Source of the DNA: Patescibacteria group bacterium
GTDB lineage: Bacteria > Patescibacteriota > Patescibacteriia > 2-02-FULL-49-11
DNA length: 64,000 nucleotides
Direction of reading: 5' to 3'
Assembly (NCBI GenBank): GCA_041645165.1
Contig: JBAZQN010000001.1
Coordinates: 53,971 to 117,970 of the forward strand
Shown: in pieces, positions 1 to 64,000 of the stretch
How the letters are laid out: the number at the start of each line of letters is the position of its first letter
Position numbering within the stretch: position 1 is the stretch's first letter
Program-made: the position numbers and the translations under genes
The notes under the pieces: model-generated
Told to the model about the DNA's origin: nothing
The model's database searches: none
The model's input: the letters and a program-made list of their open reading frames with translations, nothing else

Positions 1-672
1 CGGCCGCAATAAACTTCGTATAAAGCATGGTGGAGAGTGTGATGCGGCCGAACGCAGATATACGCAGATATTTTTCTACTGTCTCATATTTTATTGATTT
101 TTTTGTTTCTGGATCCCAGATCTCGGTCTGGGATGACAAGAAACGTGTAAGTCCTGACAGGTTAAGAATAGGAAACGTACCATTTGGCCCGAAATGGTAT
201 ATTGTCGAATGCGTACGCACTCACTGTGTGGGCATCGCCATCCTCGCGGTTTAAGCCCCCCTCTTGATCTCCCCCCTGATAGGGGGGAGACCACACGCCT
301 TGTCCTCCCCCTAAAAAGGGGGAGGTATGGCGGGGGTGTTTTAGGGGTGGGAGCATGTGAGTCCAGTGTAATTCCATTTGACCCGAAACCTCCCCTCGCG
401 TCCCTTCCTTCTCGAGGAGGGGATATTCAGATAGTGCGCTTGTTTCAAGTTCTCAATTCGAATATAATAGAAATGAGGCTATTGAGGGACTACATAAATC
501 GAAATGGTTACTAGAAGGGACAAATTTGGTGAAATATCGTACCCTGATTACATAAAATAGCACGTTAACAATGTTCGCAGCGCGGAAATGGCGATCAGTA
601 TCGTTGGTCACCACCACGGCGCTGCTGAACACTAAAAAAAGCTTTTTCAAAAAGATAGGGAGAAAGGAGGTG

Positions 673-816
673 ATGATGATGGGATGTAGTCCAGATAAAG
701 CTGGTTGTGCTTCCGGGACTCCTCGGAAGACTTCGATCCAGAAGACTCCTCGGAAGACTTCGATCCAGAAGACTCCTCGGAAGACTTCGATCCAGAAGAC
801 TTCGCGGATCCGGTAA
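673..816 (+). CDS. small repeat peptide (47 aa, TPRKTSIQK x3), hypothetical
   Basis: ATG triplets at 673-681 lie 5 nt after a strong SD (aaaggaggtg). The frame reads MMMGCSPDKAGCAS followed by three copies of TPRKTSIQK encoded by a 27-bp tandem repeat. The longer 571 ORF has no RBS. Confidence 0.25.
   Translation: MMMGCSPDKAGCASGTPRKTSIQKTPRKTSIQKTPRKTSIQKTSRIR
716..796. repeat. perfect 27-bp tandem repeat x3 (actcctcggaagacttcgatccagaag)
   Basis: Read directly: three consecutive identical 27-mers. The period is a multiple of 3, so any reading frame is preserved. Confidence 0.9.
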
Positions 817-1029
817 ATTATAAGTTCACTTACTCACCTCACCGCGTTTTAAGCCATTCAGGGTCCCTATCCTCTGGATGGCTGTTATTTTTTATAAAAG
901 AAGATTCAAGATAATATTAAAGTGTCATAAAAATTTTGCGTACGCAGAAAAATGATGACAGTTTTGTGGTGCGAACTGGGCACAGATTTGCGTGGACTTA
1001 ACGCAGACAACGCTGACATCATTGTCACC

Positions 1030-1059
1030 GTAGTGGTCGGAGATAAACTCCGACGCTAC
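1030..1059. repeat. REP-like family R copy (gtggtcggagaNaaNctccgacgctac hairpin)
   Basis: Shares the 25-27-bp core with copies at 1108-1162, 18010-18086 and 23159-23228 (reverse). The internal palindrome is tcggag/ctccga. Confidence 0.7.
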
Positions 1060-1107
1060 GAACGTGAGATCATAGACGAGCTATGACGCTACAAACGACA
1101 ATTGTAT

Positions 1108-1162
1108 GTAGCGTGGCAGTTTATCTGCCACCACGTGGTCGGAGACAAGCTCCGACGCTACG
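1108..1162. repeat. REP-like family R full copy (gtagcg-tggcag..ctgccac..ggtcggagacaagctccgacg-ctac)
   Basis: Two nested hairpins inside an outer gtagcg/cgctac inverted repeat. The same architecture is seen at 18010-18086 and 23159-23228. Confidence 0.7.
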
Positions 1163-1305
1163 GATTGAAATTGCCAGAGGTAAGATCATGGAACGAGGTT
1201 CAAAAAGGGAAACGTGCCATCTGGATCTAAATGGCTCATTTTTTAGCGTTAAAATACTATTTTGTGGTATAATTTTTATATTATTATCAGGATAACGTGA
1301 CCGGA

Positions 1306-2934
1306 ATGAAAAAACAGACTGCGTTTTTGGCTATAATGATAGTGCTTTTTTTGTTGCCCATTCCTATATTTGCGGCGCGGACGGTGAAAACCGCGGGGAG
1401 TAGCACCGTCTATTATGTGGATGACGGAGGGGTGAGGCATGCGTACCCAAACCAACATACGTACCGTAGTTGGTTTGGAGGGACCCTTCGACAAGCTCAG
1501 GGTGACAAATTAATTGAAACGGTGAAGGTTGAAGAGTTGGCGGGGATTGCGTTGGGGAAAAATGTGACGATGCGGCCCGGGTCCTTGGTGAAGATTCCTA
1601 CTGCGCCGCAGGTGTATGCGGTGGAGGCAGGCGGCATATTAAGGCCGATAGTGGGAGAGCAGACGGCAATCGACCTCTGGGGGAAGGATTGGGCAAAGAA
1701 AGTAATAGATATGCCAGAGGTATTTTTCAGCGATTACCAGATTGGCAAATCAGTGCGGGGAAGGGCGGATTTGCCTGATGGCACGTTGGTGAAATTGGAG
1801 ACCCCCCCAAGTGAGCCCCCCCTTGGTAAGGGTGGGACAAGTGCGAATTACTATTATTTCAAGGATAAAGGAGTTTTGAGACCATTTAAGGATGTCGCGG
1901 CGGTTAAGGAGAATAGGTTGGATACGAGTGTAGCGGTGGTTATCCCGCAATTATTTCCCATACGAACCCGCGTGATAAGCGGGTTAGAGTCGCGGATTGT
2001 CGAGCCACAATGGGACCTTTTGATAAATTCCGTGGACTGCGAAGCGGCAAATTTGCGCGCTGCTGTAATTTATCTTTCCCGCGGTTCCGGGAATACTGTC
2101 ACGAAATTAAACCTGTGGCGCACTTCGGTGGCGTCCTCCTGGGAGAGGAGAACCGACGTGCTGTCGCTTATCTCTATTGATCCTGTGGAAGAGATGGTAT
2201 TGGAGGATCGCTTTTTAGGCAGTACCACCCTTGAGATGCAGGAAATCAGCCGCACGTTTTTTGATACGCACCGCGATGTGTATGATTTCCTCTTTGTCTG
2301 GAACCCCGCCGTGCCGGTCAATGGCACGAAGGAACTTGCTGATTTTTGGCCGGTCACCAACCAGATCGACGGTTTGGGAAAGGCGGCGTTCGAGCGCGGT
2401 GAACTCTATGGCAGCAAGGGAAAGCTCAAAGCAGTAATCAATATGGGAAGGCCGGGCGATTATCCCATTGATGACACCGCCGGCATGGCAAGGGCGGTTG
2501 AAACGGGGCTGCATGAGCTGCTCCACCAATGGAGCGGGGAAGCGGATTATAAGGACAGCAAAGGAGCCGATCGCACTGATCTGCAGACCGCGGACGGCTA
2601 TCACTGGTCGCCTCTTGCGGATCTCATTTCCCCGCTTGGCGGATGGGGATGGAGGGACAACGGCGACGGTACGCTCACTTCAAAGCGTTCTCTTTATACC
2701 ACCCAGCAGCTAGCAGATCTTCATTTTCCTGATCTTGATTTATATTTGATGGGATTGGTGCCGAGGCATTCTGTGGCGCCGTTTTCCTATATCGTGCCCA
2801 CTGCGGCAGGCGTTTCGCTCACGGATACGGTCGTGGGAACCCTCCGGAGCGTTAGCATCGATGACGTGGTGTATGGGAATGGTGTGAGAAGGTGCACAAA
2901 CCGTAACATGGGTTATATTCAGGAGATTTGGTAA
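1306..2934 (+). CDS. secreted protein with HExxH motif (putative zinc metallopeptidase) and N-terminal ~55-aa repeat modules shared with the 1235-aa surface protein
   Basis: Signal peptide MKKQTAFLAIMIVLFLLPIPIFAA. Three modules of the G-x-LVK-x-P-x-VY-x-V-x-G-x-LR type, as in ORF 55487-59176. HELLH follows in the C-terminal half. The ORF-track start at 1297 is GTG; ATG 1306 is preferred. Confidence 0.6.
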   Translation: MKKQTAFLAIMIVLFLLPIPIFAARTVKTAGSSTVYYVDDGGVRHAYPNQHTYRSWFGGTLRQAQGDKLIETVKVEELAGIALGKNVTMRPGSLVKIPTAPQVYAVEAGGILRPIVGEQTAIDLWGKDWAKKVIDMPEVFFSDYQIGKSVRGRADLPDGTLVKLETPPSEPPLGKGGTSANYYYFKDKGVLRPFKDVAAVKENRLDTSVAVVIPQLFPIRTRVISGLESRIVEPQWDLLINSVDCEAANLRAAVIYLSRGSGNTVTKLNLWRTSVASSWERRTDVLSLISIDPVEEMVLEDRFLGSTTLEMQEISRTFFDTHRDVYDFLFVWNPAVPVNGTKELADFWPVTNQIDGLGKAAFERGELYGSKGKLKAVINMGRPGDYPIDDTAGMARAVETGLHELLHQWSGEADYKDSKGADRTDLQTADGYHWSPLADLISPLGGWGWRDNGDGTLTSKRSLYTTQQLADLHFPDLDLYLMGLVPRHSVAPFSYIVPTAAGVSLTDTVVGTLRSVSIDDVVYGNGVRRCTNRNMGYIQEIW

Positions 2935-2965
2935 GTAAAAAATATTATTGTTTATTACAAGTATT

Positions 2966-3052
2966 AAAATTTTCAATTTTCAAGTCTCAATTATCAATTA
3001 ATTTTCAATTTATCAATGTTTGAAAATTGGAAATTGAGATTTGAAAATTATT
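2966..3052. repeat. AT-rich palindromic intergenic repeat, family C (tttcaattttcaa...ttgaaaattgaaa)
   Basis: Long imperfect palindrome: caattttcaagtctcaatt pairs with aattgagatttgaaaattg. Related copies lie at 6650-6755, 32897-33020, 34003-34125 and 63270-63400. Confidence 0.65.
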
Positions 3053-3062
3053 ATCATAATTT

Positions 3063-3992
3063 ATGTCTTGGTTTACCATCGCCATCATCGCTTATATACT
3101 TCTCGCGCTTGTCAACGTACTCGACAAGGTCATGATGGAGAATTTCGTGAAGGATGCGCGCGTGTATACGTTTTTGGTGGGAGTATTTGGGCTCCTCTCC
3201 ATCGTGCTCGCGCCCTTAGGATTGACCCTGCTCTCCGCGCCGTTGTTGGGGATCGCGCTTGTTTCCGGGATATGGATGTTTTTCGGGCTCCATTGGTTTT
3301 TCCGCGCGTTGAGTTTGGGAGAAGCTTCGCGGGTCATACCGCTCTCCGGCGCTTCCATCCCCACCCTTACCGTGCTGCTTGCCTTTATCGTGCTCGGTGA
3401 CACCTTTTCCCCGTGGCAGATGTCAGCGATCATCCTTCTCATCGCCGGAAGCGTGCTCCTCACCCATATACCGCAGGAGCACCACTGGTGGAATGCGGTG
3501 ATCAACCGTTTCCGCCATCCCCGCAAGTACCATGACGTGCTGCTTGCCGTGGGTTCGGGATTTGCGTTTGCGCTCTCCTATGTTCTTTCCAAGTACGTGT
3601 ATGACCAATCCTCATTTGTCACCGGTTTTATCTGGGGGCGCATTGGCACATTCCTCGCCGCCCTCTGTTTGCTCACCATCCCGAAGGTCCGCGCGCATCT
3701 TAAAGAAACATTCACCCATTTTATCTCTCCGAAAGGCGCCATGTTTTTCGGGAACCAAGGGTTAGGAGCGCTCGCAGTGGTGCTCCATAGCTATGCGGTG
3801 TCGCTGGGAAGCGTTGCATTGGTGCAAGCGCTGCAGGGCGTGCAATATGCCACGGTGTTTACGATTGCGATACTCGCCTCCATCTTCAGGCCGAAATTAT
3901 TGAAAGAATATCTCACCCCGCGGGTGCTCATGGAAAAATCATTTGCGATTCTTTTAGTCATCCTAGGGGTGGCGATGATAGCACTGCTGTGA
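3063..3992 (+). CDS. DMT/EamA-family membrane transporter
   Basis: About ten hydrophobic segments. The EamA-like signature ALSLGEASRVIPLSGASIPTLTVLLAFIVLGDTFSPWQMSAIILLIAGSVLL is present. Confidence 0.6.
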   Translation: MSWFTIAIIAYILLALVNVLDKVMMENFVKDARVYTFLVGVFGLLSIVLAPLGLTLLSAPLLGIALVSGIWMFFGLHWFFRALSLGEASRVIPLSGASIPTLTVLLAFIVLGDTFSPWQMSAIILLIAGSVLLTHIPQEHHWWNAVINRFRHPRKYHDVLLAVGSGFAFALSYVLSKYVYDQSSFVTGFIWGRIGTFLAALCLLTIPKVRAHLKETFTHFISPKGAMFFGNQGLGALAVVLHSYAVSLGSVALVQALQGVQYATVFTIAILASIFRPKLLKEYLTPRVLMEKSFAILLVILGVAMIALL

Positions 3993-4098
3993 GATGTATT
4001 TCGTATCACGTATTATGTATTATGGGCACGTTCACCGATGCCTAATACGTAATACCTACTGCCTAATACGAAAGGCATGAGAGGGTAGAATTCCATAT

Positions 4099-5391
4099 AT
4101 GGATCAGATAAATGAAGAAATAATCAGTTTCCCTCATGGTTTCCTCTGGGGCACGGCGACTGCTGCCCATCAGGTGGAGGGGGATAACGTTCATAGCGAT
4201 TGGTGGAGTTGGGAAAGAAGCGCGCAAAAGCTGGAGGCATTAAGGCAAGAAGGTAAGAACGCGGATGATTATATTTCAGGGCATGCGTGCGATCATTATC
4301 ACAGGTTCGAGGAAGATATTAATTTAATAAAACTTGGAGGGCAAAACGCGCACCGGCTGTCGCTTGAGTGGTCACGCGTGGAGCCGGAGGAAGGAGTGTG
4401 GGATGAAAAAGAAATTGAACACTATCGGGAGGTTCTAGAAATGCTGAAGCAGAGGGGTATCAAAACATTTGTTACTTTGTGGCACTTTACGAACCCGCAG
4501 TGGTTTGCGGAAAAGGGAGGATGGCTGAAGAGGAGGAACGTGAAATATTTCGTGCGGTATTGCGAGAGGGTAGCGCGGATTTTAGGCGATTTGGTCGACG
4601 TATGGACGACCATCAATGAGCCGAATGTATATGCGCAGGTTGCGTATAATTGGGGCGTTTGGCCGCCGCAGCATCGCTCATATCTGGAGTCATTGAAGGT
4701 TTTTTGGCATTTGGCACGCGCGCACCGCCGTTCCTATGCGATATTGCATCGCCTCACGCCGCACGTGCCGGCGGGCGCCGCGATTAACGTGGTTTCGTAT
4801 GTCGCGCATACGCCGCACCGGTTCTCCTCCCACGTTTCGGTGTGGCTTATGCATATGGCGACAGGTCACCTGTTTTATACACTCACCGGCAGGAACACGC
4901 ACGATTATATTGGCATGAATTATTATTTTCGCACGCGCCTTAAAAATTTATCCTGGAGCCTGAACCCTTCTTTCGTGGATGTGCGCTCACATGGCAGAGA
5001 AACTTCGTCGTTGGGATGGGAAATTTATCCCCAAGGATTGTTTGAGTCGCTTGTTGATCTCTCACGCTACCACAAGCCAATTTATATCCTAGAGAACGGC
5101 ATTGCGACAGATGACGACGGCCAGCGTGCCCGCTTTATCCTTTCACACCTGCGCGAAGTGTATCACGCGATTCGGGAGGAAGTGGATGTGCGGGGCTATT
5201 TCCACTGGTCGCTTCTCGACAATTTCGAGTGGCATGAAGGCTGGAGGCCGAAATTCGGGCTGGTCGCGGTGGACCGGGAGACATTCAAGCGCACTCCCAA
5301 AGAATCGTTTTATCTGTATAAAAGAATTGCAGAAGACAATGCGATAAACCCTAAACTCTCTCGCTACGCGAGATCTGGCGTAGCCAGATAA
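4099..5391 (+). CDS. glycoside hydrolase family 1 beta-glucosidase
   Basis: N-terminal FPHGFLWGTATAAHQVEG. Acid/base TINEPNVYA and nucleophile YILENGIA. C-terminal HWSLLDNFEW. The 3' end, including the stop, lies inside repeat A1. Confidence 0.9.
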   Translation: MDQINEEIISFPHGFLWGTATAAHQVEGDNVHSDWWSWERSAQKLEALRQEGKNADDYISGHACDHYHRFEEDINLIKLGGQNAHRLSLEWSRVEPEEGVWDEKEIEHYREVLEMLKQRGIKTFVTLWHFTNPQWFAEKGGWLKRRNVKYFVRYCERVARILGDLVDVWTTINEPNVYAQVAYNWGVWPPQHRSYLESLKVFWHLARAHRRSYAILHRLTPHVPAGAAINVVSYVAHTPHRFSSHVSVWLMHMATGHLFYTLTGRNTHDYIGMNYYFRTRLKNLSWSLNPSFVDVRSHGRETSSLGWEIYPQGLFESLVDLSRYHKPIYILENGIATDDDGQRARFILSHLREVYHAIREEVDVRGYFHWSLLDNFEWHEGWRPKFGLVAVDRETFKRTPKESFYLYKRIAEDNAINPKLSRYARSGVAR

Positions 5392-5517
5392 ATCCTAAAT
5401 ACTAAACAAACTCAAAATTTCCCGCTTCAGCGGGATCCCGCTTACCTTAAAAAGAAAGAATTCAAGGTGCGGGACAAAATTCAAATATTTTAGTTTAGTA
5501 TTTCGTGCTTAGGATTT
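5350..5517. repeat. repeat family A copy 1 (TIR aatcctaaata.../...tatttcgtgcttaggatt; internal cccgcttcagcggga hairpins), preceded by partial IR-R-like segment
   Basis: Near-identical organisation to 18809-19046. The TIRs and the cccgc..gcggga hairpins are read directly. Confidence 0.7.
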
Positions 5518-6679
5518 GGAATTTCTCATATTTATGGATTTTTTAGAGACCTTTATTCCATTCATAAGAAAGAAACGCGAACATGAGCGGCGCAAGAGGC
5601 GCATTTTGCACGTGGCGATGATTGCGGCGATTGTCATTGTTTTGTTATGCAGTGCGGCGGTGATTGCGTACCGCATGCGCAATCGCATTCCCGACGGCAT
5701 TGCACAGGAGTGGGGCGTGACGTTTTCAAAAAAATATGCAGAAGAATTGGGCATCCCTTGGCAGGACGTTTTTGTTGGCCTCCTTGATAACCTTCGCGTG
5801 CGCTTGATCCGCATTCCTGCGTATTGGGATGAAATTGAGCCAGTGCCCGGCCAATATCATTTTGCCGACCTTGATTGGATGCTTATGGAAGCTGACCGCC
5901 GAGGAGCGAAAGTTCTCATTGCCGTAGGCCGCAGGCTGCCGAGATGGCCTGAGTGTCACGATCCTCTTTGGCTCAAAGACGCGGACCAGCGCAGAACGTC
6001 ATCCCGCTTAGCGGGACCTCAATCGCGGAATAACGCGGAAAGTGAAGATGAGGCAAAAGAGGCGTTGCTGATGTATATTCGTACGGTGGTGGAGCGGTAT
6101 CGCAAACATCCGGCGGTGGCGGCGTGGCAGGTGGAAAATGAGCCTCTTTTAAGCGTATTTGGCATCTGCCCTCCTCCTGACAAGGCTCTTTTGGATGAAG
6201 AAATCAAGCTGGTGAAATCTCTTGATGAGAAGCCGGTTATCCTCACTGATTCAGGGGAGCTCTCGGACTGGATCGAGCTCTCGTCGCGCGCGGACATTCT
6301 CGGCGTGAGTTTATACCGTCTGGTGTGGAACCAGTATTTTGGGTATTTCCATTGGCCGCTCCCTGCATCATATTACCGGAAAAAAGCAGAGCTCTCTTTG
6401 AGTCGCGTCAAGGACGTGGTCATCACCGAGGTGCAGCTTGAGCCGTGGACTGGCGAGCCGATCATCGGAGTGCCAATAAGCGAGCAGCGTCGCACCTTTG
6501 ACCAAGAACGATTTCATGATACTATTGAGTACGCGCGCGAGACAGGGTTGAGGCAGATTTATCTCTGGGGGGCTGAGTGGTGGTATTGGATGAAGGTGCA
6601 GGGGTATCCTGAATATTGGGAAGGAGCGAGGGAAGTGTTTCATAAAAAATCTCAAATCCCAATTTCCAATGACCAATAA
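5516..6679 (+). CDS. membrane-anchored clan GH-A (GH5-like) glycoside hydrolase
   Basis: N-terminal TM helix. (beta/alpha)8-type motifs: acid/base WQVENEPL and nucleophile VITEVQLEPW. Exact start uncertain. Confidence 0.6.
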   Translation: MEFLIFMDFLETFIPFIRKKREHERRKRRILHVAMIAAIVIVLLCSAAVIAYRMRNRIPDGIAQEWGVTFSKKYAEELGIPWQDVFVGLLDNLRVRLIRIPAYWDEIEPVPGQYHFADLDWMLMEADRRGAKVLIAVGRRLPRWPECHDPLWLKDADQRRTSSRLAGPQSRNNAESEDEAKEALLMYIRTVVERYRKHPAVAAWQVENEPLLSVFGICPPPDKALLDEEIKLVKSLDEKPVILTDSGELSDWIELSSRADILGVSLYRLVWNQYFGYFHWPLPASYYRKKAELSLSRVKDVVITEVQLEPWTGEPIIGVPISEQRRTFDQERFHDTIEYARETGLRQIYLWGAEWWYWMKVQGYPEYWEGAREVFHKKSQIPISNDQ

Positions 6680-6755
6680 AATTCAAATTTCTAAATCCCA
6701 AATGTTGGATATTGAGGTTTGAAGTATTGATTGGGCATTGAGGATTGGGCATTAT
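6650..6755. repeat. palindromic intergenic repeat, family C variant (cccaatttccaatgaccaat ... attgggcattgaggattggg)
   Basis: Arms are reverse-complementary and share ttcaaat/ttgaa motifs with the other C copies. Confidence 0.5.
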
Positions 6756-6900
6756 TGGTGTAGTTTATTTCATCGTATCGGAATTTCAATTTCCGCGTTA
6801 TTCCGCGTAAAGGGCAAGCCTGCCACGTACCGTGCCACAGGCTCTGGTGCGGGGCGTGACGTTCCGCGTGAGTCCGCGATTAATGCCGAAGGCTTAATTT

Positions 6901-7860
6901 ATGATTCATACATCAAAAAGAATAAAAATCATAGCTTTTGCTTTCGCCTTGCTTATTGTCGCGAGTGGCGGGTTATTGCTTTTGCGCCGGAAGGAAACAG
7001 CGTCAGTGCCACAGCCCCCAGTGGTGAAACGCTTAAAAGTGGTTACTACCATTCTGCCGCTGTATCTGACTGCACGCGAAGTAGGAGGGCCGCTCGTGGA
7101 TGTGGTGAATCTGATTCCCTTAACGGCGCAGCCGCACGGTTACCTTTTAACCGAGGAAGATATCCGCAACCTTGAGGACGCCGATATTGTCATCACCTCA
7201 GGCACTACAATTGATGCATGGGCTGATGAGGCGCTCAAGATTCTTGATCCTTCCCAGGTAAGCATCCTTCCGGTGGGCAAACGGTTGGAGCTCAAGCCGC
7301 AATTGCCGCTTCTTGCGGGCGGGAAGGCTTCTGGAGAGTTAGATGAACACTTCTGGCTCGATCCGGGAAGGATGATACTAGCGGTGTCTTCCATCAGGGA
7401 TGCCATTTCTGAAAAAAACCCCCCACATAAGGATCAATATTGGGTTCAAACATCGTTTTTTCTGGAAACGCTCGGCATGATAGACCGTGATTTTAGGGAA
7501 CGATTCAAAGGGGCGGCAAGCACGCGCATCGTGAGCAGCCATTTGTCCATGGCGCATTTTATTTCATCCTTTGATCTTGTGTGGGTGGGAGCGATTGCCG
7601 CAGAACCTGACGAGGCGCCCATTCCCGCCCACGCGGACGCGTTAGTGCGCCGTATGCGTGCGGACAAGGTGCGTGCAATATTCAGTGACAGCCTTACGGA
7701 TGAGTACGCGTTAAAAGCGGCTAAAGAATCAGGAGCGAATCTTTTCTTGTTTGATAATTTAGAGGTAGCAAGCACAACGCCTGAATCCTATGAGACCATT
7801 ATGCGGAGAAATATGATGACGATGTCGCGAGCGTTAGGCTATCAGCCGGTGATGGAGTAA
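6901..7860 (+). CDS. znuA: metal ABC transporter substrate-binding protein, ZnuA/TroA family
   Basis: Signal/anchor, then KVVTTILPLYLTAREVGG and an HFWLDP motif typical of the ZnuA/TroA fold. No cognate permease or ATPase is adjacent. Confidence 0.75.
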   Translation: MIHTSKRIKIIAFAFALLIVASGGLLLLRRKETASVPQPPVVKRLKVVTTILPLYLTAREVGGPLVDVVNLIPLTAQPHGYLLTEEDIRNLEDADIVITSGTTIDAWADEALKILDPSQVSILPVGKRLELKPQLPLLAGGKASGELDEHFWLDPGRMILAVSSIRDAISEKNPPHKDQYWVQTSFFLETLGMIDRDFRERFKGAASTRIVSSHLSMAHFISSFDLVWVGAIAAEPDEAPIPAHADALVRRMRADKVRAIFSDSLTDEYALKAAKESGANLFLFDNLEVASTTPESYETIMRRNMMTMSRALGYQPVME

Positions 7861-8006
7861 TGATGATTACATGGTTACACTGTTGTATGGTTAAAATAGA
7901 GGTGAGCAACGAAAATCTGGAATTTGATATTAGGATTTGCCCAGTCATCCGACTGGGCACCCCGTCGAATGACGGGATGGATTTCGGATTTAGTATTTTT
8001 TAATAG

Positions 8007-8078
8007 CGGGGTGTAGCGAAGTGGTATCGCGCACGGTTCGGGACCGTGAGATCGGGAGTTCAATCCTCCCCACCCCGA
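8007..8078 (+). tRNA. tRNA-Pro (anticodon CGG)
   Basis: Manual fold. Acceptor cggggtg/caccccg with the C1:G72 pair typical of bacterial tRNA-Pro. D-stem gcga/tcgc with GG in the loop. Anticodon stem cacgg/ccgtg, loop ttCGGga. T-arm gggag-TTCAATC-ctccc. Discriminator A. No encoded CCA. Confidence 0.85.
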
Positions 8079-8113
8079 TTTGATAATTTTATTTATTATT
8101 AATTAATACGACT

Positions 8114-8509
8114 ATGAAAGGCTATATTGCGAACATCGAAAAAATCACGCTGGAGAATGAAAATTTTCGCAAGGTGCTCTATACCGCAAAGCACAGCCAG
8201 CTGGTGGCGATGAGCCTGAAACCAAAAGAAGAAATCGGCGAGGAAGTGCACACGCTCGACCAGTTCATCAGGATTGAAGAAGGGGAGGGGTTAGCGGTTC
8301 TTGATGGCGTCGAGTATGCCATACATGATGATTATGCCGTGGTAGTACCGGCGGGAGCCAAGCACAATATTATCAATACTTCCTCGGAAAAACCGATGAA
8401 GCTCTATACGCTTTATTCGCCTCCTGAACATCAGGATGGGGTGGTGCGCGAGACCCGCGAGGAGGCGATGGCGAAAGAAGAGCATTTTGACGGCAAGACG
8501 ACGGAGTAG
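8114..8509 (+). CDS. cupin-domain protein
   Basis: Small beta-barrel profile (VLDGVEYAIHDDYAVVVPAGAKHNIIN). Confidence 0.55.
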   Translation: MKGYIANIEKITLENENFRKVLYTAKHSQLVAMSLKPKEEIGEEVHTLDQFIRIEEGEGLAVLDGVEYAIHDDYAVVVPAGAKHNIINTSSEKPMKLYTLYSPPEHQDGVVRETREEAMAKEEHFDGKTTE

Positions 8510-8567
8510 GAGGGAATTGTTAAATTGTTAAATGGCTAATGGTCATATTACTATAGTGAGTTGCTCA

Positions 8568-8716
8568 CCTTATTCCGATTTGTCATTCCTGATTTATTCA
8601 GGAATCCAGTAACAAAAATATAAAATCGATCGTTATGGTAGTTCTGGTTTTCTGGATCCCGCATCTTGAGTGCGGGATGACGGTGAGGAATCGGAATTTG
8701 AATAGCAATTGAGTAT
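8568..8716 (+). repeat. structured repeat family B copy 1 (attccgatt-[gtcattcc..ggaatcc]-..atcgatcg..-[ggatcccgc..gcgggatgacg]-..aatcggaatttgaatagcaattgagtat)
   Basis: Two hairpins with stems conserved and loops variable relative to copies at 60069-60277 and 42921-43030 (reverse). Terminal inverted repeats attccgatt/aatcggaat. Confidence 0.7.
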
Positions 8717-8770
8717 GTCTGCATAAATCAGCGTGATAACCTTTTATCGAACTGTTCCTGTAATCTATTT

Positions 8771-10534
8771 ATGAAACTAGTAACGAAACAAACTTTTTCA
8801 CTTCTCTGGCGTCATGCGAGGCCGTACAAGAAGCTCCTTTCATTCATGATCGCGACGCTGGCGATGGGCATGATACTCGAAACGGTGGTCCCGCTTTTCT
8901 ATAAGCGGTTTTTTGATTTGTTAAGCGACGGTTCAGTCCCGCGCGCTGCACAGACCGGCGCGCTTATCCGCACCGTTATCATAATCCTGATGCTGTACCT
9001 CGTGGAGTGGATCCTCTGGCGTGTTACCACCTTTGCGAACAATTACTTCCAGCCGCGCGTCATGTCTGACATCCTTAATTCTTCGTTTGAATATCTCCAT
9101 GCCCATGCCTACGGCTTTTTCGTAAACCGCTTCGTGGGAGCGCTGGTGCGTAAGGTAAACCGCCTTGTGGATGCGTTTGAAAGCATCGCCGATAGGATAT
9201 GCTGGGATTTGCTGCCCATGGCCATACGCATCGTGACCATCCTCATCGTGCTGTGGTTTCGCAGTACCACCGTTGCGCTTGTCATGATGGTATGGATTGT
9301 CTTTTATCTTGCCGTGAACTACGCGTTTACGATGTTCAAGCTCAAATACGACGAGCAGAGCGCGACGGTTGATTCGCGGGTCACCGCGCATTTGGGCGAC
9401 ACGATTACGAACAACGTCAACATTAAGCTCTTTACTTCCTTAGCGAGTGAATTGCGCTCGTTCAAGCGTATCACGACTGATCAATTTAAAATCAGGAAGT
9501 TCGTGTGGGATTTAAGCGCAATCCTTGAGGCGATCCAGGCGCTGTTTATGATTTTTCTTGAGTATGCGATTTTCAGGATTTCTATACACTATTGGGCAAT
9601 GGGGGTTTTCAGCATCGGCGATTTCGTGCTTATCCAAGCCTACCTTCTGCAGATATTCAACCGCCTCTGGGATTTCGGCCGCATCATCCGCGATATTTAT
9701 AAGCGTTTGGCGGATGCCGAGGAAATGGTGGAGATACTCCATACGCCGCACGGAGTGCAGGATGCCTCGAATGCAAAAAAATTAGTGGTGAAGAATGGTG
9801 AAGTTGATTTTCGGAAAATACATTTTACCTATACGGGAGTGCAGGACGTGCTCCATGATTTTTCACTGCTGATACGCCCCGGGGAAAAAGTTGGCTTGGT
9901 GGGGCCGTCGGGAGCAGGCAAGTCCACCATTACCGCGCTTCTTTTCCGTTTTTATGATGTCACGAAGGGGGGTATTTATATTGACGGCATTAATGTTAAA
10001 CAGGTGACGCAACGGTCGCTGCGCGAGAGTATCAGTCTGGTCCCGCAAGATCCCATCCTTTTCCACCGCACTCTGATGGACAATATCCGCTATGGCAGGC
10101 TTGATGCCATGGATGCGGAAGTGTTCCGGGCGGCAAAGCTTGCGCATTGCGATGAATTTATCCAGCGGATGCCGGACAGCTATGAAACTTTTGTGGGAGA
10201 GCGGGGAATAAAGCTTTCTGGGGGTGAGCGCCAAAGAGTGGCGATCGCGAGGGCGATCCTGAAAAATGCGCCGATCCTCGTGCTTGATGAGGCGACCTCG
10301 AGCCTTGATTCGCATTCCGAAGCGATGATCCAGGACGCCTTGGAAAAACTGATGATTGATAAGACCGTCATCGTTATTGCGCACCGGCTTTCCACGATCA
10401 TGAAGATGGACCGGATCGTGGTGGTCAAGGAAGGCCGCATCACGGAGCAGGGGACTCATGATGCGCTCCTGACGATGCCGCGCGGCACCTACCGCATGCT
10501 TTGGCGTTTGCAGGCAGGCGGATTTATTAAATAA
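8771..10534 (+). CDS. ABC transporter, fused permease/ATP-binding exporter (MsbA-like)
   Basis: Six N-terminal TM helices. Walker A GPSGAGKST, signature LSGGERQRVAIARA, Walker B ILVLDEATS. Confidence 0.9.
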   Translation: MKLVTKQTFSLLWRHARPYKKLLSFMIATLAMGMILETVVPLFYKRFFDLLSDGSVPRAAQTGALIRTVIIILMLYLVEWILWRVTTFANNYFQPRVMSDILNSSFEYLHAHAYGFFVNRFVGALVRKVNRLVDAFESIADRICWDLLPMAIRIVTILIVLWFRSTTVALVMMVWIVFYLAVNYAFTMFKLKYDEQSATVDSRVTAHLGDTITNNVNIKLFTSLASELRSFKRITTDQFKIRKFVWDLSAILEAIQALFMIFLEYAIFRISIHYWAMGVFSIGDFVLIQAYLLQIFNRLWDFGRIIRDIYKRLADAEEMVEILHTPHGVQDASNAKKLVVKNGEVDFRKIHFTYTGVQDVLHDFSLLIRPGEKVGLVGPSGAGKSTITALLFRFYDVTKGGIYIDGINVKQVTQRSLRESISLVPQDPILFHRTLMDNIRYGRLDAMDAEVFRAAKLAHCDEFIQRMPDSYETFVGERGIKLSGGERQRVAIARAILKNAPILVLDEATSSLDSHSEAMIQDALEKLMIDKTVIVIAHRLSTIMKMDRIVVVKEGRITEQGTHDALLTMPRGTYRMLWRLQAGGFIK

Positions 10535-10652
10535 TATAGATGCAGATCAACGCGGATTGTTACGCTAATGTACGCGGATATTTTCAATGGCTACGAATTC
10601 GTAGTCATTAGCCTGCCTGCGCAGGCAGGTATCATTCGTATGAATAAGTATA

Positions 10653-11108
10653 TTGGTATCATATTTTATGAAACTCTCATGCCCCGCATTTCAACATGAA
10701 GGAATGGTTCCTCCGCAGTACACTTGTGACGGAATGGACGTAAACCCTCCATTTACCATAGAAGGGGTACCAGAGCAAGCCCGGAGCCTTGCGCTCGTGG
10801 TAGACGATCCTGATGCGCCTGGAGGCGATTGGGTGCATTGGACCATGTGGAATATTGACCCCTCGACATCAAGAATCGAGGGAAACACAGTACCCGTAGG
10901 TGCCGTCGAAGGCATGACAGATTTCGGCAGGTCCGGTTGGGGAGGCCCGTGTCCACCGTCAGGCACGCACCGCTACCAGTTCAAGCTCTACGCTCTTGAT
11001 GCCATGCTCTCGCTTGGCAACACCGCAAAGAAGCGCGATCTGGAGGAAGCTATGAAGGGTCATGTGCTCGCACAGGCAGTGCTCGCAGGGAAATATTCAA
11101 GAAGATAA
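10653..11108 (+). CDS. PEBP/YbhB-YbcL family (Raf kinase inhibitor-like) protein
   Basis: DPDAP...WVHW and C-terminal GHRYQFKLYALD-type motifs. Start may be at 10668 (MKLSCPAF). Confidence 0.75.
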   Translation: MVSYFMKLSCPAFQHEGMVPPQYTCDGMDVNPPFTIEGVPEQARSLALVVDDPDAPGGDWVHWTMWNIDPSTSRIEGNTVPVGAVEGMTDFGRSGWGGPCPPSGTHRYQFKLYALDAMLSLGNTAKKRDLEEAMKGHVLAQAVLAGKYSRR

Positions 11109-11248
11109 CTCGAAAGTACTCACTCAGGGTTATCACATCGCTCGGAATGCACAATTTTTCTGCGGACGCGACCAAACAGCCTGAACGCCTAAATCCTCGA
11201 AAAATTGGTATTCCTTCGCGTCGCGTTGAAGCCAGTGAGTACTTACGA

Positions 11249-12214
11249 TTATTCCTGTTCAGGCATAGTCATAATAATCCGTTGCACTTCCTCGAGGGTT
11301 TTTACTTTTACAAGTTCCTCGCGGATTTTTTTTGCGCGCGGCAAGCCCTTCACATACCATGCCAGATGTTTGCGCATTTCAATAATGCCGTATGGGCCTT
11401 TGGCCTCAAGCGCAAGTTTTACGTGCTCCATGATATATTGTTTTTTTTCGTCCCAGGTCGGTTCGTGATAAGTACCTGATGCGAGATATTCTCTGATCTG
11501 CCGGAAAATCCAAGGCCGCCCCAGCGCCCCGCGCGCAATGCCTAATCCGTCCGCATGCGTGGCCTCCACCATTTCCTTTGCCAATACAGGGCTGTAAATG
11601 CCGCCATTCGCGATCACGATGCCAGTAAAAAGTTTTTTCACCTCTGAGATCATCTCGAGATCAGGTTCACCGTCAAATGGCTTTTCGTACGATCGTCCGT
11701 GGACCATAATTGCCGAGATGGGGAGGGATTTTATTTTTTTTACAAGATCAAGCGCTGTTATTTTTTTTTGATTCAGATTAATACTTGCGCGGACCTTGAT
11801 GGACACGGGAAGCGTGGTAGCACTGCATACCGCAGCGACGAGTTCAGCGCAAAGTTCGGGATTTCGCATCAAATTTACGCCACCACCATGGCGAGTCACC
11901 TTGTACGCGGGACAGCCGAAGTTGATATCAATGCCCGAGAATCCCAAGCGTTCCACCTGCCTTGCTGCTAAGCGTAATACAGACGGGTCATTGCCGAATA
12001 TTTGGCATACGACTGGCTTCTCACCCGGCGAGAAGGAAAGCATGTCGTGCGTTTTTTGGCTGTTCCGCGCAAGGGCATTTGCGGAAGCGAATTCAGTATA
12101 AATAACATCAGCGCCGAACCGTTTGCACATGGTGCGGAATGCCAGATCAGTGACTCCTGCCATGGGTGCAAGGGCGAGGAAGGGTTTTGGCAATTTTGTC
12201 CAGAAATTATTCAT
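11249..12214 (-). CDS. dus: tRNA-dihydrouridine synthase
   Basis: LAPMAGVTDLAFRTMCKRFGADVIYTEF and a TIM-barrel FMN-binding profile. Confidence 0.85.
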   Translation of the reverse strand: MNNFWTKLPKPFLALAPMAGVTDLAFRTMCKRFGADVIYTEFASANALARNSQKTHDMLSFSPGEKPVVCQIFGNDPSVLRLAARQVERLGFSGIDINFGCPAYKVTRHGGGVNLMRNPELCAELVAAVCSATTLPVSIKVRASINLNQKKITALDLVKKIKSLPISAIMVHGRSYEKPFDGEPDLEMISEVKKLFTGIVIANGGIYSPVLAKEMVEATHADGLGIARGALGRPWIFRQIREYLASGTYHEPTWDEKKQYIMEHVKLALEAKGPYGIIEMRKHLAWYVKGLPRAKKIREELVKVKTLEEVQRIIMTMPEQE

Positions 12215-12299
12215 ATGCGACTTGAGCTGCAGTGATTATATATTAATAATGCGATTATAGCTGAAAATGCGCCTTATTCAAAGCTTTTTATTATGCACT

Positions 12300-12328
12300 T
12301 TGACAAGGGGGGAAAGAACGTGTATAAA
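12300..12328 (+). promoter_or_regulatory. sigma70-type promoter (TTGACA-17 nt-TATAAA)
   Basis: TTGACA at 12300-12305, a 17-nt spacer, TATAAA at 12323-12328. Followed by a ~190-nt leader before the ORF at 12517/12526. Confidence 0.5.
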
Positions 12329-12516
12329 ATAGTAAACTGAATAAAGGAGCATATAGCAACGTATACATTATAAACGCGTAAAGTAACCTCATTTCACTCA
12401 TCAGTGCACGACATACGCTCAAAATGGAAAGCGGATGTGAAGCATCCCAAGCCCCGCCTTAAGCGGCGGGGTAACTGAAGGGGAAGAAGAGCGTAGCGCA
12501 TAGGTTCAAACGTTCG

Positions 12517-13356
12517 TTGGCAGGTATGCCTGCGGACGCTTGGATCGATTGCTTCTTCGGAGAAGAATGTCGTTCGCTAGGGTTTCACATGAAAAGGGGT
12601 CTTTGCGGATTCCTTTTTTATTGTACCTCAATATTTATTATGTCCGGAGAAAAAGATTCATTTGAAATTATTGAGGCGCTTAAACATGCGATTTGGACGC
12701 GCAGGCCGATGTTGGGGGAAATTATTCGCACGCATGGAGATAAGATTCTCTATGATTATACCGTAGATTTTCTTGATGTGAATAAAAGTAAATTGTTAGA
12801 CGATAGAAAGGGAGAGTTATTGGACGTGGTTAAGAAATTGTTGTCAGAAAGGTTAGGGGACAGAGTCGCTAGTGAGGTGGTAACGCAGATGGCGGCACTT
12901 CCGCTCGTTTCTACCGCGGATCACCATGGACCGATAGATCATCCATTTTGGGTCAATTCAAATATTATTAGCGGCATACCTCTATTTGAAAAAAAATTTA
13001 ATAGTGCCAAATATCTTGTGGTGTTTTCATTTGCCAGCGTGTCTGTGAACAATCTTTCCGCTTACCCGCGCGGCATCGAATTTCATGGAGGAGTAAACGG
13101 ATCCAGTAATATAATTAAATTACCTATTTTGCCAGATAAATTGAAAATGAGCGTGGTGTATGGCACTCGCGCATTTACAAGAGATGACTTAGAAAAGACG
13201 CACCATGAATTACTAATGAGAGAGCGTCATGGCGATATTATCTATGGACGCGCGGAAGAGGTGTGGAGGATAATTGAGAACAATTTTGGGAGTAGTGATG
13301 TCTTAAATGCTCTTGATTTTCCAAGCCAAGTCACAAAAATAAATTTTACCCTTTGA
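12517..13356 (+). CDS. hypothetical protein (no recognisable family)
   Basis: Intact 279-aa ORF. The annotated start is TTG; ATG candidates at 12526, 12589 and 12640. No family assignable. Confidence 0.5.
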   Translation: MAGMPADAWIDCFFGEECRSLGFHMKRGLCGFLFYCTSIFIMSGEKDSFEIIEALKHAIWTRRPMLGEIIRTHGDKILYDYTVDFLDVNKSKLLDDRKGELLDVVKKLLSERLGDRVASEVVTQMAALPLVSTADHHGPIDHPFWVNSNIISGIPLFEKKFNSAKYLVVFSFASVSVNNLSAYPRGIEFHGGVNGSSNIIKLPILPDKLKMSVVYGTRAFTRDDLEKTHHELLMRERHGDIIYGRAEEVWRIIENNFGSSDVLNALDFPSQVTKINFTL

Positions 13357-13398
13357 CAGATTTTTTTTCACCATACATTCTCCGATCATTCTCGTGAC

Positions 13399-14190
13399 GT
13401 GAGAGTGCCGGAACTCATTTATATTGAGATAGAAACAATTGTAAAAGAACTGCTTATTCATTATCATCTCTCTCGTCCAAAATCGTTATTGTATCGTATA
13501 TTATTCAATCAAAGGAAGCAACAATTAGTCCATTATTATTTTAATAATATCGCAGGCGCTTTTTCTAGCCAGCAAAAATGGGGCACTTACCTTTTTTGGG
13601 CGTTAGACAACAAGATGCATCGTGTTCGCCTCTCGTTAAAAGAGAATATTTTAATTTCAGAAGATAATAAAATTTCAATACCATTTACTCCCGAGGCAGT
13701 TGCACGTGCATTACAGGATAAAGCCATTTTTCCTAGTATGGCCATGTGTTATGTAACGGTAGCGCTCTATTATGGCATGAAATGCTTAGGTGGATTTTGC
13801 CAGGTACACGATCTGACTATGTTAAAAGAAGCCTGGATGAAAATCTTGTTTGAGGCGGATGAACGCGAGGAGGCGCTGGCTGTTGAACCGGTACAAACAA
13901 AAGAGTTGGGTGGGGATGGTATGGTGCTTGCTTATCTGAATACCCGGAAGGGTGAACTTGTACCCGCCACAGGCATTGATTTGGCGCTAAACAAGCAAGA
14001 TACCAGTTTTGAGAAATTCGTCGCGATTTCGCGGCGTGTGACACTTTCAGATATGATGAATTCTATGCTTCCTGAAATGTATACAGTCCTGTATCCTTCT
14101 TTTCAACGAGATGGAAGATTAGCCTCGCTTACCCCAGAACAAATTTCAAAAGTTATTGGTTTGCATGGAAAAATTGATATTGAAGAGTAA
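13399..14190 (+). CDS. hypothetical protein (no recognisable family)
   Basis: Intact 263-aa ORF lying 42 nt downstream of the previous one on the same strand. Confidence 0.5.
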   Translation: MRVPELIYIEIETIVKELLIHYHLSRPKSLLYRILFNQRKQQLVHYYFNNIAGAFSSQQKWGTYLFWALDNKMHRVRLSLKENILISEDNKISIPFTPEAVARALQDKAIFPSMAMCYVTVALYYGMKCLGGFCQVHDLTMLKEAWMKILFEADEREEALAVEPVQTKELGGDGMVLAYLNTRKGELVPATGIDLALNKQDTSFEKFVAISRRVTLSDMMNSMLPEMYTVLYPSFQRDGRLASLTPEQISKVIGLHGKIDIEE

Positions 14191-14300
14191 TCATTTTTCG
14201 CTTGTTTGAAAAGCTACAGCATATAAAGCCGCATTGATTCTTGGATATAAATAGAGTATGTTTAAAACGCTTATTTGCGTTTTGTTATTTTTATAGAGAT

Positions 14301-15491
14301 ATGAATACTAGTCCATTAGCCGACCGGATGCGGCCGGAGCGGCTGGAAGATTTTGTCGGACAGGAAGAGCTCCTAGGGAAGGGGACTTTTTTGCGCCGCG
14401 CCATTGAGGAAGACCGCGTGCCTTCCATGATTCTCTGGGGCCCGCCGGGGTGCGGAAAAACCACGCTTGCGCATGTGATTGCGCGGATCACGAAGGCGGA
14501 ATTTGTCTCATTGCCCGCGACATCGAGCGGTGTTGAGGAATTGCGCAAGATGATCGAGCGCGCGGAAAGCGGTGTGCGGCTTGGGGTAAAAACAGTCCTG
14601 TTTATTGACGAGATCCACCGCTGGAACAAAGCGCAGCAGGACCGGCTGCTGCCTTATGTAGAGAAGGGCGTGATAACGCTCATCGGCGCGACAACCGAGA
14701 ATCCCTCGTTTGAGGTGAATTCGGCGCTGCTTTCCCGCGCGCGCGTGTTTGTATTGAAACTGCTTGATGAAGCAGCGTTAAAGAAAATTTTGTTGCGGGC
14801 GGCTAAAGAAGCGGGAAGAACGTTTCCCGGCGAACTATTGGACTTCATCGCCGCGCAGGCGCACGGCGATGCCCGTTTTGCGTTAAATACGCTTGAGGCG
14901 TGTTTTGATGAAGGGGAAGTTATTACCATAGAAAGGATTAAGCAGATTTTGCAGAAATCCCACCTGTTGTATGACAAGAAAGGAGAAGAACACTATAATA
15001 TCGTTTCCGCTCTGCATAAATCCATGCGCGGGGGAGACGCAGATGCCGCCGTGTATTGGCTCGCGCGGATGCTCGAAGGCGGCGAAGATCCGCTCTATGT
15101 GGCGCGCAGAATTGTAAGGTTTGCTTCGGAAGACATCGGACTTGCGAATAACACGGCACTCCTTGTCGCAAATGCTGCGTTTGACGCATGCCACAAATTA
15201 GGCATGCCTGAGTGCGCGGTGCACCTTGCCCAGGCGGTAATGTACATGGCGCTGTCGAAAAAAAGCATTGTCGCGTATGAAGCGTATGGAAAGGCGAAAC
15301 AGGACGTGGAGAAGTACGGCGCCCTGCCCGTACCGCTCCATATCCGCAATGCGCCCACGCAGCTGATGAAAGATTTGAATTACGGGAAGGGATATAAATA
15401 CACGCCGCATTTCGAAGGCGACGCGGGTAAACAGGATTATCTGCCGGAGGAGTTGAAGGGAAGATATTATATTGAAAATCCAAAATTTTGA
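14301..15491 (+). CDS. rarA: replication-associated recombination protein A (AAA+ ATPase RarA/MgsA)
   Basis: PLADRMRPERLEDFVGQEELLG, Walker A GPPGCGKTTLA, Walker B LFIDEIHRWNK, and a MgsA C-terminal domain. ORF-track start at 14241; the internal ATG at 14301 fits the family N-terminus. Confidence 0.9.
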   Translation: MNTSPLADRMRPERLEDFVGQEELLGKGTFLRRAIEEDRVPSMILWGPPGCGKTTLAHVIARITKAEFVSLPATSSGVEELRKMIERAESGVRLGVKTVLFIDEIHRWNKAQQDRLLPYVEKGVITLIGATTENPSFEVNSALLSRARVFVLKLLDEAALKKILLRAAKEAGRTFPGELLDFIAAQAHGDARFALNTLEACFDEGEVITIERIKQILQKSHLLYDKKGEEHYNIVSALHKSMRGGDADAAVYWLARMLEGGEDPLYVARRIVRFASEDIGLANNTALLVANAAFDACHKLGMPECAVHLAQAVMYMALSKKSIVAYEAYGKAKQDVEKYGALPVPLHIRNAPTQLMKDLNYGKGYKYTPHFEGDAGKQDYLPEELKGRYYIENPKF

Positions 15492-15494
15492 TTT

Positions 15495-15881
15495 TTGCAT
15501 TTTGATTTTTGCATTATCGTCATGTTCCCTTGGCTCTTTCCCCTCTTTTGGGTTCTTCTCATCTTCCTCGGCTCCTCCATCCCCGGCGGATCAATTCCCG
15601 CGCCGGTGTCAGTGGCGAGCCAAGTGCTCCATGCGTGCGAATATGCGGTATTGGCATACCTTATCGCGCGTGCGTTTTCGCAAACAAAAAAAGAACCTAA
15701 GCACTCTTTCTCTGCAATTATTATCCTTGCATTCAGTATTAGCGTGCTTTATGGGGCTACTGATGAGCTGCATCAGTTATACGTCCCCGGGCGCCATCCA
15801 GATTCTATGGATGTGTTCGTAGATGCCCTCGGGAGTGGCATAGGGGTGTTTGTGTGGTATAGGTTGAAACGAGGGATTTGA
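15495..15881 (+). CDS. VanZ-like family membrane protein
   Basis: Small 4-TM protein with a VanZ-like pattern (ACEYAVLAYLIARAF). Confidence 0.5.
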   Translation: MHFDFCIIVMFPWLFPLFWVLLIFLGSSIPGGSIPAPVSVASQVLHACEYAVLAYLIARAFSQTKKEPKHSFSAIIILAFSISVLYGATDELHQLYVPGRHPDSMDVFVDALGSGIGVFVWYRLKRGI

Positions 15882-15944
15882 CGGCATGTGTACGCGAATG
15901 AGATATTTTTTTATCTAAAAACTGAGATAATAGAAAAGCAATTA

Positions 15945-16277
15945 TTATAACAAAATATCATCATCGGAGAATCCAGCATTGCGCATTATAATATAAACAT
16001 TATATAAATCTTGATAATACGGCTGAAAAGCTTCATTATCAGGTAGACGTTTCCCATCGCGATAAAAAATACTTGCATCCTTCAATGCAGTAAACAGTTT
16101 TTGAACTAGTTCAGAGTTTACTTCTAAAAGTTTTTTATATTGGGGAGTTTTTCGATACTCGTCGCCTAATTCACCTGAAGTGAAGAAGAGATACGTATTA
16201 TTGCTAAATCTACTACAGAATTCATCAAAGCTTAAGTATTCAATTTCCTCCCCGGATTCCTGTGAGGTTTCTGACAT
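15945..16277 (-). CDS. hypothetical protein
   Basis: Intact 110-aa ORF with no motif recognised. Confidence 0.35.
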   Translation of the reverse strand: MSETSQESGEEIEYLSFDEFCSRFSNNTYLFFTSGELGDEYRKTPQYKKLLEVNSELVQKLFTALKDASIFYRDGKRLPDNEAFQPYYQDLYNVYIIMRNAGFSDDDILL

Positions 16278-16330
16278 ATTAATGATACAGATTAATAAGC
16301 GGAATGAGTTGAGAAATAAGTTTAACGATA

Positions 16331-16765
16331 TTATCTTTTTATCGGCTGGGTTATCGTTTTGCCAAAGATATAGCAGTCTTCACCGTACCATTGTTTTTTA
16401 AACAAGAATCGTTCCTTGAAACCCATAGCCTTATAAAACCCTACTGCGTGGTACCGTAAAAGGCTCCAGCACCACAATTTTGGGATTTTCTCTTTTTTGC
16501 ATTTCTGGATGGCAAATTGTATGAGACTCCTGCCTGCGCCTTTCTGTTGAGATGCGATAGAATAGATTTGATAGGAGCCTTCGGTAGGCTCGAGGCACAT
16601 AGCCCCGACCGGTCGGTTTTTTTCGAGTGCGAGATAGTACCAGCCTTTAGAAACGTGAGCGGTAATGTGGTGAATATCAGAAAAGTGGTAATGTTCATTA
16701 TCAAGCACGGAAATAATCTTCGCAATCGAGGGAATGTGTTTTTTTGATGCTTTGAGTATTTTCAT
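16331..16765 (-). CDS. GNAT-family N-acetyltransferase
   Basis: Acetyl-CoA-binding core QQKGAGRSLIQFAIQKCKKEK plus GFYKAMGF. Confidence 0.75.
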   Translation of the reverse strand: MKILKASKKHIPSIAKIISVLDNEHYHFSDIHHITAHVSKGWYYLALEKNRPVGAMCLEPTEGSYQIYSIASQQKGAGRSLIQFAIQKCKKEKIPKLWCWSLLRYHAVGFYKAMGFKERFLFKKQWYGEDCYIFGKTITQPIKR

Positions 16766-16794
16766 GAGTCGCGTTTGTAAATAAGAATATTTTT

Positions 16795-17409
16795 TTATCG
16801 TGTGGTACGGCGAGGTACACTAACTATGCCATAGGCGGCGAGCTCTTTTTTAAATTGGTTGAAATTTCGGTAGTGGATGCCATGTATGCCAAGTTTTTTA
16901 GCGGCGATGACGTTTTCTTTCTGGTCGTCAATGAAAATGCACTCTTCAGGCTTTTTGCGCATTTTACGGAGGAGCGCGCGATAGATGGCTTTGGACGGTT
17001 TTGCCGCTCTCGTACCATAGGAAGTGACAATCGCATCAAAATATTTTTCAAGATGATGATTGGCAATTGTTTCCTCCAGCCAGTCCTCAATATGGTTCGA
17101 TAAAAGACCAGTGGTGTAATGACGTTTTAATGCGGTAATCAGCTGCAGCATGTGCGGACGCATTTTGTGATGTGTGGTGATTTCTTGGCGCAGTAGATGT
17201 GTCTCCCTGCTTAAATAATCAGATATTGTTGTCCAGAATAATTTTGATGATATTTTGTTTACTCTCGCTTTGCGCCATGTGGTACGTAACAGTTGAATGG
17301 TTTTAGGTTTGTTCACATGGTATTTTTTTGAAAGTATACTGCCGAGCTCTTCCCATGTTTTTATATCAGTGAGCACTCCTCCCGCGTCAAAAATAATTGT
17401 GGTAATCAT
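16795..17409 (-). CDS. HAD-superfamily hydrolase
   Basis: Motif I IIFDAGGVLT and a C-terminal IFIDDQKENV motif. Confidence 0.75.
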   Translation of the reverse strand: MITTIIFDAGGVLTDIKTWEELGSILSKKYHVNKPKTIQLLRTTWRKARVNKISSKLFWTTISDYLSRETHLLRQEITTHHKMRPHMLQLITALKRHYTTGLLSNHIEDWLEETIANHHLEKYFDAIVTSYGTRAAKPSKAIYRALLRKMRKKPEECIFIDDQKENVIAAKKLGIHGIHYRNFNQFKKELAAYGIVSVPRRTTR

Positions 17410-17639
17410 AAATGTAAAGATTTCCTACTGATGATAACTTATGCGTTTATCCTTATTAAGCACCTTCAGTATAACCTTATAAAGATAGGAAGCAAAGGCG
17501 AATATCTCCTCATTTGGTTATACATCAGAAATTTGGTATAGTATATCTTAGGATTTATCTGGTTACGCCGGATAAGAGCTCGTCGTAGCTACGCTAGATC
17601 CCGCGTAGCGGGACGTAGCGAGAGAATTTAGAGTTTTAT

Positions 17640-17972
17640 ATGAATGATGAACAATGGGAAGTGACCCTAGACCGGATTGAGCAGAAGTTCCGTATTGAGG
17701 AACGGAAGCGGGAGGAGCGCGGGGAAGGGGAGGGGGTGGTGGAATGGGTGGTCTTTATGACACCCCAAGGAAAGGTGAGGCTTGAGCGCACGACGAAGCC
17801 GCGCGTGGTGGGAGAGCATTCGGAGCGTTCGAAGCGCATCGGGAGCACGGCCGTGATCAAAAAAATTTACGATCCTGACGACCTTGTCAGTTACATGCGC
17901 GCGTACCTTTGGGATGAGGGCACTTCAAGCTGGGGGGAAATAAAAGGCGAGGGCTTTTCTGCAAATTTTTAA
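17640..17972 (+). CDS. hypothetical protein (110 aa, charged)
   Basis: Starts immediately after the left inverted repeat. No family recognised. Confidence 0.4.
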   Translation: MNDEQWEVTLDRIEQKFRIEERKREERGEGEGVVEWVVFMTPQGKVRLERTTKPRVVGEHSERSKRIGSTAVIKKIYDPDDLVSYMRAYLWDEGTSSWGEIKGEGFSANF

Positions 17973-18009
17973 TTGTTTTACAAACAATAATCGCTAAAAA
18001 TAACAATGG

Positions 18010-18086
18010 TAGCGTGGCAGCTCTTGTCCCGTCGAATGACTGGGATGTCTGCCACCCACGTGGTCGGAGACGAGCTCCGACGCTAC
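18010..18086. repeat. REP-like family R copy
   Basis: gtagcgtggcag...ctgccacccacgtggtcggagacgagctccgacgctac. Confidence 0.7.
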
Positions 18087-18120
18087 AGAGAGAAATACTA
18101 TTTTATTCTAAGCTCACCGT

Positions 18121-18735
18121 ATGAAAAAACAAACGCAACCGTCAACCAAATCACCTTCCTTTCCCTATCGCTCCTTCCATCTTTCGCGGCAAGTGAAGAT
18201 TGCTTTTCCCCCCATGCGCGAGCTTGTGGAATTGCTGCATAAACCGTGGGGAATTTTTTTCCTCACATTCGTGCTTATCATTAATTATGCCTACGTCTCG
18301 ATGCTTGCGACCATTCCGGTGCTCGCCAATATGCCTACAGATAATATGATCTTGATACGAAGCGATGCCGGCCAGTCATTAAGTGTGAAATATAAAGATG
18401 AAGTGCCGATGATTTTATCGAACTATTTGGCAAATCGGGGGCAATTTGCGGCAAAACTTTCTAATGAATCGTATATAAAAGCAGATGTGGATGCGTGGCT
18501 TGCAGAGATTAAGAATGAAAAAGGTTTATTGCTTAGCTTTAGCGTCCCTCAAAACCTTAAGGAAGTGCATTTGGGGCTCGTAATCGCAATGGGGACTGAC
18601 GAGCAGGCGGCAGCACGGTATCTCACCGCATTGGAAGGCGACACCACGGCCGGGAAGGAAGCCGAAAGCGAATTTAGAAATGCAGAGGAGCGCCTTACGA
18701 TGGTTTTCCAGCTCGCGCCTTGGTTGAGTAAGTAA
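18121..18735 (+). CDS. hypothetical membrane-anchored protein
   Basis: One TM helix (IFFLTFVLIINYAYVSMLATIPVLA). Start may be at 18214 (MRELVELL). Confidence 0.4.
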   Translation: MKKQTQPSTKSPSFPYRSFHLSRQVKIAFPPMRELVELLHKPWGIFFLTFVLIINYAYVSMLATIPVLANMPTDNMILIRSDAGQSLSVKYKDEVPMILSNYLANRGQFAAKLSNESYIKADVDAWLAEIKNEKGLLLSFSVPQNLKEVHLGLVIAMGTDEQAAARYLTALEGDTTAGKEAESEFRNAEERLTMVFQLAPWLSK

Positions 18736-18808
18736 AGTGGAATACCAAGCAATACCACATCCAAGAGGGGGATGGTTTTGGTAGCGATGAGGAAGAATAG
18801 TCATTGAT

Positions 18809-19046
18809 AAAATTCTAAACTCTCGCTACGTCCCGCTACGCGGGATCTAGCGTAGCTACGACGAGCTCTTATCTGGCGTAGCCAGATAAATTCGAAACCC
18901 TAAACAAGCACCAAATCTCCCGCCTCATCGGGATCCCGCCTACCTTAGTAATTCTCATTCAAGGAGCGGGACAAAATTCAAAACGTGTTTCGGTGATTTT
19001 GTCATTTGGATTTGTTTAGGATTTAGAGTTTCGGATTTAGGATTTT
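18809..19046. repeat. right inverted repeat (18809-18890) contiguous with repeat family A copy 2 (18890-19046)
   Basis: Same composite architecture as 5350-5517. TIR ccctaaac.../...tttaggatt and tcccgcctcatcggga hairpins. Confidence 0.7.
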
Positions 19047-19057
19047 TCAATGTTGGT

Positions 19058-19879
19058 ATGGATCTACCTTCAGTCGTGCAAGGGGTTCATCAGGAATACA
19101 AGAGCGACGATTCGGTAGGCAGGATTGTCGTGCGCCACTATGGCCCGTTTGCGCTTATCGCGGTGGTGTTTAGCGCAATGCTCGGAATATGGCGCTGGGT
19201 GGATTCATGGTGGTTGTTTCTGCTCATTGAACTGTTTGTGATCCTCGCGATCTATCGCATTTCGTACAAAAAAGGAGAGGGAAACTCATTTCGATGGCAT
19301 GCGGCAACTCCTCTCATTTTTGTCATCGCGGGAAGCGGGTTGCTTATCATGGTGACGGGGGGCGTGTTTCGCAGCGTGATTGCAGTCTTAGTAGCATTCA
19401 GTATCGGTGCGCATCTGCGAGGATACGTGAAGTATCAGGAAGCGCCAAACGCAATGAGGGCGCTCTATTGCGAGAATGTGGGATGGTTTATGGCATCCTT
19501 CGGCGTATTCGCATTATGCGTAACCCTGAGCGGTGGTTTGACATTTGTCCGTTTCCCTCTGATAGGCGTATTGGGTTTGGTGTTTTTAGGTACTTTCCTT
19601 TTCACCCGCCACGCGTTGGAGTATTCAGCCATATCATCCCGGAATCGCAGTCACGGCAGATGGGCGCTTAGTCTTTGTATTACAGAAAGCATGGGAGTGT
19701 TTCTCTTACTGCCCTCCACGCCCTTGGTGCTCGCAGGACTTGTCCTCCCTCTCTACGCGGTATTGCTTGAGCTCGTGCGGAAGCCCGCGTCCTTCATGAA
19801 ACGCAGTTCACAGGTTTTAGGGGCATCCGTGGTGGCAGGCGTATGGATATTATTATTATCGACGGCACGCTGGCCGTAA
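19058..19879 (+). CDS. hypothetical polytopic membrane protein
   Basis: Six to seven hydrophobic helices and no motif. Confidence 0.45.
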   Translation: MDLPSVVQGVHQEYKSDDSVGRIVVRHYGPFALIAVVFSAMLGIWRWVDSWWLFLLIELFVILAIYRISYKKGEGNSFRWHAATPLIFVIAGSGLLIMVTGGVFRSVIAVLVAFSIGAHLRGYVKYQEAPNAMRALYCENVGWFMASFGVFALCVTLSGGLTFVRFPLIGVLGLVFLGTFLFTRHALEYSAISSRNRSHGRWALSLCITESMGVFLLLPSTPLVLAGLVLPLYAVLLELVRKPASFMKRSSQVLGASVVAGVWILLLSTARWP

Positions 19880-19942
19880 AATCGAAATATTATTAAGTAA
19901 AGAAATGTTACTATTAATTATTATTCATGAGAATCTAAACCT

Positions 19943-21232
19943 ATGACCGCCAAACCTAAACCACCGACTGCGACCCAAGAGGTATCGAATGATCCGCGCG
20001 TCAATGTGCGCGATGATGCGCTTGCGGCGGTGTACGCGAAACCACATCATTTTGAACTTCCTCACGAGCATCACGGTTTGAGACTCATCGCCAATGCGAT
20101 AGTCGCTGTAGTGTTCGGCATGATTGCGGGGGTCGTGGGCCTCCTGTTGTTTATCTCGGGAGCGTTTTCCCGTGTGCCGTATTTGGGGTCGATTGATGTG
20201 GCGGCGTTAGTGCCGAGCGCGCCGGTGACCATTGAACGCACGGAGAAGGTGTCGGTTACTGCAGATGAGCGCGCAAGCGCGGTTTTGAAACGGATCCAGC
20301 CGAGCGTCGTAGGTCTCTATGCGACAAAAAATTTAAGCAAGGACCTCGCAGGTCTTATCAATTCAGCGGGTGCGCCTCTTGCGACTGGTATCGCGCTCAC
20401 GAGCGACGGATGGGTGCTCGCTGCGGGAGATTTGAGCGATGAATCAGCAGGGCCTTTAACTATTATTACCATCGACGGAAAAATTTATGAGGTAGAGCGC
20501 CGCATGCAGGATAAGGCGACCGGATTGTGGTTTGTGAAGGTAAGCACCTCGCTGTTTGTGGCTGTACCGTTTACGCGCAGCGAGTCGTCGCTCGAGGCAG
20601 GATCATCTGTGCTTCTCCCTTCATTTCAAATCGGGACGCAGGGGGCAGCCTTTGCGGGTACGGTCGCGGGATTGAGCGTGCTCACGGTGCGTGACAGCGA
20701 TCGGTTGGAATCCCGCCTCACGCTTGCGGTATCACTAAAAGGAAACGCGCTTGGTGTGCCGTTGGTTTCTTTAGCCGGAGAAGTCGGAGGACTTGTGAGT
20801 GCGCAAGAGGAGGGTATTGTACACGCAGTGCCCGTCGCATCCCTTCAGCCGATTATTGACCGGATATTGAAGGAAGGCGATGCGCGTCGTCCGCAGGTTG
20901 GCATGCATTATATAGAGCTTTCAAGCGTTGCGGATGTGGCATTTCCACTTACCCACGGGAGGAGATTCGGCGCGCTTTTAGTGAAGAATGGCGATGTGCC
21001 GGCAATAACACTGAAATCAAATGCAGAAACCGCGGGGTTGAAAGAAGGCGATATCGTGATAAAAGTTGACGGGGACGAGGTGACTGATGAGACGGATCTT
21101 GCCACCCTTATCCAAGCCTATCCCAACGATAAAGCCCTTAAGCTCTCCATCCTGCGGGCGGGAGAAGAGAAATTGGTTGACCTTTCCCTTGCGCCACCTC
21201 CTACACCAACACAAGCGGAAAAGAAACGTTAA
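19943..21232 (+). CDS. membrane-anchored HtrA/DegP-like protein with C-terminal PDZ domain, catalytic triad apparently substituted (pseudo-protease)
   Basis: Trypsin-like fold: DGWVLAAGD aligns to DGYVVTNNHVV (His to Asp), LKGNALGVPL aligns to GNSGGAL (Ser to Ala), and the Asp position reads GLWFVKV. PDZ domain: GALLVKNG...GLKEGDIVIKVDGDEV. N-terminal TM anchor. Confidence 0.55.
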   Translation: MTAKPKPPTATQEVSNDPRVNVRDDALAAVYAKPHHFELPHEHHGLRLIANAIVAVVFGMIAGVVGLLLFISGAFSRVPYLGSIDVAALVPSAPVTIERTEKVSVTADERASAVLKRIQPSVVGLYATKNLSKDLAGLINSAGAPLATGIALTSDGWVLAAGDLSDESAGPLTIITIDGKIYEVERRMQDKATGLWFVKVSTSLFVAVPFTRSESSLEAGSSVLLPSFQIGTQGAAFAGTVAGLSVLTVRDSDRLESRLTLAVSLKGNALGVPLVSLAGEVGGLVSAQEEGIVHAVPVASLQPIIDRILKEGDARRPQVGMHYIELSSVADVAFPLTHGRRFGALLVKNGDVPAITLKSNAETAGLKEGDIVIKVDGDEVTDETDLATLIQAYPNDKALKLSILRAGEEKLVDLSLAPPPTPTQAEKKR

Positions 21233-21256
21233 GAGAAGCCGAGAACGCCTTTTTGT

Positions 21257-22126
21257 ATGTCGTGGAAAGGGATCGTTATAATATTAATGATCGTGCAGGT
21301 GTTGGTGGAGGTGCTTTTTAAACGCGCTACGGACCGCCTGCCGCAACAGAAATCGCTGGGAGTTGCCTACCAGTTCTTTTTTTGTTCTCTGTGGGCTCTC
21401 GCTTTGAGCGCCATCATAGGAGAGGGTATCGGCAATGCGCGCAATATTTCGGCGGCGGCGGGAGTCGGGGTCTTGAATGCGTACGGCAATTACAGCAATT
21501 GGCGCGCGTATGCGTATAGCCTCAGCAAGACTGCGCTATTTTTCCCTTTGAGCAGTCTCATTGCGATTGTCCTTGCCGTGGTGATTTTGGGAGAACGCGT
21601 GCTCGTGGAGCCGACGGTGTTTTTCGGCGTTCTTTTGAGCTTTTTTGCCATGTGGTTGTTCCAGGTACCGCAGAAGGAAGGACAGTTTCCCCATCGGCGC
21701 GCGTGGCTTTTTGCCACTGTTGCGACGGTGGTTATTTTCGGCGTAACCAATTATCTCCTGAAGCCCCTTGCGCTGGGGGGCGTTTCCCTCCATGAATTTG
21801 TGGTGGGATGGTATGGGGGTTCGTTCATAGGATCCCTGACCATTTTGCCTTTTGAGCGCGTGCGAACCTTGCGGCTGTCGCGTCGGTCGCTCGTCGCGAT
21901 TATCATCCTTTCTTTGGGATTCGTGGCCGCCCTCAGTCTCCTCTATGTCACCTATCAATACGGCGGCACGTTAACGCAAATTATACCTCTCAAAGGGATT
22001 GCGCTCACGATTTTGCCCGCGATAATCGGCTGGTTGTATTTCGGGGAGAAACAGGGGATGGGGAAAAGAGAGTGGTGGGCATTTAGCCTGGGCATTGCCG
22101 GCGCGGCGCTCATTCTTTTAAGATAA
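21257..22126 (+). CDS. DMT/EamA-family membrane transporter
   Basis: Ten hydrophobic segments. EamA-like block SSLIAIVLAVVILGERVLVEPTVFFGVLLSFFAMWLF. Confidence 0.5.
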   Translation: MSWKGIVIILMIVQVLVEVLFKRATDRLPQQKSLGVAYQFFFCSLWALALSAIIGEGIGNARNISAAAGVGVLNAYGNYSNWRAYAYSLSKTALFFPLSSLIAIVLAVVILGERVLVEPTVFFGVLLSFFAMWLFQVPQKEGQFPHRRAWLFATVATVVIFGVTNYLLKPLALGGVSLHEFVVGWYGGSFIGSLTILPFERVRTLRLSRRSLVAIIILSLGFVAALSLLYVTYQYGGTLTQIIPLKGIALTILPAIIGWLYFGEKQGMGKREWWAFSLGIAGAALILLR

Positions 22127-22203
22127 AAAGTCTATTTGTCACACTGGAATTTGTAGAAATAAAAAACTAGAAGGTAATATAGCTCTGAATTATGGTAAGA
22201 TTT

Positions 22204-22240
22204 CACCCCATTATTTTACGATCGTATAATAGTGGGGTAT
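22204..22240. promoter_or_regulatory. 32-bp near-perfect palindrome ccccattattttacgatcgtataatagtgggg (copy P1), candidate operator
   Basis: Dyad symmetry centred on acgatcgt. Further copies at 22897-22932 and 43971-44004. P1 and P2 bracket the PaaX-like regulator gene. Confidence 0.45.
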
Positions 22241-22301
22241 AATATTCATACATAGTGAAGGGGCGGCAGAAGGGTTAATAGAGAATTTAAAATTAACATT
22301 C

Positions 22302-22847
22302 ATGTTTTTGCACACAAAAACGCCATTCACTGAGAAATTATTAACAAAATTAGTTGATTTAGAGCCAATGTTTACCATGAGTCCCTCGGCTGCCGCAGAA
22401 CTCTTTGGCTTTAATCCACAGCGGGCGGCATGGCGAGCGGCACGTTTTCGACGCGAGAGTGAGCAGCGTGAGCGTAAACGCATAGCGAAAGCGTTTGAAA
22501 ATTTATGTCAGGCAGATTACCTCACAGCGGTTAAGGGGAAGAAAGGTACGTACCGGATTACTCCCAAAGGATGGTTGAAATTTGCCATATCATATGCGCG
22601 GCACTTTAAGGCGTCTGCCACATCGGGGAAACAGGGAGGATTTCTCATTGTATTCGATATTCCCGAACGGCATCGTCAATTTCGCGATGTCTTTAGACGT
22701 GTGCTCTATTCGCTTGGTTTTTCTCAATTTCAACGAAGTGTTTTTTACACATCTGATCGAAAGGTATTCGAGTTTGCCGCGCGCATCATTGTGAATTGTG
22801 AATTGGAAGATTGTGCGAAATTGGTGTTTGCGGATAAAATCGTGTAA
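22302..22847 (+). CDS. PaaX-like small transcriptional regulator (winged-helix N-terminus plus Cas2-like-fold C-terminal domain)
   Basis: N-terminal HTH AFENLCQADYLTAVKGKKGTYRITPKGW. C-terminal GFLIVFDIPERHRQFRDVFRRVLYSLGFSQFQRSVFYTS resembles the PaaX C-terminal domain. No cas genes nearby. Confidence 0.5.
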   Translation: MFLHTKTPFTEKLLTKLVDLEPMFTMSPSAAAELFGFNPQRAAWRAARFRRESEQRERKRIAKAFENLCQADYLTAVKGKKGTYRITPKGWLKFAISYARHFKASATSGKQGGFLIVFDIPERHRQFRDVFRRVLYSLGFSQFQRSVFYTSDRKVFEFAARIIVNCELEDCAKLVFADKIV

Positions 22848-22896
22848 TATAGAAAGAGCACAGAGCGAATTGGTTGTTAAAGTTTCATTAGGTTGT

Positions 22897-22932
22897 TACC
22901 CCATTATTTCACGATCGTGCAATACTGGGGTG
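22897..22932. promoter_or_regulatory. palindrome copy P2 (ccccattatttcacgatcgtgcaatactgggg)
   Basis: Same dyad as P1, with substitutions that mostly keep the symmetry. Confidence 0.45.
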
Positions 22933-23050
22933 AAGAGTTGAGGGGAAGGGGGAGGAAAGGAAGGGAAAGGAGAAAAGAAGTGCAAAGGGTTGAGGTGGAG
23001 TGAAATTGGGAATTTGGGAGAAGAGAGCAAATTAGGAGTTTTCTCGTTGG
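22925..23050 (+). repeat. ~125-bp polypurine (GA-rich) tract
   Basis: The plus strand is almost only G and A (ggggtgaagagttgaggggaagggggaggaaaggaagggaaaggagaaaagaag...). Confidence 0.8.
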
Positions 23051-23158
23051 TTTGATGGGAGAACTTTTTGTTTTTAAAAGCGAAACATATTGAGAGTGCA
23101 GCACAATGATATAAAAAAATTTGCGCGCAGATCATCAGCCACAATCAGAACCTCAATC

Positions 23159-23228
23159 TGTAGCGTCGGAGCTTGTCTCCGACCAATCAGCTGCGATCCG
23201 TTGGTGGCAGACAGGCTGCCACGCTACA
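23159..23228 (-). repeat. REP-like family R copy (reverse orientation)
   Basis: gtagcgtcggagcttgtctccgacc...ggtggcagacaggctgccacgctac is the reverse complement of the R consensus. Confidence 0.7.
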
Positions 23229-23539
23229 GTGTATCACTATGTGGACGAACGCGGATTAACGCGGATATTATCATAGGGTCCACTGTCATTCCTAAGCGTT
23301 TGTTTAGGAATCAGGTGAAGCGCGCAACCGATAACGTGCGGCCTTCGGCCCAGTCCTTCAGGATTAAGTCTTCAGGATGACCCCGAGTGGGCAGTTACAC
23401 CCCGCGTCTATTGACAGAGAGAGAGAGTTCGTGGTAAGAAAGTGGTGACAAAAACTTTTTTTCTTTGTCAAAATTAAATAAGTCCCACGTATTTTTTATC
23501 GTGGGGATTTTTGGTTCATTTAAAATTTGGAGATAAATT

Positions 23540-23743
23540 ATGAATTCCCCAGACACCGGAACCAACGTGGAAATCACCTATCTACTCAAGTGCCCTAAGG
23601 GGCATGAAGGGAAGAAGGTGATCTATCCCCGCAACATCCTGAGCGACACGATCGCCCTGATCGCTGCTAGCCAGGTTCATTTGGCTCAGGGGCAGGTATG
23701 CAGCGTATGCGGGAAAATAATGTTGGTGACGGGGTGGAAGTAG
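23540..23743 (+). CDS. small zinc-ribbon-like protein (CxxxH...CxxC), hypothetical
   Basis: Good RBS (ggagataaattATG). A CPKGH...CSVCGK pattern in 67 aa. Confidence 0.45.
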   Translation: MNSPDTGTNVEITYLLKCPKGHEGKKVIYPRNILSDTIALIAASQVHLAQGQVCSVCGKIMLVTGWK

Positions 23744-23870
23744 CTCTCACCCGAAAGACTGAAAGGCGAGATTTATCTATTCGCCGAGTAAGTCTTTTTT
23801 TGTTTGTTTTGCGTTCTTTCAGCCTTTTGTGATATTATGTAAATGAGAATTATATTTTTACTTTTATTTT

Positions 23871-24788
23871 ATGAGTGAACTAAAATCTGAAATTACACCA
23901 GTTGACTCAAGATCTGCTACACCTGATTACGAAGGAGATTATCAGAAGATAAATAACGGTGAGGCGTCAGTGGAGAATTTTGATATTAGCCATCTATTTG
24001 AAATGGCCAATCAGCCATTTGCCACCAAAGATGGCTATGCGATAAAAAATAGGATTTTTTTTGAACTTATCCGTAATCACCCGCAGGTCTCCCCCGAAGA
24101 TCTTCTTATTGTTGATTGCCGCGATGGGGATTTACAAAGGCGAAACGCAAAAGATAAGACAGATATTGGAAAGGCCATTAATTTTTTGAAAGGAGTGAAT
24201 GGCAGAATCTCGAAAGATACACCGATTGATACCGTTGCGGCTATAAAACAAGCATTTACTCAAGCATATTACCACAATAAACAAATAAAAGAAGCGGCGG
24301 ATCTGCAGCAGGAATTTTGCAATGACCCGCGGTTTAAGGAGCTGCCCCCTTTCAGGCGGGCGATGATGCTGGAATCCCTCGCATCGTTTTATTTGGATTT
24401 AGATGACACGGATGGGGCGGCTTTAACAGTTCATGATATGCATGGCTGTTTAGTGGATAAAAATTTAAAGGAGAGCGAAGTGCCGCGGGTTGTAGGGGGA
24501 TTTAATCATATTTCTGGTGATCTTGAATATAAACGCGGGCGATATAGTTTAGCAGCAGAGTCGTATTATGCGGTGCACGCTACTTTTAGTCCAGATTCAC
24601 GGAACCAAATCGTCGGCGCGATGAAATTCATGCACTGTAAATGGCTGGAGAACAGAATCGATGATCCAAGGTTTGAGTCCGTGAGAAAGTTTTTCTTGGA
24701 TAATTATTCCAAGCTTGAGGAAACAGATAAGATAGGGCACGCGGCATCGTGGGAATTTGTTTCGCAAAAGTTTGACATCAAAGGCTGA
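23871..24788 (+). CDS. hypothetical protein (305 aa)
   Basis: Intact ORF followed by an intrinsic terminator. No motif recognised. Confidence 0.45.
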   Translation: MSELKSEITPVDSRSATPDYEGDYQKINNGEASVENFDISHLFEMANQPFATKDGYAIKNRIFFELIRNHPQVSPEDLLIVDCRDGDLQRRNAKDKTDIGKAINFLKGVNGRISKDTPIDTVAAIKQAFTQAYYHNKQIKEAADLQQEFCNDPRFKELPPFRRAMMLESLASFYLDLDDTDGAALTVHDMHGCLVDKNLKESEVPRVVGGFNHISGDLEYKRGRYSLAAESYYAVHATFSPDSRNQIVGAMKFMHCKWLENRIDDPRFESVRKFFLDNYSKLEETDKIGHAASWEFVSQKFDIKG

Positions 24789-24807
24789 CCAAGCGGGTGG
24801 CGCGGTG

Positions 24808-24853
24808 CAACAAGGGTGAAAATGTTGTGTTGCGTCACCCTTGTTGTTTTTTT
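24808..24853 (+). terminator. Rho-independent terminator
   Basis: A 12-bp stem (caacaagggtga/tcacccttgttg) followed by a T7 run. Confidence 0.7.
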
Positions 24854-24885
24854 GTGAGTGAAGGAACACACCCCTGAAACCCCTC

Positions 24886-25734
24886 TCAAGAGGGGATTTT
24901 TTGAGCGATGAGGACAAGGTGGGGAGAGAAGAGGGGATTGGGATGGTTGGGGCCGATGAGTTTGTTAATGATGCGGCCAAAGGTTTGAATTTTCCAGTTA
25001 ATCGCGCGTTCCCACCAATTGAGAGGCAGTGGTTGGTTGTCATAACTCCCCCCACCCCTCTTATCATAAGAGGGGGGTCTTGGTGGGCGTTCGGTCCAGA
25101 AACCGAAGGTGCGGTAGTAGTTGAGATATTGGATATCCAATTTTGATCGTGTGCCTGCATTCGCAGGAGATGCTTCGTTAAGCTCAGCATGACGAATCGC
25201 ATTTTTGATTCTTTTAAGATTCATAATTTTCGTATTGTGTTTTTTTAAATTTTCTTTGTCGATGAGCCAGTGGAAGAGGTATTGCAGGTGCGCGAAGTGC
25301 GGCATGCTCATTATCAATGTGCCGCCTGGCGCGACAAGGTCGGCGTGTTTTTGAATAACTTCGTTAAGATTTAAAAAATGTTCGACAAACCCAAAAGAGC
25401 AGACGATATCAAACTGTCTTTTGGGATTCCACGAAAACAAGTCTTCTTTATAGAGAGCAGGCTCGGGAAGATTATTAAACGCGAATAGCGCGCGGGTGGT
25501 TTCAATTTCATCGGAATAATCAATACCGTAAGCTTGGTAGTGGTATTTTTTTGCCAGGAAACACAAAAAGTCGCCGCCGGCACATCCTATTTCAAGGACT
25601 GATTTTTGGGGATCAGGGGCAAGATATTTTTCAAAAAGATCGGCAAAATAGACCTTCTCTACGGTGTGTGGTTTGAATTTGCCGTAATAAGAATCCCAGA
25701 ATTGCTTTGTCGTATATTCTTGCATATTTATCAT
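24886..25734 (-). CDS. class I SAM-dependent methyltransferase
   Basis: Motif I VLEIGCAGGDFLCFL, plus post-I and motif II blocks. The C-terminal ~60 aa are encoded by a CCCCTC..GAGGGG hairpin repeat region, so the true stop may be earlier. Confidence 0.75.
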   Translation of the reverse strand: MINMQEYTTKQFWDSYYGKFKPHTVEKVYFADLFEKYLAPDPQKSVLEIGCAGGDFLCFLAKKYHYQAYGIDYSDEIETTRALFAFNNLPEPALYKEDLFSWNPKRQFDIVCSFGFVEHFLNLNEVIQKHADLVAPGGTLIMSMPHFAHLQYLFHWLIDKENLKKHNTKIMNLKRIKNAIRHAELNEASPANAGTRSKLDIQYLNYYRTFGFWTERPPRPPSYDKRGGGSYDNQPLPLNWWERAINWKIQTFGRIINKLIGPNHPNPLFSPHLVLIAQKIPS

Positions 25735-25817
25735 GGTGTCTCCTCTTAAGATAAGAGGAGCGTTAGAGGAGTTATGACGTGCGGAATCGTAACTCCCCCC
25801 TGTGTCCCCCTCTTACC

Positions 25818-27152
25818 CTAAGAGGGGGAACTGAGTATTTGATAGTATAGTGTAATATAATTATTAACCATTTGATCGAGAGAGAACTTTTCTACTGCAC
25901 GCTTGCGGCAGGCGGCGGCAATGGCAGCGTATTGGTCGCGTGGAAGATTGATGAGCCATTCAAAGCCATTGGTTAAATCCGAAAGGTCCTTATAAGCCGC
26001 GATGTAGCCATGTTCTTTATGCACGACGAGTTCGGGGATTCCTCCGGTATGGAACGCAAGCGCTGGCAGGCCCGAAGATAACGCTTCAAGCACCGTAAGA
26101 GGGCAATTGTCAGCAAGTGAAGGATAAAGGAGCAAGTCACTTAATGCATAATAATCGGCGATCGTGTGCGAATCAGATGAAAAGGGGACATAGGTTATAT
26201 TTAAATTCTGGGGCACCGTTCGATCGTACCCTCCCATGCAGACGAAAAGTATGTCATTCCTTTGGGCATACGCGTGAATAAGCTGCTCTGCATACTCCCA
26301 TCCTTTCCATACGTTTTTAGCGCCCCCCTTGCTTGAGAAAAGGATAATCTTTTTGTCTTGCGGAAGGTTGTATTTTTTTCTAAGTTCGCCCTTATTCCCC
26401 GGTTTATACAGGCGAGTGTCAACGCCGTTATAAATGACATGGAGCGGTTTATCTTTTAACATGCTTTTTTCTACTTGTGATTTTAACCATAGAGAAGGTA
26501 CGACCACATTGAAGTGCGCGTGGTCGTAGATTTGTTTTTTGAGCTTCCACAAATGCCGGCTGTTGTTACGTCGAAGAGGGGGCAGAGAATCGGAATGGGC
26601 GCAATCGCACCCCCCAGAGATCCAATGTGTGCATTCAAATGCATGCGCTCCTTGGCCTAAAATGGGCCACATATCGTGGAGGGTCCAGACCAATGGTTTG
26701 TTTGAACGGCTACATTGTTGAATGGCTACACTGTTAGGTTGATTGTATGGTGCAATGAGGGGAAGAGTTTTTAAATTAAACCAGAGAGAATGTAGGTTGT
26801 GTGCGTGGACAATGTCTGCGTGCGTATATTCTGGATACGTGAGGATGCGTTTCCCGGGAAGAAAAGCGATGTCGTTGGAGAGCCAAAAGCTAAGATGGTG
26901 ATGGAAGCGGGCTCGGAAATTGCGTTTGATAATTTTTGAAATACGATTATTGAAGGGCGTATCCCAAATTTCACGCACCGAGGGGGCGTGCGAGCGCTTG
27001 TATCCCACGATCATGTTGACCGCGTGCCCTCGGGCTTCCAAGCTTTGTTTTAATTCCCAAGAAACAGCAGCGGCACCGCCTTTCGTGTCGGTAGTGCCGA
27101 GCTCGAGGATGCGCAGTTTTTTTTCGTTAAAATTCGATGTCATCGAAATCAA
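25818..27152 (-). CDS. glycosyltransferase family 4 (GT-B, group 1)
   Basis: C-terminal EX7E-type region LEALSSGLPALAFHTGGIPELVVHKEHGYIA. Confidence 0.8.
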   Translation of the reverse strand: MISMTSNFNEKKLRILELGTTDTKGGAAAVSWELKQSLEARGHAVNMIVGYKRSHAPSVREIWDTPFNNRISKIIKRNFRARFHHHLSFWLSNDIAFLPGKRILTYPEYTHADIVHAHNLHSLWFNLKTLPLIAPYNQPNSVAIQQCSRSNKPLVWTLHDMWPILGQGAHAFECTHWISGGCDCAHSDSLPPLRRNNSRHLWKLKKQIYDHAHFNVVVPSLWLKSQVEKSMLKDKPLHVIYNGVDTRLYKPGNKGELRKKYNLPQDKKIILFSSKGGAKNVWKGWEYAEQLIHAYAQRNDILFVCMGGYDRTVPQNLNITYVPFSSDSHTIADYYALSDLLLYPSLADNCPLTVLEALSSGLPALAFHTGGIPELVVHKEHGYIAAYKDLSDLTNGFEWLINLPRDQYAAIAAACRKRAVEKFSLDQMVNNYITLYYQILSSPS

Positions 27153-28020
27153 TGCACGGAAATATGTCTAGAAACGTATTTGGCGTGGTATTATAAATTT
27201 TTACGCGCGGATGAGTCTGTTCCACTTTTGTAGAAAAGTGGCGGTAATTCTTAAAAAGTTGAAGTACGCTCACCATATATTTTTCATACGACATCTCGAC
27301 ATCGCGTTGCAGCCCCCGTTCTTGGATCGTTTTTATGTCTTTCGTGGGATCTATCTTCTTTTCGTCTTCGGTAGAATAGAAATGCGAGACTGTCTTGATT
27401 TTTCCTAATCCAGTGGGATTGGAGAGATAACTATGCTCGCACCCCAAGAGGTAAAGCTCCTCGAATCCCATATAGACAGCAGCGATCATGCAGGCGAGCA
27501 CCACATTTTTTGGATAGGGTACGGTTTTATCGAGACCAATATTGAAGGGAATTTTATCGCTAAAAATGCCATGATAGGAGATATATGTGATAGGATGATG
27601 GGAGAAAATATTTTTTTGTTCGATGAGAGGTCTTGCCTTTATGTTCAGCAGTAATCGGGTTGAGGGGCTGATGTTTTCTGTTTTATGCTTGAGATTTAAG
27701 CCCCAAAAGTCATCGTCTGATTTAGAAATGAAGTAAGTTGTGTCAGCAATGGCGTAAAATTTCGCATTAAGGTCACGGTAGCGCGGATGCTTGTCCATGT
27801 CGTTGACGGCAAAAGTATATTCGTCCTTGAGTTCTACAAGATCAAAATCTTTGATGGATGGGCCGGTGCCGAGGATAAAACAGCGTTTCCCTTTATGCGT
27901 ATCCCGCAGCGCTCTATTCTTGCGTATAATTCCGCGATAACGATAGTTGAGCGCATGCGGGTAGAGCACGTTTGTATATGCGTAGTGGAAAGGATATTTG
28001 AGTGCGTGAATGATATGCAT
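27127..28020 (-). CDS. DUF115/Maf-like (MptE-like fold) protein, putative nonulosonic-acid transferase
   Basis: CFILGTGPSIKDF (the GxGPS motif) plus AVYMGFEELYLLGCEH, typical of motility-accessory-factor/DUF115 proteins. The assignment is from memory of the family. Confidence 0.45.
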   Translation of the reverse strand: MHIIHALKYPFHYAYTNVLYPHALNYRYRGIIRKNRALRDTHKGKRCFILGTGPSIKDFDLVELKDEYTFAVNDMDKHPRYRDLNAKFYAIADTTYFISKSDDDFWGLNLKHKTENISPSTRLLLNIKARPLIEQKNIFSHHPITYISYHGIFSDKIPFNIGLDKTVPYPKNVVLACMIAAVYMGFEELYLLGCEHSYLSNPTGLGKIKTVSHFYSTEDEKKIDPTKDIKTIQERGLQRDVEMSYEKYMVSVLQLFKNYRHFSTKVEQTHPRVKIYNTTPNTFLDIFPCIDFDDIEF

Positions 28021-28029
28021 AAAGGATGA

Positions 28030-28989
28030 TTAGAGCGGATGTCCGCCGTTTATTTTTTCGTAGACGCTAAGAGCTTCGACTTGGTCATGGACAGTAGGGA
28101 GATCATACTGGTCATTGAGGAACGATTCCACCTGCCGGTAAATGCCTGGTTTGAAACGAGTGTCATAATCGTCGTCAAGCGGCACTTCCTCCTCTATCAC
28201 CGTTCCTTTCATTTGCGTTTTAAGGGTTTCTAAGGGACGGAGAACTATTTTTCGTTTGGTAGTTAGCGCTTCTACCCACCAGCGTCCGGCAGAATCCCAT
28301 GTGGCGTGATAAGAAAAGAGCGCTCCTTGTTCGCTTATGCCAGCGCCGGTGAAGCGCGCAGGACCATCGAGCCAGTCAAATCCTCCCGCGACAAAACTTT
28401 CCATTGTGTGCGGATGTCCGCAGAGAAAAAAGGCAAGGTCAATAAGGTGCGTGGAATTGGCGAGAAACCAGTGGTGGCCGGTGGGGGATAATTTCAATTG
28501 ATCCGAGATTTTATGCACCCATTCGGTGAATTCAAAATGGAACGCGGTTATACCGCCATCTTCTTTAATAAGTTCGCGCGCTTTGCGCGTTGACGCATAG
28601 AAGCGGCGATTGTAGGCGATATAGGTTTTTGATCCTGTTGCCTTTGTTTTCTCTGCGACTGCTTCAATGTCGCTGCGGATAAGCCCACCTGGTTTTTCAA
28701 TGAGCAGAGAACGTGTTCCATAATCCATAAGCGCAATCGCAGAGGGTGAGAGCTGATCTTCGTTTGTGCATATAATAGCTGTTTTAGGGGCGTTTTGATT
28801 GGTTTTAAGCCAAGTTTCCAATCCTCCGCTTACTGTGGGGACCTGGTGCATTGTTTCAAATTCTTTAGCGTGCTGCTCTCCGCGGCCCACGGCGATAAAA
28901 GGCAGGTGCATAGCCTGAAGCACTTTTGCGTACTCATTTCCCATATAACCAGTACCGACGAGGAGGATAGGATCTTGCATAAGGCGCAT
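28030..28989 (-). CDS. Gfo/Idh/MocA-family NAD(P)-dependent oxidoreductase
   Basis: N-terminal Rossmann segment ILLVGTGYMGNEYAKVL...IEKP. Confidence 0.6.
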   Translation of the reverse strand: MRLMQDPILLVGTGYMGNEYAKVLQAMHLPFIAVGRGEQHAKEFETMHQVPTVSGGLETWLKTNQNAPKTAIICTNEDQLSPSAIALMDYGTRSLLIEKPGGLIRSDIEAVAEKTKATGSKTYIAYNRRFYASTRKARELIKEDGGITAFHFEFTEWVHKISDQLKLSPTGHHWFLANSTHLIDLAFFLCGHPHTMESFVAGGFDWLDGPARFTGAGISEQGALFSYHATWDSAGRWWVEALTTKRKIVLRPLETLKTQMKGTVIEEEVPLDDDYDTRFKPGIYRQVESFLNDQYDLPTVHDQVEALSVYEKINGGHPL

Positions 28990-29942
28990 TAGGTAAAAGG
29001 ATAATGATCCAGATTTAATAATTTTCGGATCGGTTCATAGAGTTGGAGATGGAGACGCATGGACTCGGCGTACGGCGTGAGCTGACAATCGCCGTTATGC
29101 AAAATATCTTCAATGACCGGTGCGGTAAGCTGGCTTTGGTAGGGAATGACTGCTTCGTGTTCTATCCATTTCCAGTCTTGTTGAGGCGTTGCCATCCACA
29201 TTTTTCGCTCATTTTCGCGTATAATAACGCGCGCCTGTGGATTGCTTATCGTAATCATAATCGGCGCGCTGTCCTCTAAGAAATGAGAGAATACGCCTAG
29301 ACTGCCATCTTGAAATGTTACCGTCAGCGTTCCATTGAGCTCGAAAAACCCCAGACGTTTACTGGGGATGAGCTTATTGTCCAGCAGATCGGTAGAAACG
29401 GTAAATTCGCGGCAGTCATTGAGATATGACAAATGATCGACGAAATGAATGGCGTTGCACGCGAGGCCCCAGTTTGCCCCGCTTACATGATAATAGAGCC
29501 TGTCGCCTCGTAGTAATTTTTTACAATCGCGATACGCGGGCATGACGCGCATGGGGCAGTTTACCCACGCTTTGATATTGAGCGCATTTAATTTTTTTTG
29601 CGCCGCGTCGTAATCGTCCGGCCGATTAAAGAGGATTTTCTCGAGAAGCAAATAACGCACATGGGCGCGGGCAAGCAGCTCTTCAAGCGCCTGTTTTCTC
29701 ACCGCGGAGGATGTGGCAATGATCGCGACGTCAATATCGGGAAGAGATGCCGGCAGCGTGTTCACGAAATTTATTTCATGCGGTGCGGCGCCATCCACGC
29801 TGTCACATCGTTCTTTCGCCGTTTTTAACGATTCGGAGGACGGATCAACCACAATGATCTGCAGCGGCAGCGATACCGTTTTAAGGGATTGAAGATGCCG
29901 GCTGCCTATATTCCCGGCACCAATAAGTATAATATTTTTCAT
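28989..29942 (-). CDS. Gfo/Idh/MocA-family NAD(P)-dependent oxidoreductase
   Basis: MKNIILIGAGNIGSRHLQSL...LLEKI. ORF-track start at 30017; ATG 29942 gives a 4-nt overlap with the upstream gene, suggesting coupling. Confidence 0.6.
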   Translation of the reverse strand: MKNIILIGAGNIGSRHLQSLKTVSLPLQIIVVDPSSESLKTAKERCDSVDGAAPHEINFVNTLPASLPDIDVAIIATSSAVRKQALEELLARAHVRYLLLEKILFNRPDDYDAAQKKLNALNIKAWVNCPMRVMPAYRDCKKLLRGDRLYYHVSGANWGLACNAIHFVDHLSYLNDCREFTVSTDLLDNKLIPSKRLGFFELNGTLTVTFQDGSLGVFSHFLEDSAPIMITISNPQARVIIRENERKMWMATPQQDWKWIEHEAVIPYQSQLTAPVIEDILHNGDCQLTPYAESMRLHLQLYEPIRKLLNLDHYPFT

Positions 29943-31861
29943 AGGGCATTGGCATTGACAGCCTTTTTGTTTTGCTCCGCCAGGATTTGCAGAAACGAAT
30001 GTTCCGCTTTTTCCCAATCTTCCGGCGTGTCAATGTCGAGAGAGTATTTTCCATCCATCACGTATGCCCGCACCTGTTTGCCGTAGAGTGAGGGTTCAGA
30101 ATTAAGCAAGAGCTCGGTCTTTAAGGCATAGATCGCCCCGTTGCGATAATATGTTTTTGGCAATTCCTGGCGTCGTGGCACAATGCCAGATACCGGCTGG
30201 TCCGTATAAAGTTTAAGCATATTCGTGTCCTGCATGACAAACTGCCAATGGGGGTTAAAATGTCCCGGCACTTCGGTGACGCTCACCACTGAGTCGGCCC
30301 CGGATGTGAGCAAGAGTTCTATTGCTTCGCGGATATGATAATGCATCCTGCCGGGTGAAGTTGGTTCCAGCAGGACGACATAGGCAGGCAAATAGCCCTG
30401 ATTTTCTTTTAGCCACTGAATTGCGTGTTGGAGCACGGCAAGGGACGGGGTATGATCTTGTGCCAGCGCAGTTGGGCGCAGGAAGGGCACGTCCGCGCCC
30501 GCGTGCCGGCCAATATCGGCAATTTCCGCGTCATCGGTGGAGAGGATTAGACGGTCGAGTTTCCCCGATCGCACGCAGGCGTCGATTGTCCAGGCAAGGA
30601 GCGGTTTGTCGCAGAATAGTTTGATATTTTTTCGGGGGATTGATTTAGATCCGCCGCGCGCCGGCACGATTCCTAAAATTTCCGATTTTGGCTGGGAATG
30701 CGTCGAGATATTAAAATCTCTGAATTGTTTTTGGATCCCTGTTTGCCAGATGCGATCCGAGCGCAATTCGGTCAAAAATCGTTCCGTACTTTTGCCGTCA
30801 CCGAAATGGTTATTAGGCGGGAATCTGGTGAGCTGGGAAAATTTCCGAATATGATCAAGAATCGTTTCATGGTGGTAATCGCAATGGAATATACTCGCGT
30901 GCGTGTCAGGAGGGATTCGGTTTGCCTGGCGTGAACCTATGTTGATAGTAGGTACGCCGAAAAACGGAGCCTCCCGTATGCCAGCGCTGGAATTGCCAAT
31001 TATAAAAAGCGCGTTTTGCAGAAACGTAAGGTAATGCTCAAACCGCATGGAAGGGAAGATGCGGAAGCGGGGATGGGCCATGATTTTTTCCCGATAGACG
31101 CTTAAGATCAGATCATTTCCGTGATCATTATTAGGATAGATTACAATGTAATGCAAGCCAGAAGCGATGAGAGCATCAACCAGTTTTTCTGTTTGCTCAG
31201 GAATGCGATGGAGTTCAGTGGTAACGGGATGATGCCCCAGAATGGCATATTCGGAAAAAGGTATTTCGTATCGCTGTTTCGCCTCTGTGAGCGTAGGGAG
31301 ATCGGGCGAGCTCATGATGTCAAGATCAGGAGAACCAATGATGTAAATATGGCGTTCGTCTTCGCCTAGCTGTTGCAAGCGGCGTTTTGCTTCGGTATTG
31401 GAGACAAAATGGATATGGGCGAGTTTACTTATGGCATGGCGGATAATTTCATCCACTGTGCCGGAAATCTCGCCGCCTTCGATGTGGGCGACGAGGATAT
31501 TATTGAGCGCGCCGACAATCGCGCCGGCAAGCGCTTCCACGCGATCGCCGTGGATGACGATCATGTCCGGCTTGAAAAGCTTCACGTAGTTACCAATTCC
31601 TTCAATAGTATGCGCGAGAATCGTGTCCATGGTGCCATGTTCGGCATCGTTAATGTATTGATAGACATGCGGAAAGCCGAGTTTCAAGATTTCTTCGCCG
31701 GTGTATCCGTATTTTTCGCTCATGTGCATTCCCGTGACAAAGACGGATACGTCGAATAAATCCAGTTTGATAATTTCCTGAATCAGCGGCTTGATTTTTC
31801 CGAATTCTGCTCGCGTGCCGGTGAGATAGACGATTTTACGTTTCATACAAAATACTCCCAC
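29939..31861 (-). CDS. neuCA: bifunctional UDP-N-acetylglucosamine 2-epimerase (hydrolysing, NeuC/LegG-like) / CMP-nonulosonate cytidylyltransferase (NeuA-like) fusion
   Basis: N-terminus KIVYLTGTRAEFGKIKPL...VTGMHMS (NeuC). C-terminus ILGIVPARGGSKSIPRKNIKLFCDKPLL (NeuA/CMP-KDO-synthetase-like). Confidence 0.8.
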   Translation of the reverse strand: MGVFCMKRKIVYLTGTRAEFGKIKPLIQEIIKLDLFDVSVFVTGMHMSEKYGYTGEEILKLGFPHVYQYINDAEHGTMDTILAHTIEGIGNYVKLFKPDMIVIHGDRVEALAGAIVGALNNILVAHIEGGEISGTVDEIIRHAISKLAHIHFVSNTEAKRRLQQLGEDERHIYIIGSPDLDIMSSPDLPTLTEAKQRYEIPFSEYAILGHHPVTTELHRIPEQTEKLVDALIASGLHYIVIYPNNDHGNDLILSVYREKIMAHPRFRIFPSMRFEHYLTFLQNALFIIGNSSAGIREAPFFGVPTINIGSRQANRIPPDTHASIFHCDYHHETILDHIRKFSQLTRFPPNNHFGDGKSTERFLTELRSDRIWQTGIQKQFRDFNISTHSQPKSEILGIVPARGGSKSIPRKNIKLFCDKPLLAWTIDACVRSGKLDRLILSTDDAEIADIGRHAGADVPFLRPTALAQDHTPSLAVLQHAIQWLKENQGYLPAYVVLLEPTSPGRMHYHIREAIELLLTSGADSVVSVTEVPGHFNPHWQFVMQDTNMLKLYTDQPVSGIVPRRQELPKTYYRNGAIYALKTELLLNSEPSLYGKQVRAYVMDGKYSLDIDTPEDWEKAEHSFLQILAEQNKKAVNANAL

Positions 31862-32883
31862 TTTAACTGCATATCTTCCTCTAGATTAACGATTGCATTT
31901 TTACCTATTATACGGAAGAAGTCAACTGCTTTAATCTCTCCTGTGCCGGGACGTTTGACCCAGATGTTTCCGTAGTTCAGTTGCTCTCCTTGTTTAATTG
32001 GTTTAATGGTCACGACGCTCGCGTATGCAAAATCGATCGTCGGTTGCTCATCGGGAAGAATTGTCTTCTCTCCTCCGCGCGCTTCAAAGATTGCACGGCT
32101 GCCATGAATAAGCTCTTTAAGCTCTTTTAAGTCCATAGATAGAGGGATGTCAGGCCCTGGCCATGTTTTATCAGAGGTAAAATGCCTTTCTAAAATAGAC
32201 GCGCCAAGCGCGGTCGCGCCGTAGCATGCATAATTGCCGATAGAATGGTCGCTTAATCCAAGCACCGCATCAGGGAACGCTTCGCAAAGCTGCGCCAGCG
32301 CGCCAAGGCGTATTTGAGGGTAGGGAGTGGGGTAGAGGGAAGTGCAGTGCATGAGCGCATAAGGTACGCTCCGTGCGCGGAAAATGTCAACTGCGCGCAC
32401 TATGGATGAAATATCATTCATCCCGGTGCTCAAGATGATGGGTTTTCCAAATGAAGCAATATGGTCTATGAGAGGGTAATTATTGCATTCTCCAGAGCCT
32501 ATTTTATAGGCAACCACCCCCATCCGTTCCAGGCGGTCGGCAGCCGCGCGGGAAAATGGTGTGGAGAGATAGATCATTCCGAGCGATTCAGTGAGGCGCT
32601 TCAATTCCCCGTCTTGTTCTGCAGTGAGCGCACAGCGGGCCATAATATCCCAGATGGATTCTTTTGCATTGCCGGGTATGGTTTGTTTGGCTGCCGGCAC
32701 CATTTCGTCTTCAATGACGTGGCATTGAAATTTTACAATTTCAGCGTCGGCGAGGCGCGCGTCTAACACCATGCGTTTCGCTTTTGTGAAGTCGCCTTCA
32801 TGGTTGATGCCAATCTCCGGGATAACGAGGGGAGGGCAATCAAGTCCTATATTCCTACTGCCGATTTGTATAAATGGATTCAT
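31843..32883 (-). CDS. neuB: N-acetylneuraminate/legionaminate/pseudaminate synthase (NeuB family) with C-terminal SAF domain
   Basis: VIPEIGINHEGDFTKAKRMVLDA...IVKFQC. C-terminal SAF: VTIKPIKQGEQLNYGNIWVKRPGTGEI. Confidence 0.85.
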   Translation of the reverse strand: MNPFIQIGSRNIGLDCPPLVIPEIGINHEGDFTKAKRMVLDARLADAEIVKFQCHVIEDEMVPAAKQTIPGNAKESIWDIMARCALTAEQDGELKRLTESLGMIYLSTPFSRAAADRLERMGVVAYKIGSGECNNYPLIDHIASFGKPIILSTGMNDISSIVRAVDIFRARSVPYALMHCTSLYPTPYPQIRLGALAQLCEAFPDAVLGLSDHSIGNYACYGATALGASILERHFTSDKTWPGPDIPLSMDLKELKELIHGSRAIFEARGGEKTILPDEQPTIDFAYASVVTIKPIKQGEQLNYGNIWVKRPGTGEIKAVDFFRIIGKNAIVNLEEDMQLKWEYFV

Positions 32884-32896
32884 AACTTCACATCAG

Positions 32897-33020
32897 TAAT
32901 TTTCAATTTTCAAGCATCAATGTTCAAATAATTTTTAATGACCCAATGTTCAATGTTTGAAAATTGTTTCATTGGAGCATTAAATGAAAATTGGAAATTG
33001 ATTATTGAAAATTAACCAAT
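32897..33020. repeat. family C AT-rich palindromic repeat (copy 3)
   Basis: taattttcaattttcaagcatcaatg...tttgaaaattg. It is the inverted counterpart of copy 4 at 34003-34125. Confidence 0.65.
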
Positions 33021-34001
33021 CTTTTTAAACATTACTCTCATATGATTGCTCAATCCTTGTTTATCGATAATCGCCTGCATGACCGGGATGAAGTCCCGTA
33101 ATCGTTCATGGTAGTCAAATCCATCCTCGTATTGTTTCTTGTACAGGTAGTCCATCACATCGAGGCCATAATAGTCAAGGGAATGAATTATAAAGCCGGT
33201 CTTGTGTGCGAGAAACTCAAGCGACATGCGGTCAAAAAAACACAAATGTTGGAAAGGAAGAAGAGTATTTTGTTCGCCCTGCATAAGATAGTAAGCGAGG
33301 GAATGCACATGGGGAGTGTAGGCGAGCACGTAGCCTCCGGGCATAAGCTTTTCATTGAGCGCAGTAAACGTGGCGGCGGGATCAGTCAAATGCTCTAGCA
33401 CATCGAACATGGTGATGATATTGTAGCCCTTGATAGGCTCATTTTCCAGCTGGACCTCTTCCACATGAAGCCCGCGTTTCTTGCAGATTTCAACGAGAAA
33501 ACGAGCGAGTTCTATTCCCTTATAGGCGATGCCTTGATCCTTGAGGTAATCGATAAAATAACCAGGGCCGCAGCCAAGGTCGAGTATTTTCATCGCTCTG
33601 CGGGGAATATCGGAAATTTTTTCTTCAATATATTTCATGCGTTCCGGCGCATAGGTTTGTTTCCGGTACTCGTAGGTATCAATAATTTCTCTCGTGGTAT
33701 CTTTTACATAGGCGTCATCATCATAGATTTCAATTTTTTTCAGCGCTTCCCATTTTATAAGAGGAGATACCAAGTGGCATTGGGCGCACTCAAACAGTTG
33801 GTATTCTCGATAGGACAGGTACGCAAACCCTTCCTTGCCCGCGCAGAGCGGGCAGGAAAACTGGTCAGGAGACAGGCAGGCATCTTTGCATTGATCCATT
33901 ATTTTATGCCTATATTCGAGCATGTTCTTGAAGAAGTCCTTGCTCCTTAATTTTTTTGGATCGATGTCGAAGATTTTATAGTCTTTCAGGATATCGCGCA
34001 T
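33012..34001 (-). CDS. SAM-dependent methyltransferase with N-terminal Cys4 zinc-ribbon (sugar C/O-methyltransferase-like)
   Basis: CPLC...CAQC then ILDLGCGPGYF. Architecture as in TylC3/TcaB9-type sugar methyltransferases. Flanked by inverted family C repeats. Confidence 0.65.
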   Translation of the reverse strand: MRDILKDYKIFDIDPKKLRSKDFFKNMLEYRHKIMDQCKDACLSPDQFSCPLCAGKEGFAYLSYREYQLFECAQCHLVSPLIKWEALKKIEIYDDDAYVKDTTREIIDTYEYRKQTYAPERMKYIEEKISDIPRRAMKILDLGCGPGYFIDYLKDQGIAYKGIELARFLVEICKKRGLHVEEVQLENEPIKGYNIITMFDVLEHLTDPAATFTALNEKLMPGGYVLAYTPHVHSLAYYLMQGEQNTLLPFQHLCFFDRMSLEFLAHKTGFIIHSLDYYGLDVMDYLYKKQYEDGFDYHERLRDFIPVMQAIIDKQGLSNHMRVMFKKIG

Positions 34002-34002
34002 A

Positions 34003-34125
34003 CCAATTGATAATTTTCAATTTTCAAATACCAATTTTCAAATAATTTCCAATGACCTAATTTCCAAACGTTTGAAAATTGAGAATTGATGCATTGATTG
34101 AAAATTGAGCATTGAAAATTACTGA
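34003..34125. repeat. family C AT-rich palindromic repeat (copy 4, inverted relative to copy 3)
   Basis: Reverse complement begins cagtaattttcaatgctcaattttcaatcaatgcatcaat, matching copy 3. Confidence 0.65.
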
Positions 34126-35345
34126 ATCTGATGTTTAAGTATCCACTCACCGCCTTTTTGTTCCCATAGGTGCGGCGTGCGGAAATAGTTGACGCGTTCC
34201 CAAAATCGCTCTTCCGCAATGCCTGTGTATTCCAGAAATTCCTTGAAATATTGATGAGGGAATTCTTGGTCAAACCGATGGACTAAAGCCACGCCTTCCT
34301 CGCGCGTAATTTTTCCATTCCTGATTTCCTGCGCGGCGTCATATGTCGCGCGCCCGATGCCGAACTTGATGAGCGTGGTGTAGTAATGGAAGGGATCGAT
34401 CTTGTCGTCAATGCTTGAATATTTGGAATAACTTCCTTCAGTGCGTTCTTTATTCGCCACGAATCCGGTGTGTTCTGCGGAATAATAAAAATTTTCCTGC
34501 GGATCCCATTTTAAATAGTAGCCGAGATAGTGGACCTGTATGCCCGCTTCCTTAATTTTATTTTTTGCCTCTGGGAGATATGGATTGAGATCATTTATGG
34601 ACACCGCGTGTTCTTTTATCAGGTCGCTTGCACGGACGCCGCCTAAAAAGAGATTATCGAAATTAATATCCAGGGCAAAAAAATCTTCTTTCATTACGGG
34701 GACGTCATTTTCTTTGATATTATTGCCGTATTCAGCCTGGTTTTCCCCGTAAAATACGAGGGGTATATGATACATCGCCGCGAATTTCGGTCCGATGTGG
34801 CGCTGTCCGATGATGAAAGGCTGGAAAGGATGGAGTAGGTTTTCAAATGCAAATTTAGTCAAGAGACGGTGTACGTGGCCGTTGGGGGTAAAGAGGATAT
34901 TGTCAAATCCTCCCACATGGCTCCAGTTCGTGAAATTTTGCCAACCGGTTTCGGTATAAAGATGGGGAGCCCAGGTTACCGTGAGCGGGTTCATGCCATA
35001 CTTATATTTCAGCACATGGGCAGTGAAGCCGCTGTCTTTGCCGCCCGAACCGGGCACGATGCAATCATAGCGGCCATCCTTGCTGCGATATTTGTCGCAA
35101 AGCGCGATAAGCTCTTTTTCACGCGCAATCCAATCTATCGTATTGTCTTTCATCCACGCATACTGGCACGCGCTGCAGACTCCTTGCTGATTGAATTCAA
35201 TAGTGGCCTTGCGCTCTTCTTTATTGGATTTGAATTCCACCGTGGAGCTGGGGCGCTGATTGGAGATTACGCATCGGGTGCAAAACTTGACGGTCAACGG
35301 GAGGCCATAACGGCCATATCCCGAATCTGAAATGGTATTTGTCAT
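34119..35345 (-). CDS. N-acetyl sugar amidotransferase (PP-loop ATPase; WbuX/PseA/LfnA family)
   Basis: PP-loop DCIVPGSGGKDSGFTAHVL. ORF-track start at 35423; ATG 35345 (MTNTISD) gives a 4-nt overlap with the hisH-like gene. Confidence 0.75.
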   Translation of the reverse strand: MTNTISDSGYGRYGLPLTVKFCTRCVISNQRPSSTVEFKSNKEERKATIEFNQQGVCSACQYAWMKDNTIDWIAREKELIALCDKYRSKDGRYDCIVPGSGGKDSGFTAHVLKYKYGMNPLTVTWAPHLYTETGWQNFTNWSHVGGFDNILFTPNGHVHRLLTKFAFENLLHPFQPFIIGQRHIGPKFAAMYHIPLVFYGENQAEYGNNIKENDVPVMKEDFFALDINFDNLFLGGVRASDLIKEHAVSINDLNPYLPEAKNKIKEAGIQVHYLGYYLKWDPQENFYYSAEHTGFVANKERTEGSYSKYSSIDDKIDPFHYYTTLIKFGIGRATYDAAQEIRNGKITREEGVALVHRFDQEFPHQYFKEFLEYTGIAEERFWERVNYFRTPHLWEQKGGEWILKHQIQ

Positions 35346-35977
35346 AGCGACGGTATAAGTCGGATAAAATTCTCGATAATGCGCAATCCCGCGTTGCCGC
35401 TCTTCTCGGGGTGGAATTGGCATCCGTATACGTTATCCATCCTGACTGCTGAACAGAATTTCATGCCGCCATATTCGGTCACGGCGAGGATATGATCAGG
35501 ATTTTCAGGATTCAGAATATATGAATGCACAAAATATACGTGCGTTCTTTGAGGTATGCCATCAAGAATTGTATTTTTCCACGAACCATCACCGGGCGCA
35601 ATGGGACTCCAATTGATATGGGGCACTTTAGCGCCTGGCGCAAGGGGAGGGAATTTTTCAACGTTCCCGGGAATAATCCCAAGTCCATCCCAGGCGCCGA
35701 ATTCAAATCCTTTTGAGAGGAGAATTTGCGCGCCCAGGCAGATGCCGAGCACGGGTATGCCCTGGCGGATGCGGGATAAAAGCGGCTCCCTCAGCCCGCG
35801 CACCCGCAGGCCTTCCATGCCCGCGTGAAATGCGCCATCACCCGGAAGCACGAGCGCGTCTGCATTCAAAAGCTCATCTGCTTCTTCGGTGAGTGAAGCG
35901 TTTGCATATTTTTTCAGCGCCTTATGGAGGCTGTAAAGATTGCCTACGCCGTAATCTACGATAGAAACATTTTTCAT
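35342..35977 (-). CDS. imidazole glycerol phosphate synthase HisH-like glutamine amidotransferase subunit (WbuY-like)
   Basis: VSIVDYGVGNLYSL, with the catalytic Cys in GICLGAQIL and a HPE C-terminus. Start set at MKNVSIV, giving a 4-nt overlap with the hisF-like gene. Confidence 0.8.
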   Translation of the reverse strand: MKNVSIVDYGVGNLYSLHKALKKYANASLTEEADELLNADALVLPGDGAFHAGMEGLRVRGLREPLLSRIRQGIPVLGICLGAQILLSKGFEFGAWDGLGIIPGNVEKFPPLAPGAKVPHINWSPIAPGDGSWKNTILDGIPQRTHVYFVHSYILNPENPDHILAVTEYGGMKFCSAVRMDNVYGCQFHPEKSGNAGLRIIENFIRLIPSL

Positions 35978-36747
35978 AAGTCCAATATATCGTTCCGCGT
36001 AGGGATATGGCACAAACCCAGATATTGTTTTACTTCTTGTATCGCGGCATCGCCGTAATGGAGCATTGAAGCAAATGCAAGCGCGTCTGGGTTTGCGGCT
36101 TTAATGGCATCGGCCATCGAAGCGAGCGAGCCCGCGCCGCCGTGGGCAATGATGGGAATGGGCGCAAAGGCGGTGACCGCGCGGATTAGCTCAAGGTCAA
36201 ATCCTTTCTTGGTCCCTTCCTTATCAATTGAGGTAAGGACAATTTCACCCGCACCCATTGCGATTGCCTTTTTTGCCCACGCTACCGCATCGATGCCGGT
36301 CCTTTCTCTCCCGCCGTCAGTGTAGGCTTCCCAATGGTCTTCATTCATTTTTTTTGCTTCAATTGAAATGACTACGCATTGCGCGCCAAAAGTATTCACC
36401 GCATCTGAGATAAATTCTGGGTTGTGAATCGCGAAGGTATTGATTGCCACCTTGTCAGCGCCTGCGCGCAGCGCTTGGCGCATATCATTAATCGATCGGA
36501 TGCCACCTCCCACGGTGATGGGAATAAAGATATCATCGGCGACAGATTTCAGCAGTTCAAAATCGATATTGCGTTGGTAGAGGCTCGCCACTATATCCAT
36601 GTACATCAGCTCATCCGCCCCTTGTGCGCAGTAGCGTAAGGCTAGCTCCCGCGGTTTCCCGACGACACGCAACCCTTCCATATGGATGCCCTTCACTACG
36701 TTGGGACCTTTTATATCAAGACGAGGGATGATGCGGATATTAGGCAT
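35974..36747 (-). CDS. HisF-like cyclase subunit (WbuZ-like)
   Basis: IIPRLDIKGPNVVKG...ADELMYMDI...GGGIRS, a TIM barrel. Confidence 0.8.
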   Translation of the reverse strand: MPNIRIIPRLDIKGPNVVKGIHMEGLRVVGKPRELALRYCAQGADELMYMDIVASLYQRNIDFELLKSVADDIFIPITVGGGIRSINDMRQALRAGADKVAINTFAIHNPEFISDAVNTFGAQCVVISIEAKKMNEDHWEAYTDGGRERTGIDAVAWAKKAIAMGAGEIVLTSIDKEGTKKGFDLELIRAVTAFAPIPIIAHGGAGSLASMADAIKAANPDALAFASMLHYGDAAIQEVKQYLGLCHIPTRNDILDL

Positions 36748-36750
36748 AGA

Positions 36751-37806
36751 TCATTCGCGTTCTATACTACGTCGTATGTCATTGAAATCTTGATAATAAG
36801 GAGTGGAAGGATCAGTGACTGCAGCGTGGAGAGGAAGTGCACGCCCCAACAATTTTTTAAACGTACGATTGAGTATTTTCAAAAATGGGAATTTCTTGAC
36901 AAGTGCAACTTTCCAATGTCCGCGCGAGGGGATGGAGGGTGAGATATGGAATTCTGCATATTCCCGATTGAGTTGCCGTGCAAGGAAATTCCAGAAACTT
37001 TTGCGTACGATCCTCATTGCTTCGTCAGCGGGCAGGTGGTCTTTTTCCGCGAGTGCAGTCGTCGTGAGCGTTTCGAAGAGCGCGTATGCAGGGGGGAATG
37101 TTTCTTGTACGACCCAATCAAAATAATTTGGTACTGGTTTATTGCGGTCGTGAATATGGCGTATGAATTGGAGGCAATCGATGAGCTTTGATTTTCCTTC
37201 TATAATAGAAAGCGCGCAAGGGATAATCTCACATCCCATGCTCACATCTTTGATTTTTTCACGGTGCGCCCAGTGGGCGTGCATCGCAGTGGTGCGGTGG
37301 ACTGAAAAGAGCGTCACATAATAACGGGAAAAATAATACATAAGGCGTACCGCCGAGCTTTCTTGTTCATACTGCGGTTGGGGATAATCTTTTATTTTGG
37401 TGATGCGTCCAGCTACCTTGTTTCCTTCTATTCTCAGGGCCACCGCATGACCGTGCGCCGAAGCATAGTCGCGGTGCGATTCCAGGAATTCAGCGCAGCG
37501 GGTGAGTGAGGAAGGGATTTGGAAATCATCATCGCCGATCATGCACATGTACTCCTCAGTAACGTTTTCTAACAGGTGATAAGTTGCTACATCGATGGTT
37601 TCGTTAGGGAAAGAGAAGTAATGAACCGTGAGGGAGGGGAGTGACGCGATCGCTTCACGCTGCGCTAAGTCGTGCGCCGCATTGCTCGAGTCGCCGATAT
37701 AGATGGGATGCGGGCATCCCACCTGCACATAATACTTCAGCTGCCGAATGACAAATTCGGAGCGGTTCATCGTGGGAATGAGTATGGCAACGAATGGAGA
37801 AGACAT
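36751..37806 (-). CDS. GT-A-like (DxD) glycosyltransferase-domain protein, of the kind found next to N-acetyl sugar amidotransferases
   Basis: VAILIPTMNR...IGDSSN and CMIGDDDFQIP (DxD). Confidence 0.5.
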   Translation of the reverse strand: MSSPFVAILIPTMNRSEFVIRQLKYYVQVGCPHPIYIGDSSNAAHDLAQREAIASLPSLTVHYFSFPNETIDVATYHLLENVTEEYMCMIGDDDFQIPSSLTRCAEFLESHRDYASAHGHAVALRIEGNKVAGRITKIKDYPQPQYEQESSAVRLMYYFSRYYVTLFSVHRTTAMHAHWAHREKIKDVSMGCEIIPCALSIIEGKSKLIDCLQFIRHIHDRNKPVPNYFDWVVQETFPPAYALFETLTTTALAEKDHLPADEAMRIVRKSFWNFLARQLNREYAEFHISPSIPSRGHWKVALVKKFPFLKILNRTFKKLLGRALPLHAAVTDPSTPYYQDFNDIRRSIERE

Positions 37807-37827
37807 AGGTACTCTCTTCTAATACAA

Positions 37828-38400
37828 TTATACATGATCGTGTATGGGTGGGGTTATTTTTAACTTATCCACATTTGTGAGTATGGTATATACCTCTAAT
37901 ATATTTTTCACTTCATAGTGGGGTGCTACTGTCGAAGGATATAGGTCATTGGCGATGCGAAATGTAATTCCGCAGCAATTACGACCAAACTCGACATCAC
38001 TGTCTTTATCCCCTACAAAAAAACTTTTTTGAAGCGAAATATTGTATTCTTGCGCGGCTTGCAGAGCAAGTCCAGGTTTTGGTTTCCTGCACTCACACGC
38101 TCCCGTGAAATCAGGATGATGGGGACAGAAGTACGTTTTGAGGATATGTACACCCTTCTCGGCGAGCTCCCGTTCCACTGCGTTGGTAAATTCAATAGCC
38201 TCTTTTTCCGAATAGATGCCGCGCGCGATGCCTGCCTGATTCGTTACCATAATGAACCGGTAGCCTTGACCCTGTAATAATAAAAGCCCTTCGACGGCAT
38301 CAGGAAGGAATTCAATATGCTCTGGTTTATGGGGGTAACCTATATCGCGGATGATCGTGCCATCGCGGTCAAGAAAGATAAAGTTAGGCGAAGTAGTCAT
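37828..38400 (-). CDS. gmhB: D,D-heptose 1,7-bisphosphate phosphatase (HAD IIIA, GmhB-like)
   Basis: FIFLDRDGTI...MVTNQAGIARG...FVGDKDSD. Confidence 0.75.
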   Translation of the reverse strand: MTTSPNFIFLDRDGTIIRDIGYPHKPEHIEFLPDAVEGLLLLQGQGYRFIMVTNQAGIARGIYSEKEAIEFTNAVERELAEKGVHILKTYFCPHHPDFTGACECRKPKPGLALQAAQEYNISLQKSFFVGDKDSDVEFGRNCCGITFRIANDLYPSTVAPHYEVKNILEVYTILTNVDKLKITPPIHDHV

Positions 38401-38947
38401 CGATCATTTCACAGAGGAGGTGAATAATAAGAATATGGCATTCTTGAATACGCGGTGTGCTAGAGGAGGGGACAGTTAATATTTCGTCGCACCATTCATT
38501 CATTTTTCCGCCATCGTTGCCGGTTAAGCCCACCGTTTTCATATTCATTTCCCGCGCTTTTTGCAACCCTTTCACAATATTGGGAGAATTTCCGCTGGCG
38601 GAAATGGCAATGTAAATATCGCCTTCCCTGGCTAACGATTCCAGCTGCCGTGAGAACACATACTCAAATCCAAAATCATTCGCAATCGCGGTAAGGTTTG
38701 AAGTATTAGTGGTAAGCGCGATTGCAGGAAGGGGTTTGCGTTTTTCTTTCTCAAATTTCCCTGCAAGCTCTGCGGCGAAGTGTTGCGCGTCAGCAGCTGA
38801 TCCTCCGTTGCCGGCGATAAATAGTTTATTGCCTTGCTTCAATGCGTCAATAATTTTCTGGCCGATTGATTGAATTTGCGTGAGACATGAAGCCTGCAGC
38901 AATTTCTGCTTCAGTTCAATTGATTCTTTAATAGAGCGTTCAATCAT
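38384..38947 (-). CDS. gmhA: sedoheptulose-7-phosphate isomerase (SIS domain, GmhA-like)
   Basis: FIAGNGGSAADAQHFAAELAGKF...ISASGNSPNIVKG. Confidence 0.8.
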   Translation of the reverse strand: MIERSIKESIELKQKLLQASCLTQIQSIGQKIIDALKQGNKLFIAGNGGSAADAQHFAAELAGKFEKEKRKPLPAIALTTNTSNLTAIANDFGFEYVFSRQLESLAREGDIYIAISASGNSPNIVKGLQKAREMNMKTVGLTGNDGGKMNEWCDEILTVPSSSTPRIQECHILIIHLLCEMIDDYFA

Positions 38948-38992
38948 AGTGGCGTTTAGTGGCGTAATAAAAGCGTCATCTGGCTTCTATTG

Positions 38993-40039
38993 TCAAAACG
39001 GCCCTTTAAATTTATTCTCATAGCTATAGAATTCTTCTCCACTTAGGTCAGTTTCAGAGAGCCCTAATTTCTGTTCAATGGCCTTGATAATCTGTATTGC
39101 ATTTGGGTAAAATTTATTCTCGAGCGGCCGGGTCGTAGGGCACGGTGTCTCAGCAAACCCTATTCGCGTAATAGGAGATTTTAATTCATTGAAACAATGT
39201 TCTTGCACGCGCGCTGCGACTTCGGCGCTGAAACCGCAGTTAAGCCAGTCATAATCCACGACGATGCAGTGCCCCGTTTTTTTTATTGAATCATATATCA
39301 GGGTGTAATCAAGGGGAGAAATAGTTCGAGGATCGATGACCTCGACGCGCACTCCTCGGCGGGCAAGGATCTCCGCTGCTTTCACTGCCTCTATGACCAT
39401 CCATGAAACGCCAATCACCGTGACATCGGTTCCTTCACGGATACAGCGGGGAACGCCAAGCGGTTCAAGGTAATTCGGGTCTTCTGGCACTTCGCCAGGC
39501 GTGTCATAAAGCCATCGCTGCTCGATAATGAGAACCGGATTATCATCACGGATGGCAGATTTGAGCAAACCTTTCATGTCTGCGGCAGTGGAAGGAAGCG
39601 CCACTTTGAGTCCGGGGAGGTGGGCAAAGAGAGCGTGGAGAGTTTTGCTATGCTGCATGCCTTGTCCCCATCCGCGGCCAATGACCGTGCGGATGGTGAG
39701 CGGTACCTTAAGTTTGCCTGCGGAGGTATAGCGCATGCTGGTAACCATGTTAGCCAGTTGGTTTAGCGTAAGAAGGAGGAAATCTACTCGAATGTGCACA
39801 TTGACCGGCCGCAGCCCCATTACCGCCGCACCCAGCCCTATGCCCATAAGCGCATCTTCAGAAAGCGGTGTGCTGAAATATCGTTTCGCGCCAAATTGTT
39901 CCAACAATCCTTTGCCGCTACCGAAGGTACGCTTGAAGTCTGCCACATCCAAGCCGTAGACAAACACACGCTCATCGCGCTCCATTTCCTCACGGAGTGC
40001 TTCAGTGATAGCTTCGCGGTACGTTATTATGCGAGACAT
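38993..40039 (-). CDS. TPP-dependent 2-oxoacid dehydrogenase E1 component, beta subunit (transketolase-C-like)
   Basis: ITYREAITEALREEMERDERVFVYGLDV and C-terminal transketolase-like blocks. Confidence 0.75.
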   Translation of the reverse strand: MSRIITYREAITEALREEMERDERVFVYGLDVADFKRTFGSGKGLLEQFGAKRYFSTPLSEDALMGIGLGAAVMGLRPVNVHIRVDFLLLTLNQLANMVTSMRYTSAGKLKVPLTIRTVIGRGWGQGMQHSKTLHALFAHLPGLKVALPSTAADMKGLLKSAIRDDNPVLIIEQRWLYDTPGEVPEDPNYLEPLGVPRCIREGTDVTVIGVSWMVIEAVKAAEILARRGVRVEVIDPRTISPLDYTLIYDSIKKTGHCIVVDYDWLNCGFSAEVAARVQEHCFNELKSPITRIGFAETPCPTTRPLENKFYPNAIQIIKAIEQKLGLSETDLSGEEFYSYENKFKGPF

Positions 40040-40040
40040 A

Positions 40041-40997
40041 TTATAATGCGTAAATATCGCTGTAGAGTTCCTGCGGATCGGGAAACGAGGCTATTTTTGC
40101 TTTCCGAACGCTTTCAGTCAATTGTTGTTGCACTGATTCCTCATACCTCTTCAGGTCGTCGTTCATCCCTTGGGAGAACAATTTCGTACGTTGCAGTTCG
40201 AGGGGATCCCGCGCTTTCCATTGTTTGTATATTTCTTCTGAGCGGTATCCCGCATGGAAGTCGGTATACATTCCGACGTGTTCATAGTAACGGTAGTACT
40301 TAAAGTGGAGAAAAGCTGGCCGTTGATCGGAGCGGAGCTGGGCAATTGCTTGAGTAGTGGTTTGATAGATTTGTTGTACGTCTGTCGTTTCATTTGCATA
40401 TGCATTGCAGTCAAATTGTCGCACAATATCAGTAATTGAACGATAGCCATGCCGTTCTTCCGTCGAGGTATGGATTGCAAGATCATTGTCTTCGCAGATA
40501 AAGAGAATAGGGAGTTTTTTTAAACACGCAAAATTAATGCTTTCCCAGAAAACACCTTCATCAGTCGCCCCATCACCAAAGAATACCGCCGTTATTCTTC
40601 CCGTCGCAAGATATTGTTGAGCAAGAGCGCTTCCTACCGCCATAGGGATGGTGGTGCCCACTACTGCGGAGGTTGCGACCAGTCCGTGTTCAGGCGAGGC
40701 GATATGCATTGATCCTGCCTTTCCTTTCTGCGTACCTGTCGCTTTGCCGTAGAGTTCACAGAAGAATGCGTCAGTTTCCATGGTCCTCGCGAGGTAGATG
40801 CCATGGCTGCGGTAGGTGCCGAAGAGGTAATCATCCTTTGCAAGCGCTTGTAGCACGCCTGCCGCAATGTGTTCACCTCCGACATACAAGTGGCAGGGAG
40901 TCTTCATTTCATCCTCTTCATAGTGCGCTCTGATTTTCTCTTCCGTGGCGCGGATGAGGTACATCTTTTTGTAGAGTTCGAAATTGAGGTTATCCAT
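40041..40997 (-). CDS. TPP-dependent 2-oxoacid dehydrogenase E1 component, alpha subunit
   Basis: ThDP-binding GDGATDEGVFWESINFA motif. Directly upstream of the beta subunit, separated by 1 nt. Confidence 0.75.
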   Translation of the reverse strand: MDNLNFELYKKMYLIRATEEKIRAHYEEDEMKTPCHLYVGGEHIAAGVLQALAKDDYLFGTYRSHGIYLARTMETDAFFCELYGKATGTQKGKAGSMHIASPEHGLVATSAVVGTTIPMAVGSALAQQYLATGRITAVFFGDGATDEGVFWESINFACLKKLPILFICEDNDLAIHTSTEERHGYRSITDIVRQFDCNAYANETTDVQQIYQTTTQAIAQLRSDQRPAFLHFKYYRYYEHVGMYTDFHAGYRSEEIYKQWKARDPLELQRTKLFSQGMNDDLKRYEESVQQQLTESVRKAKIASFPDPQELYSDIYAL

Positions 40998-41055
40998 ATC
41001 GAGACTTCCCCATCCCCTCCTTAGTAAGGAGGGGACAAGTGATGTTGTCCTTTAT

Positions 41056-41991
41056 TTATACAAGATTCGAAAAATGATTATTCCTAATGATTTGGAATCC
41101 TTTTATTAATTCCCTAATACCGTCGGAAAGATGGTAGCGGGGCACAAAACCTGTCTTTTCAATTTTTTCATTGCTTACGATGTAGTTTCGCTTATCCCTA
41201 TCCTCGCCAATTTTTGCATCGGTAAAATAAAAATCAGGCACCTGCTTCTTGATCTCCTCGCATAATTCCCATTTGCTCAAGTTTGCATCGCTCAATCCGA
41301 CATTATACACGTTGTTTTTCATTTGATTCAGATTATTCAACGCGTGCAAGAAAGCGCGTGCCACGTCGCGCACATGGATGTAATTCCTTTTAAAATGCGA
41401 TTCGAATAGGATAAGGAAGCGGTCGTTCACCGCGCGATGGACGAAATCGTTGACAAGGAGATCGAGGCGCATGCGCGGGCTTATGCCGAACGCGGTAGCC
41501 AGGCGCAGGGTAATGGCATTGCCTGCTTCAAGGATTTCTTTCTCTGCCTGCACTTTCAGCCTGCCATAGAGCGAGACGGGGCGAAGCGGCGTTTCTTCAG
41601 TGCAATATATCCCTTCTTCGCCAACGCCGTAGCCGCTGTTGGTCGTGGGATAGATAATGAGCTGATCCGGCCGTCTCGTTTTTAGCATATGGCGCACCGC
41701 GTCCACAATGACCGCCTGCGCTTCGTGCGGGTTGCGGTCGCACAAAGGCGCGCCCGTGAGGCATGCAAGCGGGAAAATCGCGTCAGCATCACTAATGAGT
41801 TTTTCCATGAGCCCTTCATTCCTGACATCGCCGTGGATGATGGCAAGATCGGGGTCATGCACGACATCAAGGAGCGGCGTCTGGCCGTAGCGAAAATTAT
41901 CCACGACCGTAACCTTGTGCCCTTCTTGGAGAAGGGCAGGGACGAGGATGGAGCCGATATATCCGGCGCCGCCGGTAACGAGGATATGCAT
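41056..41991 (-). CDS. NAD-dependent epimerase/dehydratase (extended SDR)
   Basis: ILVTGGAGYIGS and an extended-SDR fold. Start likely at MHILVTGG. Confidence 0.75.
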   Translation of the reverse strand: MHILVTGGAGYIGSILVPALLQEGHKVTVVDNFRYGQTPLLDVVHDPDLAIIHGDVRNEGLMEKLISDADAIFPLACLTGAPLCDRNPHEAQAVIVDAVRHMLKTRRPDQLIIYPTTNSGYGVGEEGIYCTEETPLRPVSLYGRLKVQAEKEILEAGNAITLRLATAFGISPRMRLDLLVNDFVHRAVNDRFLILFESHFKRNYIHVRDVARAFLHALNNLNQMKNNVYNVGLSDANLSKWELCEEIKKQVPDFYFTDAKIGEDRDKRNYIVSNEKIEKTGFVPRYHLSDGIRELIKGFQIIRNNHFSNLV

Positions 41992-42175
41992 ATTTATTCT
42001 CATTTATACCTCCATAACAATATCATATCTTGTGGGTTTGTTCAATTTGACAATATAAGAGAATTCGTGGTAGAAAGAGGTGGTAAAAAATAACTCACGC
42101 GGCTGTTTGAAAAAGAAAAAATGAATTTTTCAGACGGGCGATTTCTTTTCACAATTCAAATCATGAGGTGAAGTT

Positions 42176-42814
42176 ATGCAACAATCAAATTTATTCCCGC
42201 CGAAAATTTTGCCTCCCCTCACAATTCTCGGTACCGATAGTGGCAGACGGCGCGCCCTACTTGAGGCCGATTTTCAAATCGGACCAGATCCCATCAAAGA
42301 TGTTGTTAAAAAGTTTGGAGGATGGGGTCGCAATATCCCTAACATAGCCGAACAGTTTCCCGCCATTCACGTTATGGCGATCACGAAGGATCGGCAGGTG
42401 ATCGCGCTTTATCATCAACGAGTGTGGCGCGGAATTCGGCTCGAGTTCTCAGGTGGTAACGTCGCTCTTGGACAGGATCCGGAGCAGGTCATCCGGGAAC
42501 GATTGCTGAAAGAAACCGGCTACGTCGCCGGTCCTGTAAAAATTCTCGTCTTTGATCATGAGTACAAGGAGGGTGATTTCGACCCGGCAAGCTGTCCGAT
42601 TGGATATCTCATGGTTCTTGCAACGAACTGCGAGCTCGACGAGAACTATGAGGGCACGATGGGCGAACGATCGGAAGTGATCCTCACACCGTTGGAAGAT
42701 TGGGTACCGTTATTGCTGAATCATCGTTACATTGATGGCAAAACGGCAACCATCACCCTCGCCGTGCTGGACGAGATAGGGGTGAAGTTTGATTTTTCGA
42801 GCGTTCAAATTTGA
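42176..42814 (+). CDS. hypothetical protein, possibly degenerate NUDIX-like
   Basis: GGNVALGQDPEQVIRERLLKETGY loosely fits the NUDIX box. Confidence 0.3.
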   Translation: MQQSNLFPPKILPPLTILGTDSGRRRALLEADFQIGPDPIKDVVKKFGGWGRNIPNIAEQFPAIHVMAITKDRQVIALYHQRVWRGIRLEFSGGNVALGQDPEQVIRERLLKETGYVAGPVKILVFDHEYKEGDFDPASCPIGYLMVLATNCELDENYEGTMGERSEVILTPLEDWVPLLLNHRYIDGKTATITLAVLDEIGVKFDFSSVQI

Positions 42815-42920
42815 GCGTTTTCTCGTTCAAACGGTAAAAGGTCAATGTATCCATATATTTTGGTGCGTTGGCCTTTTCAATTTTGGCGAGTGTGAGATAA
42901 TAAGCAAAGCGTGCACGTCT

Positions 42921-43030
42921 CACGTCATCCCGCAGGCAAGATGCGGGAACCAGAAATAAAAATAAACAAAAAACCGATCGATTTTCTGTTTATGTTTTGT
43001 CTGGATTCCTGCCTGCGCAGGAATGACAAC
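42921..43030 (-). repeat. structured repeat family B, core copy in reverse orientation
   Basis: cgtcatcccgcaggcaagatgcggga...atcgatt...ggattcctgcctgcgcaggaatgac is the reverse complement of the B core hairpins with different loops. The outer TIRs are absent. Confidence 0.65.
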
Positions 43031-43062
43031 AGCGTGAACGCTAGGGATAAATGTGTAATTTC

Positions 43063-43855
43063 AGGTATGCTTAATGAGACTCAAGAATATTTAAATTTCG
43101 CTGCGGAATTTGCCAAAAAGGCAGGCGAAATTGTGATGGAATTTCGCGGTAGAGTGAAAAATGTGGAATGGACCGCCCGGACGCATTTCCGGACGGAGAT
43201 TGATACGAAGGTGGGGGAGTTGGTGCGCCGCGAGATTGGACAGAGATTTCCGGAGCACAATATTCACTCGGAAGAATTTGAAGATAAGGACGCAAAAAGT
43301 CCTTATACTTGGGTCATTGACGAACTGGACGGCACTATCCCATATTTTCGCGGCACGACTGATCATTTTTCTGTATGCATCAGTCTTTGTGAAAACGGCG
43401 TGCCGATTATCGGCGTAGTGAATGCGTGCGGGCGCGGCGAAATGTACACAGCGGAGAAAGGAAAAGGAGCATTTTGTAATAGCGAAGCAATTCACGTCGG
43501 TGATACCACAGAAGTCAACCATGTAATTATGGGAATTGATCCAGGTAAATTCGACCGTCAGGCATACGTGCCTTTCATTAATCGTGCTATGGCGCTGGAC
43601 GGTATTTCATGTTTTCTTCAGTCCGGCTGCGCCAGTGTGCCGCTCTGTCTGGTCGCGAGCGGGAAGTACGATGCGTACCTTGCAACCTCGCTCAACCCAG
43701 AAGACATGGCTGCTGCGGTGTGTATTATTCGTGAAGCCGGTGGGAAGGTTACGAATCTTAAGGGTGAAGAATGGAAACTCGGCGATGCTTCGATTCTCGC
43801 GGCTAATCCCGCGCTTCACGAGAAACTCTCGGATTTTTTTAAGATAGGCATATAA
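43063..43855 (+). CDS. inositol monophosphatase/CysQ-family phosphatase
   Basis: WVIDELDGTIPYFRG and WDxAAG-like blocks. The upstream extension of the 42911 ORF overlaps repeat B2 and was discarded. Confidence 0.75.
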
Positions 43856-43970
43856 TTTTGAGGATGCAGACTTTGTCCGCCATTTCGCGCAAAATGGCGG
43901 ACAAATAGTTTAACCGTTCATTTCGAGCCAAATGATCAGTTGCAATTAGGATTGAAGAGTTAAGAATTTT

Positions 43971-44004
43971 ATCCCACTATTTTACGATCGTATAATAGTG
44001 GGGT
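43971..44004. promoter_or_regulatory. palindrome copy P3 (cccactattttacgatcgtataatagtgggg)
   Basis: Perfect dyad identical in core to P1; it also shares upstream taaga(a/t)ttt context. Confidence 0.45.
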
Positions 44005-44063
44005 TGAGTTAAAGGTGACGTGAAAGATACTAAACGAAATAAGATAAAAAAGCGATGGGGGAA

Positions 44064-45221
44064 TTAAACACTATTAACCACATTGCAAATGTAGTGCACG
44101 TCTTCTGGGGTGATGGACTCGTTATTGGGCAGGAAGAATCCGCAGGAATGGATTTTATCGGATACCTCGTCATGGAACTCGCCGTAGCGTTCGCTCCAGA
44201 AGGGGTGAAGGCCGAGGTTGCCGGCGGAGAAAAGCCGCGTTTCAATGTGATGCGCATCGAGCGCTGCCACGATTTGTTTCCGGTGAGCGCGGTCGCGCGC
44301 AAGCGCGCCGAATGAAATGCTGCACGGCGCTGCTTTTTCGCTCCAGCGCTGCCATTCCAAAGAGGGGAGGAGTTTCGCATAGAGGAGGTGGTTTTCCGTG
44401 CGGCGTTTCGTCACGGCGTTTGCCTTATCAATCATGCGCAATCCTAAAAACGCTTGTGCATCAGTGGTGCGAAGATTAAATCCGGGTACAATAAAGGTGA
44501 AAGGCTCGTGCCAGTCGTCAAGATGATATTTTTGCATGAACGCGGACCTTTTCTCTTTGGGAAGGTCTTTGAGCCATCCATGGCTGCGCAGCATTAAAAG
44601 CAGATGATAAAGATCTTCATCATCCGTGTTTACCATGCCTCCTTCAATGGTGGACAGTTGATGGCCGAAAAAGAAAGAAAACGACGACATGGCGCTGAAG
44701 GCACCCACTTTTTTGCCGCCGTATTCGGCCCCCAGCGCGGCGCACGCGTCTTCCATGAAAAAAAATCCGTAGCGGCGCTGCAGTGCGGCGAGTGAATCCA
44801 TATCCATGGGCACTCCCAGCACTTGGACCGCAATGACGGCGGCAGGATCATGCTGCTGCAGCAGGCGTTCCAATTGCGACAGGTCGAGGCCGAAGTTATC
44901 CTTGTCCGCTCCGCACATGAGAGGCTCAAAGCCGAATTGCATAAATGGCGCAATGGTGGTGACCCACCCTACGCTCGGCACGACCACTTTTCTATTTTTT
45001 AATTTTCCGGATAAGAGCGCCGCATACGCCATGAGCAGGTTCGCGGAAGAGCCGGAATTGCAAAATACCGCATATTTCGTGCCAATCCAGCGAGCCCATT
45101 GGCACTCGAATTCAAGCGTCAGCGGCCCTTTAGTCAATTGCGGGTTATGCTGCAGCCAATCCGCCAGGGCGTTCAGATCGTGCTGATCAATAATTTGTTC
45201 TGCAAGTTTATACTGTCTCAT
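44064..45221 (-). CDS. DegT/DnrJ/EryC1/StrS-family PLP-dependent sugar aminotransferase
   Basis: KYAVFCNSGSSANLLMAYAAL plus the conserved Lys region. Confidence 0.8.
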   Translation of the reverse strand: MRQYKLAEQIIDQHDLNALADWLQHNPQLTKGPLTLEFECQWARWIGTKYAVFCNSGSSANLLMAYAALLSGKLKNRKVVVPSVGWVTTIAPFMQFGFEPLMCGADKDNFGLDLSQLERLLQQHDPAAVIAVQVLGVPMDMDSLAALQRRYGFFFMEDACAALGAEYGGKKVGAFSAMSSFSFFFGHQLSTIEGGMVNTDDEDLYHLLLMLRSHGWLKDLPKEKRSAFMQKYHLDDWHEPFTFIVPGFNLRTTDAQAFLGLRMIDKANAVTKRRTENHLLYAKLLPSLEWQRWSEKAAPCSISFGALARDRAHRKQIVAALDAHHIETRLFSAGNLGLHPFWSERYGEFHDEVSDKIHSCGFFLPNNESITPEDVHYICNVVNSV

Positions 45222-45937
45222 GATGTAGAAGAGAAATAATCTAAGGCTTTACTATACCGTTCCGGCGTACCTATGTCGATGAACTGTTCAGAGGTGGCAA
45301 ATCCGTACAATCCCTTGCCAATGAGTGCAGGGAATAGGTCGTATTCAAGAGACGTCTTTGCGTCTGGCGGGATGAGGGAGAGCGCCTTCTTATGGAAGAG
45401 GTAGATACCGGCATTTCTCCATTGCGCCTCTGGGAGATTTTCTTTTTCTCTAAACGCCACAATGCGCTTACTGCGCTCGTCAATTATTACGTTGCCTGCG
45501 TCAGTGCGCTCATTACATTTACTGCATACCATAGTTGCGAGCGTGTTTTTATGCATAAAGTGCTGCTGTGCTACTTCAAGGAGATTAACCGGACAATAGG
45601 AATCTCCATTGGCAACAAAAAAATATTCACCGCGCAAGAGCGTTTCAGCCTGTTTGAGAGCGCCCCCTGTCCCGAGGGGCGCGTCTTCTTTTGAATACAC
45701 AAGGTGTTTTGTGTAAGGACTTGAGCGGTAATAACTCTCGATATCCTCCGCCTTATAACCAACGCAGAGGATGATGCGTGTTGTGCCTATGCGGAGGAAT
45801 TGCTCAATCAGCCGTGAAAGAAAGGGTATGCCGTTAAAGGGGGCAAGTACTTTAGGGATACTCGGATCTACTGCACGGAAACGGGTACCCAAACCTCCGC
45901 ACAGGATGCATACCTCTAATGGTTCATTCCTTTTCAT
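45218..45937 (-). CDS. sugar-1-phosphate nucleotidyltransferase (HddC/PtmE-like)
   Basis: CILCGGLGTRFRAVDPSIPKVLAPF. 4-nt overlap with the aminotransferase gene. Confidence 0.75.
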   Translation of the reverse strand: MKRNEPLEVCILCGGLGTRFRAVDPSIPKVLAPFNGIPFLSRLIEQFLRIGTTRIILCVGYKAEDIESYYRSSPYTKHLVYSKEDAPLGTGGALKQAETLLRGEYFFVANGDSYCPVNLLEVAQQHFMHKNTLATMVCSKCNERTDAGNVIIDERSKRIVAFREKENLPEAQWRNAGIYLFHKKALSLIPPDAKTSLEYDLFPALIGKGLYGFATSEQFIDIGTPERYSKALDYFSSTS

Positions 45938-46935
45938 GGTACGACACCTCCCAAGGTAGTGTGGTTAAAGATAACGGTACTTCCTTCTGTTTCAAATTTA
46001 AACGGAATTTCTAAAAGCCGACGCAATCGTTCTCGCACCATAGGCTGTGACGAGGGGGGCACAAAGAGGAGGAGAAATCCACCTCCGCCGGCGCCCAGGA
46101 TCTTCCCGCCCCTCGCGCCTGCGTGCAGCGCATCCTCATATATTGAATCGATCACTTCATTCGTGACTCCTTCGGCGAGTGACTGCTTGAGGCGCCAATT
46201 TTCATGCAAAAGTCCCCCAAACTCTTGGATTGCGCCGGTCTTCAGTATATGGCGCGCTTCGTTGACGAGTTGCATGAGATGCGACAACTCTTTTTCACGC
46301 TTGGAGAAATTGTCTATTTTGCTTTTTTCGATGAGTGAAGCCATTCTGGTAAATCCAGTAAAAAAGAGCATGAGGTGGCATTGCAGCTCGGCACTCACCT
46401 CAGGGGATACCTCGAGGGGGCTCACCGTGATCTCGCCATCGGGATGAAACGTAATATGGTTAAATCCTCCGTACGCGGCGGCAATCTGATCTTGAGAGCC
46501 GACAGTTTCCCGTATGCGTTGCTGTTCCACCTCGATTGCCTGTGCCGCGAGCGTCTTTTTATCGATTGTTCTGCCATTCAAAACATGGAGGGCGTGGAGG
46601 AGTCCCACGGTGAATGATGAGCTTGTGCCAATGCCGGATCGTGCGGGCAGATCGCCATCATGGTGCACCTCCAATCCCTCGTCATGTCCCAGGAATTTGA
46701 TGCATTCGCGCACCACGGGATGCTGGATTTCATCCGTGTCATTCGCCGTTTCAATATGGGAATAGACAATGCGGTGTTTGTGTTCAAAAAAGGGAGGCAG
46801 ATTGCGGCAGCTCACATAGCAGTATTTGTCGATGGAGGTGCTGATGACCGCACCGCCGTGCATGAGAAACCATTTTGGATGGTCAGTGCCACCGCCGAAA
46901 AAAGATATACGGTAGGGTGTTCTCGTAATGACCAT
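45934..46935 (-). CDS. GHMP-family sugar kinase (D-glycero-D-manno-heptose 7-phosphate kinase HddA-like)
   Basis: GHMP motif LPARSGIGTSSSFTVGLLHAL. 4-nt overlap with the nucleotidyltransferase gene. Confidence 0.7.
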   Translation of the reverse strand: MVITRTPYRISFFGGGTDHPKWFLMHGGAVISTSIDKYCYVSCRNLPPFFEHKHRIVYSHIETANDTDEIQHPVVRECIKFLGHDEGLEVHHDGDLPARSGIGTSSSFTVGLLHALHVLNGRTIDKKTLAAQAIEVEQQRIRETVGSQDQIAAAYGGFNHITFHPDGEITVSPLEVSPEVSAELQCHLMLFFTGFTRMASLIEKSKIDNFSKREKELSHLMQLVNEARHILKTGAIQEFGGLLHENWRLKQSLAEGVTNEVIDSIYEDALHAGARGGKILGAGGGGFLLLFVPPSSQPMVRERLRRLLEIPFKFETEGSTVIFNHTTLGGVVP

Positions 46936-46939
46936 ATAT

Positions 46940-48916
46940 TTACATTGAGAGAGCAGAAGAGGGAATCACGGGGTTGGGAAATTTGCTCATGTCAATAATC
47001 CAGGCGTAGCCGCGCCAGCGGTCTTTCTCCGTAATTTCATGTAGGATCAGATCGCGGTAGCTGGGCACCTCGCTTTCATGTCCCCAGAATCGGCTTGTGC
47101 CAAATGTTTTTAATTGGGCTACAGCCACTTCTTTGATTTGCCTCGTTCGCAAAAGCTCATTTAATGCGGGATCTTTAGTGAAGTCTCCATCTTTAATCGT
47201 TTCCGGCACTGATTCTAAGTTTAATGCTTTGCTGCTTGTGCCCGGGATGATGACATAGCCATTCTTGACTTCGTTGAGAGTGTTAATATACTGAATTTCG
47301 TATTTATTGCGTATCGTAGGATTAATATTATTAATAACAGCGTCATTATAGACGGTTTTATAGGTAGAAAATTGCGTGATACCAAGGGCATCAAGTTTGC
47401 GAATGAGGAAAGCGCTTGTCATGCGCGCCGGGTAGATATCGCGCGCGAGCTGAAGCCAATTCCAAATCACGGTAGGTATGAATGCACCGATCGCAGTCAA
47501 CCAAAATAGAAACGGCGCGGTAGTAACATGAAAAAGCGCATAACCAATAAACATAAGCATGCCGATAAACCCTGGCAGGTATGAGCGTCCAAGCTGGGGT
47601 CCTTTCGTAAATTCTCCCCACGCAATAGGGGAGATCGCCAGCAGCAACATAGCCAAAGACGGAATGATAATCAACAGCGGCCGGGTTGACAGGTACCCAA
47701 GACCTGCCAGGTATATTACGCCCAGTCCGCAGAGGGCGGTAGGTAGGGGAACAAAGCGCCAGAACAGTCTAGGAACCCAGCGCCAACCCGCGCCGCGCAT
47801 ATAATAGTTAATCGGTTTGCCAATACTGGCAAAGTAGTTTACATAGAGACGAAAGTGACCCTTGGTCTGGCCGGCATAGTAGTACCAGAAGTATTGTTTA
47901 AGATTATACGGCAAATTTGGAATATTGAAGAAAATAACAGTAATGGCAAATCCGGCAAGCACAGGCAGGAAGTAGGATATGCCGAGCGCATTAATGATAA
48001 TGATTACCCAGAGAACAAGCGCTATTACTTTTTTTGTAACTACCACAAGCCGGGCGTGGGCGTGGGCAAGATAATGATCCAGGGTGAATTTACCTCGACT
48101 ATTGATGATTTTGTTAAGGAATCGCGGCGCTCGTTCGTAGTAAATTTCCGTAACTATCTTTTTATACCATCCCCAGAGCATGAGAAGACCGATGAAGGTG
48201 AAAAGAGGGAGCCAGATATTTATAAGCGTTACATGATTGTGGCGCAAAAGCTCGACAAGCCCGCGGTGGTCAGAGGCGATGAGTAGAGGAGAGTATTTGG
48301 CATAGAAGATCGCAGCCAGAAACAGCATAAAATATTTTCGTGACGAAGCTGAGGCAAACATAGTAAGGCTAAAAAGCGCGCCGCTGACTCCTAACCAGAG
48401 AAAGGCGTTGGTAGTGGCAGCGGTATAATCGTTTACTTGCTGGACGACGAGAATTGTTAAAAGAAAGATTGTGGTGCCATCAATAATATGTCCGCCGAAA
48501 AGCGCCACTTGCCAAATCCATAGGGAAGTAAGAAACAATATGCTTACTACAAAAGCGACAGATGCGTTCCAATAGTCTTTTCCAATGAGGTAGAGGAGAA
48601 TCGTGGAAGCGGCATTGGCGAATCCGCACATCGTGAGAAGCGGATGTTCTGTTAATTTGTCCCCCATGATTTTTTGGAATACCGCAATCAACATGATCGT
48701 CACATCTTTCATGCGCGTCTTCCCAATGCCATATTTGTGAATATCAGACGGCAGGCGCCATTTGTAGGCTTGAGCTGCGGCATAGACTTGTCTTTCGTTA
48801 TCGGTGTCATCGGTGATATACTGGCTTCCTCGTGTGCGGCATGAGAAGTAAATGGCAGAGCCTAAGGAAAGGACAATGATGATGAGAAAGTACCAGTCAA
48901 ACATAATGATATTCAT
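46940..48916 (-). CDS. large polytopic membrane protein, GT-C-fold-like (candidate oligosaccharyl/glycosyl transferase or polymerase)
   Basis: About 12 TM helices over 470 aa, then a ~190-aa C-terminal soluble domain. Resembles the PMT/ArnT/YfhO architecture. No exact motif recognised. Confidence 0.35.
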   Translation of the reverse strand: MNIIMFDWYFLIIIVLSLGSAIYFSCRTRGSQYITDDTDNERQVYAAAQAYKWRLPSDIHKYGIGKTRMKDVTIMLIAVFQKIMGDKLTEHPLLTMCGFANAASTILLYLIGKDYWNASVAFVVSILFLTSLWIWQVALFGGHIIDGTTIFLLTILVVQQVNDYTAATTNAFLWLGVSGALFSLTMFASASSRKYFMLFLAAIFYAKYSPLLIASDHRGLVELLRHNHVTLINIWLPLFTFIGLLMLWGWYKKIVTEIYYERAPRFLNKIINSRGKFTLDHYLAHAHARLVVVTKKVIALVLWVIIIINALGISYFLPVLAGFAITVIFFNIPNLPYNLKQYFWYYYAGQTKGHFRLYVNYFASIGKPINYYMRGAGWRWVPRLFWRFVPLPTALCGLGVIYLAGLGYLSTRPLLIIIPSLAMLLLAISPIAWGEFTKGPQLGRSYLPGFIGMLMFIGYALFHVTTAPFLFWLTAIGAFIPTVIWNWLQLARDIYPARMTSAFLIRKLDALGITQFSTYKTVYNDAVINNINPTIRNKYEIQYINTLNEVKNGYVIIPGTSSKALNLESVPETIKDGDFTKDPALNELLRTRQIKEVAVAQLKTFGTSRFWGHESEVPSYRDLILHEITEKDRWRGYAWIIDMSKFPNPVIPSSALSM

Positions 48917-48931
48917 TAAAAATATTATTCA

Positions 48932-50725
48932 TTAAAAGTGAACGGTATTCACTTTATAGAAATAAGAATCTTTGTCTTTGAGGAGCGCATCGGGTCTGCC
49001 GCGCTCTTTAATGATCCCATCTTGGAGAATAATCAATGAGTCACAATGCTTGAGAGTGGTTAAGCGGTGCGCAATGATGATAATCGTCACCCTTCCCTTC
49101 AAGTGCTCGATCGTTCGTTGGATAAGCGCTTCTGATTCATTATCGAGGGCGCTGGTCGCTTCGTCAAGAATGAGGATATCAGGCTGACGCGCCAAGACGC
49201 GAGCGAGGATGATGCGTTGCCGCTGTCCGGCAGACAGCTCCATTCCCCTTTCCCCCACTACGGTGCCGTACCCTTCGGGAAGTTTGTCAATAAAATCATG
49301 AATATACGCCAAGCGCGCGGCGGCCATAACCTCTGCGCGTGTCAAATCATGGTAGAACGTAATGTTATGCTCAATGGTGTCATTGAGCAAAAAAATGTCT
49401 TGCGACACGTAGCCCACATGGCGCCGCCAGTCCGCCAGGCGGATGGAATGTATGTCTATTCCATCGAGGGTAATGGCGCCATGGAGCGGTGTGAGGAGGC
49501 GCAGTATCAGATCGACGACGGTGGTTTTGCCTGAACCGGAAGGCCCAATGATCCCCACCATAGATCCTTTTTTCACTTCAAACCGTACGTTTTTCAGCAC
49601 CGCATCGGTTTCGCGGTGGTAATGAAACTGTACGTCGCGGATCGCGAGGAGCGACTGAAAAGAAAAAGGCTGCGTTCCCTCGTCGTGTTCCCGATTCTGG
49701 CGCATGGATTCGCGATGATCGGTGACGCTTTTGAGGTAGGGCGCCGATTCGCTCATACCGTTGAGCTTTCCCTGCATGGATTGGACGTACGAGAATATCT
49801 TTTGAATGAGATAGAGAATAACGGCAAAGGAGGCGAAGTTAAACTGCGGCGATTGGTAAGAGAAGGCGAATACTGCAAGGATGAATACGATGCTGACTGG
49901 CTGGATAAACACGTTCAGTCCGCTGTTGTAGAGTGAGAGCTGGAGGCGTGCGCGCCGTAAATGTTCAAAGAGATGTTCTCCCCTTATGAGGACGCTTGTT
50001 TCTGCGTTTATAGCTTTCACGGTTTTTATCCCGATCATGTGCTCGTTGATGTGGTGGGAGACGGCCTTTCCCATTTCCGAGAGACGGTATGACACCTTGC
50101 GCGTGCGGTAGAGCAGCGGTTTGATGATGAGAAAGAGCGCGGCGCCAACAATGAGCGTGACGATCGTGATCGGCGCCGATATGTTGACTGCCACGAGCAG
50201 ATACATGATGAGGTTGGTGAGGATGAGGACGGAAGAGCTCAAGAGCAGGAGCACCCCGGAGGAAGCGCTCACATGGTCCACAAGCACTTTTTCCAAGTGG
50301 CCGATTTTCTGGTTGAGCAAGTGCGGCCACGACGCGTCGAGCGACTCTCGGAAGAGTTCCGTCCTCATTTTCATCTCGTAGCTATAGCTCATGCGAGCGT
50401 TGAGATAGTTGGCCGCAAAGAGCACGAATGCTTTCGCGATAAACAGGAGGGCGATCAAAATAGCGAGCGAGGTGAATGTGAAGGCTATATGAGCGCGGAC
50501 GAATGCCGTCCTGATGATATTGGATATAGCATCGGCTCCTGGGGGCGTAGTGTCGCTTACTAGGGAAAAGAGAGGGATGACCGCATTAATGCCCACTCCT
50601 TCGAGCAAACCGCTCAGGAATCCCAAGGCAGTCATGAGCGCCACTTGCGGCTTATATGCGCCAAAAGCTTTATTGAGTAGGTGATAGGCGAAGGTGATTT
50701 TATTGTCTTTCAGGAGAGCAGCCAT
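48932..50725 (-). CDS. ABC exporter, fused permease/ATPase (MsbA/PglK/Wzk-like, candidate glycolipid flippase)
   Basis: Walker A GPSGSGKTT, signature LSAGQRQRIILARV, Walker B ILILDEATSALD, and a six-TM N-terminal domain. Confidence 0.85.
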   Translation of the reverse strand: MAALLKDNKITFAYHLLNKAFGAYKPQVALMTALGFLSGLLEGVGINAVIPLFSLVSDTTPPGADAISNIIRTAFVRAHIAFTFTSLAILIALLFIAKAFVLFAANYLNARMSYSYEMKMRTELFRESLDASWPHLLNQKIGHLEKVLVDHVSASSGVLLLLSSSVLILTNLIMYLLVAVNISAPITIVTLIVGAALFLIIKPLLYRTRKVSYRLSEMGKAVSHHINEHMIGIKTVKAINAETSVLIRGEHLFEHLRRARLQLSLYNSGLNVFIQPVSIVFILAVFAFSYQSPQFNFASFAVILYLIQKIFSYVQSMQGKLNGMSESAPYLKSVTDHRESMRQNREHDEGTQPFSFQSLLAIRDVQFHYHRETDAVLKNVRFEVKKGSMVGIIGPSGSGKTTVVDLILRLLTPLHGAITLDGIDIHSIRLADWRRHVGYVSQDIFLLNDTIEHNITFYHDLTRAEVMAAARLAYIHDFIDKLPEGYGTVVGERGMELSAGQRQRIILARVLARQPDILILDEATSALDNESEALIQRTIEHLKGRVTIIIIAHRLTTLKHCDSLIILQDGIIKERGRPDALLKDKDSYFYKVNTVHF

Positions 50726-51679
50726 TTAGACAAGATTATGTTGGTACCATTCGTACATTTTCGTTAAACCTTCTTTCAATTCAATCTTCGGTTTCCAGCC
50801 CAATGCGTTTATCCGGCTCGTGTCCAGAGTTTTCATCGGCATACCGTCGGGTTTGGTATGGTCCCACACGATTGTCCCGTGATAATCTGTAATTTTTTTC
50901 ATAAGTTCTGCCAGTTCATAAATGGCGATGCCCATGCCGGTTCCCACATTAAAAAATATTTCTCCGCGTTCATTCTGTGTTTTGGTGGGATTAAATTTAT
51001 CCATGAGCATAAGGCACGCTTCCGCACAATCTTCGCTATAAAGGAATTCCCTGATCGCGGTTCCTGATCCCCAGAGTTGAAGTTCAGGCGCTTGGTGTAT
51101 TTTTGCTTCGTGAAATTTACGCATTAATCCGGGAATTACATGAGAATTGATTGGATGGAAATTGTCATGAATCCCATATAAGTTAATGGGCATAATAGCG
51201 ATATAATTGGTGCCGTATTGCCGGTTGTAGCTTTGGCACATTTTCATGCCGGCGATTTTAGCTATCGCATACGGTTCATTTGTTGGTTCTAAGGGCCCTG
51301 TAAGGAGATATTCTTCTTTCATGGGTTGGGGGCACTCACGCGGATATATGCACGCAGATCCAAAAAACAACAATTTTTTTGCATGGGAGAGATAGGACTG
51401 ATGGATAACATTAGCGGTAATCGCGAGATTTTGATAAATAAATTCTGCGGGTAATGTATTATTAGCGATAATACCGCCCACTTTTGCCGCTAGCAAAAAT
51501 ACATAATCTGGTTTCTCCTGCGTAAAGAATTCAGCTACCGCGTTCTGGTTGGTGAGGTCAAGTTCTGCGTGAGTTTTTGTAATGATATTATGATATCCAT
51601 ACTTTTGTAATACTTGCAGCAGTGCATGTCCCATAAGTCCTGTATGCCCTGCGACGAAAATTTTTGAATAAGTATCCAT
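50726..51679 (-). CDS. fcl: GDP-L-fucose synthase (GDP-4-keto-6-deoxymannose 3,5-epimerase/4-reductase)
   Basis: KIFVAGHTGLMGHALL...VFLLAAKVGGIIANNTLPAEFIYQNL. Start likely at MDTYSKIF. Confidence 0.85.
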   Translation of the reverse strand: MDTYSKIFVAGHTGLMGHALLQVLQKYGYHNIITKTHAELDLTNQNAVAEFFTQEKPDYVFLLAAKVGGIIANNTLPAEFIYQNLAITANVIHQSYLSHAKKLLFFGSACIYPRECPQPMKEEYLLTGPLEPTNEPYAIAKIAGMKMCQSYNRQYGTNYIAIMPINLYGIHDNFHPINSHVIPGLMRKFHEAKIHQAPELQLWGSGTAIREFLYSEDCAEACLMLMDKFNPTKTQNERGEIFFNVGTGMGIAIYELAELMKKITDYHGTIVWDHTKPDGMPMKTLDTSRINALGWKPKIELKEGLTKMYEWYQHNLV

Positions 51680-51683
51680 AGTA

Positions 51684-52745
51684 TTATGGTTGCATAAATT
51701 TAGCAGGATCCTCACCCATTGTGCGAAATTCAGCTTCCATCATGATGCGGACCAGTTCCTCAAATGAGGTATGCGGCGTCCAGCCAAGATTTTCCCTTGC
51801 TTTAGTCGCATCGCCGAGCAGCATATCAACCTCTGAAGGGCGAAAATAGCGCGGATCGATTTCTACCAAAACCTTGCCGCTTTTCGCATCAATGCCTTTT
51901 TCATCCATTCCGTTGCCTCGCCATTCGAGGTTGTATCCTACCAGCTGGGCTGCGCGTGTTGCGAACTCGCGTACGCTGTGTGATTCGCCTGTTGCGATTA
52001 CATAATCGTCAGGCGTATTCTGCTGAAGTATAAGCCACATCGCTTCTGCATATTCAGGCGCATAGCCCCAGTCGCGCCGTGCATTGAGATTGCCAAGATA
52101 AAGCACTCCAGGTTTTGCCAAACCAAGCTTTATTTTCGCCAGAGTATTGGTAATTTTTTTTGTGACGAAAGTGCCGCCGCGCCGGGGTGATTCGTGATTA
52201 AAAAGAATGCCGTTAGACACGAAGAGCCCGTACGCTTCACGGTAATTTACGGCTATGTGGTAGGCGAACGCCTTGGCGCAGGCGTAGGGTGAGCGCGGAT
52301 GAAATGGCGTTGTTTCTTTTTGCGGCGTCTCCTGCGCCTTGCCGAACATCTCGCTTGAACCCGCCTGATACACTTTCACATGCGCTTTGGTGTCTTTTAT
52401 CGCATCTAAAAGGCGCAGAGTGCCAAGACCATCGACGTTGCTGGTAAATTCTGGAATTTCAAAGCTTACCTGAACATGGCTTTGCGCGCCAAGATTGTAA
52501 ATCTCATCTGGCTCTGTGCGTTCAATGATGCGGTTAATGCTGCTCGTATCACCCAAGTCCCCATAATGGAGATACAGTTTTCTGCCCTGTTCATGGGGAT
52601 CCTGGTAAATCTGGTTGAGGCGTTCGGTATTAAAGCTTGATGATCTTCGTATGATGCCATGCACTTCATATTCTTTTCGCAATAGCAGCTCTGCAAGATA
52701 AGAACCATCTTGACCAGTGATGCCGGTGATGAGCGCTTTTTTCAT
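51684..52745 (-). CDS. gmd: GDP-mannose 4,6-dehydratase
   Basis: [21 protein letters not shown]...[20 protein letters not shown]. Confidence 0.9.
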
Positions 52746-52919
52746 AAGGGTTATCTGCTATTGATATCGGAGCTTACTGGTACCGTAATAATTTAATTTG
52801 GTATGCCAGTATTGCGTTTAATATCCGTGTACTTTACATATTCAAGATTCACCTTTAAATAACTTAATTTTTACGGTACTGGTATAATTGTATCATAAGA
52901 GCAGCATATCAGTATTTCC

Positions 52920-53186
52920 TTATGATTCAGCGCTTATATCCCATTGTTTAACATATTTGCCTATACCGTGCCGCTGAAGTTTATTTTGGCGCCGCAGGGA
53001 TATTTGGGTCCATGCGAGCAGGCTTTCAAAGTTGATCTTATATCTTCCTTTGATAACGATAAATTTAATCTCCTTATTTTTTAGCGCGGTTCTTATTGTT
53101 TTATCAGAGAGGCCGAATAACTTTGCTGCCTCTGAAACCGATACCCTTATTAAAGGAATAGATGAAGGTGCATTATTTTCTGGCAT
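52920..53186 (-). CDS. small HTH DNA-binding protein (excisionase/MerR-like HTH_17 type)
   Basis: VSEAAKLFGLSDKTIRTALKNKEIKFIVIKGRYKI. Confidence 0.5.
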   Translation of the reverse strand: MPENNAPSSIPLIRVSVSEAAKLFGLSDKTIRTALKNKEIKFIVIKGRYKINFESLLAWTQISLRRQNKLQRHGIGKYVKQWDISAES

Positions 53187-53390
53187 ATCTTAAGGTATAA
53201 TCATATTAAACATAATCACTATATAATAGTTTTAAAATCTAGACAAGTCTAGAAGTTCATAGTATAAATAATAATTATCCACATTGGATTTCTAGATATA
53301 TCTAGATATTAGTATAAATTTTGTTATAAATTATATAAAAATAAGACAATATTCAGGTGTAACAGATGGTATTTAATAACGTCTACTTTA

Positions 53391-53963
53391 ATGCAAGACG
53401 CATCAGATAGCCTAATTGAAAGGATACGGCAGGGCGACAGAGAGGCCTTAGGAGAAATGTACGACACATTTGCCCCTTCTCTTTATCGTTATATCTCCTT
53501 TCGCATTGCACATACACAGGATAGGGAAGATATATTGAGCAGTGTTTTTTTAAGGGTATTTGAATCCATTGCGAAAGGGAAAATGATAACGAACATCAGG
53601 GCGTTTCTTTATCAATCAACGCGGAATGCGATTATAGATTATTACCGGGAGTCATCACGCAGTTCTTCAGTTATCATAGAATGGAATGAAGAGTTATTGC
53701 AGGACGAACAGTCTCTTACGCCCCTTTTGCATTCGGAACAACTTATCGACACCGCTATCCAAAACAGAATCATAGCGAAAGAGCTTGGGAACTTGAAAGA
53801 AGAATATCGTGAACTACTTTCATTGCGATATATAGAAGATCTGGAAATAGATGAGATTGCGGCGATTATGCAGAAATCTCACATCGCGGTACGCGTTACG
53901 CTCCATAGGGCGCTCAAAGCGCTCAAGAAATTAGTAGAAAGTACTATAAGTGCTAATAAGTGA
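53391..53963 (+). CDS. RNA polymerase ECF-type sigma-70 family factor
   Basis: Region 2 (LYRYISFRIAHTQDREDILSSVFLRVFE) and region 4 HTH (IDEIAAIMQKSHIAVRVTLHRALKALKK). Confidence 0.85.
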   Translation: MQDASDSLIERIRQGDREALGEMYDTFAPSLYRYISFRIAHTQDREDILSSVFLRVFESIAKGKMITNIRAFLYQSTRNAIIDYYRESSRSSSVIIEWNEELLQDEQSLTPLLHSEQLIDTAIQNRIIAKELGNLKEEYRELLSLRYIEDLEIDEIAAIMQKSHIAVRVTLHRALKALKKLVESTISANK

Positions 53964-55149
53964 TATGCGAGATAATGATCTCATAAAATCATTAATAAAT
54001 CTTCGCCAGCACACATCGGTGCCGGAGCGCAGCCTTGTTTCATTGCGCACAAAAGTGCTGAATAGCGCTGGTTCTATCACGTTTACACAAAATAGCCGCA
54101 TACCTCCCTTACCAATACAAACGACTTCATTATTCGTTTTTTGGAAATCATATATACAAACCCATTTTAGCATTATTCCGCAGGTGGCAACCGCAGTGGT
54201 AATTGTGCTGGTGATAGTCGGCGCAGGTTCGGCATATTCCTTACACGCAAAACCCGGCTCCCCTTTATATAAAGTAAGGATAACCTTGGAGAATACGAAC
54301 GTGGCGCTCCATTCCCAGCCAACGAGGCGTACTGCACTGGAAATCCAGCTTTTTGATAAGGGAGTGAGCGAGCTCAAAGAAATGAGCACAAATGACGCAT
54401 CTTCTTTCGCAGTAATCGCGGTCATAGATACTCTTGACGAGCGGTTAGTCAAAGTAAACGATAGGATCGGCACATTAAAGGGGGTTCAATTGGACTCACA
54501 AGTGGTACCCACCATAATTTCCGCAACCGATAAAGCCATATATGCACATAATACGCTGAAAAATCTTCGAGAATCTGCTCCGATCGCCATGCAGTCGAAG
54601 TACAATAGAGCTATTGCGGCGTCATCGCGATTGAAGATTACTGCGCTGCAGGCTCTGGTAACCTATTCTGACGGCACAAAAGATACCAAGGCGCAGGAAG
54701 CAGTCGCTGAAAAGCTGCAGGATGAGATTATTGCCGCCAAAGAAAGCATTAATACGTTAAAAGGGGCACAAGAGCCGGAAACGGCTGCAAAGACAGATAA
54801 TATAAAGAATCTTGAAAATGCTATTAACAATGCCGAGATTGCGCTTAAAGAAGGAAATTTAAGCATTGCACTAAACCATATTATTGAATCCAATGAATTA
54901 TTAGAATCTTCCAAAGGCATTGTAGAGGGGGATTCCATAGAAATTATAGGAAGTTTACAGTCAGTAACTTCAACTAACGAATCCAGTACACCCGTCATTG
55001 TGGATGAACCTGTTGTAGTGCTAGAACCTTCTGGAAATTCGAATAGATCTGTATTGTCCAGCACTACTTCATTACCTCTAAATATTGAAGAAAATATTGA
55101 ACAAACACCAAAAGAACCGCCAGAGTTTCCGTTGGGGTTTGATCTTTAA
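53950..55149 (+). CDS. putative anti-sigma factor: single-pass membrane protein with extracytoplasmic coiled-coil domain
   Basis: Overlaps the sigma gene by 14 nt. One TM helix (VATAVVIVLVIVGAGSAY) and an alpha-helical C-terminal domain. Placement is typical of ECF anti-sigma factors. Confidence 0.5.
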   Translation: MLISDMRDNDLIKSLINLRQHTSVPERSLVSLRTKVLNSAGSITFTQNSRIPPLPIQTTSLFVFWKSYIQTHFSIIPQVATAVVIVLVIVGAGSAYSLHAKPGSPLYKVRITLENTNVALHSQPTRRTALEIQLFDKGVSELKEMSTNDASSFAVIAVIDTLDERLVKVNDRIGTLKGVQLDSQVVPTIISATDKAIYAHNTLKNLRESAPIAMQSKYNRAIAASSRLKITALQALVTYSDGTKDTKAQEAVAEKLQDEIIAAKESINTLKGAQEPETAAKTDNIKNLENAINNAEIALKEGNLSIALNHIIESNELLESSKGIVEGDSIEIIGSLQSVTSTNESSTPVIVDEPVVVLEPSGNSNRSVLSSTTSLPLNIEENIEQTPKEPPEFPLGFDL

Positions 55150-55486
55150 AGTTGACAAAAGAGTATTCTGTTGTTCTAATGTATAATGTACAGAGAAAAG
55201 GGATGCTTGCCTGGATGCGACTTATTGTTGTAGATGAGCAAGAATATTTTAGTTTTATTTGTAATAAAGATTTATGGCATTGCTCATAGAGGGTTATGTC
55301 ATAACTTTATAATTTAAAAAGGTCGGCCTCTTATTTATTCAAGCATTTGGATAAATAAGTTGTAACGCTAATAAACTTGTCTGTTATATTTGATTTTAAT
55401 AGGTCGAATCATTATTAATAAAGTAACAGGCAAGATACACACTGTACGGTACTTTATCTACCGGCAGGGTGCGAAAGGAAGTACGA

Positions 55487-58400
55487 ATGTCGAATTTTAT
55501 CAAAAAAAGTTTTACATGGGGAGTTGTGGGCGCCACTATCGTATGGTCGCTCGGAATATTTGTTCTCCCCGTTCAAGTGAAGGGCGCGCAGGACGGCGAT
55601 CTTATCAAGATGCCGGGTAATCCTGCGGTATACCTTCTCAAGGGCGGCAAGAGATTTGTATTCCCGAACGACAAGGCATACTTTACGTGGTACAGCGACT
55701 TCTCTGGAGTGGTAACGGTATCGCAATCCGAGCTCCAATCGTATCCCATCGGCGGCAACGTGACTTACAAACCAGGTACCAGGTTAATAAAGATCACGAC
55801 CGATCCGAAGGTATATGCGGTTGAGCCAAACGGAACTCTCCGATGGGTAACATCGGAAGCGATCGCCGTTTCCCTCTACGGATCAAACTGGAACAAGAGA
55901 ATTGATGACGTTCCAGATCCGTTCTTCGTGAACTACACCACCGGCGCAGATGTCACGACTGCAACATACCCGGTTGGCTCTATAGTGAAAGAAGAGAGCT
56001 CCGCCACGGTCTATTACATTGCCGAGAGCAATACCAAGCGGCCATTCGCCACTGATGCGGCGCTCACCGCGAACATGATGAAGACCGGCAATGTGCTCAC
56101 CGCGACCAGTCTCGCCAGCTACACTTCAGGCACCTCTGTCACAGGCAAAGAGGACACGCTTGCAGTATTTGGCGGCACCACGAGCACCGGCCCCGCGGCA
56201 GGCGGCACGCTTTCATTGGCGCTCTCTGCTGACACGCCCGCGTCTGGCGTCTTCGTGAAAAGCGCTGCGCGCGTTCCGTTTACCTATATCAATGCGACCG
56301 CAACCGGCGGCGAAGCAGTGATTGACTCGATGGTAATCCAAAGAGGCGGCATTGCGCAGGACTCGATATTTTCAGATATCACCATTCTTGTGGATGGGAC
56401 GCAGGTGGGATTAAACAAATCCTTTAACTCCGTGCACCAAGCCACATTGTATGATGACATCACCATCCCAAGCGGCACTACCAAGAAGATCATGCTGACC
56501 GGTAATACGTCAGCGATGGCCTCAAACTCTGGTGAAATGCCGATCCTTGGTTTGGCTGCAGTTACCCTCAAGAGCGGCACCTTGTCAGCATCGCTGCCAA
56601 TCTATGGCAACCCGATGACTGCCAATAACACTATCAGTATCGCTGCCGTAACCGTCGCGCGCGGTCCGCTTGACCCCGGCGCCACTTCTACCCAGAAGAT
56701 CGGCACCAAACAATATGCCTTCACCTCGGTGAAACTTAGCAATGATTCAGTAGAAAAAGTGCAGGTGGAAGAGCTTATCTGGGATCAGGCAGGTTCAGCT
56801 GACGATTCAGACATTTCAAATGTCAATCTTTTGGTTGACGGCGTTGTGATTGCGTCCCTGTCCAATCCAGTGGACAAGAAAGCGCACTTCAAGCTTGCAA
56901 CCCCATATTTGATTGATAAGGGGAAGAACAAAGAGTTTACCATCAAGGCGGATATTGATTCTGGATCAAACCGCACGGTGGACTTTGACATCGAAAAGAA
57001 TACCGATGTCGTGGTAAAGGGATTAACCTATGGCTATTATGTCCTGGCAACAGGATGGCCATCAGCGACTGATCCTCGATTGAGCGGTTATGCCGTGACC
57101 ATTGATACTGGCTCGCTAAAGATTGAGCCTGTCGCCACCGCGTCCAACAAGATAACGGACGGCTCCACAGGCCAGATCTTGGGCATGTTTAATTTTGAGG
57201 CAAAGGGTGAAGATGTTTCCATCACTTCTCTCGGCATCAAGGTTACCGTTTCAAGCTCCGCGGCAAACGTATCTGACGTGACCAATATCACGCTCTATGA
57301 CGAGGCAGGCCTTGCGGTAGCCGGTCCGGTAGACCCTACAGGAACTACCGCAGATATTACCGCAACTTCCACTGATACCATTACGGTGCCCGTCGGCATT
57401 CATAAATACACCGTTAAGGGTGATTTGAGCACTGATTTTGTGTCTGCGGATACGGTGTTAGTGAAAATTAAGCCTTCAGACATCACTTCAAAGGGCGTCA
57501 CGACAGGCAAGACGGTCACCCCGACGCCCGCGACATACCAAACCTCTACCACACAAACGGTGCAGGCAGGATCTCTTGTGGCGAACATTTCCACGACTCC
57601 TGTGGCACAGACCGTGGTCGCAGGCACCAATGGGCATACCTTTACGAACTATGTGCTTGACGCGCAAGGTTCTGGCGAAGATATCCGTGTCACGCAGATA
57701 AAGGCTGCCATGCATACCACGGGGTCTTCCTACCCTGCGTTGATTTCAGGATTGAAGCTTTATGACGGCTCCCTCGAGCTCGTCACGTCAAATGATCCTG
57801 ATCCGACGAACACCACTGCAGCCGCATCGGCTACTTCAACCTTCACCTTTGTGAATGCGCTTGTAGTGCCGAAGGGAACCTCCAAGACTTTGTCGCTCAA
57901 GGGGAATATCTCCAAGAGCGTCACGTCTGGCACAGTGAAACTCGGGCTTCAGAATGATGCGACGAATGCTATCGCGGCGACAGGCAAGGATACCGGCGCG
58001 ACCATTACTCCTACCTACAGCTATTCTGACGGCCAAGCGATGACACTCACTGATGCTGGCACACTCACGCTCTCGGCAGACGCGTCTACGCCAATCGCAG
58101 GGCATGTTCCCGGTTCATCCACCGGACTCCCTGTGGGCGTATTCTCCATGCAATCGAGGCATGAGGATATCAATGTAGAAAAGATTTGGTTCAGGCTCTC
58201 AGCGGTGAACAGCGGCGGTCCAGATCAAGTTGACAAGATTTGGCTCACTGACGGCACGAAGACTGTAGGGGTTACTCCAACCTCTTCAGATTCTTCCGCT
58301 CCGGTTCAGGTGCTCTTCGATGTGTCACTTGATCCATTCGTGGTTGCCGCAAACACTACCAAGCTCTATACCCTCAAGGTTGATACGGCGCAAGTTGACA

Positions 58401-59176
58401 CGCCATCAGGATCCAAGGGCGCCATGGGCGAGGGCTTCCAGTTCTCGATTAACGCAACCGGTGATATTACCGCAAAAGGTGCGTCATCTGGCAATAGCGT
58501 AAGCACGATTACTGGCACGCCCACGTTCAATGCCTTTACCCTGTATAAGACTGTGCCAACAGTTGACGTATCGAGCGGAGTGACGAATAAGCTTACTTCA
58601 AACGGCACCTATGAACTCTACAAGTTCACCATTGCCGCGGATCCGAAGGGCGAAGTAGCTCTCTATAAGCTTACGTTCGGCATTTCAACGACCACGGTCA
58701 CCGCATCCAGCTTCGAGCTACGCGACAGCGGGTATACCCAGGGCGCAGTAGGCACCCTCTCCGTAGCGTCGCAGAACCTCGCTGTTCCGGCGTCAGGATA
58801 TCTCGAGTTCCTGTTTGACACGGATTCAAGCGGTATAGGCCAAGGCGGTGAGTATCGATCGATTCCTGCAGGCAGCTCGCGAACCTTTACTTTGAAGGCC
58901 AGCGTAAGCGGCTACAGCTCAAGCGTCTCCAATGGCGTGAACGTTGCGCTCGCAGGCGATGCAACCTTCCCATCAACCGTGGTTGAGTGCGCAGGCACTA
59001 CCGGAGCAAGCGATAATGCGTGCACCGGTGTAGATTCCGACGATCAGGACGACTTCATCTGGTCTGACCTTAACTATGGTAACAACTCCACGACTGCCAC
59101 TAATACGGCACAATGGACCAACGGTTACCGCGTGAAAGGCCTTGATTCAACCTCGTCAACTGCGCAATCAATCTAA
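55487..59176 (+). CDS. large Thr/Ser/Gly-rich secreted surface protein (S-layer/adhesin-like), N-terminal ~55-aa modules shared with ORF 1306-2934
   Basis: Signal peptide/TM FTWGVVGATIVWSLGIFVLPVQVKGA. Modules GDLIKMPGNPAVYLL... and GTRLIKITTDPKVYAVEPNGTLRWV... Over 1000 aa of low-complexity T/S/G/A/V beta-rich sequence. RBS aaggaag before ATG 55487; the ORF-track start at 55469 is GTG. Confidence 0.7.
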   Translation: MSNFIKKSFTWGVVGATIVWSLGIFVLPVQVKGAQDGDLIKMPGNPAVYLLKGGKRFVFPNDKAYFTWYSDFSGVVTVSQSELQSYPIGGNVTYKPGTRLIKITTDPKVYAVEPNGTLRWVTSEAIAVSLYGSNWNKRIDDVPDPFFVNYTTGADVTTATYPVGSIVKEESSATVYYIAESNTKRPFATDAALTANMMKTGNVLTATSLASYTSGTSVTGKEDTLAVFGGTTSTGPAAGGTLSLALSADTPASGVFVKSAARVPFTYINATATGGEAVIDSMVIQRGGIAQDSIFSDITILVDGTQVGLNKSFNSVHQATLYDDITIPSGTTKKIMLTGNTSAMASNSGEMPILGLAAVTLKSGTLSASLPIYGNPMTANNTISIAAVTVARGPLDPGATSTQKIGTKQYAFTSVKLSNDSVEKVQVEELIWDQAGSADDSDISNVNLLVDGVVIASLSNPVDKKAHFKLATPYLIDKGKNKEFTIKADIDSGSNRTVDFDIEKNTDVVVKGLTYGYYVLATGWPSATDPRLSGYAVTIDTGSLKIEPVATASNKITDGSTGQILGMFNFEAKGEDVSITSLGIKVTVSSSAANVSDVTNITLYDEAGLAVAGPVDPTGTTADITATSTDTITVPVGIHKYTVKGDLSTDFVSADTVLVKIKPSDITSKGVTTGKTVTPTPATYQTSTTQTVQAGSLVANISTTPVAQTVVAGTNGHTFTNYVLDAQGSGEDIRVTQIKAAMHTTGSSYPALISGLKLYDGSLELVTSNDPDPTNTTAAASATSTFTFVNALVVPKGTSKTLSLKGNISKSVTSGTVKLGLQNDATNAIAATGKDTGATITPTYSYSDGQAMTLTDAGTLTLSADASTPIAGHVPGSSTGLPVGVFSMQSRHEDINVEKIWFRLSAVNSGGPDQVDKIWLTDGTKTVGVTPTSSDSSAPVQVLFDVSLDPFVVAANTTKLYTLKVDTAQVDTPSGSKGAMGEGFQFSINATGDITAKGASSGNSVSTITGTPTFNAFTLYKTVPTVDVSSGVTNKLTSNGTYELYKFTIAADPKGEVALYKLTFGISTTTVTASSFELRDSGYTQGAVGTLSVASQNLAVPASGYLEFLFDTDSSGIGQGGEYRSIPAGSSRTFTLKASVSGYSSSVSNGVNVALAGDATFPSTVVECAGTTGASDNACTGVDSDDQDDFIWSDLNYGNNSTTATNTAQWTNGYRVKGLDSTSSTAQSI

Positions 59177-59237
59177 ACTGATCATTTAGATGAGATTAAG
59201 ATGCATTGACAGCGATTGAATCGCCAGAGTGGCATTC

Positions 59238-59276
59238 CGCCCCCCGCAATTGCGGGGGGCGGATGCTTGTTTCTGG
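59238..59276 (+). terminator. Rho-independent terminator
   Basis: A 12-bp GC stem ccgccccccgca/tgcggggggcgg followed by cttgttt. Confidence 0.6.
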
Positions 59277-59324
59277 ATGATGGATTTGCTAAGCTGTTGT
59301 TATGATAATTTAAGGATTTGAAAT

Positions 59325-60056
59325 ATGATATACCAATTAAAACAGAACAGAATTTTACTTCTGTTAGCGGCAATAATAATCGTAATCGGCGGAGGAATAT
59401 ATTACCAACAATATCGTCAACGACCGCCAGTTTATTCCGGCAACGGATTACCGGCGGAACTTCAGCCCTATGCTCATTTATTCGAGTTTGAGAATCTTGA
59501 CCCCAATCTTCCGGATTCGGCGCGTGAGAAATTTTTTAAGCGTTTCACCAATGATACCAATGCGCTTCGCGCAAACCCCGACAATTTTAATGCATGGCTG
59601 GATATTGGGCTCGTGCATAAGAATTTAAACGCGTTTGAGAAAGCGCGCGATGCGTGGGAGCATCTGGGCGAGATCCGTCCCCTTAACTCCATCTCATTTT
59701 CAAATATTGGGGATCTCTATGCGTGGTTTCTCCATGAACCAGCCAAGGGCGAAGCGGCATACCTGCAGGCTCTAAAAAATGAGCCGACCGATATAAATTT
59801 CTACAGAAATCTTGCCGAGATATACGATAAGCTCATGCCCGAAAGGAAAGGCCAAATTGACCCGCTTCTGGAAGAGGGGATAAAGGCAGCAAGAACAAAT
59901 ACGGAGAAAGCAGAGCTCACCGCGCTTATGGCAAGTTACGAACGTGATCGTGGAGAAAAGGATGAAGCGCTAAAACATTATCGCGAGGTACTCGCGCTCG
60001 ATCCAAAGTATCCTAAAAAAGAGTTGATTCAGGCAGAGATAGATAAATTATACTAA
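59325..60056 (+). CDS. membrane-anchored tetratricopeptide-repeat protein
   Basis: N-terminal TM (ILLLLAAIIIVIGGGIYY) then TPR-like helices (AWLDIGLVHKNLNAFEKARDAWE...). Confidence 0.6.
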   Translation: MIYQLKQNRILLLLAAIIIVIGGGIYYQQYRQRPPVYSGNGLPAELQPYAHLFEFENLDPNLPDSAREKFFKRFTNDTNALRANPDNFNAWLDIGLVHKNLNAFEKARDAWEHLGEIRPLNSISFSNIGDLYAWFLHEPAKGEAAYLQALKNEPTDINFYRNLAEIYDKLMPERKGQIDPLLEEGIKAARTNTEKAELTALMASYERDRGEKDEALKHYREVLALDPKYPKKELIQAEIDKLY

Positions 60057-60068
60057 TTTGCCAACCCA

Positions 60069-60277
60069 ATTCCGATTGTCATTCCAGACCGAGATCTGGA
60101 ATCCAGGAATAAAAAACAAACAAACAATCGATTTTCGTTTGGTGTTCCCCGATCTCGGTCGAGGACGGCGTCTGGATTCCCGCCGGAGCCCCGCCTGCGC
60201 GAGGCCATGGTTTACCCCGTACAGTGATACGGGGCGGGAATGACGATAGAATCGGAATTTGAATAGCAATTGAGTAT
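60069..60277 (+). repeat. structured repeat family B copy 3
   Basis: attccgattgtcattccagaccgagatctggaatccaggaataaaaaacaaa...atcgattttc...gcgggaatgacg...aatcggaatttgaatagcaattgagtat. The second hairpin is expanded. Confidence 0.7.
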
Positions 60278-60296
60278 AACATCCACAAAACCTTAA

Positions 60297-61433
60297 TCAA
60301 TTGAGATACACGCGTTCGGTCGCCGCGATCATCGTTTGAAGTGTGGGGATCGGCTTGGGTGGTGATTCTCGAACAGTGGAAGTTGCGGAGAGCACCGAGA
60401 GAATCACTTCGGTAAGCGCAAAGGAGTCCTTCGGATCAATGAGGCGATACATAGCATTTTCCTCCATAACTTCAGGAATTCCTCCCACGCGTGTTGCGAC
60501 GATAGGAATGTGCGCGGCAAGCGCTTCGAGGATGGTATAGGGAAGGCCTTCTTTGAGCGAGGGAAGTGCGAAACAATCAAACGCTTTTAGGTACACGGCA
60601 GCATCAGGAATATGCCCCAGCAGGTGGCAATTTTTTTGTAAATGATTTGCGGCAATAAATTGCTCAAGTTTATTTCTTTCCGGTCCTTCGCCAATGATGA
60701 GGAAATGGAATTCTGGATTTTTTTGGATAATAGTTTTTGCCGACTCAAGCAGCGTATCCAATCCCTTGGTCGCATATAATCCTGCAATGGTGCCGATCCA
60801 TGTTGCAGCAGCATTGAGGGGAGGAAATTTTTTAGAAAGATGCAATCGTGCCTCGTCGCGTGTAAGAAATGAAATTTCCTTAATCCCTATGGGTATGGTC
60901 ACTATATTTTGCGGCTTGGCAATATGTGCGCGGATTGCCGCACGGTGATCGTCTTCTGAAACGCAAATCGTGACATCGCGCAGTTTTCCCGCAAACCACT
61001 CCGCTAGCCAGTAGATAAGCTTAATGATAGGCGCGAGAGGCTCTTTGAGCACCAAGCCATGCACAGTATAGATTATCTTCGGCACGCGAGCGAAGCGCGC
61101 GGCTAATGCGCCTAGAAATCCTGACTTCGATGAATTGAGATGGACAATTTGCGGCCGGATACTGCGGCAAAGTTGATAGATTTCTGCGATAGCGGCGACG
61201 TCATTCAGCGGCGAGAGGGGACGTTTTAGTCTTGAGAGATACACTGCGTGCACGCCGGTATCTTGTAAACGGGCAAAAAGCTCTCCCTCTGGGTCTTCTC
61301 CTGCCGCGACCGTGACATCCCATCCGCGGGATGCGAAATGCGATGCCAAGTCGAAGACATACCTCTGCGCCCCTCCCCATACCGACTGGGTGACGAGGAA
61401 GAGAATTTTTTTCATGCGGGCTGGTATTTCCAT
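60297..61433 (-). CDS. glycosyltransferase family 4
   Basis: SLKEGLPYTILEALAAHIPIVATRVGGIPEVMEE. Confidence 0.8.
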   Translation of the reverse strand: MEIPARMKKILFLVTQSVWGGAQRYVFDLASHFASRGWDVTVAAGEDPEGELFARLQDTGVHAVYLSRLKRPLSPLNDVAAIAEIYQLCRSIRPQIVHLNSSKSGFLGALAARFARVPKIIYTVHGLVLKEPLAPIIKLIYWLAEWFAGKLRDVTICVSEDDHRAAIRAHIAKPQNIVTIPIGIKEISFLTRDEARLHLSKKFPPLNAAATWIGTIAGLYATKGLDTLLESAKTIIQKNPEFHFLIIGEGPERNKLEQFIAANHLQKNCHLLGHIPDAAVYLKAFDCFALPSLKEGLPYTILEALAAHIPIVATRVGGIPEVMEENAMYRLIDPKDSFALTEVILSVLSATSTVRESPPKPIPTLQTMIAATERVYLN

Positions 61434-61489
61434 ATATATTCATGATAGAATGGAACAAGCGGAAGGTCAAAGAAATTACTTATTAATTT

Positions 61490-62452
61490 ATGAATATACT
61501 TATAACCGGTGGCGCTGGTTTTATCGGTGCATGGTTGGCAAAAGCATTACACGAACGAGGAGATGTAGTTACGGTGATTGATGATTTTTCTTCAATTAAC
61601 TATCGTGCTCAAATTAAGGAGGCACGTGTTGAAGCCCTCCTTAGCGGCGTTAACGTTGTACGTGGCAGTATTCTTGATGTTTCTTTGATGGTCAGGTTGC
61701 TTAAAGATAAACCGTATGATTGCATCGTACATTTCGCAGCAGCACCCGGCGTGCGCTATTCAAGTAGAGAGCCATTAACTTACGCGCGGGTAAATGTTGA
61801 AGGAACTACTGCAGTATTTGAGTCAGCGAAACAAGCAGGAGTGAATTGGGTAGTGTATGCGTCTTCTTCTTCAGTGTATAGCATGGTTCAGGACATTCCG
61901 TTCAATGAGAATCATTCAATAGAAAAAGTTACATCGATTTATGCTGCAACCAAGCGTGCAACGGAATTGATTGCAGGGACCTATTGGCTTACTGCGAGAA
62001 TTAAATCTACCGGAGTACGTTTTTTTAATGTGTACGGCCCATGGGGACGTCCGGATACCCTTCCTTATATTGTTTCTAATGCTATTTTTAATCACGCTCC
62101 TATTGAACTGAAATGGGAAGGTAATATCGCGCGTGACTTTACATCGGTGCACGATATTGTTCGCGGAGTCATTTCAGTGATTGGTCATCCCGAAGCAGAG
62201 TGTGAACTTGTCAATTTTGGTAACTCTCATCCAATCCTTCTCAAGGAGCTGGTTAGTAGGCTTGAAGCAATCATCGGTATTGATGCAATTGTTAAGAGCG
62301 AACATGCGATTCCACGAGAGGATCCCATCAATACTTATGCCGATATTAAACTTGCAAAACTAAAGTATGGATGGGAGCCATGTGTCTCATTGGATGAAGG
62401 GTTAAAAGAATTGGCGGAATGGCATAAAAAATATTACAGAGCTGATTATTAA
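61490..62452 (+). CDS. NAD-dependent epimerase/dehydratase (UDP-sugar 4-epimerase-like)
   Basis: ILITGGAGFIGAWL, SSSSVYS and YAATKRATE (the YxxxK motif). Confidence 0.75.
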   Translation: MNILITGGAGFIGAWLAKALHERGDVVTVIDDFSSINYRAQIKEARVEALLSGVNVVRGSILDVSLMVRLLKDKPYDCIVHFAAAPGVRYSSREPLTYARVNVEGTTAVFESAKQAGVNWVVYASSSSVYSMVQDIPFNENHSIEKVTSIYAATKRATELIAGTYWLTARIKSTGVRFFNVYGPWGRPDTLPYIVSNAIFNHAPIELKWEGNIARDFTSVHDIVRGVISVIGHPEAECELVNFGNSHPILLKELVSRLEAIIGIDAIVKSEHAIPREDPINTYADIKLAKLKYGWEPCVSLDEGLKELAEWHKKYYRADY

Positions 62453-62466
62453 TATTTCCATATATT

Positions 62467-63264
62467 ATGAAATTTAAGTTAGGCATTATAGGAGTCGGAA
62501 TGGTCGGCGGCGCGGTGTACGCGTACTATCCCGATGCTATTCCTTACAGCCCGCGGAAATATCCGCAGAATAAGGAAAAAATTAATGATGCAGATATCGT
62601 ATTCGTGTGCGTTCCCACGCCATTTATGAAAGATGGCGTAGGGTTTGATCTGTCTTATGTGCATGACGCAATTTCACTATTGAAGGAAGGGAAGACAGTG
62701 GTCATAAAATCAACCGTCATCCCGGGCACTACGGATGCCTTGCAGGCGCAATATCCCCAGCATAAATTCCTTTTCAATCCTGAATTCCTGCGCGAGGCAT
62801 CAGCTAATGAGGATTTCAAAAATCCGGACAGGCAGATTATCGGCACTACTGCGCAGAGTGAAGCCGCAGCCCGTGAATTAATGGGAATCCTCCCTCCCGC
62901 GTCGTTTAGCAAAATTGTTCCGGCAAAAGAGGCAGAGATGGTGAAATATTTCGGGAATACCTTCTTAGCTACGCGCGTTATCTTCGCAAACCAGATGTTT
63001 GACTTGTGTAAAAAGCTTGGAATCGATTATGAATTAGTGAAAGAAGCGGCATCAGCCGATCCCCGGATCGGGCCTTCTCATTTTAATATAGATCAGGATG
63101 GCTATCGCGGGTATGGCAAAAAATGCCTGCCCAAAGACACACGCGCGCTCCTGCAGCTCGCTGTACAGACGGGGGTGAATTTGGAACTATTAAAGACGCT
63201 TGAGGAGATTAACCACGAGCTCACCGGCGGCGTGGACAAAGAAGCAGACCCTTACGGTTTGTGA
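62467..63264 (+). CDS. ugd: UDP-glucose/GDP-mannose dehydrogenase family protein, unusually short (265 aa)
   Basis: N-terminal Rossmann LGIIGVGMVGGAV, FVCVPTP, NPEFLREASA, and the catalytic Cys context GYGKKCLPKD. It ends about 130 aa short of typical family members. Confidence 0.55.
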   Translation: MKFKLGIIGVGMVGGAVYAYYPDAIPYSPRKYPQNKEKINDADIVFVCVPTPFMKDGVGFDLSYVHDAISLLKEGKTVVIKSTVIPGTTDALQAQYPQHKFLFNPEFLREASANEDFKNPDRQIIGTTAQSEAAARELMGILPPASFSKIVPAKEAEMVKYFGNTFLATRVIFANQMFDLCKKLGIDYELVKEAASADPRIGPSHFNIDQDGYRGYGKKCLPKDTRALLQLAVQTGVNLELLKTLEEINHELTGGVDKEADPYGL

Positions 63265-63269
63265 GAATC

Positions 63270-63400
63270 ACAAACCGTAAATCCAAATTTCAAAGTTCAA
63301 ATGTCAAATGAACGACCAATGCCAAAATTCCAATATTTCAATGTTTGGAATTTAGAATTTGAGATTTTATTAGAAATTTGAAATTGGGGCTTTAGATTTA
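63270..63400. repeat. family C AT-rich palindromic repeat (copy 5)
   Basis: aaatccaaatttcaaagttcaaatgtcaaatg...caatgtttggaatttagaatttgagatttt...gaaatttgaaattgg. Confidence 0.55.
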
Positions 63401-63408
63401 TTAAAATT

Positions 63409-64000
63409 ATGCGTATTCTTGTTACAGGCGGTGCCGGTTTTATCGGCGCTCATCTCTGCAAAGATCTACTTACAAAAGGTCACGAAGTTGTGTGTCTTGA
63501 TAATTTTGTGACCGGAAAAAAAGAGAATCTTGGGGATCTTCTGAAGCAGAACAATTTTTCTCTCATTATACATGATGTATGCGAACCCTTGCCTCCTGTA
63601 CTTGGTAAAGTAGATCTTGTGTACCATCTCGCGGCCATTGCCTCTCCGTGGAAATACCTTGAACAGAAATTATTTACTTTGAAAACAAATATTTGGGGCA
63701 CTTATCATGCGCTTGAGTATTGCCGCGCGAACGGAAGCGCTCTTATTTTTTCTTCCACCTCGGAAGTCTACGGCGATCCTGAAGAGCATCCTCAAAAAGA
63801 GGAATATTGGGGACACGTGAATCCCATTGGCCCGCGCGCCTGTTACGACGAAGGAAAGCGCGCGGCTGAATCGATGATTACTAATTACCAGGAAACGTAT
63901 GGAATGCAGTGCGCGATAGCCCGGATATTCAACACCTTCGGACCCCAGATGGCGCTTGATGACGGCAGGCCGGTCATTAATTTTATCTCAAAAGCATTGA
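63409..64000 (+). CDS. uxs: UDP-glucuronate decarboxylase (UDP-xylose synthase), 5'-partial, runs off window
   Basis: ATG 63409 then MRILVTGGAGFIGAHLC...VNPIGPRACYDEGKRAAE, the classic UXS signature. No stop before position 64000. Confidence 0.8.
   Translation, partial: MRILVTGGAGFIGAHLCKDLLTKGHEVVCLDNFVTGKKENLGDLLKQNNFSLIIHDVCEPLPPVLGKVDLVYHLAAIASPWKYLEQKLFTLKTNIWGTYHALEYCRANGSALIFSSTSEVYGDPEEHPQKEEYWGHVNPIGPRACYDEGKRAAESMITNYQETYGMQCAIARIFNTFGPQMALDDGRPVINFISKAL

Follow-up and report, generated by a model that had tools for sequence, protein, structure and literature searches.

The repeats described here have their closest known relatives in the CGTC-tagged REPs, whose family CGTC-1 includes the neisserial dRS3 (Di Nocera, De Gregorio & Rocco 2013, BMC Genomics 14:522, PMC3733652). 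A CGTC-1 unit has a CGTC or often a TGTC tag, an 8-9-bp stem that opens with A-T and T-A, and a CCA tail; the loop of CGTC REPs measures 4 nt (family 1) or 5 nt, with families of other lengths noted, and the units mostly occur as head-to-head (HH) dimers 20-100 bp apart (PMC3733652). In its account of the class, the 2013 survey found no transposase and states that it 'lacks a dedicated transposase' (PMC3733652). The second relevant system is that of the NTS/SRM sequences and the Ssn GIY-YIG ssDNA nucleases (Chenal et al. 2025, Nat Commun 16:2388, PMC11893778). NTS is CGTCATTCCCGCGMAVGCGGGAATCYRG; SsnA binds and cuts it in single-stranded form, and the critical residues are the C that follows the palindrome (binding) and the 3 nt that precede it (cleavage). 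N. meningitidis SsnA is inactive once the stem sequence is altered. An ssn gene (cd10448 GIY-YIG) typically has the motif, also called the Ssn-related motif (SRM), on its flanks. The 2025 work found a nuclease that cuts the motif; mobility was not shown (PMC11893778).

We analysed a stretch of 64,000 nt from a Patescibacteria chromosome (the window), in which an initial annotation had placed three copies of a two-hairpin element. All three exist at those positions, and they belong to the known hairpin family just described (CGTC-REP / neisserial dRS3-NTS type), in a new host lineage and in a new packaging. In the literature searched, we found no mention of such repeats in CPR/Patescibacteria.

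Structure and covariation of the repeat unit

The repeat unit is a single hairpin, (C/T)GTC-AT-(6 variable bp)-loop-(6 bp)-AT-CCAG, in which the head (C/T)GTCAT and the tail ATCCAG are constant. Intact units number eight in the window, at the three pairs, at about 109-138 (-) and at 23284-23315 (+) (Table 1); the initial annotation was right about the three full copies and missed the half copy and the solo variant, and its hairpin count of six becomes eight. The tag is CGTC in three units and TGTC in five. A perfect stem of at least 8 bp opening with AT is present in seven of the eight, the exception being hairpin B of copy 2 with a single A.A mismatch, and the loops measure 4, 5, 6, 6, 7, 7, 8 and 48 nt. 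The tail reads CCAG in seven units and CAGG in one, and in all eight the palindrome is directly preceded by GTC and directly followed by C. The pattern GTCATYCC-N4-30-GGRATCCAG matches the window five times, where shuffled sequence would give 0.01 matches.

Each full copy consists of two units placed head-to-head, tags outward, around a lineage-specific AT-rich spacer, giving three such dimers with spacers of 42, 47 and 65 nt. The complementarity of gtcattcc and ggaatgac pointed out earlier is real, and it exists because a copy is made of two inverted units. A three-way alignment also reproduced the invariant blocks, namely GTCATTCC...GGAATCCAG in hairpin A, TCCCGC...GCGGGA(A/T)GACG in hairpin B and a central AATCGAT, with loops that differ. 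The ATCGAT of the spacer is lineage-specific, being present at that place in none of 97 hairpin pairs of other phyla. Hairpin B of copy 3 occurs with a shorter loop in L130 and L125, and the decayed third unit in the copy 3 spacer is also found in the metagenome copy L129 (6852-7055), with an intact version of its stem in L130 (5515-5677). A T-rich half spacer precedes the unit of the half copy. The solo unit sits within a cluster of other hairpin repeats.

Table 1. Repeat units and composite elements in the window (bits: score against the covariance model described below)
Feature	Position	Strand	Structure and remarks
Copy 1 composite	8554..8715	+	162 nt
Copy 1 hairpin A	8581..8609	+	TGTC-AT-TCCTGA-tttat-TCAGGA-AT-CCAG
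Copy 1 spacer	8610..8651	.	AT-rich imperfect palindrome, centre ATCGATCG
Copy 1 hairpin B	8652..8682	-	CGTC-AT-CCCGCA-ctcaaga-TGCGGG-AT-CCAG; 26.2 bits
Right TIR of copy 1	8688..8715	+	GAATCGGAATTTGAATAGCAATTGAGTA; identical in copy 3
Copy 2 inserted segment	42904..43046	-	143 nt; hairpin pair, short outer inverted repeat AGCGTKCACG (10 nt)
Copy 2 hairpin B	42923..42953	+	CGTC-AT-CCCGCA-ggcaaga-TGCGGG-AA-CCAG; A.A mismatch at stem base; weak match, 10.2 bits
Copy 2 hairpin A	43001..43028	-	TGTC-AT-TCCTGC-gcag-GCAGGA-AT-CCAG
Copy 3 composite	60051..60276	+	226 nt; TA duplicated at 60049-60050 / 60277-60278
Copy 3 hairpin A	60077..60106	+	TGTC-AT-TCCAGA-ccgaga-TCTGGA-AT-CCAG; 26.0 bits
Decayed third unit, copy 3 spacer	about 60145..60170	-	CGTC-CTCGA-ccgaga-TCGGGG-AAC
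Copy 3 hairpin B	60172..60245	-	CGTC-AT-TCCCGCC-(48-nt loop, nested hairpin)-GGCGGGA-AT-CCAG
Half copy, single unit	about 108..138	-	TGTC-AT-CCCAGA-ccgaga-TCTGGG-AT-CCAG; 25.6 bits
Solo variant unit	23284..23315	+	TGTC-AT-TCCTAA-gcgtttgt-TTAGGA-AT-CAGG; weak match, 11.1 bits

A scan for the hairpin-pair pattern returned at least 120 loci from many phyla, CPR genomes included. Among units chosen by head and tail only, the three inner pairs are Watson-Crick in 174 of 184; 98.4% of the stem cells are paired and both sides vary in six of the eight pairs, a result reached by none of 500 shuffles. The stems covary within the window's own family as well as across phyla, in agreement with the earlier proposal of a selected structure. 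The compensatory changes that had been reported are confined to the inner stem (TCCTGA/TCAGGA, TCCTGC/GCAGGA, TCCAGA/TCTGGA and CCCAGA/TCTGGG), whereas the outer bases that had been quoted for them are constant. A covariance model almost wholly derived from other phyla (100 of its 101 rows) picks out four further window units at E of about 1e-5; hairpin A of copy 1 scores 28.8 bits against it (E 6e-6). Template-switch repair can also maintain perfect palindromes, with no selection needed.

Ends, empty sites and dispersed copies

Copies 1 and 3 are longer than had been annotated and reach out to terminal inverted repeats (TIRs) of 27-30 nt. In copy 1 the order is left TIR, hairpin A, spacer, hairpin B, GGTGAG linker and right TIR, and this right TIR was found at 10 metagenome loci; the outer arms of copy 3 are 30 nt long and 80% complementary. 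The outer repeats of copy 2 differ from those of copies 1 and 3, and no second copy of its outer flanks was found among all loci searched.

Two of the insertions can be read directly against an empty site. Removal of 60051-60278 gives a gap-free match of the copy 3 region to L138, and comparison of copy 2 with L139 reveals an insertion of 143 nt with ATAA duplicated at 42900-42903 and 43047-43050. At the site of copy 1, the orthologous gap between the cupin and ABC genes is 68 nt in the relative L123 and 261 nt in the window; the L123 gap contains a different, solo decayed unit and is too diverged for exact boundaries. Copy 1 itself is flanked by TA (8552-8553) and TG (8716-8717), which, together with the differing outer repeats of copy 2, fits the MITE reading given below less well. 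Flanks of the other copies are mostly TA/TA, with TA/TG, TA/TT, CA/TA and TC/TC as exceptions. Ten metagenome contigs carry the element in unrelated gene contexts, with only the element in common with the window and an identity of 72-93% (93% for copy 1 and the copy in L129), which argues for common descent. Discrete insertion, target duplication and copies in unrelated contexts are thus demonstrated here.

The element is non-coding, 143-226 nt long and present in multiple copies at unrelated loci, as is typical of MITEs. We therefore consider it very probable that it is a non-autonomous mobile DNA element (MITE) with a CGTC/TGTC-REP pair as its core, residing in a Patescibacteria (Uhrbacteria-like) chromosome and acting at the DNA level. 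Of the two possibilities offered in the initial annotation, a MITE with functional hairpins is the one supported by the empty sites of copies 2 and 3 with their TA-containing duplications, the TIRs and the ten unrelated contexts. The pair is enclosed by TIRs and inserts at TA with target duplication, and the outer repeats may be moved in trans by a DDE transposase of the IS630/Tc1-mariner type. Insertions caught against empty sites, with TIRs and TA duplication, offer a concrete dispersal route in a tiny-genome CPR lineage.

An alternative route would be of the pure REP/REPIN type, with peel-and-paste by an Ssn-type GIY-YIG or a RAYT-type Y1 enzyme and with the outer repeats and TA being incidental. 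The units are clearly CGTC-REP/NTS and stand head-to-head, resembling the ends of an ssn gene from which the gene has been deleted; copy 2 lacks long terminal repeats, naked canonical dimers occur in the CPR contig L128 (4973-5067), and a Y1 transposase occurs in Uhrbacteria relatives. HUH-type single-strand transposition, however, gives no target duplication, whereas TA (or ATAA) is duplicated here, and what was inserted as copy 3 is the whole 226-nt unit, outer repeats included. L128 moreover contains, twice, a hairpin-less 125-nt element between the same terminal repeats and TA, so the outer repeats also move a core that lacks hairpins. The hairpin that flanks the Y1 gene in L125 is another one, CCGCAGCAGAGCTGCGG, and CGTC REPs were never found flanking RAYTs. 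Taken together, we regard this route as unlikely.

Neighbouring genes and readings at the RNA level

The copies are located downstream of gene 3' ends, and two of them have altered the genes next to them. Copy 2 had been described as abutting the start of the IMPase (inositol monophosphatase) gene, which is not quite the case: the hairpin pair ends at 43028 and the insertion at 43046, with the ATG following at 43067, a start confirmed by an identical 262-aa NCBI protein. The copy lies between a promoter-like -10 sequence, GATAAT (42896-42901), and this ATG and is therefore probably transcribed as leader; as read from the sequence, the element and the duplicated ATAA would add 147 nt to a near-leaderless IMPase mRNA. 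Copy 3 replaces the final codons of a TPR (tetratricopeptide-repeat) gene and provides its stop; it lies between convergent genes that abut with a 0-nt gap in L138. The insertions thus remodel host genes, by changing the C-terminus and stop of the TPR protein and by lengthening the predicted IMPase leader. They also call for caution in annotation, since such elements break short-read assemblies, as seen for short-read contigs of the same strain, and create spurious ORFs. The ORF at 194-514 beside the half copy belongs to no family and looks spurious.

The leader position of copy 2 is among the features that would be expected if the element were a small structured RNA family, either an sRNA gene or a cis-acting UTR element, with hairpins selected as RNA. 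The stems covary, the location downstream of gene ends is as reported for REPs, and mismatches on the head strand are 13 G.T to 4 A.C, which weakly points to constraint on one strand. Several results are difficult to reconcile with this idea. In a covariance search of the window with Rfam 15, the only match at gathering score was tRNA-Pro, and nothing was found at the elements even at E<=1. The hairpins are stable, and the two strands of the element fold equally well; since each pair has one unit in each orientation, neither strand is favoured. Copies 1 and 2 differ in orientation relative to the downstream gene, and relatives with the same genes lack the element at these sites. A scan for intrinsic terminators and promoters at all three sites revealed no unit that forms a terminator and none with a promoter signature of its own (TTGAAT...TATAAT in the right terminal repeat was rejected as a promoter on its 10-nt spacing). 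Finally, in vitro the homologous unit is a substrate for binding and cleavage only when single-stranded DNA (PMC11893778). The small ncRNA family of the initial annotation is thus not supported, and we consider selection as RNA highly improbable.

Stable hairpins after gene 3' ends, in one case between convergent genes (copy 3), could also be terminators or stabilisers of mRNA 3' ends whose similarity is fortuitous and which selection maintains site by site, with no part played by mobility. This, however, would leave the absence of a T/U tract after any of the units unexplained. Orthologous sites lack the hairpins, including the directly abutting convergent genes of L138, and copy 2 precedes a start codon, within a leader. 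We give this explanation hardly any weight.

Candidate enzymes and comparison with known elements

The constant GTC head, the C after the palindrome and the covarying stems fit a protein that recognises an ssDNA hairpin; elsewhere among bacteria this protein is Ssn, a small GIY-YIG nuclease. An Ssn-type protein may read the hairpins in this host as well; given the sensitivity of SsnA to stem sequence and the diverse stems of the window, a tolerant or different reader would be needed. With GIY-YIG sequences used as probes only, phmmer found one match in genome loci (L118) and two in viral loci, all of which were confirmed with Pfam. About 1.9 Mb of unit-bearing DNA thus yielded three GIY-YIG ORFs, each lying directly between units; in the two whose sequence was read, L118 and L233, the tags face outward. 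The ssn-flanking architecture is reproduced at L118, L141 and L233.

The same probes gave no match in about 240 kb of related CPR DNA. Within the window, a crude scan of the six frames for a GIY-YIG motif found nothing, and a Pfam search of the 64 small ORFs outside large genes returned no GIY-YIG, Y1_Tnp or DDE. Among the 120 loci listed, strict criteria yielded no small ORF bracketed by units, and an all-against-all BLAST of their 7,211 ORFs returned nothing beyond translated repeats and housekeeping families. As for an autonomous element, no transposase lies between these ends at any locus examined. The sole IS630-like element seen among relatives, in L125, was rejected as the cognate transposase because its ends are unrelated. 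With no ssn, RAYT or matching transposase found in the window or in the approximately 240 kb of related CPR DNA, both enzymatic partners are putative for this host.

A more speculative extension of the MITE reading, which we put forward tentatively and think may well turn out to be wrong, is that in CPR a TA-targeting MITE took up the pan-bacterial CGTC/NTS pair as its core and that the repeat spreads by hitch-hiking on the substrate of a DDE transposase, which would make the whole an undescribed, modular two-enzyme element. In that event the hairpin pair would persist through some use to the element or the host, e.g., as a site where Ssn controls single-strand cleavage and thereby DNA uptake or replication.

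Compared with known systems, the window units resemble CGTC-1 in their tag, stem and CCA(G) tail, in mostly head-to-head dimers that are often heterodimers, in a species-conserved spacer and in an intergenic location after gene ends. They differ in their loops, which are mostly 5-8 nt (one of 48) and not 4-5, and in a higher AT content of the stems (TCCTGA, TCCAGA). The host belongs to the CPR, which the description of CGTC-1 does not list among its taxa, and the dimers sit in TIRs with target duplication, which that description of the family does not include (PMC3733652). With NTS/SRM they share the head-stem-tail grammar and the residues for SsnA binding (C) and cleavage (GTC). None of the eight units comes within one mismatch of the NTS consensus; the best, 43001-43028, has three mismatches, of which two compensate each other (C-G to T-A). 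The SRM pattern HGTCWYN(0-2)YYVSBRHN(0-5)WNVSBRGN(0-2)RNCYNB is matched by one unit (8652-8682), against 0.08 expected from shuffles, the other seven failing on stem composition or loop length. Unlike in the NTS/Ssn system, no ssn gene was found in the window or in the related CPR DNA searched.

Like REPINs, the element consists of two inverted REP units and a spacer that replicate as one, and it can be viewed as the non-autonomous descendant of a gene that had such hairpins at both ends; REPINs, however, have a GTAG tag, a Y1 (HUH) enzyme, RAYT, and no target duplication, whereas the window element has a CGTC tag, TA duplication and additional TIRs. In the mosaic REP clusters of neisserial NIMEs and enterobacterial BIMEs, the units form arrays, in contrast to the discrete TIR-bounded units of the window. 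The same unit is found in Rickettsia RPE-4 and RPE-6, which are larger palindromic elements of CGTC-type units; like RPEs, the window element can insert into coding sequence (cf. copy 3 at the 3' end of the TPR gene), but RPEs insert in frame within genes with no TA duplication reported. Lastly, in its packaging the element is similar to the Correia elements of Neisseria and to IS630/Tc1-mariner MITEs, which are likewise non-coding, 100-230 nt long and bounded by 26-30-bp TIRs with TA duplication, and which change leaders and 3' ends by inserting in or beside the ends of genes. Its ends have no sequence similarity to theirs, and the Correia core has no dRS3/NTS hairpins.

Repeat units and their inverted pairs

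The initial annotation described a two-hairpin element present three times in the window. All three stretches lie where it placed them, and in a three-way alignment they share, without variation, the blocks TTGTCATTCC and GGAATCCAG, the core AATCGAT and a closing ATGACG; the loops differ, as it had reported. The repeat unit, however, is one hairpin rather than two. When we scanned the window for GTCAT...ATCCAG with an internal palindrome, we found eight intact units, following the scheme (C/T)GTC-AT, a variable stem of six base pairs that encloses a loop, and AT-CCAG, and each of the three copies proved to be two inverted units with the tagged heads, i.e., the (C/T)GTC sides, pointing outward (see table). 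This inverted arrangement explains why gtcattcc and ggaatgac are complementary, a feature that had been noted as permitting an alternative pairing. The pattern GTCATYCC-N(4-30)-GGRATCCAG has five matches in the window, where shuffles that preserve dinucleotides would give 0.01, and inner stems are distinguished from one another by changes on both sides of a pair (TCCTGA/TCAGGA, TCCTGC/GCAGGA, TCCAGA/TCTGGA, CCCAGA/TCTGGG). Folded as single strands, both strands of each copy form an equally good four-way structure (z -3.6 to -5.2), a result expected for palindromic DNA and uninformative on RNA.

Hairpin units in the window
Feature	Position	Strand	Remark
Unit	109-138	-	half copy; absent from the initial annotation
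Unit	8581-8609	+	copy 1 hairpin A
Unit	8652-8682	-	copy 1 hairpin B
Unit	23284-23315	+	solo variant; CAGG tail
Unit	42923-42953	+	copy 2 hairpin B; single A.A mismatch
Unit	43001-43028	-	copy 2 hairpin A
Unit	60077-60106	+	copy 3 hairpin A
Unit	60172-60245	-	copy 3 hairpin B; loop 48 nt
Decayed ninth unit	about 60145-60170		within copy 3

A large-loop variant comparable to copy 3 hairpin B (stem ATTCCCGCC; nested hairpin CCGKTATC...CGGGGTAAAC in the loop) also occurs in a distant Uhrbacteria relative (L125 4936-4985), where the loop is reversed relative to head and tail; the two sequences suggest an inversion across the stem.

The window contains several other repeats. A second hairpin family (1029-1171, 18056-18096, 23153-23237) has the form GTAGCGT-(variable stem of 5 bp around a loop)-ACCAC with compensatory stems (CGGAG/CTCCG, GGCAG/CTGCC, CATAG/CTATG) and looks like the GTAG-tagged REP class; a Y1_Tnp gene is present in Uhrbacteria relatives. 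A third, palindromic family, CCCCATTATTTTACGATCGTATAATAGTGGGG (21782-21820, 22200-22238, 22893-22931, 43966-44004), has the centre CGATCG, as in the spacer of the hairpin-pair element. Inverted repeats of 77 nt (17548-17624 / 18820-18896, 95% complementary; related copy 5373-5449) enclose 1.2 kb with two small ORFs (17640-17972, 18121-18735), possibly a small mobile or invertible cassette, and one small ORF somewhere in the window matches HTH_17 (excisionase-like). AT-rich 110-nt repeats, TAATTTTCAATTTTCAA..., occur in direct and inverted orientation (2967-3076, 32897-33006, 34011-34120) and flank ORF 33012-34001 in a polysaccharide gene cluster, while the seemingly mostly non-coding, repeat-rich region 1-1300 holds three copies of a perfect 27-nt tandem repeat, GACTCCTCGGAAGACTTCGATCCAGAA (717-808). 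Compared with L123, a syntenic locus of a relative, 21201-24898 (about 3.7 kb, with several repeat clusters and three ORFs) corresponds to about 100 nt (L123 16388-16495), and there is a second indel at 12215-14319.

Empty sites, terminal arms and mobility

In L138, a locus from a relative, the TPR (tetratricopeptide-repeat) and glycosyltransferase genes converge without a gap (...GATAGATAAATTAACATCCACAAAACC...), whereas the window at the copy 3 site reads ...GATAGATAAAT-TA-(226 nt)-TA-ACATCCACAAAACC..., and removing 60051-60278 gives a gap-free alignment to L138. The insertion changes the TPR C-terminus from ...EIDKLTSTKP* to ...EIDKLY*, the stop codon being supplied by the element. At copy 2, the window has 143 additional bases (42904-43046) relative to L139, from another relative, between a promoter-like GATAAT and the IMPase (inositol monophosphatase) ATG; ATAA is duplicated on the flanks, and the segment has its own short outer inverted repeat instead of long arms. 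An extended -10-like TGAGATAAT lies upstream of IMPase in L139 (L139 340-372; window 42874-42903), where the ATG follows GATAAT by nine bases. This implies that the IMPase mRNA would be near-leaderless without the insertion, and that copy 2 would provide it with a structured leader about 160 nt long. The cupin-ABC gap measures 261 nt in the window; in L123, whose genes are 76-92% identical to those of the window, it is 68 nt and contains another unit, solo and decayed. Short-read contigs of the same strain stop at the element, the usual behaviour at a repeat. The genes neighbouring the elements are ordinary chromosomal ones, and homologues of RarA, the glycosyltransferase and IMPase assign the window to a Patescibacteria genome nearest to Candidatus Uhrbacteria. 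An IMPase of identical sequence is annotated on an NCBI MAG contig.

Copies 1 and 3 agree over more sequence than the initial annotation described: they have a common right arm of 28-29 nt, GAATCGGAATTTGAATAGCAATTGAGTA(T), and related left arms, which in copy 3 form 30-nt terminal inverted repeats. Scanning metagenomes with 22 nt of the right arm returned ten loci that share only the element with the window (72-93% identity), their flanking genes being unrelated by BLAST. The copies fall into two subtypes, corresponding to copy 1 and copy 3, and in most of them TA stands at both boundaries. One metagenome locus, L128, carries two elements with a 125-nt core, the same long arms and TA and no hairpin unit (1601-1730, 1862-1990), as well as a naked canonical pair between nusA and yidC (4973-5067) that resembles the neisserial NTS repeat; arms and hairpin pair are thus separable modules. 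RNAalifold, which the initial annotation had proposed, was run on nine composite copies and gave a four-way junction whose branches are the outer arm stem, the hairpins A and B and the CCAG/CTGG stem; at 9 of its 34 pairs both bases change and pairing is preserved. A short motif, GTTAAATTGTTA(A/C)AT, occurs at window 8525-8540 and beside the element copy of another metagenome locus, L129, two unrelated contexts.

The element is non-coding, exists in multiple copies and inserts as a discrete unit; it has inverted ends and, relative to the empty sites, duplicates a sequence containing TA. This is in line with the earlier suggestion of a MITE, a non-autonomous mobile DNA element. The other suggestion, a small ncRNA family, is contradicted: an Rfam search found nothing, the two strands fold equally well, copies do not keep a constant orientation to the genes around them, and the element lacks its own promoter or terminator and is missing from orthologous sites in relatives. 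A terminator function is contradicted too, since T tracts are missing and relatives manage without the element.

Both IS630/Tc1-mariner-type DDE transposition and Correia-like MITEs are characterised by a 2-bp TA duplication and inverted ends of 26-30 bp, which makes it probable that the composite was moved in trans by such a DDE transposase. Purely hairpin-driven, REPIN-like single-strand transposition might apply to naked pairs such as that in L128, but for the composite it is contradicted by the target duplication and by insertion boundaries that fall at the outer arms. An Ssn-type nuclease may read the hairpins in single-stranded form (cf. PMC11893778). A search of the window and of about 240 kb of related candidate phyla radiation (CPR) DNA turned up neither enzyme. 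The only IS630-like element seen in relatives (L125 2904-4617, also L127; HTH_23 and DDE_3) was rejected as the source of the mobilising transposase, its ends, ATAGATACCCGAATCTAAAACTA, being unrelated to those of the composite. An IS200-like Y1_Tnp gene is seemingly nested in the L125 element, flanked by direct hairpin copies CCGCAGCAGAGCTGCGGGGTAT.

Stem covariation and distribution

To guard against circularity, units were chosen on head and tail only (GTCAT-N16-ATCCAG). The three innermost pairs were Watson-Crick in 174 of the 184 sites so chosen, and position 6 was C-G in 136, G-C in 37, T-A in 7 and A-T in 1. Among 101 distinct unit sequences, 98.4% of cells were paired and both sides changed in six of eight pairs, a combination reached in none of 500 shuffles. 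The core hairpins are thus under pairing constraint across phyla; template-switch repair could also maintain palindromes, without selection. Head-strand mismatches were G.T in 13 cases and A.C in 4, weak evidence that the head strand is the relevant one, in agreement with the strand specificity of the neisserial nuclease SsnA. A covariance model built from the 101-row alignment (one row being window unit 43001-43028, the remainder from other phyla) recovered four further units in the window with filters off (E 6e-6 to 5e-5) and no other convincing match. Hence these 64 kb hold no swarm of decayed copies, which the initial annotation had linked to a simple transposon relic.

In a scan of one genome per species, the two-unit pattern occurred at at least 120 loci, the matches listed including Alpha-, Beta-, Gamma- and Deltaproteobacteria, Nitrospirales, Dehalococcoidia, Binatia, Gemmatimonadota, Balneolaceae, Kiritimatiellia, Cloacimonadota, SAR324, Rickettsia, Wolbachia, Neisseria dentiae, Dyella, Methylobacterium and several CPR lineages. 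The ATCGAT/CGATCG spacer centre is lineage-specific (0 of 97 pairs from other phyla). Among the IMG/VR matches listed (L140-L259), single units were common in viral or prophage-classed contigs (e.g., L171, L166), some with 6-12 units inside a few kb.

Relation to CGTC-tagged REPs and NTS

The anatomy of the unit is that of CGTC-tagged REPs. As defined by Di Nocera et al. (2013; PMC3733652), these repeats have a CGTC (often TGTC) tag, an 8-9 bp stem beginning AT and a CCA tail, and form mostly "HH" dimers whose tags lie outside, often as heterodimers in which the spacer is conserved within the species; neisserial CGTC-1 is dRS3, and the Rickettsia conorii counterparts are RPE-6 and RPE-4. The neisserial repeat was redefined as the 28-nt NTS, CGTCATTCCCGCGMAVGCGGGAATCYRG, a target that the 94-aa GIY-YIG protein SsnA binds in single-stranded form only, making its cut a few nucleotides upstream; binding depends critically on the C that follows the palindrome and cleavage on the three bases that precede it, and typically the motif flanks ssn genes (Chenal et al., 2025; PMC11893778). 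All window units keep the GTC before and the C after the palindrome. The published degenerate SRM pattern fits only one of them. The unit most similar to NTS differs from it at three positions, and two of these changes compensate each other. The association of ssn genes with the motif is reproduced independently here: about 1.9 Mb of unit-bearing DNA yielded three GIY-YIG (PF01541) ORFs, every one of them with units as its immediate neighbours, and with tags outward in the two loci whose sequence was read (L118, from a genome, and L233, viral).

In the literature searched, MITEs are not described from Patescibacteria, and the mobility of NTS/Ssn hairpins is not taken up in later work. The hairpin unit is already known, and its presence in CPR genomes adds to the members of the family. 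New is the unit pair inside TA-duplicating terminal repeats, documented by empty sites, a packaging that bears on the question of how CGTC REPs and NTS spread.

Follow-up and report, generated by a model that had tools for sequence, protein, structure and literature searches.

BshC, the cysteine-adding enzyme of bacillithiol biosynthesis, has been described as having a Rossmann-fold core, CP1 and CP2 insertions like those of class I synthetases, and a helical domain; in vitro reconstitution of its activity has never been achieved (PMC4360819). The gene analysed here lies in a window of 64,000 nucleotides from a Patescibacteria group bacterium, and encodes a member of a protein family that a structure model links to BshC at the level of fold only. 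The locus resembles ordinary nonsense-mutation pseudogenes and leaky UGA alleles in that a single G to A change (TGG to TGA) interrupts an ORF that is otherwise intact, sister genomes lack the gene, and disruption is seen sporadically in other copies of the family. It differs from ordinary nonsense pseudogenes in showing no secondary decay at all and in the weak UGA-C context of the stop; otherwise nothing about it is unusual. The upstream region has the same layout as attenuation leaders and riboswitches, with a putative promoter, a structured region of ~250 nt, and a hairpin and U-run that end 21 nt ahead of the start codon.

At UGA codons the usual near-cognate insertion is tryptophan, and in E. 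coli UGA followed by C is reportedly the least effective of the termination signals. Some CPR lineages have reassigned UGA, either to tryptophan (code 4) or, in some Gracilibacteria, to glycine (code 25).

Gene structure

Both ORFs reported in the initial annotation, at 12517-13356 (279 aa) and 13399-14190 (263 aa), were found, separated by a gap of 42 nt. They had been described as two co-directional genes; however, they lie in one frame, with a lone TGA and no other stop between them. The option of one split gene was borne out, since homologues span both halves in one polypeptide and the break consists of one TGA. The other option, a two-component system, failed, since the halves share a frame and the homologues are single polypeptides rather than separately conserved proteins. 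The 279-aa ORF is over-extended: the start indicated by homology, and by the gene calls of NCBI and ENA, is ATG 12640 (238 aa). The gene is organized as follows:

12640-14190, forward strand: whole gene, from ATG 12640 to TAA 14190, 516 codons, split by the TGA at 13354-13356
12640-13353, forward strand: N-terminal half, codons 1-238 (NCBI WC659_00320, 238 aa)
13354-13356, forward strand: in-frame TGA at the W239 codon, context CTT TGA CAG (UGA-C)
13357-14190, forward strand: C-terminal half, codons 240-516 and TAA, in the same frame as the N-terminal half

The N-terminal half aligns with residues 1-238 of full-length homologues, and its exact product is present in NCBI, JGI and ENA. For the C-terminal half, gene callers restart at GTG 13399 or GTG 13405 (NCBI WC659_00325; 261-263 aa). 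WC659_00320 and WC659_00325 are really one interrupted gene, publicly recorded as two hypothetical proteins, and the break is invisible to annotation pipelines because the family has no model.

The protein family

The earlier statement that the proteins belong to no recognisable family holds: neither half, nor their fusion, matched Pfam, NCBIfam, PADLOC or PHROG, and neither Pfam nor NCBIfam has a model for the family. It is essentially confined to CPR/Patescibacteria, and most of its clusters (about 1,080 at 50% identity) are from Peribacteria. Among 320 homologues, the best 120 were all single proteins of 470-569 aa, with a query coverage of 91-100%. More generally, the homologues (over 300) were put at 510-570 aa, each a single polypeptide spanning both halves with 97-100% coverage. 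The best full-length match to the window protein among ~15 billion proteins was 58% identical. The motifs STADHH, SxNN, PRG and YYGxKCLGGFxQ are invariant in the family.

A conserved neighbourhood was not found: the commonest neighbour occurred in only 7 of 80 loci (within three genes on either side), so no operon inference is possible. Fusions to ATP-grasp exist in the family, and are rare; they hint at amide-bond ligase chemistry. In a neighbour-joining tree the window protein formed an isolated deep branch, with bootstrap pairings of 33% with Peregrinibacteria and 32% with Magasanikbacteria.

An in-frame TGA at an invariant tryptophan

The alignment column of the TGA is tryptophan in all 68 close homologues (68/68), and in at least 90% of a broad alignment of 80 members. 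The gene is uninterrupted in 79 of 80 species-representative homologue loci; the sole in-frame stop among the 80 is a TAG, at another position, in locus L062. The same base at the TGA was found in three assemblies (the NCBI/JGI MAG, an ENA MEGAHIT contig and a Logan per-run assembly), which are 100% identical to the window over 4.3-6.8 kb and may share reads or sample.

Both sides of the break are well preserved. The N-terminal half retains 21 of 22 family-invariant positions, the one change being a conservative L to M, while the C-terminal half retains 35/35 invariant positions and 78 of the 80 positions conserved at 90% or more, on par with intact members. F243 is kept as well, inside the 42-nt stretch from the stop to the first restart codon.

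TGA terminates 16 of the 54 other long ORFs in the window, and an in-frame TGA was found in none of the other genes (~56 kb of coding DNA, with ORFs of up to 1235 aa); the 12640-14190 gene is the only one in the window split in this way. TGA is therefore an ordinary stop here, with no recoding, and the standard code applies. Programmed read-through or recoding was not indicated by the orthologues either, in which the position of the stop is not conserved (Trp in 68/68 aligned). Downstream of the TGA, no convincing hairpin was seen by eye, and a Rfam gathering scan of the window returned one tRNA only. A selenoprotein was also considered and rejected: the aligned residue is Trp, never Cys, and no SECIS family was found in the same scan.

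Interpretation of the broken gene

Since no decay followed the stop, either the mutation would be recent or the UGA-C stop leaky. We regard the locus as one CPR-family gene cut by a TGG to TGA change at an invariant tryptophan, probably a recent loss-of-function allele, that is, a young pseudogene. Loss of the family gene is not unusual, because other copies (L062, L063 and L083) are occasionally disrupted too. Most ribosomes should stop at codon 239, because TGA is an ordinary stop in this organism, and should release a 238-aa fragment without more than half of the fold. A small share of full-length, wild-type protein would probably still be made by misreading of UGA-C, because this stop is weak and UGA is usually misread as tryptophan.

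It is rather unlikely that the gene is still functional, with tRNA-Trp reading UGA-C at codon 239 often enough to yield full-length, wild-type protein, and the stop being a tolerated or even useful expression throttle. A UGA followed by a C, reportedly a weak signal, the exact restoration of the invariant residue by Trp insertion, and the undecayed downstream half (35/35 invariants and F243) are consistent with it. However, the stop is unique to this genome, with 79/80 homologues uninterrupted and the TAG of L062 elsewhere, so that it is neither programmed nor conserved; besides, no stimulatory structure is evident downstream, bacterial leakiness is typically a few per cent, and the absence of the gene from relatives suggests that it is dispensable. 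The intactness of the downstream half fits continued selection, with functional read-through, equally well as recency. It is highly unlikely that the real gene is intact with TGG and that the TGA stems from an error in consensus or assembly, or from assemblers having fixed a minority allele. Metagenome assemblies are the sole evidence for the base, the gene is flawless apart from it, and the three identical assemblies possibly stem from one sample or read set; nevertheless, three different pipelines gave the same base (NCBI/JGI, ENA MEGAHIT, Logan), G to A substitutions are not among the systematic errors typical of Illumina assemblies, and no intact allele occurs in ~15 billion proteins, where the best full-length match is the 58% identical one.

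A genuinely split protein, in which the 238-aa fragment and the 261-263-aa fragment (restarted at GTG 13399 or 13405) bind each other non-covalently and function jointly, would agree with a break that falls at the end of a helix, right before the most variable and lowest-confidence loop of the family (model residues 251-260, pLDDT 73), with a restart codon directly ahead of the next conserved block (PELIYIEIET), and with the conservation of both halves. We consider it very improbable, since W239 and F243, both invariant, would be missing from the fragments, GTG 13399 and 13405 lack a preceding Shine-Dalgarno sequence, no other member is split here (80 loci), and the Rossmann-like core is predicted to extend over both halves in the ortholog model. 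UGA as a sense codon, with the gene intact, retains virtually no probability and is effectively refuted within the window. It would be in line with the reassignment of UGA in some CPR lineages and with the TGA sitting at an expected Trp; however, codes 4 and 25 were rejected on the 16 other long ORFs that end in TGA and on the absence of in-frame TGA from the other genes, and reading through would, for instance, join RarA and VanZ in one protein, whose genes are distinct in the relatives, with 82 nt between them.

A lineage-specific block between dus and rarA

The gene and its surroundings form a block that close relatives do not have:

12216-14318, no strand assigned: lineage-specific 2.1 kb block with the putative promoter, leader, gene and putative terminator; ~130 nt in close relatives
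14263-14294, forward strand: terminator-like hairpin with a T-rich tail, just ahead of rarA (ATG 14301); -8.5 kcal/mol, z -2.1, weak

By blastn, the block is missing in four contigs from relatives (L088-L091), whose flanks are collinear and 84-92% identical, and dus and rarA are adjacent in close Uhrbacteria relatives. The hairpin at 14263-14294, a candidate terminator by its consensus and thermodynamic match, is absent from the dus-rarA spacer of the relatives. Adjacency to dus was found in none of 80 more distant rarA loci. Among 85 loci of the family, none had dus, PEBP or vanZ near the gene, and rarA was 2-3 kb away in only two.

The GC3 of the gene (0.377 vs 0.511 ± 0.076) hints at a foreign origin. 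Terminal direct or inverted repeats flanking the block were not found, and phage carriage was not indicated, as the family was not found on viral contigs. A mobile element or genomic island was rejected, given the lack of terminal repeats, a block that carries this gene only, and the absence of the family from viral contigs and PHROGs.

Promoter-like site and leader

The following features were located upstream of the gene, in the 425-nt intergenic region between dus and the gene and up to the start codon:

12300-12328, forward strand: sigma-70-type promoter-like site, TTGACA (12300-12305), 17-nt spacer, TATAAA (12323-12328)
12336-12639, forward strand: untranslated leader of ~305 nt; several stable hairpins, no credible ORF
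12451-12472, forward strand: GC-rich hairpin, 8 bp stem and 6-nt loop; -18.0 kcal/mol, z -3.7
12503-12546, forward strand: long interrupted hairpin, 7+7+4 bp; -24.5 kcal/mol, z -4.9
12591-12619, forward strand: terminator- or attenuator-like hairpin followed by U6; -12.7 kcal/mol, z -3.6

The TTGACA-17-TATAAA promoter of the initial annotation is present, but it is not uniquely the best match in the window, being tied for best with three others at 11/12. In total, four matches to 11/12 of the consensus occur on both strands of the window, versus 1.4 expected from mononucleotide shuffles. A motif scan that demands T as the sixth base of the -10 hexamer passes over the TATAAA site. By its consensus match 12300-12328 may act as a promoter, in which case transcription would start at ~12335-12337.

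The leader had been given as ~190 nt, and becomes ~305 nt once the start is set at ATG 12640; stops run throughout all six frames. The GC hairpin gccccgccttaagcggcggggt was confirmed at 12451-12472. The hairpin at 12591-12619 has a core of GGGGUCU/GGAUUCC (3 G-C, 3 G-U and 1 U-A pairs), the stem of which can be extended by A-U pairs, and its U6 (12614-12619) ends 21 nt upstream of ATG 12640. A terminator scan passes over it, since the A-U extension of the stem consumes the U-run. A stable hairpin with an immediate U-run between promoter-like site and start codon is the arrangement of an intrinsic-terminator-type attenuator, and this thermodynamic match suggests such a function for 12591-12619.

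The segment 12335-12645 had a minimum free energy of -100.4 kcal/mol (z -3.96), and a re-test of the leader gave z -3.7 for the sense and -1.5 for the antisense strand. Values of z at or below -3.9 were reached by 2 of 36 random 311-nt segments of the window (~6%). The description of the leader as structured thus stands in that it folds better than most of the genome, but it is not exceptional, two of the 36 random segments equalling it, and the signal is suggestive only.

The Rfam/Infernal search proposed for the leader matched no family. A gathering scan of the window detected no leader, riboswitch or T-box family, the tRNA being its only hit, and the 4,227 families of Rfam 15, searched at E <= 10 over 12200-12700, gave two chance matches only (CRISPR-DR65 and rox2). 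No leader homologues were found by blastn and nhmmer in 85 family loci, no leader-like DNA in the rest of the window, and no leader 30-mer in JGI metagenome contigs; Rfam on 15 homologue loci returned tRNAs only. In other members of the family the upstream region is short, with a median of 124 nt, and holds no RNA element besides neighbouring tRNAs. The initial annotation had named a leader that matches nothing and is poorly conserved as grounds for refutation; by that measure its leader claim is unsupported rather than refuted. In contrast to attenuation leaders and riboswitches, none of the 4,227 Rfam families matched at E <= 10 and no antiterminator was identified at 12336-12639.

Alternatively, the "leader" could be a small RNA gene in its own right, ~285 nt long from the strong promoter match to the hairpin and U-run at 12619, with no relation to the gene downstream. 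The promoter match with several stable hairpins, the sense-strand-specific folding (z -3.7 vs -1.5) and the terminator-like end ahead of the ATG argue for it. We consider it unlikely, since it has no Rfam match, searches of 85 loci, the window and (with a 30-mer) JGI contigs gave neither a second copy nor a homologue, the distance from 12619 to ATG 12640 is too short for a separate promoter, which would leave the gene promoterless, and the terminator stem is weak. A small RNA would concern the leader only, and is compatible with the explanation given for the broken gene.

Comparison with BshC and class I synthetases

The structure model used was the AF2 model of the ortholog P0001, in place of the fused window protein (pLDDT 94.5, pTM 0.93). 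Its only significant PDB match in Foldseek was BshC (4wbd; E 3.9e-5, probability 1.0, TM 0.42), over 396 aligned columns with 13% identity. The class I LysRS 1irx followed in a second tier (E 0.19-0.27, probability 0.69), and the matches to LysRS, TyrRS and ArgRS were not significant.

BshC (PF10079/PF24850; 4wbd) and the family are of similar length, about 520-540 aa, and hhalign aligns the family segment GGFsQvnYLTxMKxAY with GPGEIxYWaELKxAF of BshC. However, the BshC-invariant GQQxGLxTGPLYTxxK and WxAGEDHD were without counterpart in three family alignments, AGPGExxYW has a loose counterpart only (LGGFxQxxYL, by hhalign), and the four invariant motifs of the family are absent from BshC. In a Pfam scan, PF10079 was matched by neither the window protein nor any of 68 family members. 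The profile-profile comparison was not significant (hhalign probability ~1%, E 0.056), a single BshC sequence against the family alignment gave nothing, and a sequence profile search of PDB gave noise only, with Fpg at E 0.1. Neither bshA/bshB nor a bsh-like operon recurred among the three neighbours on either side in 80 loci. The link to BshC is thus one of predicted fold only.

As regards class I aminoacyl-tRNA synthetases, the His-rich DHHGPxxH of the family lies directly after the first beta-strand, where HIGH sits, and by this positional analogy the invariant DHH(G) could be a HIGH analogue. Unlike these synthetases, the family has no recognisable KMSKS, and neither an anticodon-binding domain nor a match to a Pfam synthetase was found. 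We tentatively propose that the protein is a Rossmann-fold ligase of BshC-like or class I synthetase-like type, which would act on amino acids alongside ATP-grasp ligases. A broader proposal is improbable: that the family is a new BshC-like, class I synthetase-like class of amino-acid ligases that cooperate with ATP-grasp ligases in making the envelope or peptides, and placed at this locus under a new attenuator or riboswitch RNA of ~250 nt, with UGA-C read-through as a second throttle.

Significance of the locus and of the family

The practical outcome is the correction of two public hypothetical-protein records. The locus shows gene-content turnover in streamlined CPR genomes: a single-gene block that one Uhrbacteria-like lineage has and its sister lacks is already interrupted by a nonsense codon. 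It is the family, rather than the locus, that is of wider value: it is large, well conserved and confidently foldable, with a predicted BshC-like fold, its own invariant motifs and occasional ATP-grasp fusions, and is a reasonable target for biochemical characterisation.

A single gene interrupted by one TGA codon

Two ORFs of 279 and 263 aa (12517-13356 and 13399-14190, 42 nt apart) were described in the initial annotation as possibly one split gene or a two-component system. Their coordinates hold, but they are not separate genes: both starts equal 1 modulo 3, and a single-frame translation of 12517-14190 meets only one internal stop, the TGA at 13354-13356. The comparison of the joined product with ~5.8 billion protein clusters gave 320 matches, the best 120 of which were all single proteins (470-569 aa, 50-59% identity, 91-100% query coverage), named only "hypothetical protein" and without a Pfam domain; the best matches came from Peregrinibacteria/Peribacteria, Gracilibacteria, Magasanikbacteria and Kerfeldbacteria. 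The shared frame, the single TGA and the undivided homologues show the split-gene option to be the correct one. Every homologue in the 32- and 69-sequence alignments has Trp at the TGA column, within an LWP or LWQ motif, and in a broader alignment of 80 members (mean identity 35%) the column still holds Trp in 90% or more; one G to A substitution turns TGG into TGA.

The conserved N-terminal block starts just 3' of the ATG at 12640, which is also the start chosen by the NCBI and ENA gene callers (238 aa), and the 41 additional residues of the 279-aa ORF were matched in no homologue. The start was therefore placed at 12640, giving a gene of 516 codons with the stop at codon 239. At the sequence level, 12640-14190 is an interrupted single gene, accompanied by the following features:

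12300-12328 (+): promoter-like site, from the sequence (TTGACA 12300-12305, 17-nt spacer, TATAAA 12323-12328)
12451-12472: stable hairpin in the leader, from folding
12503-12546: stable hairpin in the leader (z -4.9)
12591-12618: terminator-like hairpin followed by U6 in the leader, the U6 ending 21 nt 5' of the ATG
14263-14284: weak terminator within the block, 3' of the gene

The exact 238-aa and 261/263-aa products were found in NCBI, JGI, ENA and Logan. The NCBI entries, MFA4872365.1 and MFA4872366.1 (loci WC659_00320 and WC659_00325), belong to a 182,672-bp contig of a "Patescibacteria group bacterium" MAG, and are annotated there as independent hypothetical proteins rather than as one interrupted gene or pseudogene. 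The ENA contig ERZ27249422 and the Logan per-run contig SRR8449827 match the window at 100% identity, TGA included, along 6.8 kb and 4.3 kb, respectively. The TGA is supported by three agreeing pipelines, which may share one sample. No intact allele was found in the protein collection, where the best full-length match was 58% identical.

Meaning of the TGA and state of the gene

TGA terminates 16 of the 54 other long ORFs in the window, ORFs as long as 1235 aa are free of in-frame TGA, and a systematic search of the window for long open segments paired across one stop found no other real gene split by TGA. It returned two other same-frame pairs: RarA and VanZ, whose genes are separated by 82 nt in relatives, and an upstream ORF with a HisF-like gene that starts at an ATG of its own, two codons beyond the stop. 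Judging by this usage, TGA is a stop codon in the source organism, and since it ends other ORFs and splits no other gene, codes 4 and 25 were rejected. Selenocysteine was rejected on the same grounds; moreover, Cys never occurs as the aligned residue, and a SECIS element was not found in the window. A programmed event is disfavored by the lack of conservation of the stop: 79 of 80 species-representative loci are uninterrupted.

The N-terminal half keeps 21 of 22 family-invariant positions, the one change being a conservative L to M, and the half 3' of the stop keeps all 35, together with 78 of 80 positions of at least 90% conservation, at which intact members show a mean of 2.8 deviations. The C/N identity ratio of 1.02 is in the middle of the family distribution (1.005 +/- 0.043). 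By these measures the gene is flawless apart from the stop. With no decay 3' of it, either the mutation arose very recently or the portion past the stop continues to be translated. The stop lies in a UGA-C context, and of the termination signals measured in E. coli, UGAC was reportedly the weakest (Poole, Brown and Tate, EMBO J 1995). Near-cognate reading of UGA usually inserts Trp, and Trp at codon 239 would restore the wild-type protein. The gene is most likely a recent nonsense allele that still allows some read-through.

Disrupted family copies also occur elsewhere (family loci are numbered with the prefix L): an in-frame TAG at ~4856 of L062, from a Parcubacteria MAG, and frameshifts in L063 and L083, from two other MAGs. 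Each may be either a true pseudogene or an artefact of assembly.

Genomic setting of the block

For RarA, identity between the window and Candidatus Uhrbacteria RIFCSPLOWO2_02_FULL_49_11 is 90% or more. Four contigs from these relatives, at 84-92% nucleotide identity, share with the window the gene order ABC transporter, PEBP, Dus(-), RarA, VanZ, GNAT(-) and HAD(-), with a dus-rarA gap of only ~130 nt and no counterpart of 12216-14318. This lineage-specific block comprises the promoter, the leader, the gene and the weak terminator. It has no terminal repeats, the family was not found on viral contigs, and PHROG and PADLOC gave no match. The gene GC3 of 0.377 is the third lowest against 50 other ORFs (0.511 +/- 0.076; z -1.8).

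The block could be either an insertion in the window lineage or a deletion in the sister lineage. At more distant rarA loci dus is not kept adjoining rarA, no family locus elsewhere adjoins dus, PEBP or vanZ, and in a neighbor-joining tree the window protein is an isolated deep branch of unsettled placement. Whichever the direction, the sister species can do without the gene, in keeping with a gene that is being lost.

The lowest GC3 among those ORFs (0.279) belongs to a minus-strand ORF at 15945-16277 (110 aa, no assigned family), inside a second small segment absent from the Uhrbacteria relatives (15861-16359; 73 nt there), which may be another lineage-specific acquisition. In 2 of 85 loci (L033 7475-8662 and L063 7655-8821), the family gene is followed at a distance of 2-3 kb, in the same orientation, by a rarA homologue of 48% identity, too infrequent a pairing to interpret.

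Promoter and leader

The TTGACA-17-TATAAA promoter-like site was confirmed at 12300-12328, where it is plausibly the promoter of the block. It had been called the best promoter match in the window; it is tied for best, as 11/12 matches to TTGACA-N16-18-TATAAT number four on both strands, against 1.4 expected from mononucleotide shuffles. A separate promoter scan missed it only because T was required at the last -10 hexamer position. The other matches are at 55152-55180 (+), intergenic and just 5' of the 1235-aa ORF 55469-59176, at 14971-14999 (+), and at 12782-12755 (-), antisense and directed out of the gene's 5' end to the leader.

Placing the start at 12640 lengthens the ~190-nt leader initially proposed to an untranslated region of ~305 nt, with no usable ORF; the GC hairpin reported in it is present at 12451-12472. 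Its minimum free energy is -100.4 kcal/mol (z about -4.0; in a re-test, -3.7 sense versus -1.5 antisense). Native genome segments have a mean z of -1.0, with values of -3.9 or below in 2 of 36, so the structure signal is suggestive rather than compelling. The hairpin and U-run just 5' of the ATG share the layout of attenuators and transcriptional riboswitches. No Rfam family matched the leader, even at E <= 10, no antiterminator was identified in it, and no homologous leader was found in 85 family loci, the rest of the window or, for a 30-mer, JGI metagenome contigs. Long leaders are not a family trait (median upstream spacer 124 nt). From its architecture, the leader appears to be an orphan, attenuator-like element.

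The only RNA elements found near homologues, in an Rfam scan of 15 loci, were tRNAs. A tRNA-Pro(GGG) lies ~0.2-1.8 kb upstream of the family gene, on either strand, in 7 of 15 Peribacteria loci (L009, L019, L021, L023, L026, L029 and L030), probably reflecting lineage synteny rather than a functional link.

Protein family, fold and possible function

At E <= 0.001, an exhaustive profile search recovered representatives of 1,080 clusters (50% identity), of which 533 passed E <= 1e-30; the family is large and apparently restricted to CPR bacteria. Family MAGs labelled Gammaproteobacteria, Saccharibacteria or Woesearchaeota (L041, L045-L048, L055, L057 and L069) are probably bins with a wrong label or with contamination. 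In some Peribacteria-type genomes there are two paralogues in tandem, at 31-34% identity to the query (L029 5622-6740; L048 690-2168), and loci L071-L085 form a distinct subfamily at 34-38% identity.

An AlphaFold2 model of the closest intact ortholog (P0001, 58% identical; 68-sequence alignment) reached pLDDT 94.5 and pTM 0.93, its sole weak stretch being a variable loop right after the Trp helix. A Foldseek search against the PDB gave one significant match, BshC 4wbd (E 3.9e-5, probability 1.0, TM 0.42, 13% identity), followed by non-significant matches to class I LysRS, TyrRS and ArgRS. According to its published description (PMC4360819), BshC consists of a Rossmann-fold core with CP1/CP2 insertions of the class I synthetase type plus a helical dimerisation domain, and ligase activity has never been shown for it in vitro. 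A BshC profile, built from homologues of a sequence checked against 4wbd, was compared with the family profile, with a probability of ~1%, E 0.056 and one plausible motif in common. The family is thus related to BshC at the level of fold and is not a member of it.

Four family members are fusions of 846-942 aa: P0148 has a C-terminal RimK-type ATP-grasp domain above the Pfam cut-off, P0242 and P0247 have weaker C-terminal ATP-grasp matches, and P0143 has a weak diaminopimelate-epimerase-like region. Among the occasional neighbors are D-Ala-D-Ala ligase, PBP2 and DUF2156/LPG_synthase_C, none of them in more than 7 of 80 loci. These fusions and neighbors are weak hints that agree in direction. 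As a best guess, the protein might be an ATP-dependent ligase with amino acids or a peptide as substrate, working in concert with ATP-grasp enzymes, a reading to which we give somewhat less than an even chance.

The initial observation was largely real, and the gene adds a new, though broken, member to a protein family that is already on record but uncharacterised. The interruption is an ordinary phenomenon; the family itself is the more interesting target.

What the first reader, a model, noticed from the sequence alone, without database searches (positions are those of the whole stretch)
22204..22932. 32-bp palindrome occurring three times, two copies bracketing the PaaX-like regulator gene
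CCCCA(C/T)TATTTTACGATCGTATAATAGTGGGG has perfect or near-perfect dyad symmetry centred on ACGATCGT. P1 lies 60 nt upstream and P2 50 nt downstream of the PaaX-like gene. P3 lies at 43971-44004 between the IMPase and the sugar aminotransferase. No U-tract follows, so it is not an intrinsic terminator. The size and symmetry fit a dimeric winged-helix operator, which would link this regulator to the glycan island.
Basis: inference. Interest (0 to 1): 0.55.

Follow-up and report, generated by a model that had tools for sequence, protein, structure and literature searches.

The report
Matching palindromes bracketing a PaaX-like gene
The three palindromes are real, and about 80 related loci show a widespread, apparently undescribed arrangement in ultra-small Patescibacteria: a small PaaX/Cas2-like DNA-binding protein gene flanked on both sides by its own matching 32-40-base palindrome, most likely that protein's binding sites.

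Summary
P1 is at 22206-22237, P2 at 22899-22930 and P3 at 43972-44003. Each forms 14 of 16 pairs around ACGATCGT, none would be expected by chance, and the window holds no further copies.

The gene between P1 and P2 encodes a 181-aa protein with a winged-helix domain and a Cas2/VapD-like domain. It matches only the PaaX_M Pfam domain.

The bracket is a family trait. It recurs in the 84% ortholog, in two paralogs of a sister genome, in a Saccharibacteria genome and in most of 80 metagenomic loci. In each case two 32-40-nt palindromes with an invariant CG..CG centre and locus-specific arms flank the gene. Such palindromes are 54 times denser beside the gene than elsewhere.

P1 overlaps a promoter whose -10 box is conserved in the ortholog, and both palindromes stand out as conserved blocks in otherwise diverged spacers. 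Where the two copies at a locus differ, the arms change in a compensating way. This suggests the DNA forms a hairpin or cruciform, which a plain operator would not require.

The best reading is that these are cognate binding sites for autoregulation. The link to the glycan island is weak, because P3 lies between convergent gene ends with no promoter. I found no description of this arrangement in the literature.

The parts
22206..22237 (+). P1, the upstream palindrome CCCCATTATTTTACGATCGTATAATAGTGGGG. Weaker symmetry extends to 22197-22246.
   Evidence: I20. Conserved in ortholog L004 at 4038-4069. The + strand folds at -18.1 kcal/mol, z -4.8.
22202..22243 (+). Two overlapping sigma-70-like promoter matches, TTCACC-17-TATAAT (22202-22230) and TTTACG-17-TATAAT (22215-22243). 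P1 covers the -35 box and spacer of the second.
   Evidence: 10 of 12 matches each. GGGGTATAAT at the right edge is conserved in L004. Inference: transcription starts at about 22250, so P1 lies upstream of the start.
22302..22847 (+). Gene for a 181-aa protein with a winged-helix domain and a Cas2/VapD-like domain. It resembles the N-terminal half of PaaX and has no PaaX C-terminal ligand domain.
   Evidence: Pfam PF20803, E = 2e-8. TIGR cas2 20.7 bits; TIGR02277 PaaX 13 bits against a cutoff of 264. AF2 model pLDDT 79 with a C-terminal beta-alpha-beta-beta-alpha-beta fold. Foldseek top hits are VapD and Cas2. Invariant residues F118, D119, E122, R128, R132, Q144, S146.
22899..22930 (+). P2, the downstream palindrome CCCCATTATTTCACGATCGTGCAATACTGGGG, in the same orientation as P1. 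The T:A pair at positions 12-21 of P1 is C:G here.
   Evidence: Conserved in L004 at 4744-4775. No promoter-like site.
22931..23040 (+). Purine-rich, C-depleted tract directly after P2.
   Evidence: 2% C and 46% G in the first 100 nt. Across 35 loci, C is 10% in the first 50 nt after the downstream palindrome against 19% overall. Function unknown.
23034..23078 (+). Terminator-like hairpin followed by a T-run. This is the probable 3' end of the transcription unit, which would place P2 inside the transcript.
   Evidence: Canonical GC hairpins with T-runs follow the downstream palindrome in several other loci.
43972..44003 (+). P3, a solo copy TCCCACTATTTTACGATCGTATAATAGTGGGG (30 of 32 identical to P1). 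It lies 117 nt after the IMPase stop and 60 nt after the DegT aminotransferase stop, between convergent genes.
   Evidence: No promoter-like site. No family gene nearby.
926..957 (.). Solo palindrome of the same class but a different arm family, CATAAAAATTTTGCGTACGCAGAAAAATGATG. It presumably belongs to another paralog elsewhere in the genome.
   Evidence: The same arm family forms an array of at least 5 copies in sister-genome locus L087.

Best explanation
P1, P2 and P3 are cognate DNA-binding sites of the protein encoded between P1 and P2. That protein is probably a dimer with a winged-helix domain and a Cas2-like domain, equivalent to the N-terminal half of PaaX. P1 covers the -35 box and spacer of the gene's own promoter, so occupancy would repress the gene (autoregulation). 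P2 lies inside the transcription unit, before the terminator. It would act as a second site, either for a roughly 0.7-kb repression loop with P1 or as a roadblock that insulates the gene from its neighbours. P3 is an extra site of the same specificity at the meeting point of two convergent transcription units. It is more likely a roadblock, insulator or loop anchor than a promoter operator. The outer 5-7 bp of each arm and the invariant CG..CG centre would be the contacted parts. The mid-arm positions are free in sequence but kept complementary, which implies the site works, or is maintained, as an extrudable hairpin or cruciform. What is shown: the sites, their conservation, their family-wide linkage to the gene, the promoter overlap and the compensatory changes. 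What is inferred: binding, dimerisation, repression, looping or roadblock action, and cruciform formation.
For: (1) The bracket is a property of the family. It is present in ortholog L004, paralogs L005 and L087 of the same sister genome, and Saccharibacteria locus L002. Of 67 metagenomic loci with enough flanking sequence, 33 have strict palindromes on both sides and 13 on one side. At least 20 more have flank repeats with centres such as CGATAG, CTATCG or CTATAG. (2) Specificity: 75 family-type palindromes in 78 kb beside the gene against 11 in 625 kb elsewhere. The arms differ between loci and between the three paralogs of one genome, while C18, G19, C22 and G23 are invariant in 86 copies. 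(3) P1 overlaps two promoter matches of 10 out of 12. In the alignment with L004, the palindromes and the adjoining TATAAT are the conserved blocks of otherwise diverged spacers. (4) The protein has a Y-x-L/I-T-P-K-G wing motif and a Cas2-like dimerisation fold. TIGR02277 PaaX aligns to both domains of the L002 protein. E. coli PaaX autoregulates Px and binds TGATTC-N27-GAATCA (PMC9493321). (5) Symmetry is under selection: 86.9% of cells are paired against 48.4% in shuffles, and the covariation score is 0.90 against 0.21. Pairing extends into columns that were not used for selection. For mid-arm pairs that differ between the up and down copies of a locus, 22 are compensated Watson-Crick pairs, 3 are G:T and 8 are broken. 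(6) There is no significant sense-strand bias in hairpin stability: 39 against 23. Asymmetric centres occur in both orientations relative to the gene. Both points fit a role at the DNA level.
Against: No binding data exist. No consistent -10 position relative to the palindrome appears across the family, so the promoter overlap is shown only for this lineage. P2 and P3 have no promoter-like site, and P3 lies between convergent 3' ends, an unusual place for an operator. A plain duplex operator does not predict compensatory mid-arm changes. The Cas2-type Asp and Q-x-S-V motif are invariant, which hints at an activity beyond dimerisation. No neighbouring gene family is conserved, so no regulated target is evident other than the gene itself. 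Sister-genome locus L087 carries an array of at least 9 such palindromes with no family gene directly beside them.
Confidence: 0.55

Rival explanations
1. This is a selfish or recombination module. The palindromes would be hairpin or cruciform substrates that the winged-helix domain targets and the Cas2-like (nuclease-fold) domain nicks or processes. The unit palindrome-gene-palindrome would propagate, excise or recombine. Solo copies such as P3 would be footprints or partner sites. The logic resembles REP elements and their RAYT transposases, or IS200, but with a different protein.
For: The module is compact and self-contained, with the two centres a median of 640 nt apart. The palindromes hug the start and stop codons, and no neighbour is conserved. 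Several paralogs in one genome each have their own palindrome family. Solo copies and an array with 80-nt tandem units occur in a region rich in toxin-antitoxin and transposase genes. Compensatory changes indicate intrastrand pairing. The Cas2 catalytic-type Asp is invariant. In the window and in L005, the module and a distal solo copy bracket glycan genes, in direct orientation in the window and inverted in L005.
Against: There is no target-site duplication. The position is stable and syntenic between the window and the 84% ortholog, and across many Uhrbacteria samples. Paralogs are only 54-56% identical, so there are no recent copies. Solo copies are rare, 11 in 625 kb. No family member occurs in IMG/VR viral contigs. 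No HUH, tyrosine or serine recombinase motif or hit was found. The nuclease activity of Cas2 is dispensable in its known role (established knowledge).
Confidence: 0.2
2. The palindromes act as RNA hairpins in the 5' and 3' untranslated regions of the gene's own mRNA, and in the 3' UTRs of other operons. They would be bound by the RRM-like Cas2 fold to control mRNA stability, processing or translation.
For: In many loci the upstream copy ends 3-30 nt before the start codon, and the downstream copy lies between the stop codon and a canonical terminator. In the window, the + strand versions fold better than the - strand versions for all three copies: -18.1 against -14.2, -17.2 against -14.9 and -20.0 against -15.3 kcal/mol. 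Family-wide mismatches are G:T 51 against A:C 31. The compensatory changes are as expected for an RNA stem.
Against: The sense-strand advantage is not significant family-wide: 39 against 23, Wilcoxon p about 0.2. It could also reflect the mutational G>C skew of these spacers. Asymmetric centres (CGATAG or CTATCG) occur in either orientation relative to the gene. In the window and in L004 the conserved -10 box lies at or after the right edge of P1, so P1 would not be in the gene's own transcript. P3 has the + orientation, although the nearest 3' end is on the - strand.
Confidence: 0.15
3. These are generic intergenic repeats (REP-like elements, U-less terminators or assembly artefacts) with no functional tie to the adjacent protein.
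For: The window is rich in other intergenic hairpin repeat families. P3 lies in a 3' intergenic spacer.
Against: There are only 3 copies in 64 kb. Family-type palindromes are 54 times enriched beside family genes across independent assemblies from many samples. The arms are paralog-specific. Canonical terminators occur separately, downstream of the palindromes. The identical sequence appears in an independent Logan assembly (L006).
Confidence: 0.04

Closest known systems
E. coli/Pseudomonas PaaX repressor and its operators (Pa, Pz, Px promoters)
   Same: An N-terminal winged helix followed by a Cas2-like dimerisation domain (PF20803). PaaX represses its own promoter by steric hindrance. Its operator consists of inverted half-sites far apart, TGATTC-N27-GAATCA, about 39 bp in total (PMC9493321).
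   Different: The protein here is 181 aa and lacks the PaaX_C ligand domain, so it has no phenylacetyl-CoA sensor. It scores 13 bits against the TIGR02277 cutoff of 264. There are no paa genes. The site is a continuous 32-40-bp palindrome with an invariant CG..CG centre. Sites lie on both sides of the gene. The arms evolve by compensatory changes.
REP elements with their RAYT transposase (REPtron) and IS200/IS605
   Same: A small gene is flanked by cognate imperfect palindromes. Different paralogs pair with different palindrome families within one genome. Solo copies lie in intergenic DNA, and the structure rather than the sequence of the stem is conserved.
   Different: The protein is not a Y1/HUH transposase. 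There is no GTAG-type 5' tetranucleotide. Copy number is very low. The two flanking copies are mostly direct rather than inverted. There is no evidence of recent mobility.
Phage lambda cI with OR and OL (repressor gene bracketed by its own operators, long-range looping)
   Same: The repressor gene lies between two operator regions bound by its own product, so cooperative looping could tighten autoregulation.
   Different: Lambda operators are triplets of 17-bp sites that control outward lytic promoters 2.4 kb apart. Here a single 32-40-bp palindrome sits on each side, about 0.65 kb apart. No outward promoters are evident, and there is no phage context.
Cas2 / VapD
   Same: The same beta-alpha-beta-beta-alpha-beta fold, with the hallmark F/Y-D-I and Q-x-S-V-F motifs retained.
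   Different: The domain is fused to a winged helix. There is no cas1, no CRISPR array and no vapX partner.
Intrinsic (Rho-independent) terminators
   Same: A stable hairpin in a 3' spacer.
   Different: The stem is AT-rich with no U-tract. Separate canonical terminators lie downstream.

Membership tests
PaaX family (TIGR02277; PF07848 + PF20803 + PF08223) | Central Cas2-like domain PaaX_M | tested here: met
   PF20803, E = 2e-8, residues 115-175. Foldseek top hits are VapD and Cas2.
PaaX family (TIGR02277; PF07848 + PF20803 + PF08223) | N-terminal PaaX-type winged helix | tested here: inconclusive
   The window protein gives no PF07848 hit. TIGR02277 aligns to residues 54-168 of the L002 relative, covering the wing and the Cas2-like domain. 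The wing motif K-G-x-x-G-x-Y-x-h-T-P-K-G is conserved. The AF2 model of the N-terminal part is mainly helical, with pLDDT 61-93.
PaaX family (TIGR02277; PF07848 + PF20803 + PF08223) | C-terminal PaaX_C effector (phenylacetyl-CoA) domain | tested here: not met
   The protein ends 4 residues after the last Cas2-like strand, at 181 aa. Family members are 170-200 aa.
PaaX family (TIGR02277; PF07848 + PF20803 + PF08223) | Equivalog score and paa operon context | tested here: not met
   13 bits against a cutoff of 264.55. The neighbours are a PDZ protease, membrane proteins and glycan genes.
Autoregulated repressor with palindromic operator | Site overlaps the core promoter of the regulator gene | tested here: met
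   P1 spans the -35 box and spacer of TTTACG-17-TATAAT, and the other match has its -10 box inside P1. The -10 box is conserved in L004. This is a consensus scan only.
Autoregulated repressor with palindromic operator | The protein binds the site | not testable with these tools
   Needs EMSA, DAP-seq or a reporter assay.
REP/RAYT (REPtron) | Y1 HUH transposase encoded between the REPs | tested here: not met
   Only PaaX_M and Cas2 matches.
REP/RAYT (REPtron) | Tens to hundreds of dispersed intergenic copies | tested here: not met
   3 copies in 64 kb. 11 solo family-type palindromes in 625 kb of flanks. The whole genome was not available.
REP/RAYT (REPtron) | Gene flanked by its cognate palindromes | tested here: met
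Intrinsic terminator | GC-rich stem followed by a U-tract | tested here: not met
   flag none of P1-P3. The sequences following them are TATAAT.., TGAAGAG.. and TTGAGTT...
CRISPR array | At least 3 regularly spaced repeats with short unique spacers, plus cas1 | tested here: not met
   Two repeats 693 nt apart enclosing a gene. No Cas1 is present.
Transposon with target-site duplication | A direct repeat of host sequence outside the ends | tested here: not met
   The longest common substring of the outer flanks is 4.6 against 4.4 in shuffled pairings.

The most novel reading that the evidence does not exclude
The winged-helix/Cas2-like proteins of Patescibacteria are structure-specific enzymes that recognise extruded hairpins or cruciforms: stem base by the winged helix, CG..CG tip by the Cas2-like dimer. 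They nick or recombine at these structures. Gene plus flanking palindromes would then form a new class of selfish or domesticated element, a REP/RAYT analogue built on a Cas2 fold. Distal solo copies such as P3 would be partner sites allowing excision or inversion of the intervening surface-glycan gene cassettes, that is, phase variation.
Probability: 0.13. Interest if true: 0.88.

Novelty: new variant of a known kind. Interest (0 to 1): 0.62.

Why it matters
Patescibacteria make up a large share of bacterial diversity, yet their gene regulation is almost unknown. This finding would give a large family (at least 600 clusters at 90% identity, several paralogs per genome) a predicted DNA target for every member, readable directly from the two flanks of each gene. 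That makes regulons, or whatever else these sites do, computable and testable. The compensatory evolution of the arms also offers a rare natural case in which a protein-linked DNA palindrome appears selected for self-pairing. This bears on cruciform biology and on what Cas2-fold domains did outside CRISPR.

Tried and rejected
The Microbulbifer hit and the Thiohalobacter hit (upstream of a hipB-like gene) look like unrelated chance palindromes. Only the Saccharibacteria hit is related.

(2) An exact look-up of the 181-aa product failed because the database holds a 156-aa call.

(3) I tried to extend beyond the window on the 182-kb source contig. Only short Logan contigs came back.

(4) I tried to test whether P3 is conserved at the orthologous spot. 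The IMPase ortholog sits on a 1.2-kb contig with 19 nt after its stop, and more distant homologs have a different gene order. The test was not possible.

(5) A positional histogram of -10-like hexamers around all palindromes showed no peak.

(6) A target-site duplication test was negative.

(7) The strand-bias tests for an RNA role were weak or non-significant.

(8) Rfam gave only a tRNA.

(9) There is no family member in IMG/VR.

(10) Literature searches on PaaX, Cas2-like proteins, CPR and palindromes found no description. The Southlakia Tn-seq supplement lists only a true Cas2.

(11) The fourth member of repeat family D5 (21782-21820, 64% identical) lies inside a coding region and is treated as chance.

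Full report
OBSERVATION. The motif is present as described. P1 is at 22206-22237 (CCCCATTATTTTACGATCGTATAATAGTGGGG). P2 is at 22899-22930, with 4 mismatches to P1. P3 is at 43972-44003, with 2 mismatches. A search allowing 3 mismatches finds only these copies, with none expected in 100 shuffles. No other site in the window lies within 11 mismatches. Each copy forms 14 of 16 Watson-Crick pairs around ACGA|TCGT. All three have the same orientation, and the repeated unit is about 39 nt (family D5).

The gene at 22302-22847 matches Pfam PaaX_M, the 'central Cas2-like domain', at E = 2e-8. The genes flanking P3 are an inositol monophosphatase on the + strand (its true start is probably 43067) and a DegT aminotransferase on the - strand. 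P3 therefore lies between convergent 3' ends. None of the three copies is followed by a T-run or flagged as a terminator.

SOURCE ORGANISM AND PROTEIN. The closest proteins come from Patescibacteria (CPR) genomes assembled from metagenomes; a relative at 55% identity is from Candidatus Uhrbacteria. The family is large. A single-sequence search found 284 cluster representatives (50% identity level) at E <= 1e-3. A profile search found 602 clusters (90% identity level) at E <= 1e-5. Nearly all members are 170-200 aa, carry only PF20803 and are named 'hypothetical', 'PaaX' or 'Cas2'.

An AlphaFold model (pLDDT 79) shows an N-terminal helical part with a wing hairpin and a C-terminal beta-alpha-beta-beta-alpha-beta domain. 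Foldseek's best PDB matches are VapD and Cas2. The invariant residues include F118, D119, E122, R128, R132, Q144 and S146, which are the Cas2 hallmark motifs. The window protein scores 13 bits against the PaaX equivalog model, whose cutoff is 264. It lacks the C-terminal effector domain, so it resembles the N-terminal half of PaaX rather than being a PaaX.

THE BRACKET IS A FAMILY TRAIT. It lies about 10 nt upstream of a 186-aa PaaX-like gene, and a second copy abuts that gene's stop codon.

The 84% ortholog (L004, GCA_040757655.1) sits in conserved gene order and has palindromes 62 nt upstream and 66 nt downstream of the gene. Two further paralogs in that same genome are each bracketed as well. 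Their palindromes keep the ACGATCGT core but have different arms: CCTACCTATATACC... in L005 and CCGCGATATGCC... in L087.

A metagenome scan with the family profile returned 80 loci. A blind scan for 16+16 palindromes showed that most of them carry two 32-nt palindromes around the gene. The centres are ACGATCGT, GCGATCGC, ACGGCCGT, GCGGCCGC, CCGTACGG or TCGATCGA, and the arms are locus-specific. Of 67 loci with enough flanking sequence, 33 have strict palindromes on both sides and 13 on one side. At least 20 of the remaining loci share a flank repeat with a slightly asymmetric centre such as GCGATAGC, GCTATCGC or GCTATAGC.

Family-type palindromes (at least 13 of 16 pairs, CG..CG centre) number 75 in the 78 kb next to the genes and 11 in the other 625 kb, a 54-fold enrichment. 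The spacing between the two copies is 603-1024 nt, with a median of 640. Only one family gene occurs per locus.

EVIDENCE ON FUNCTION.

(a) Promoter. P1 overlaps two promoter matches of 10 out of 12, TTCACC-17-TATAAT and TTTACG-17-TATAAT. In the alignment with L004, the palindromes and the GGGGTATAAT at the right edge of P1 are the conserved blocks within otherwise diverged, indel-ridden spacers. P1 would then occupy roughly -45 to -13 relative to the transcription start, a classical repressor position. It would not be part of the gene's own transcript.

(b) Precedent. E. coli PaaX represses its own promoter and binds TGATTC-N27-GAATCA, a pair of widely spaced inverted half-sites (PMC9493321). 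This matches the pattern seen here, in which the outer 5-7 nt and the centre are shared by the two copies of a locus.

(c) Symmetry is under selection. In an alignment of 86 copies, C18, G19, C22 and G23 are invariant. In all, 86.9% of cells are paired against 48.4% in shuffles. The covariation score is 0.90, against 0.21 in shuffles and 0.18-0.21 with slid partners. Pairing continues into columns 3-4 and 37-38, which were not used to select the sites (81-84% paired), so the element is about 40 nt long.

Within loci, the up and down copies often differ in the mid-arm while each stays a perfect palindrome. An example is L020: CTTATAA-TATAC-CCGTACGG-GTATA-TTATAAG against CTTATAA-AGTGT-CCGTACGG-ACACT-TTATAAG. 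I repeated the count with the downstream copy chosen only by its outer and core positions. Mid-arm pairs that changed were then 22 compensated Watson-Crick pairs, 3 G:T and 8 broken. A duplex operator read by a homodimer does not require this. It points to intrastrand pairing (hairpin or cruciform) or to a process that homogenises the two arms.

(d) DNA or RNA. In the window the + strand folds better for all three copies. Family-wide mismatches are G:T 51 against A:C 31. However, the per-site comparison of sense and antisense stability is not significant (39 against 23). These spacers have a G>C skew that could produce the bias. Asymmetric centres occur in both orientations relative to the gene. 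I therefore favour a DNA-level element, with an RNA role not excluded.

(e) Terminators. Canonical terminators lie downstream of the downstream palindrome in several loci, and at 23034-23078 in the window. The palindromes are therefore not the terminators, and P2 is probably inside the transcription unit.

(f) Mobility. There is no target-site duplication. The position is syntenic between the window and L004 and stable across Uhrbacteria samples. Paralogs are old, at 54-56% identity. No family member occurs in IMG/VR.

(g) Solo copies. They exist but are rare: P3, L039:6086, L053:7744, L025:7773, L081:4816, L061:14691 and L026:2318. All of these are intergenic, and several lie 56-79 nt after a stop codon. 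L087 has an array of at least 9 such palindromes, including 80-nt tandem units. The window has one solo copy of that other arm family at 926-957.

INTERPRETATION. The most economical reading is that each winged-helix/Cas2-like protein binds its own palindrome. P1 would be an autoregulatory operator. P2 would be a second site, either a loop partner or a roadblock and insulator. P3 would be an extra site of the same specificity. I put this at about 0.55. Its weak points are the absence of any regulated target other than the gene itself, the odd position of P3, and the compensatory evolution of the arms.

The main rival (about 0.2) is a structure-specific, possibly nucleolytic, selfish or recombination module analogous to REP/RAYT. 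An RNA-hairpin role gets about 0.15, and a generic repeat about 0.04.

P3 has no promoter-like site and lies at convergent 3' ends. It is still noteworthy that both this gene and paralog L005 sit at the edge of glycan gene clusters with a distal solo copy on the far side.

NOVELTY. I found no paper linking PaaX-like or Cas2-like proteins of CPR bacteria with flanking palindromes. I class this as a new variant of a known kind: a PaaX-type repressor with an operator, here reduced to two domains, bracketed by cruciform-capable cognate palindromes and expanded across Patescibacteria.

Noticed in passing
window 1029-1171, 18056-18096, 23153-23237; L005 10870-10930: A nested-hairpin repeat, TGTAGCG-[TCGGAG..CTCCGA]-..-[GGTGGCAG..CTGCCAC]-GCTACA, recurs in intergenic DNA. 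In both the window and sister-genome paralog locus L005 it lies 100-250 nt downstream of the PaaX-like module. It may be a REP-like element or a small structured RNA. It has no Rfam match.
   Followed up: partly
window 22931-23040: A purine-rich tract almost free of C (2% C, 46% G) lies directly after P2. Across 35 related loci the 50 nt after the downstream palindrome average 10% C against 19% overall. The reason is unknown.
   Followed up: partly
window 17548-17624 and 18820-18896 (third copy 5373-5449): 77-nt inverted repeats, 95% complementary, bracket a 1.2-kb segment holding two small ORFs (17640-17972, 18121-18735). This could be a small mobile or invertible element.
   Followed up: no
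window 2967-3076, 32897-33014, 34010-34125, 63317-63399: A/T-rich TTGAAAATTGGAAATTGA-type repeat blocks. Two of them are inverted and bracket the gene at 33012-34001 on the - strand, so this is another gene bracketed by repeats.
   Followed up: no
window 42923-43030: A composite palindrome of about 105 nt is centred on CGATCG (42975-42980). It is flanked by GGGATGAC-type hairpins and lies just upstream of the probable true start (43067) of the IMPase gene. Related pieces occur at 8610-8682 and 60108-60146.
   Followed up: partly
window 926-957; L087 4700-6420: The window has a solo palindrome, CATAAAAATTTTGCGTACGCAGAAAAATGATG, of a different arm family. The sister genome has at least 5 copies of this family plus other CG..CG palindromes in one 1.7-kb stretch rich in toxin-antitoxin and transposase genes, including 80-nt tandem units.
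   Followed up: partly
window 717-808: Three exact or near-exact 27-nt tandem repeats lie inside ORF 571-816 and encode an acidic repeat.
   Followed up: no
window 25055-25076, 25740-25761, 25807-25828: CCCCTCTTAnnnTAAGAGGGGG hairpins lie within and just beyond the methyltransferase gene (24886-25734, - strand).
   Followed up: no
L003 2977-3004: An unrelated Thiohalobacter genome has a similar ACGATCGT-centred palindrome just upstream of a hipB-like XRE gene of a hipBA pair. It is probably an independent operator that matched the search pattern by chance.
   Followed up: partly
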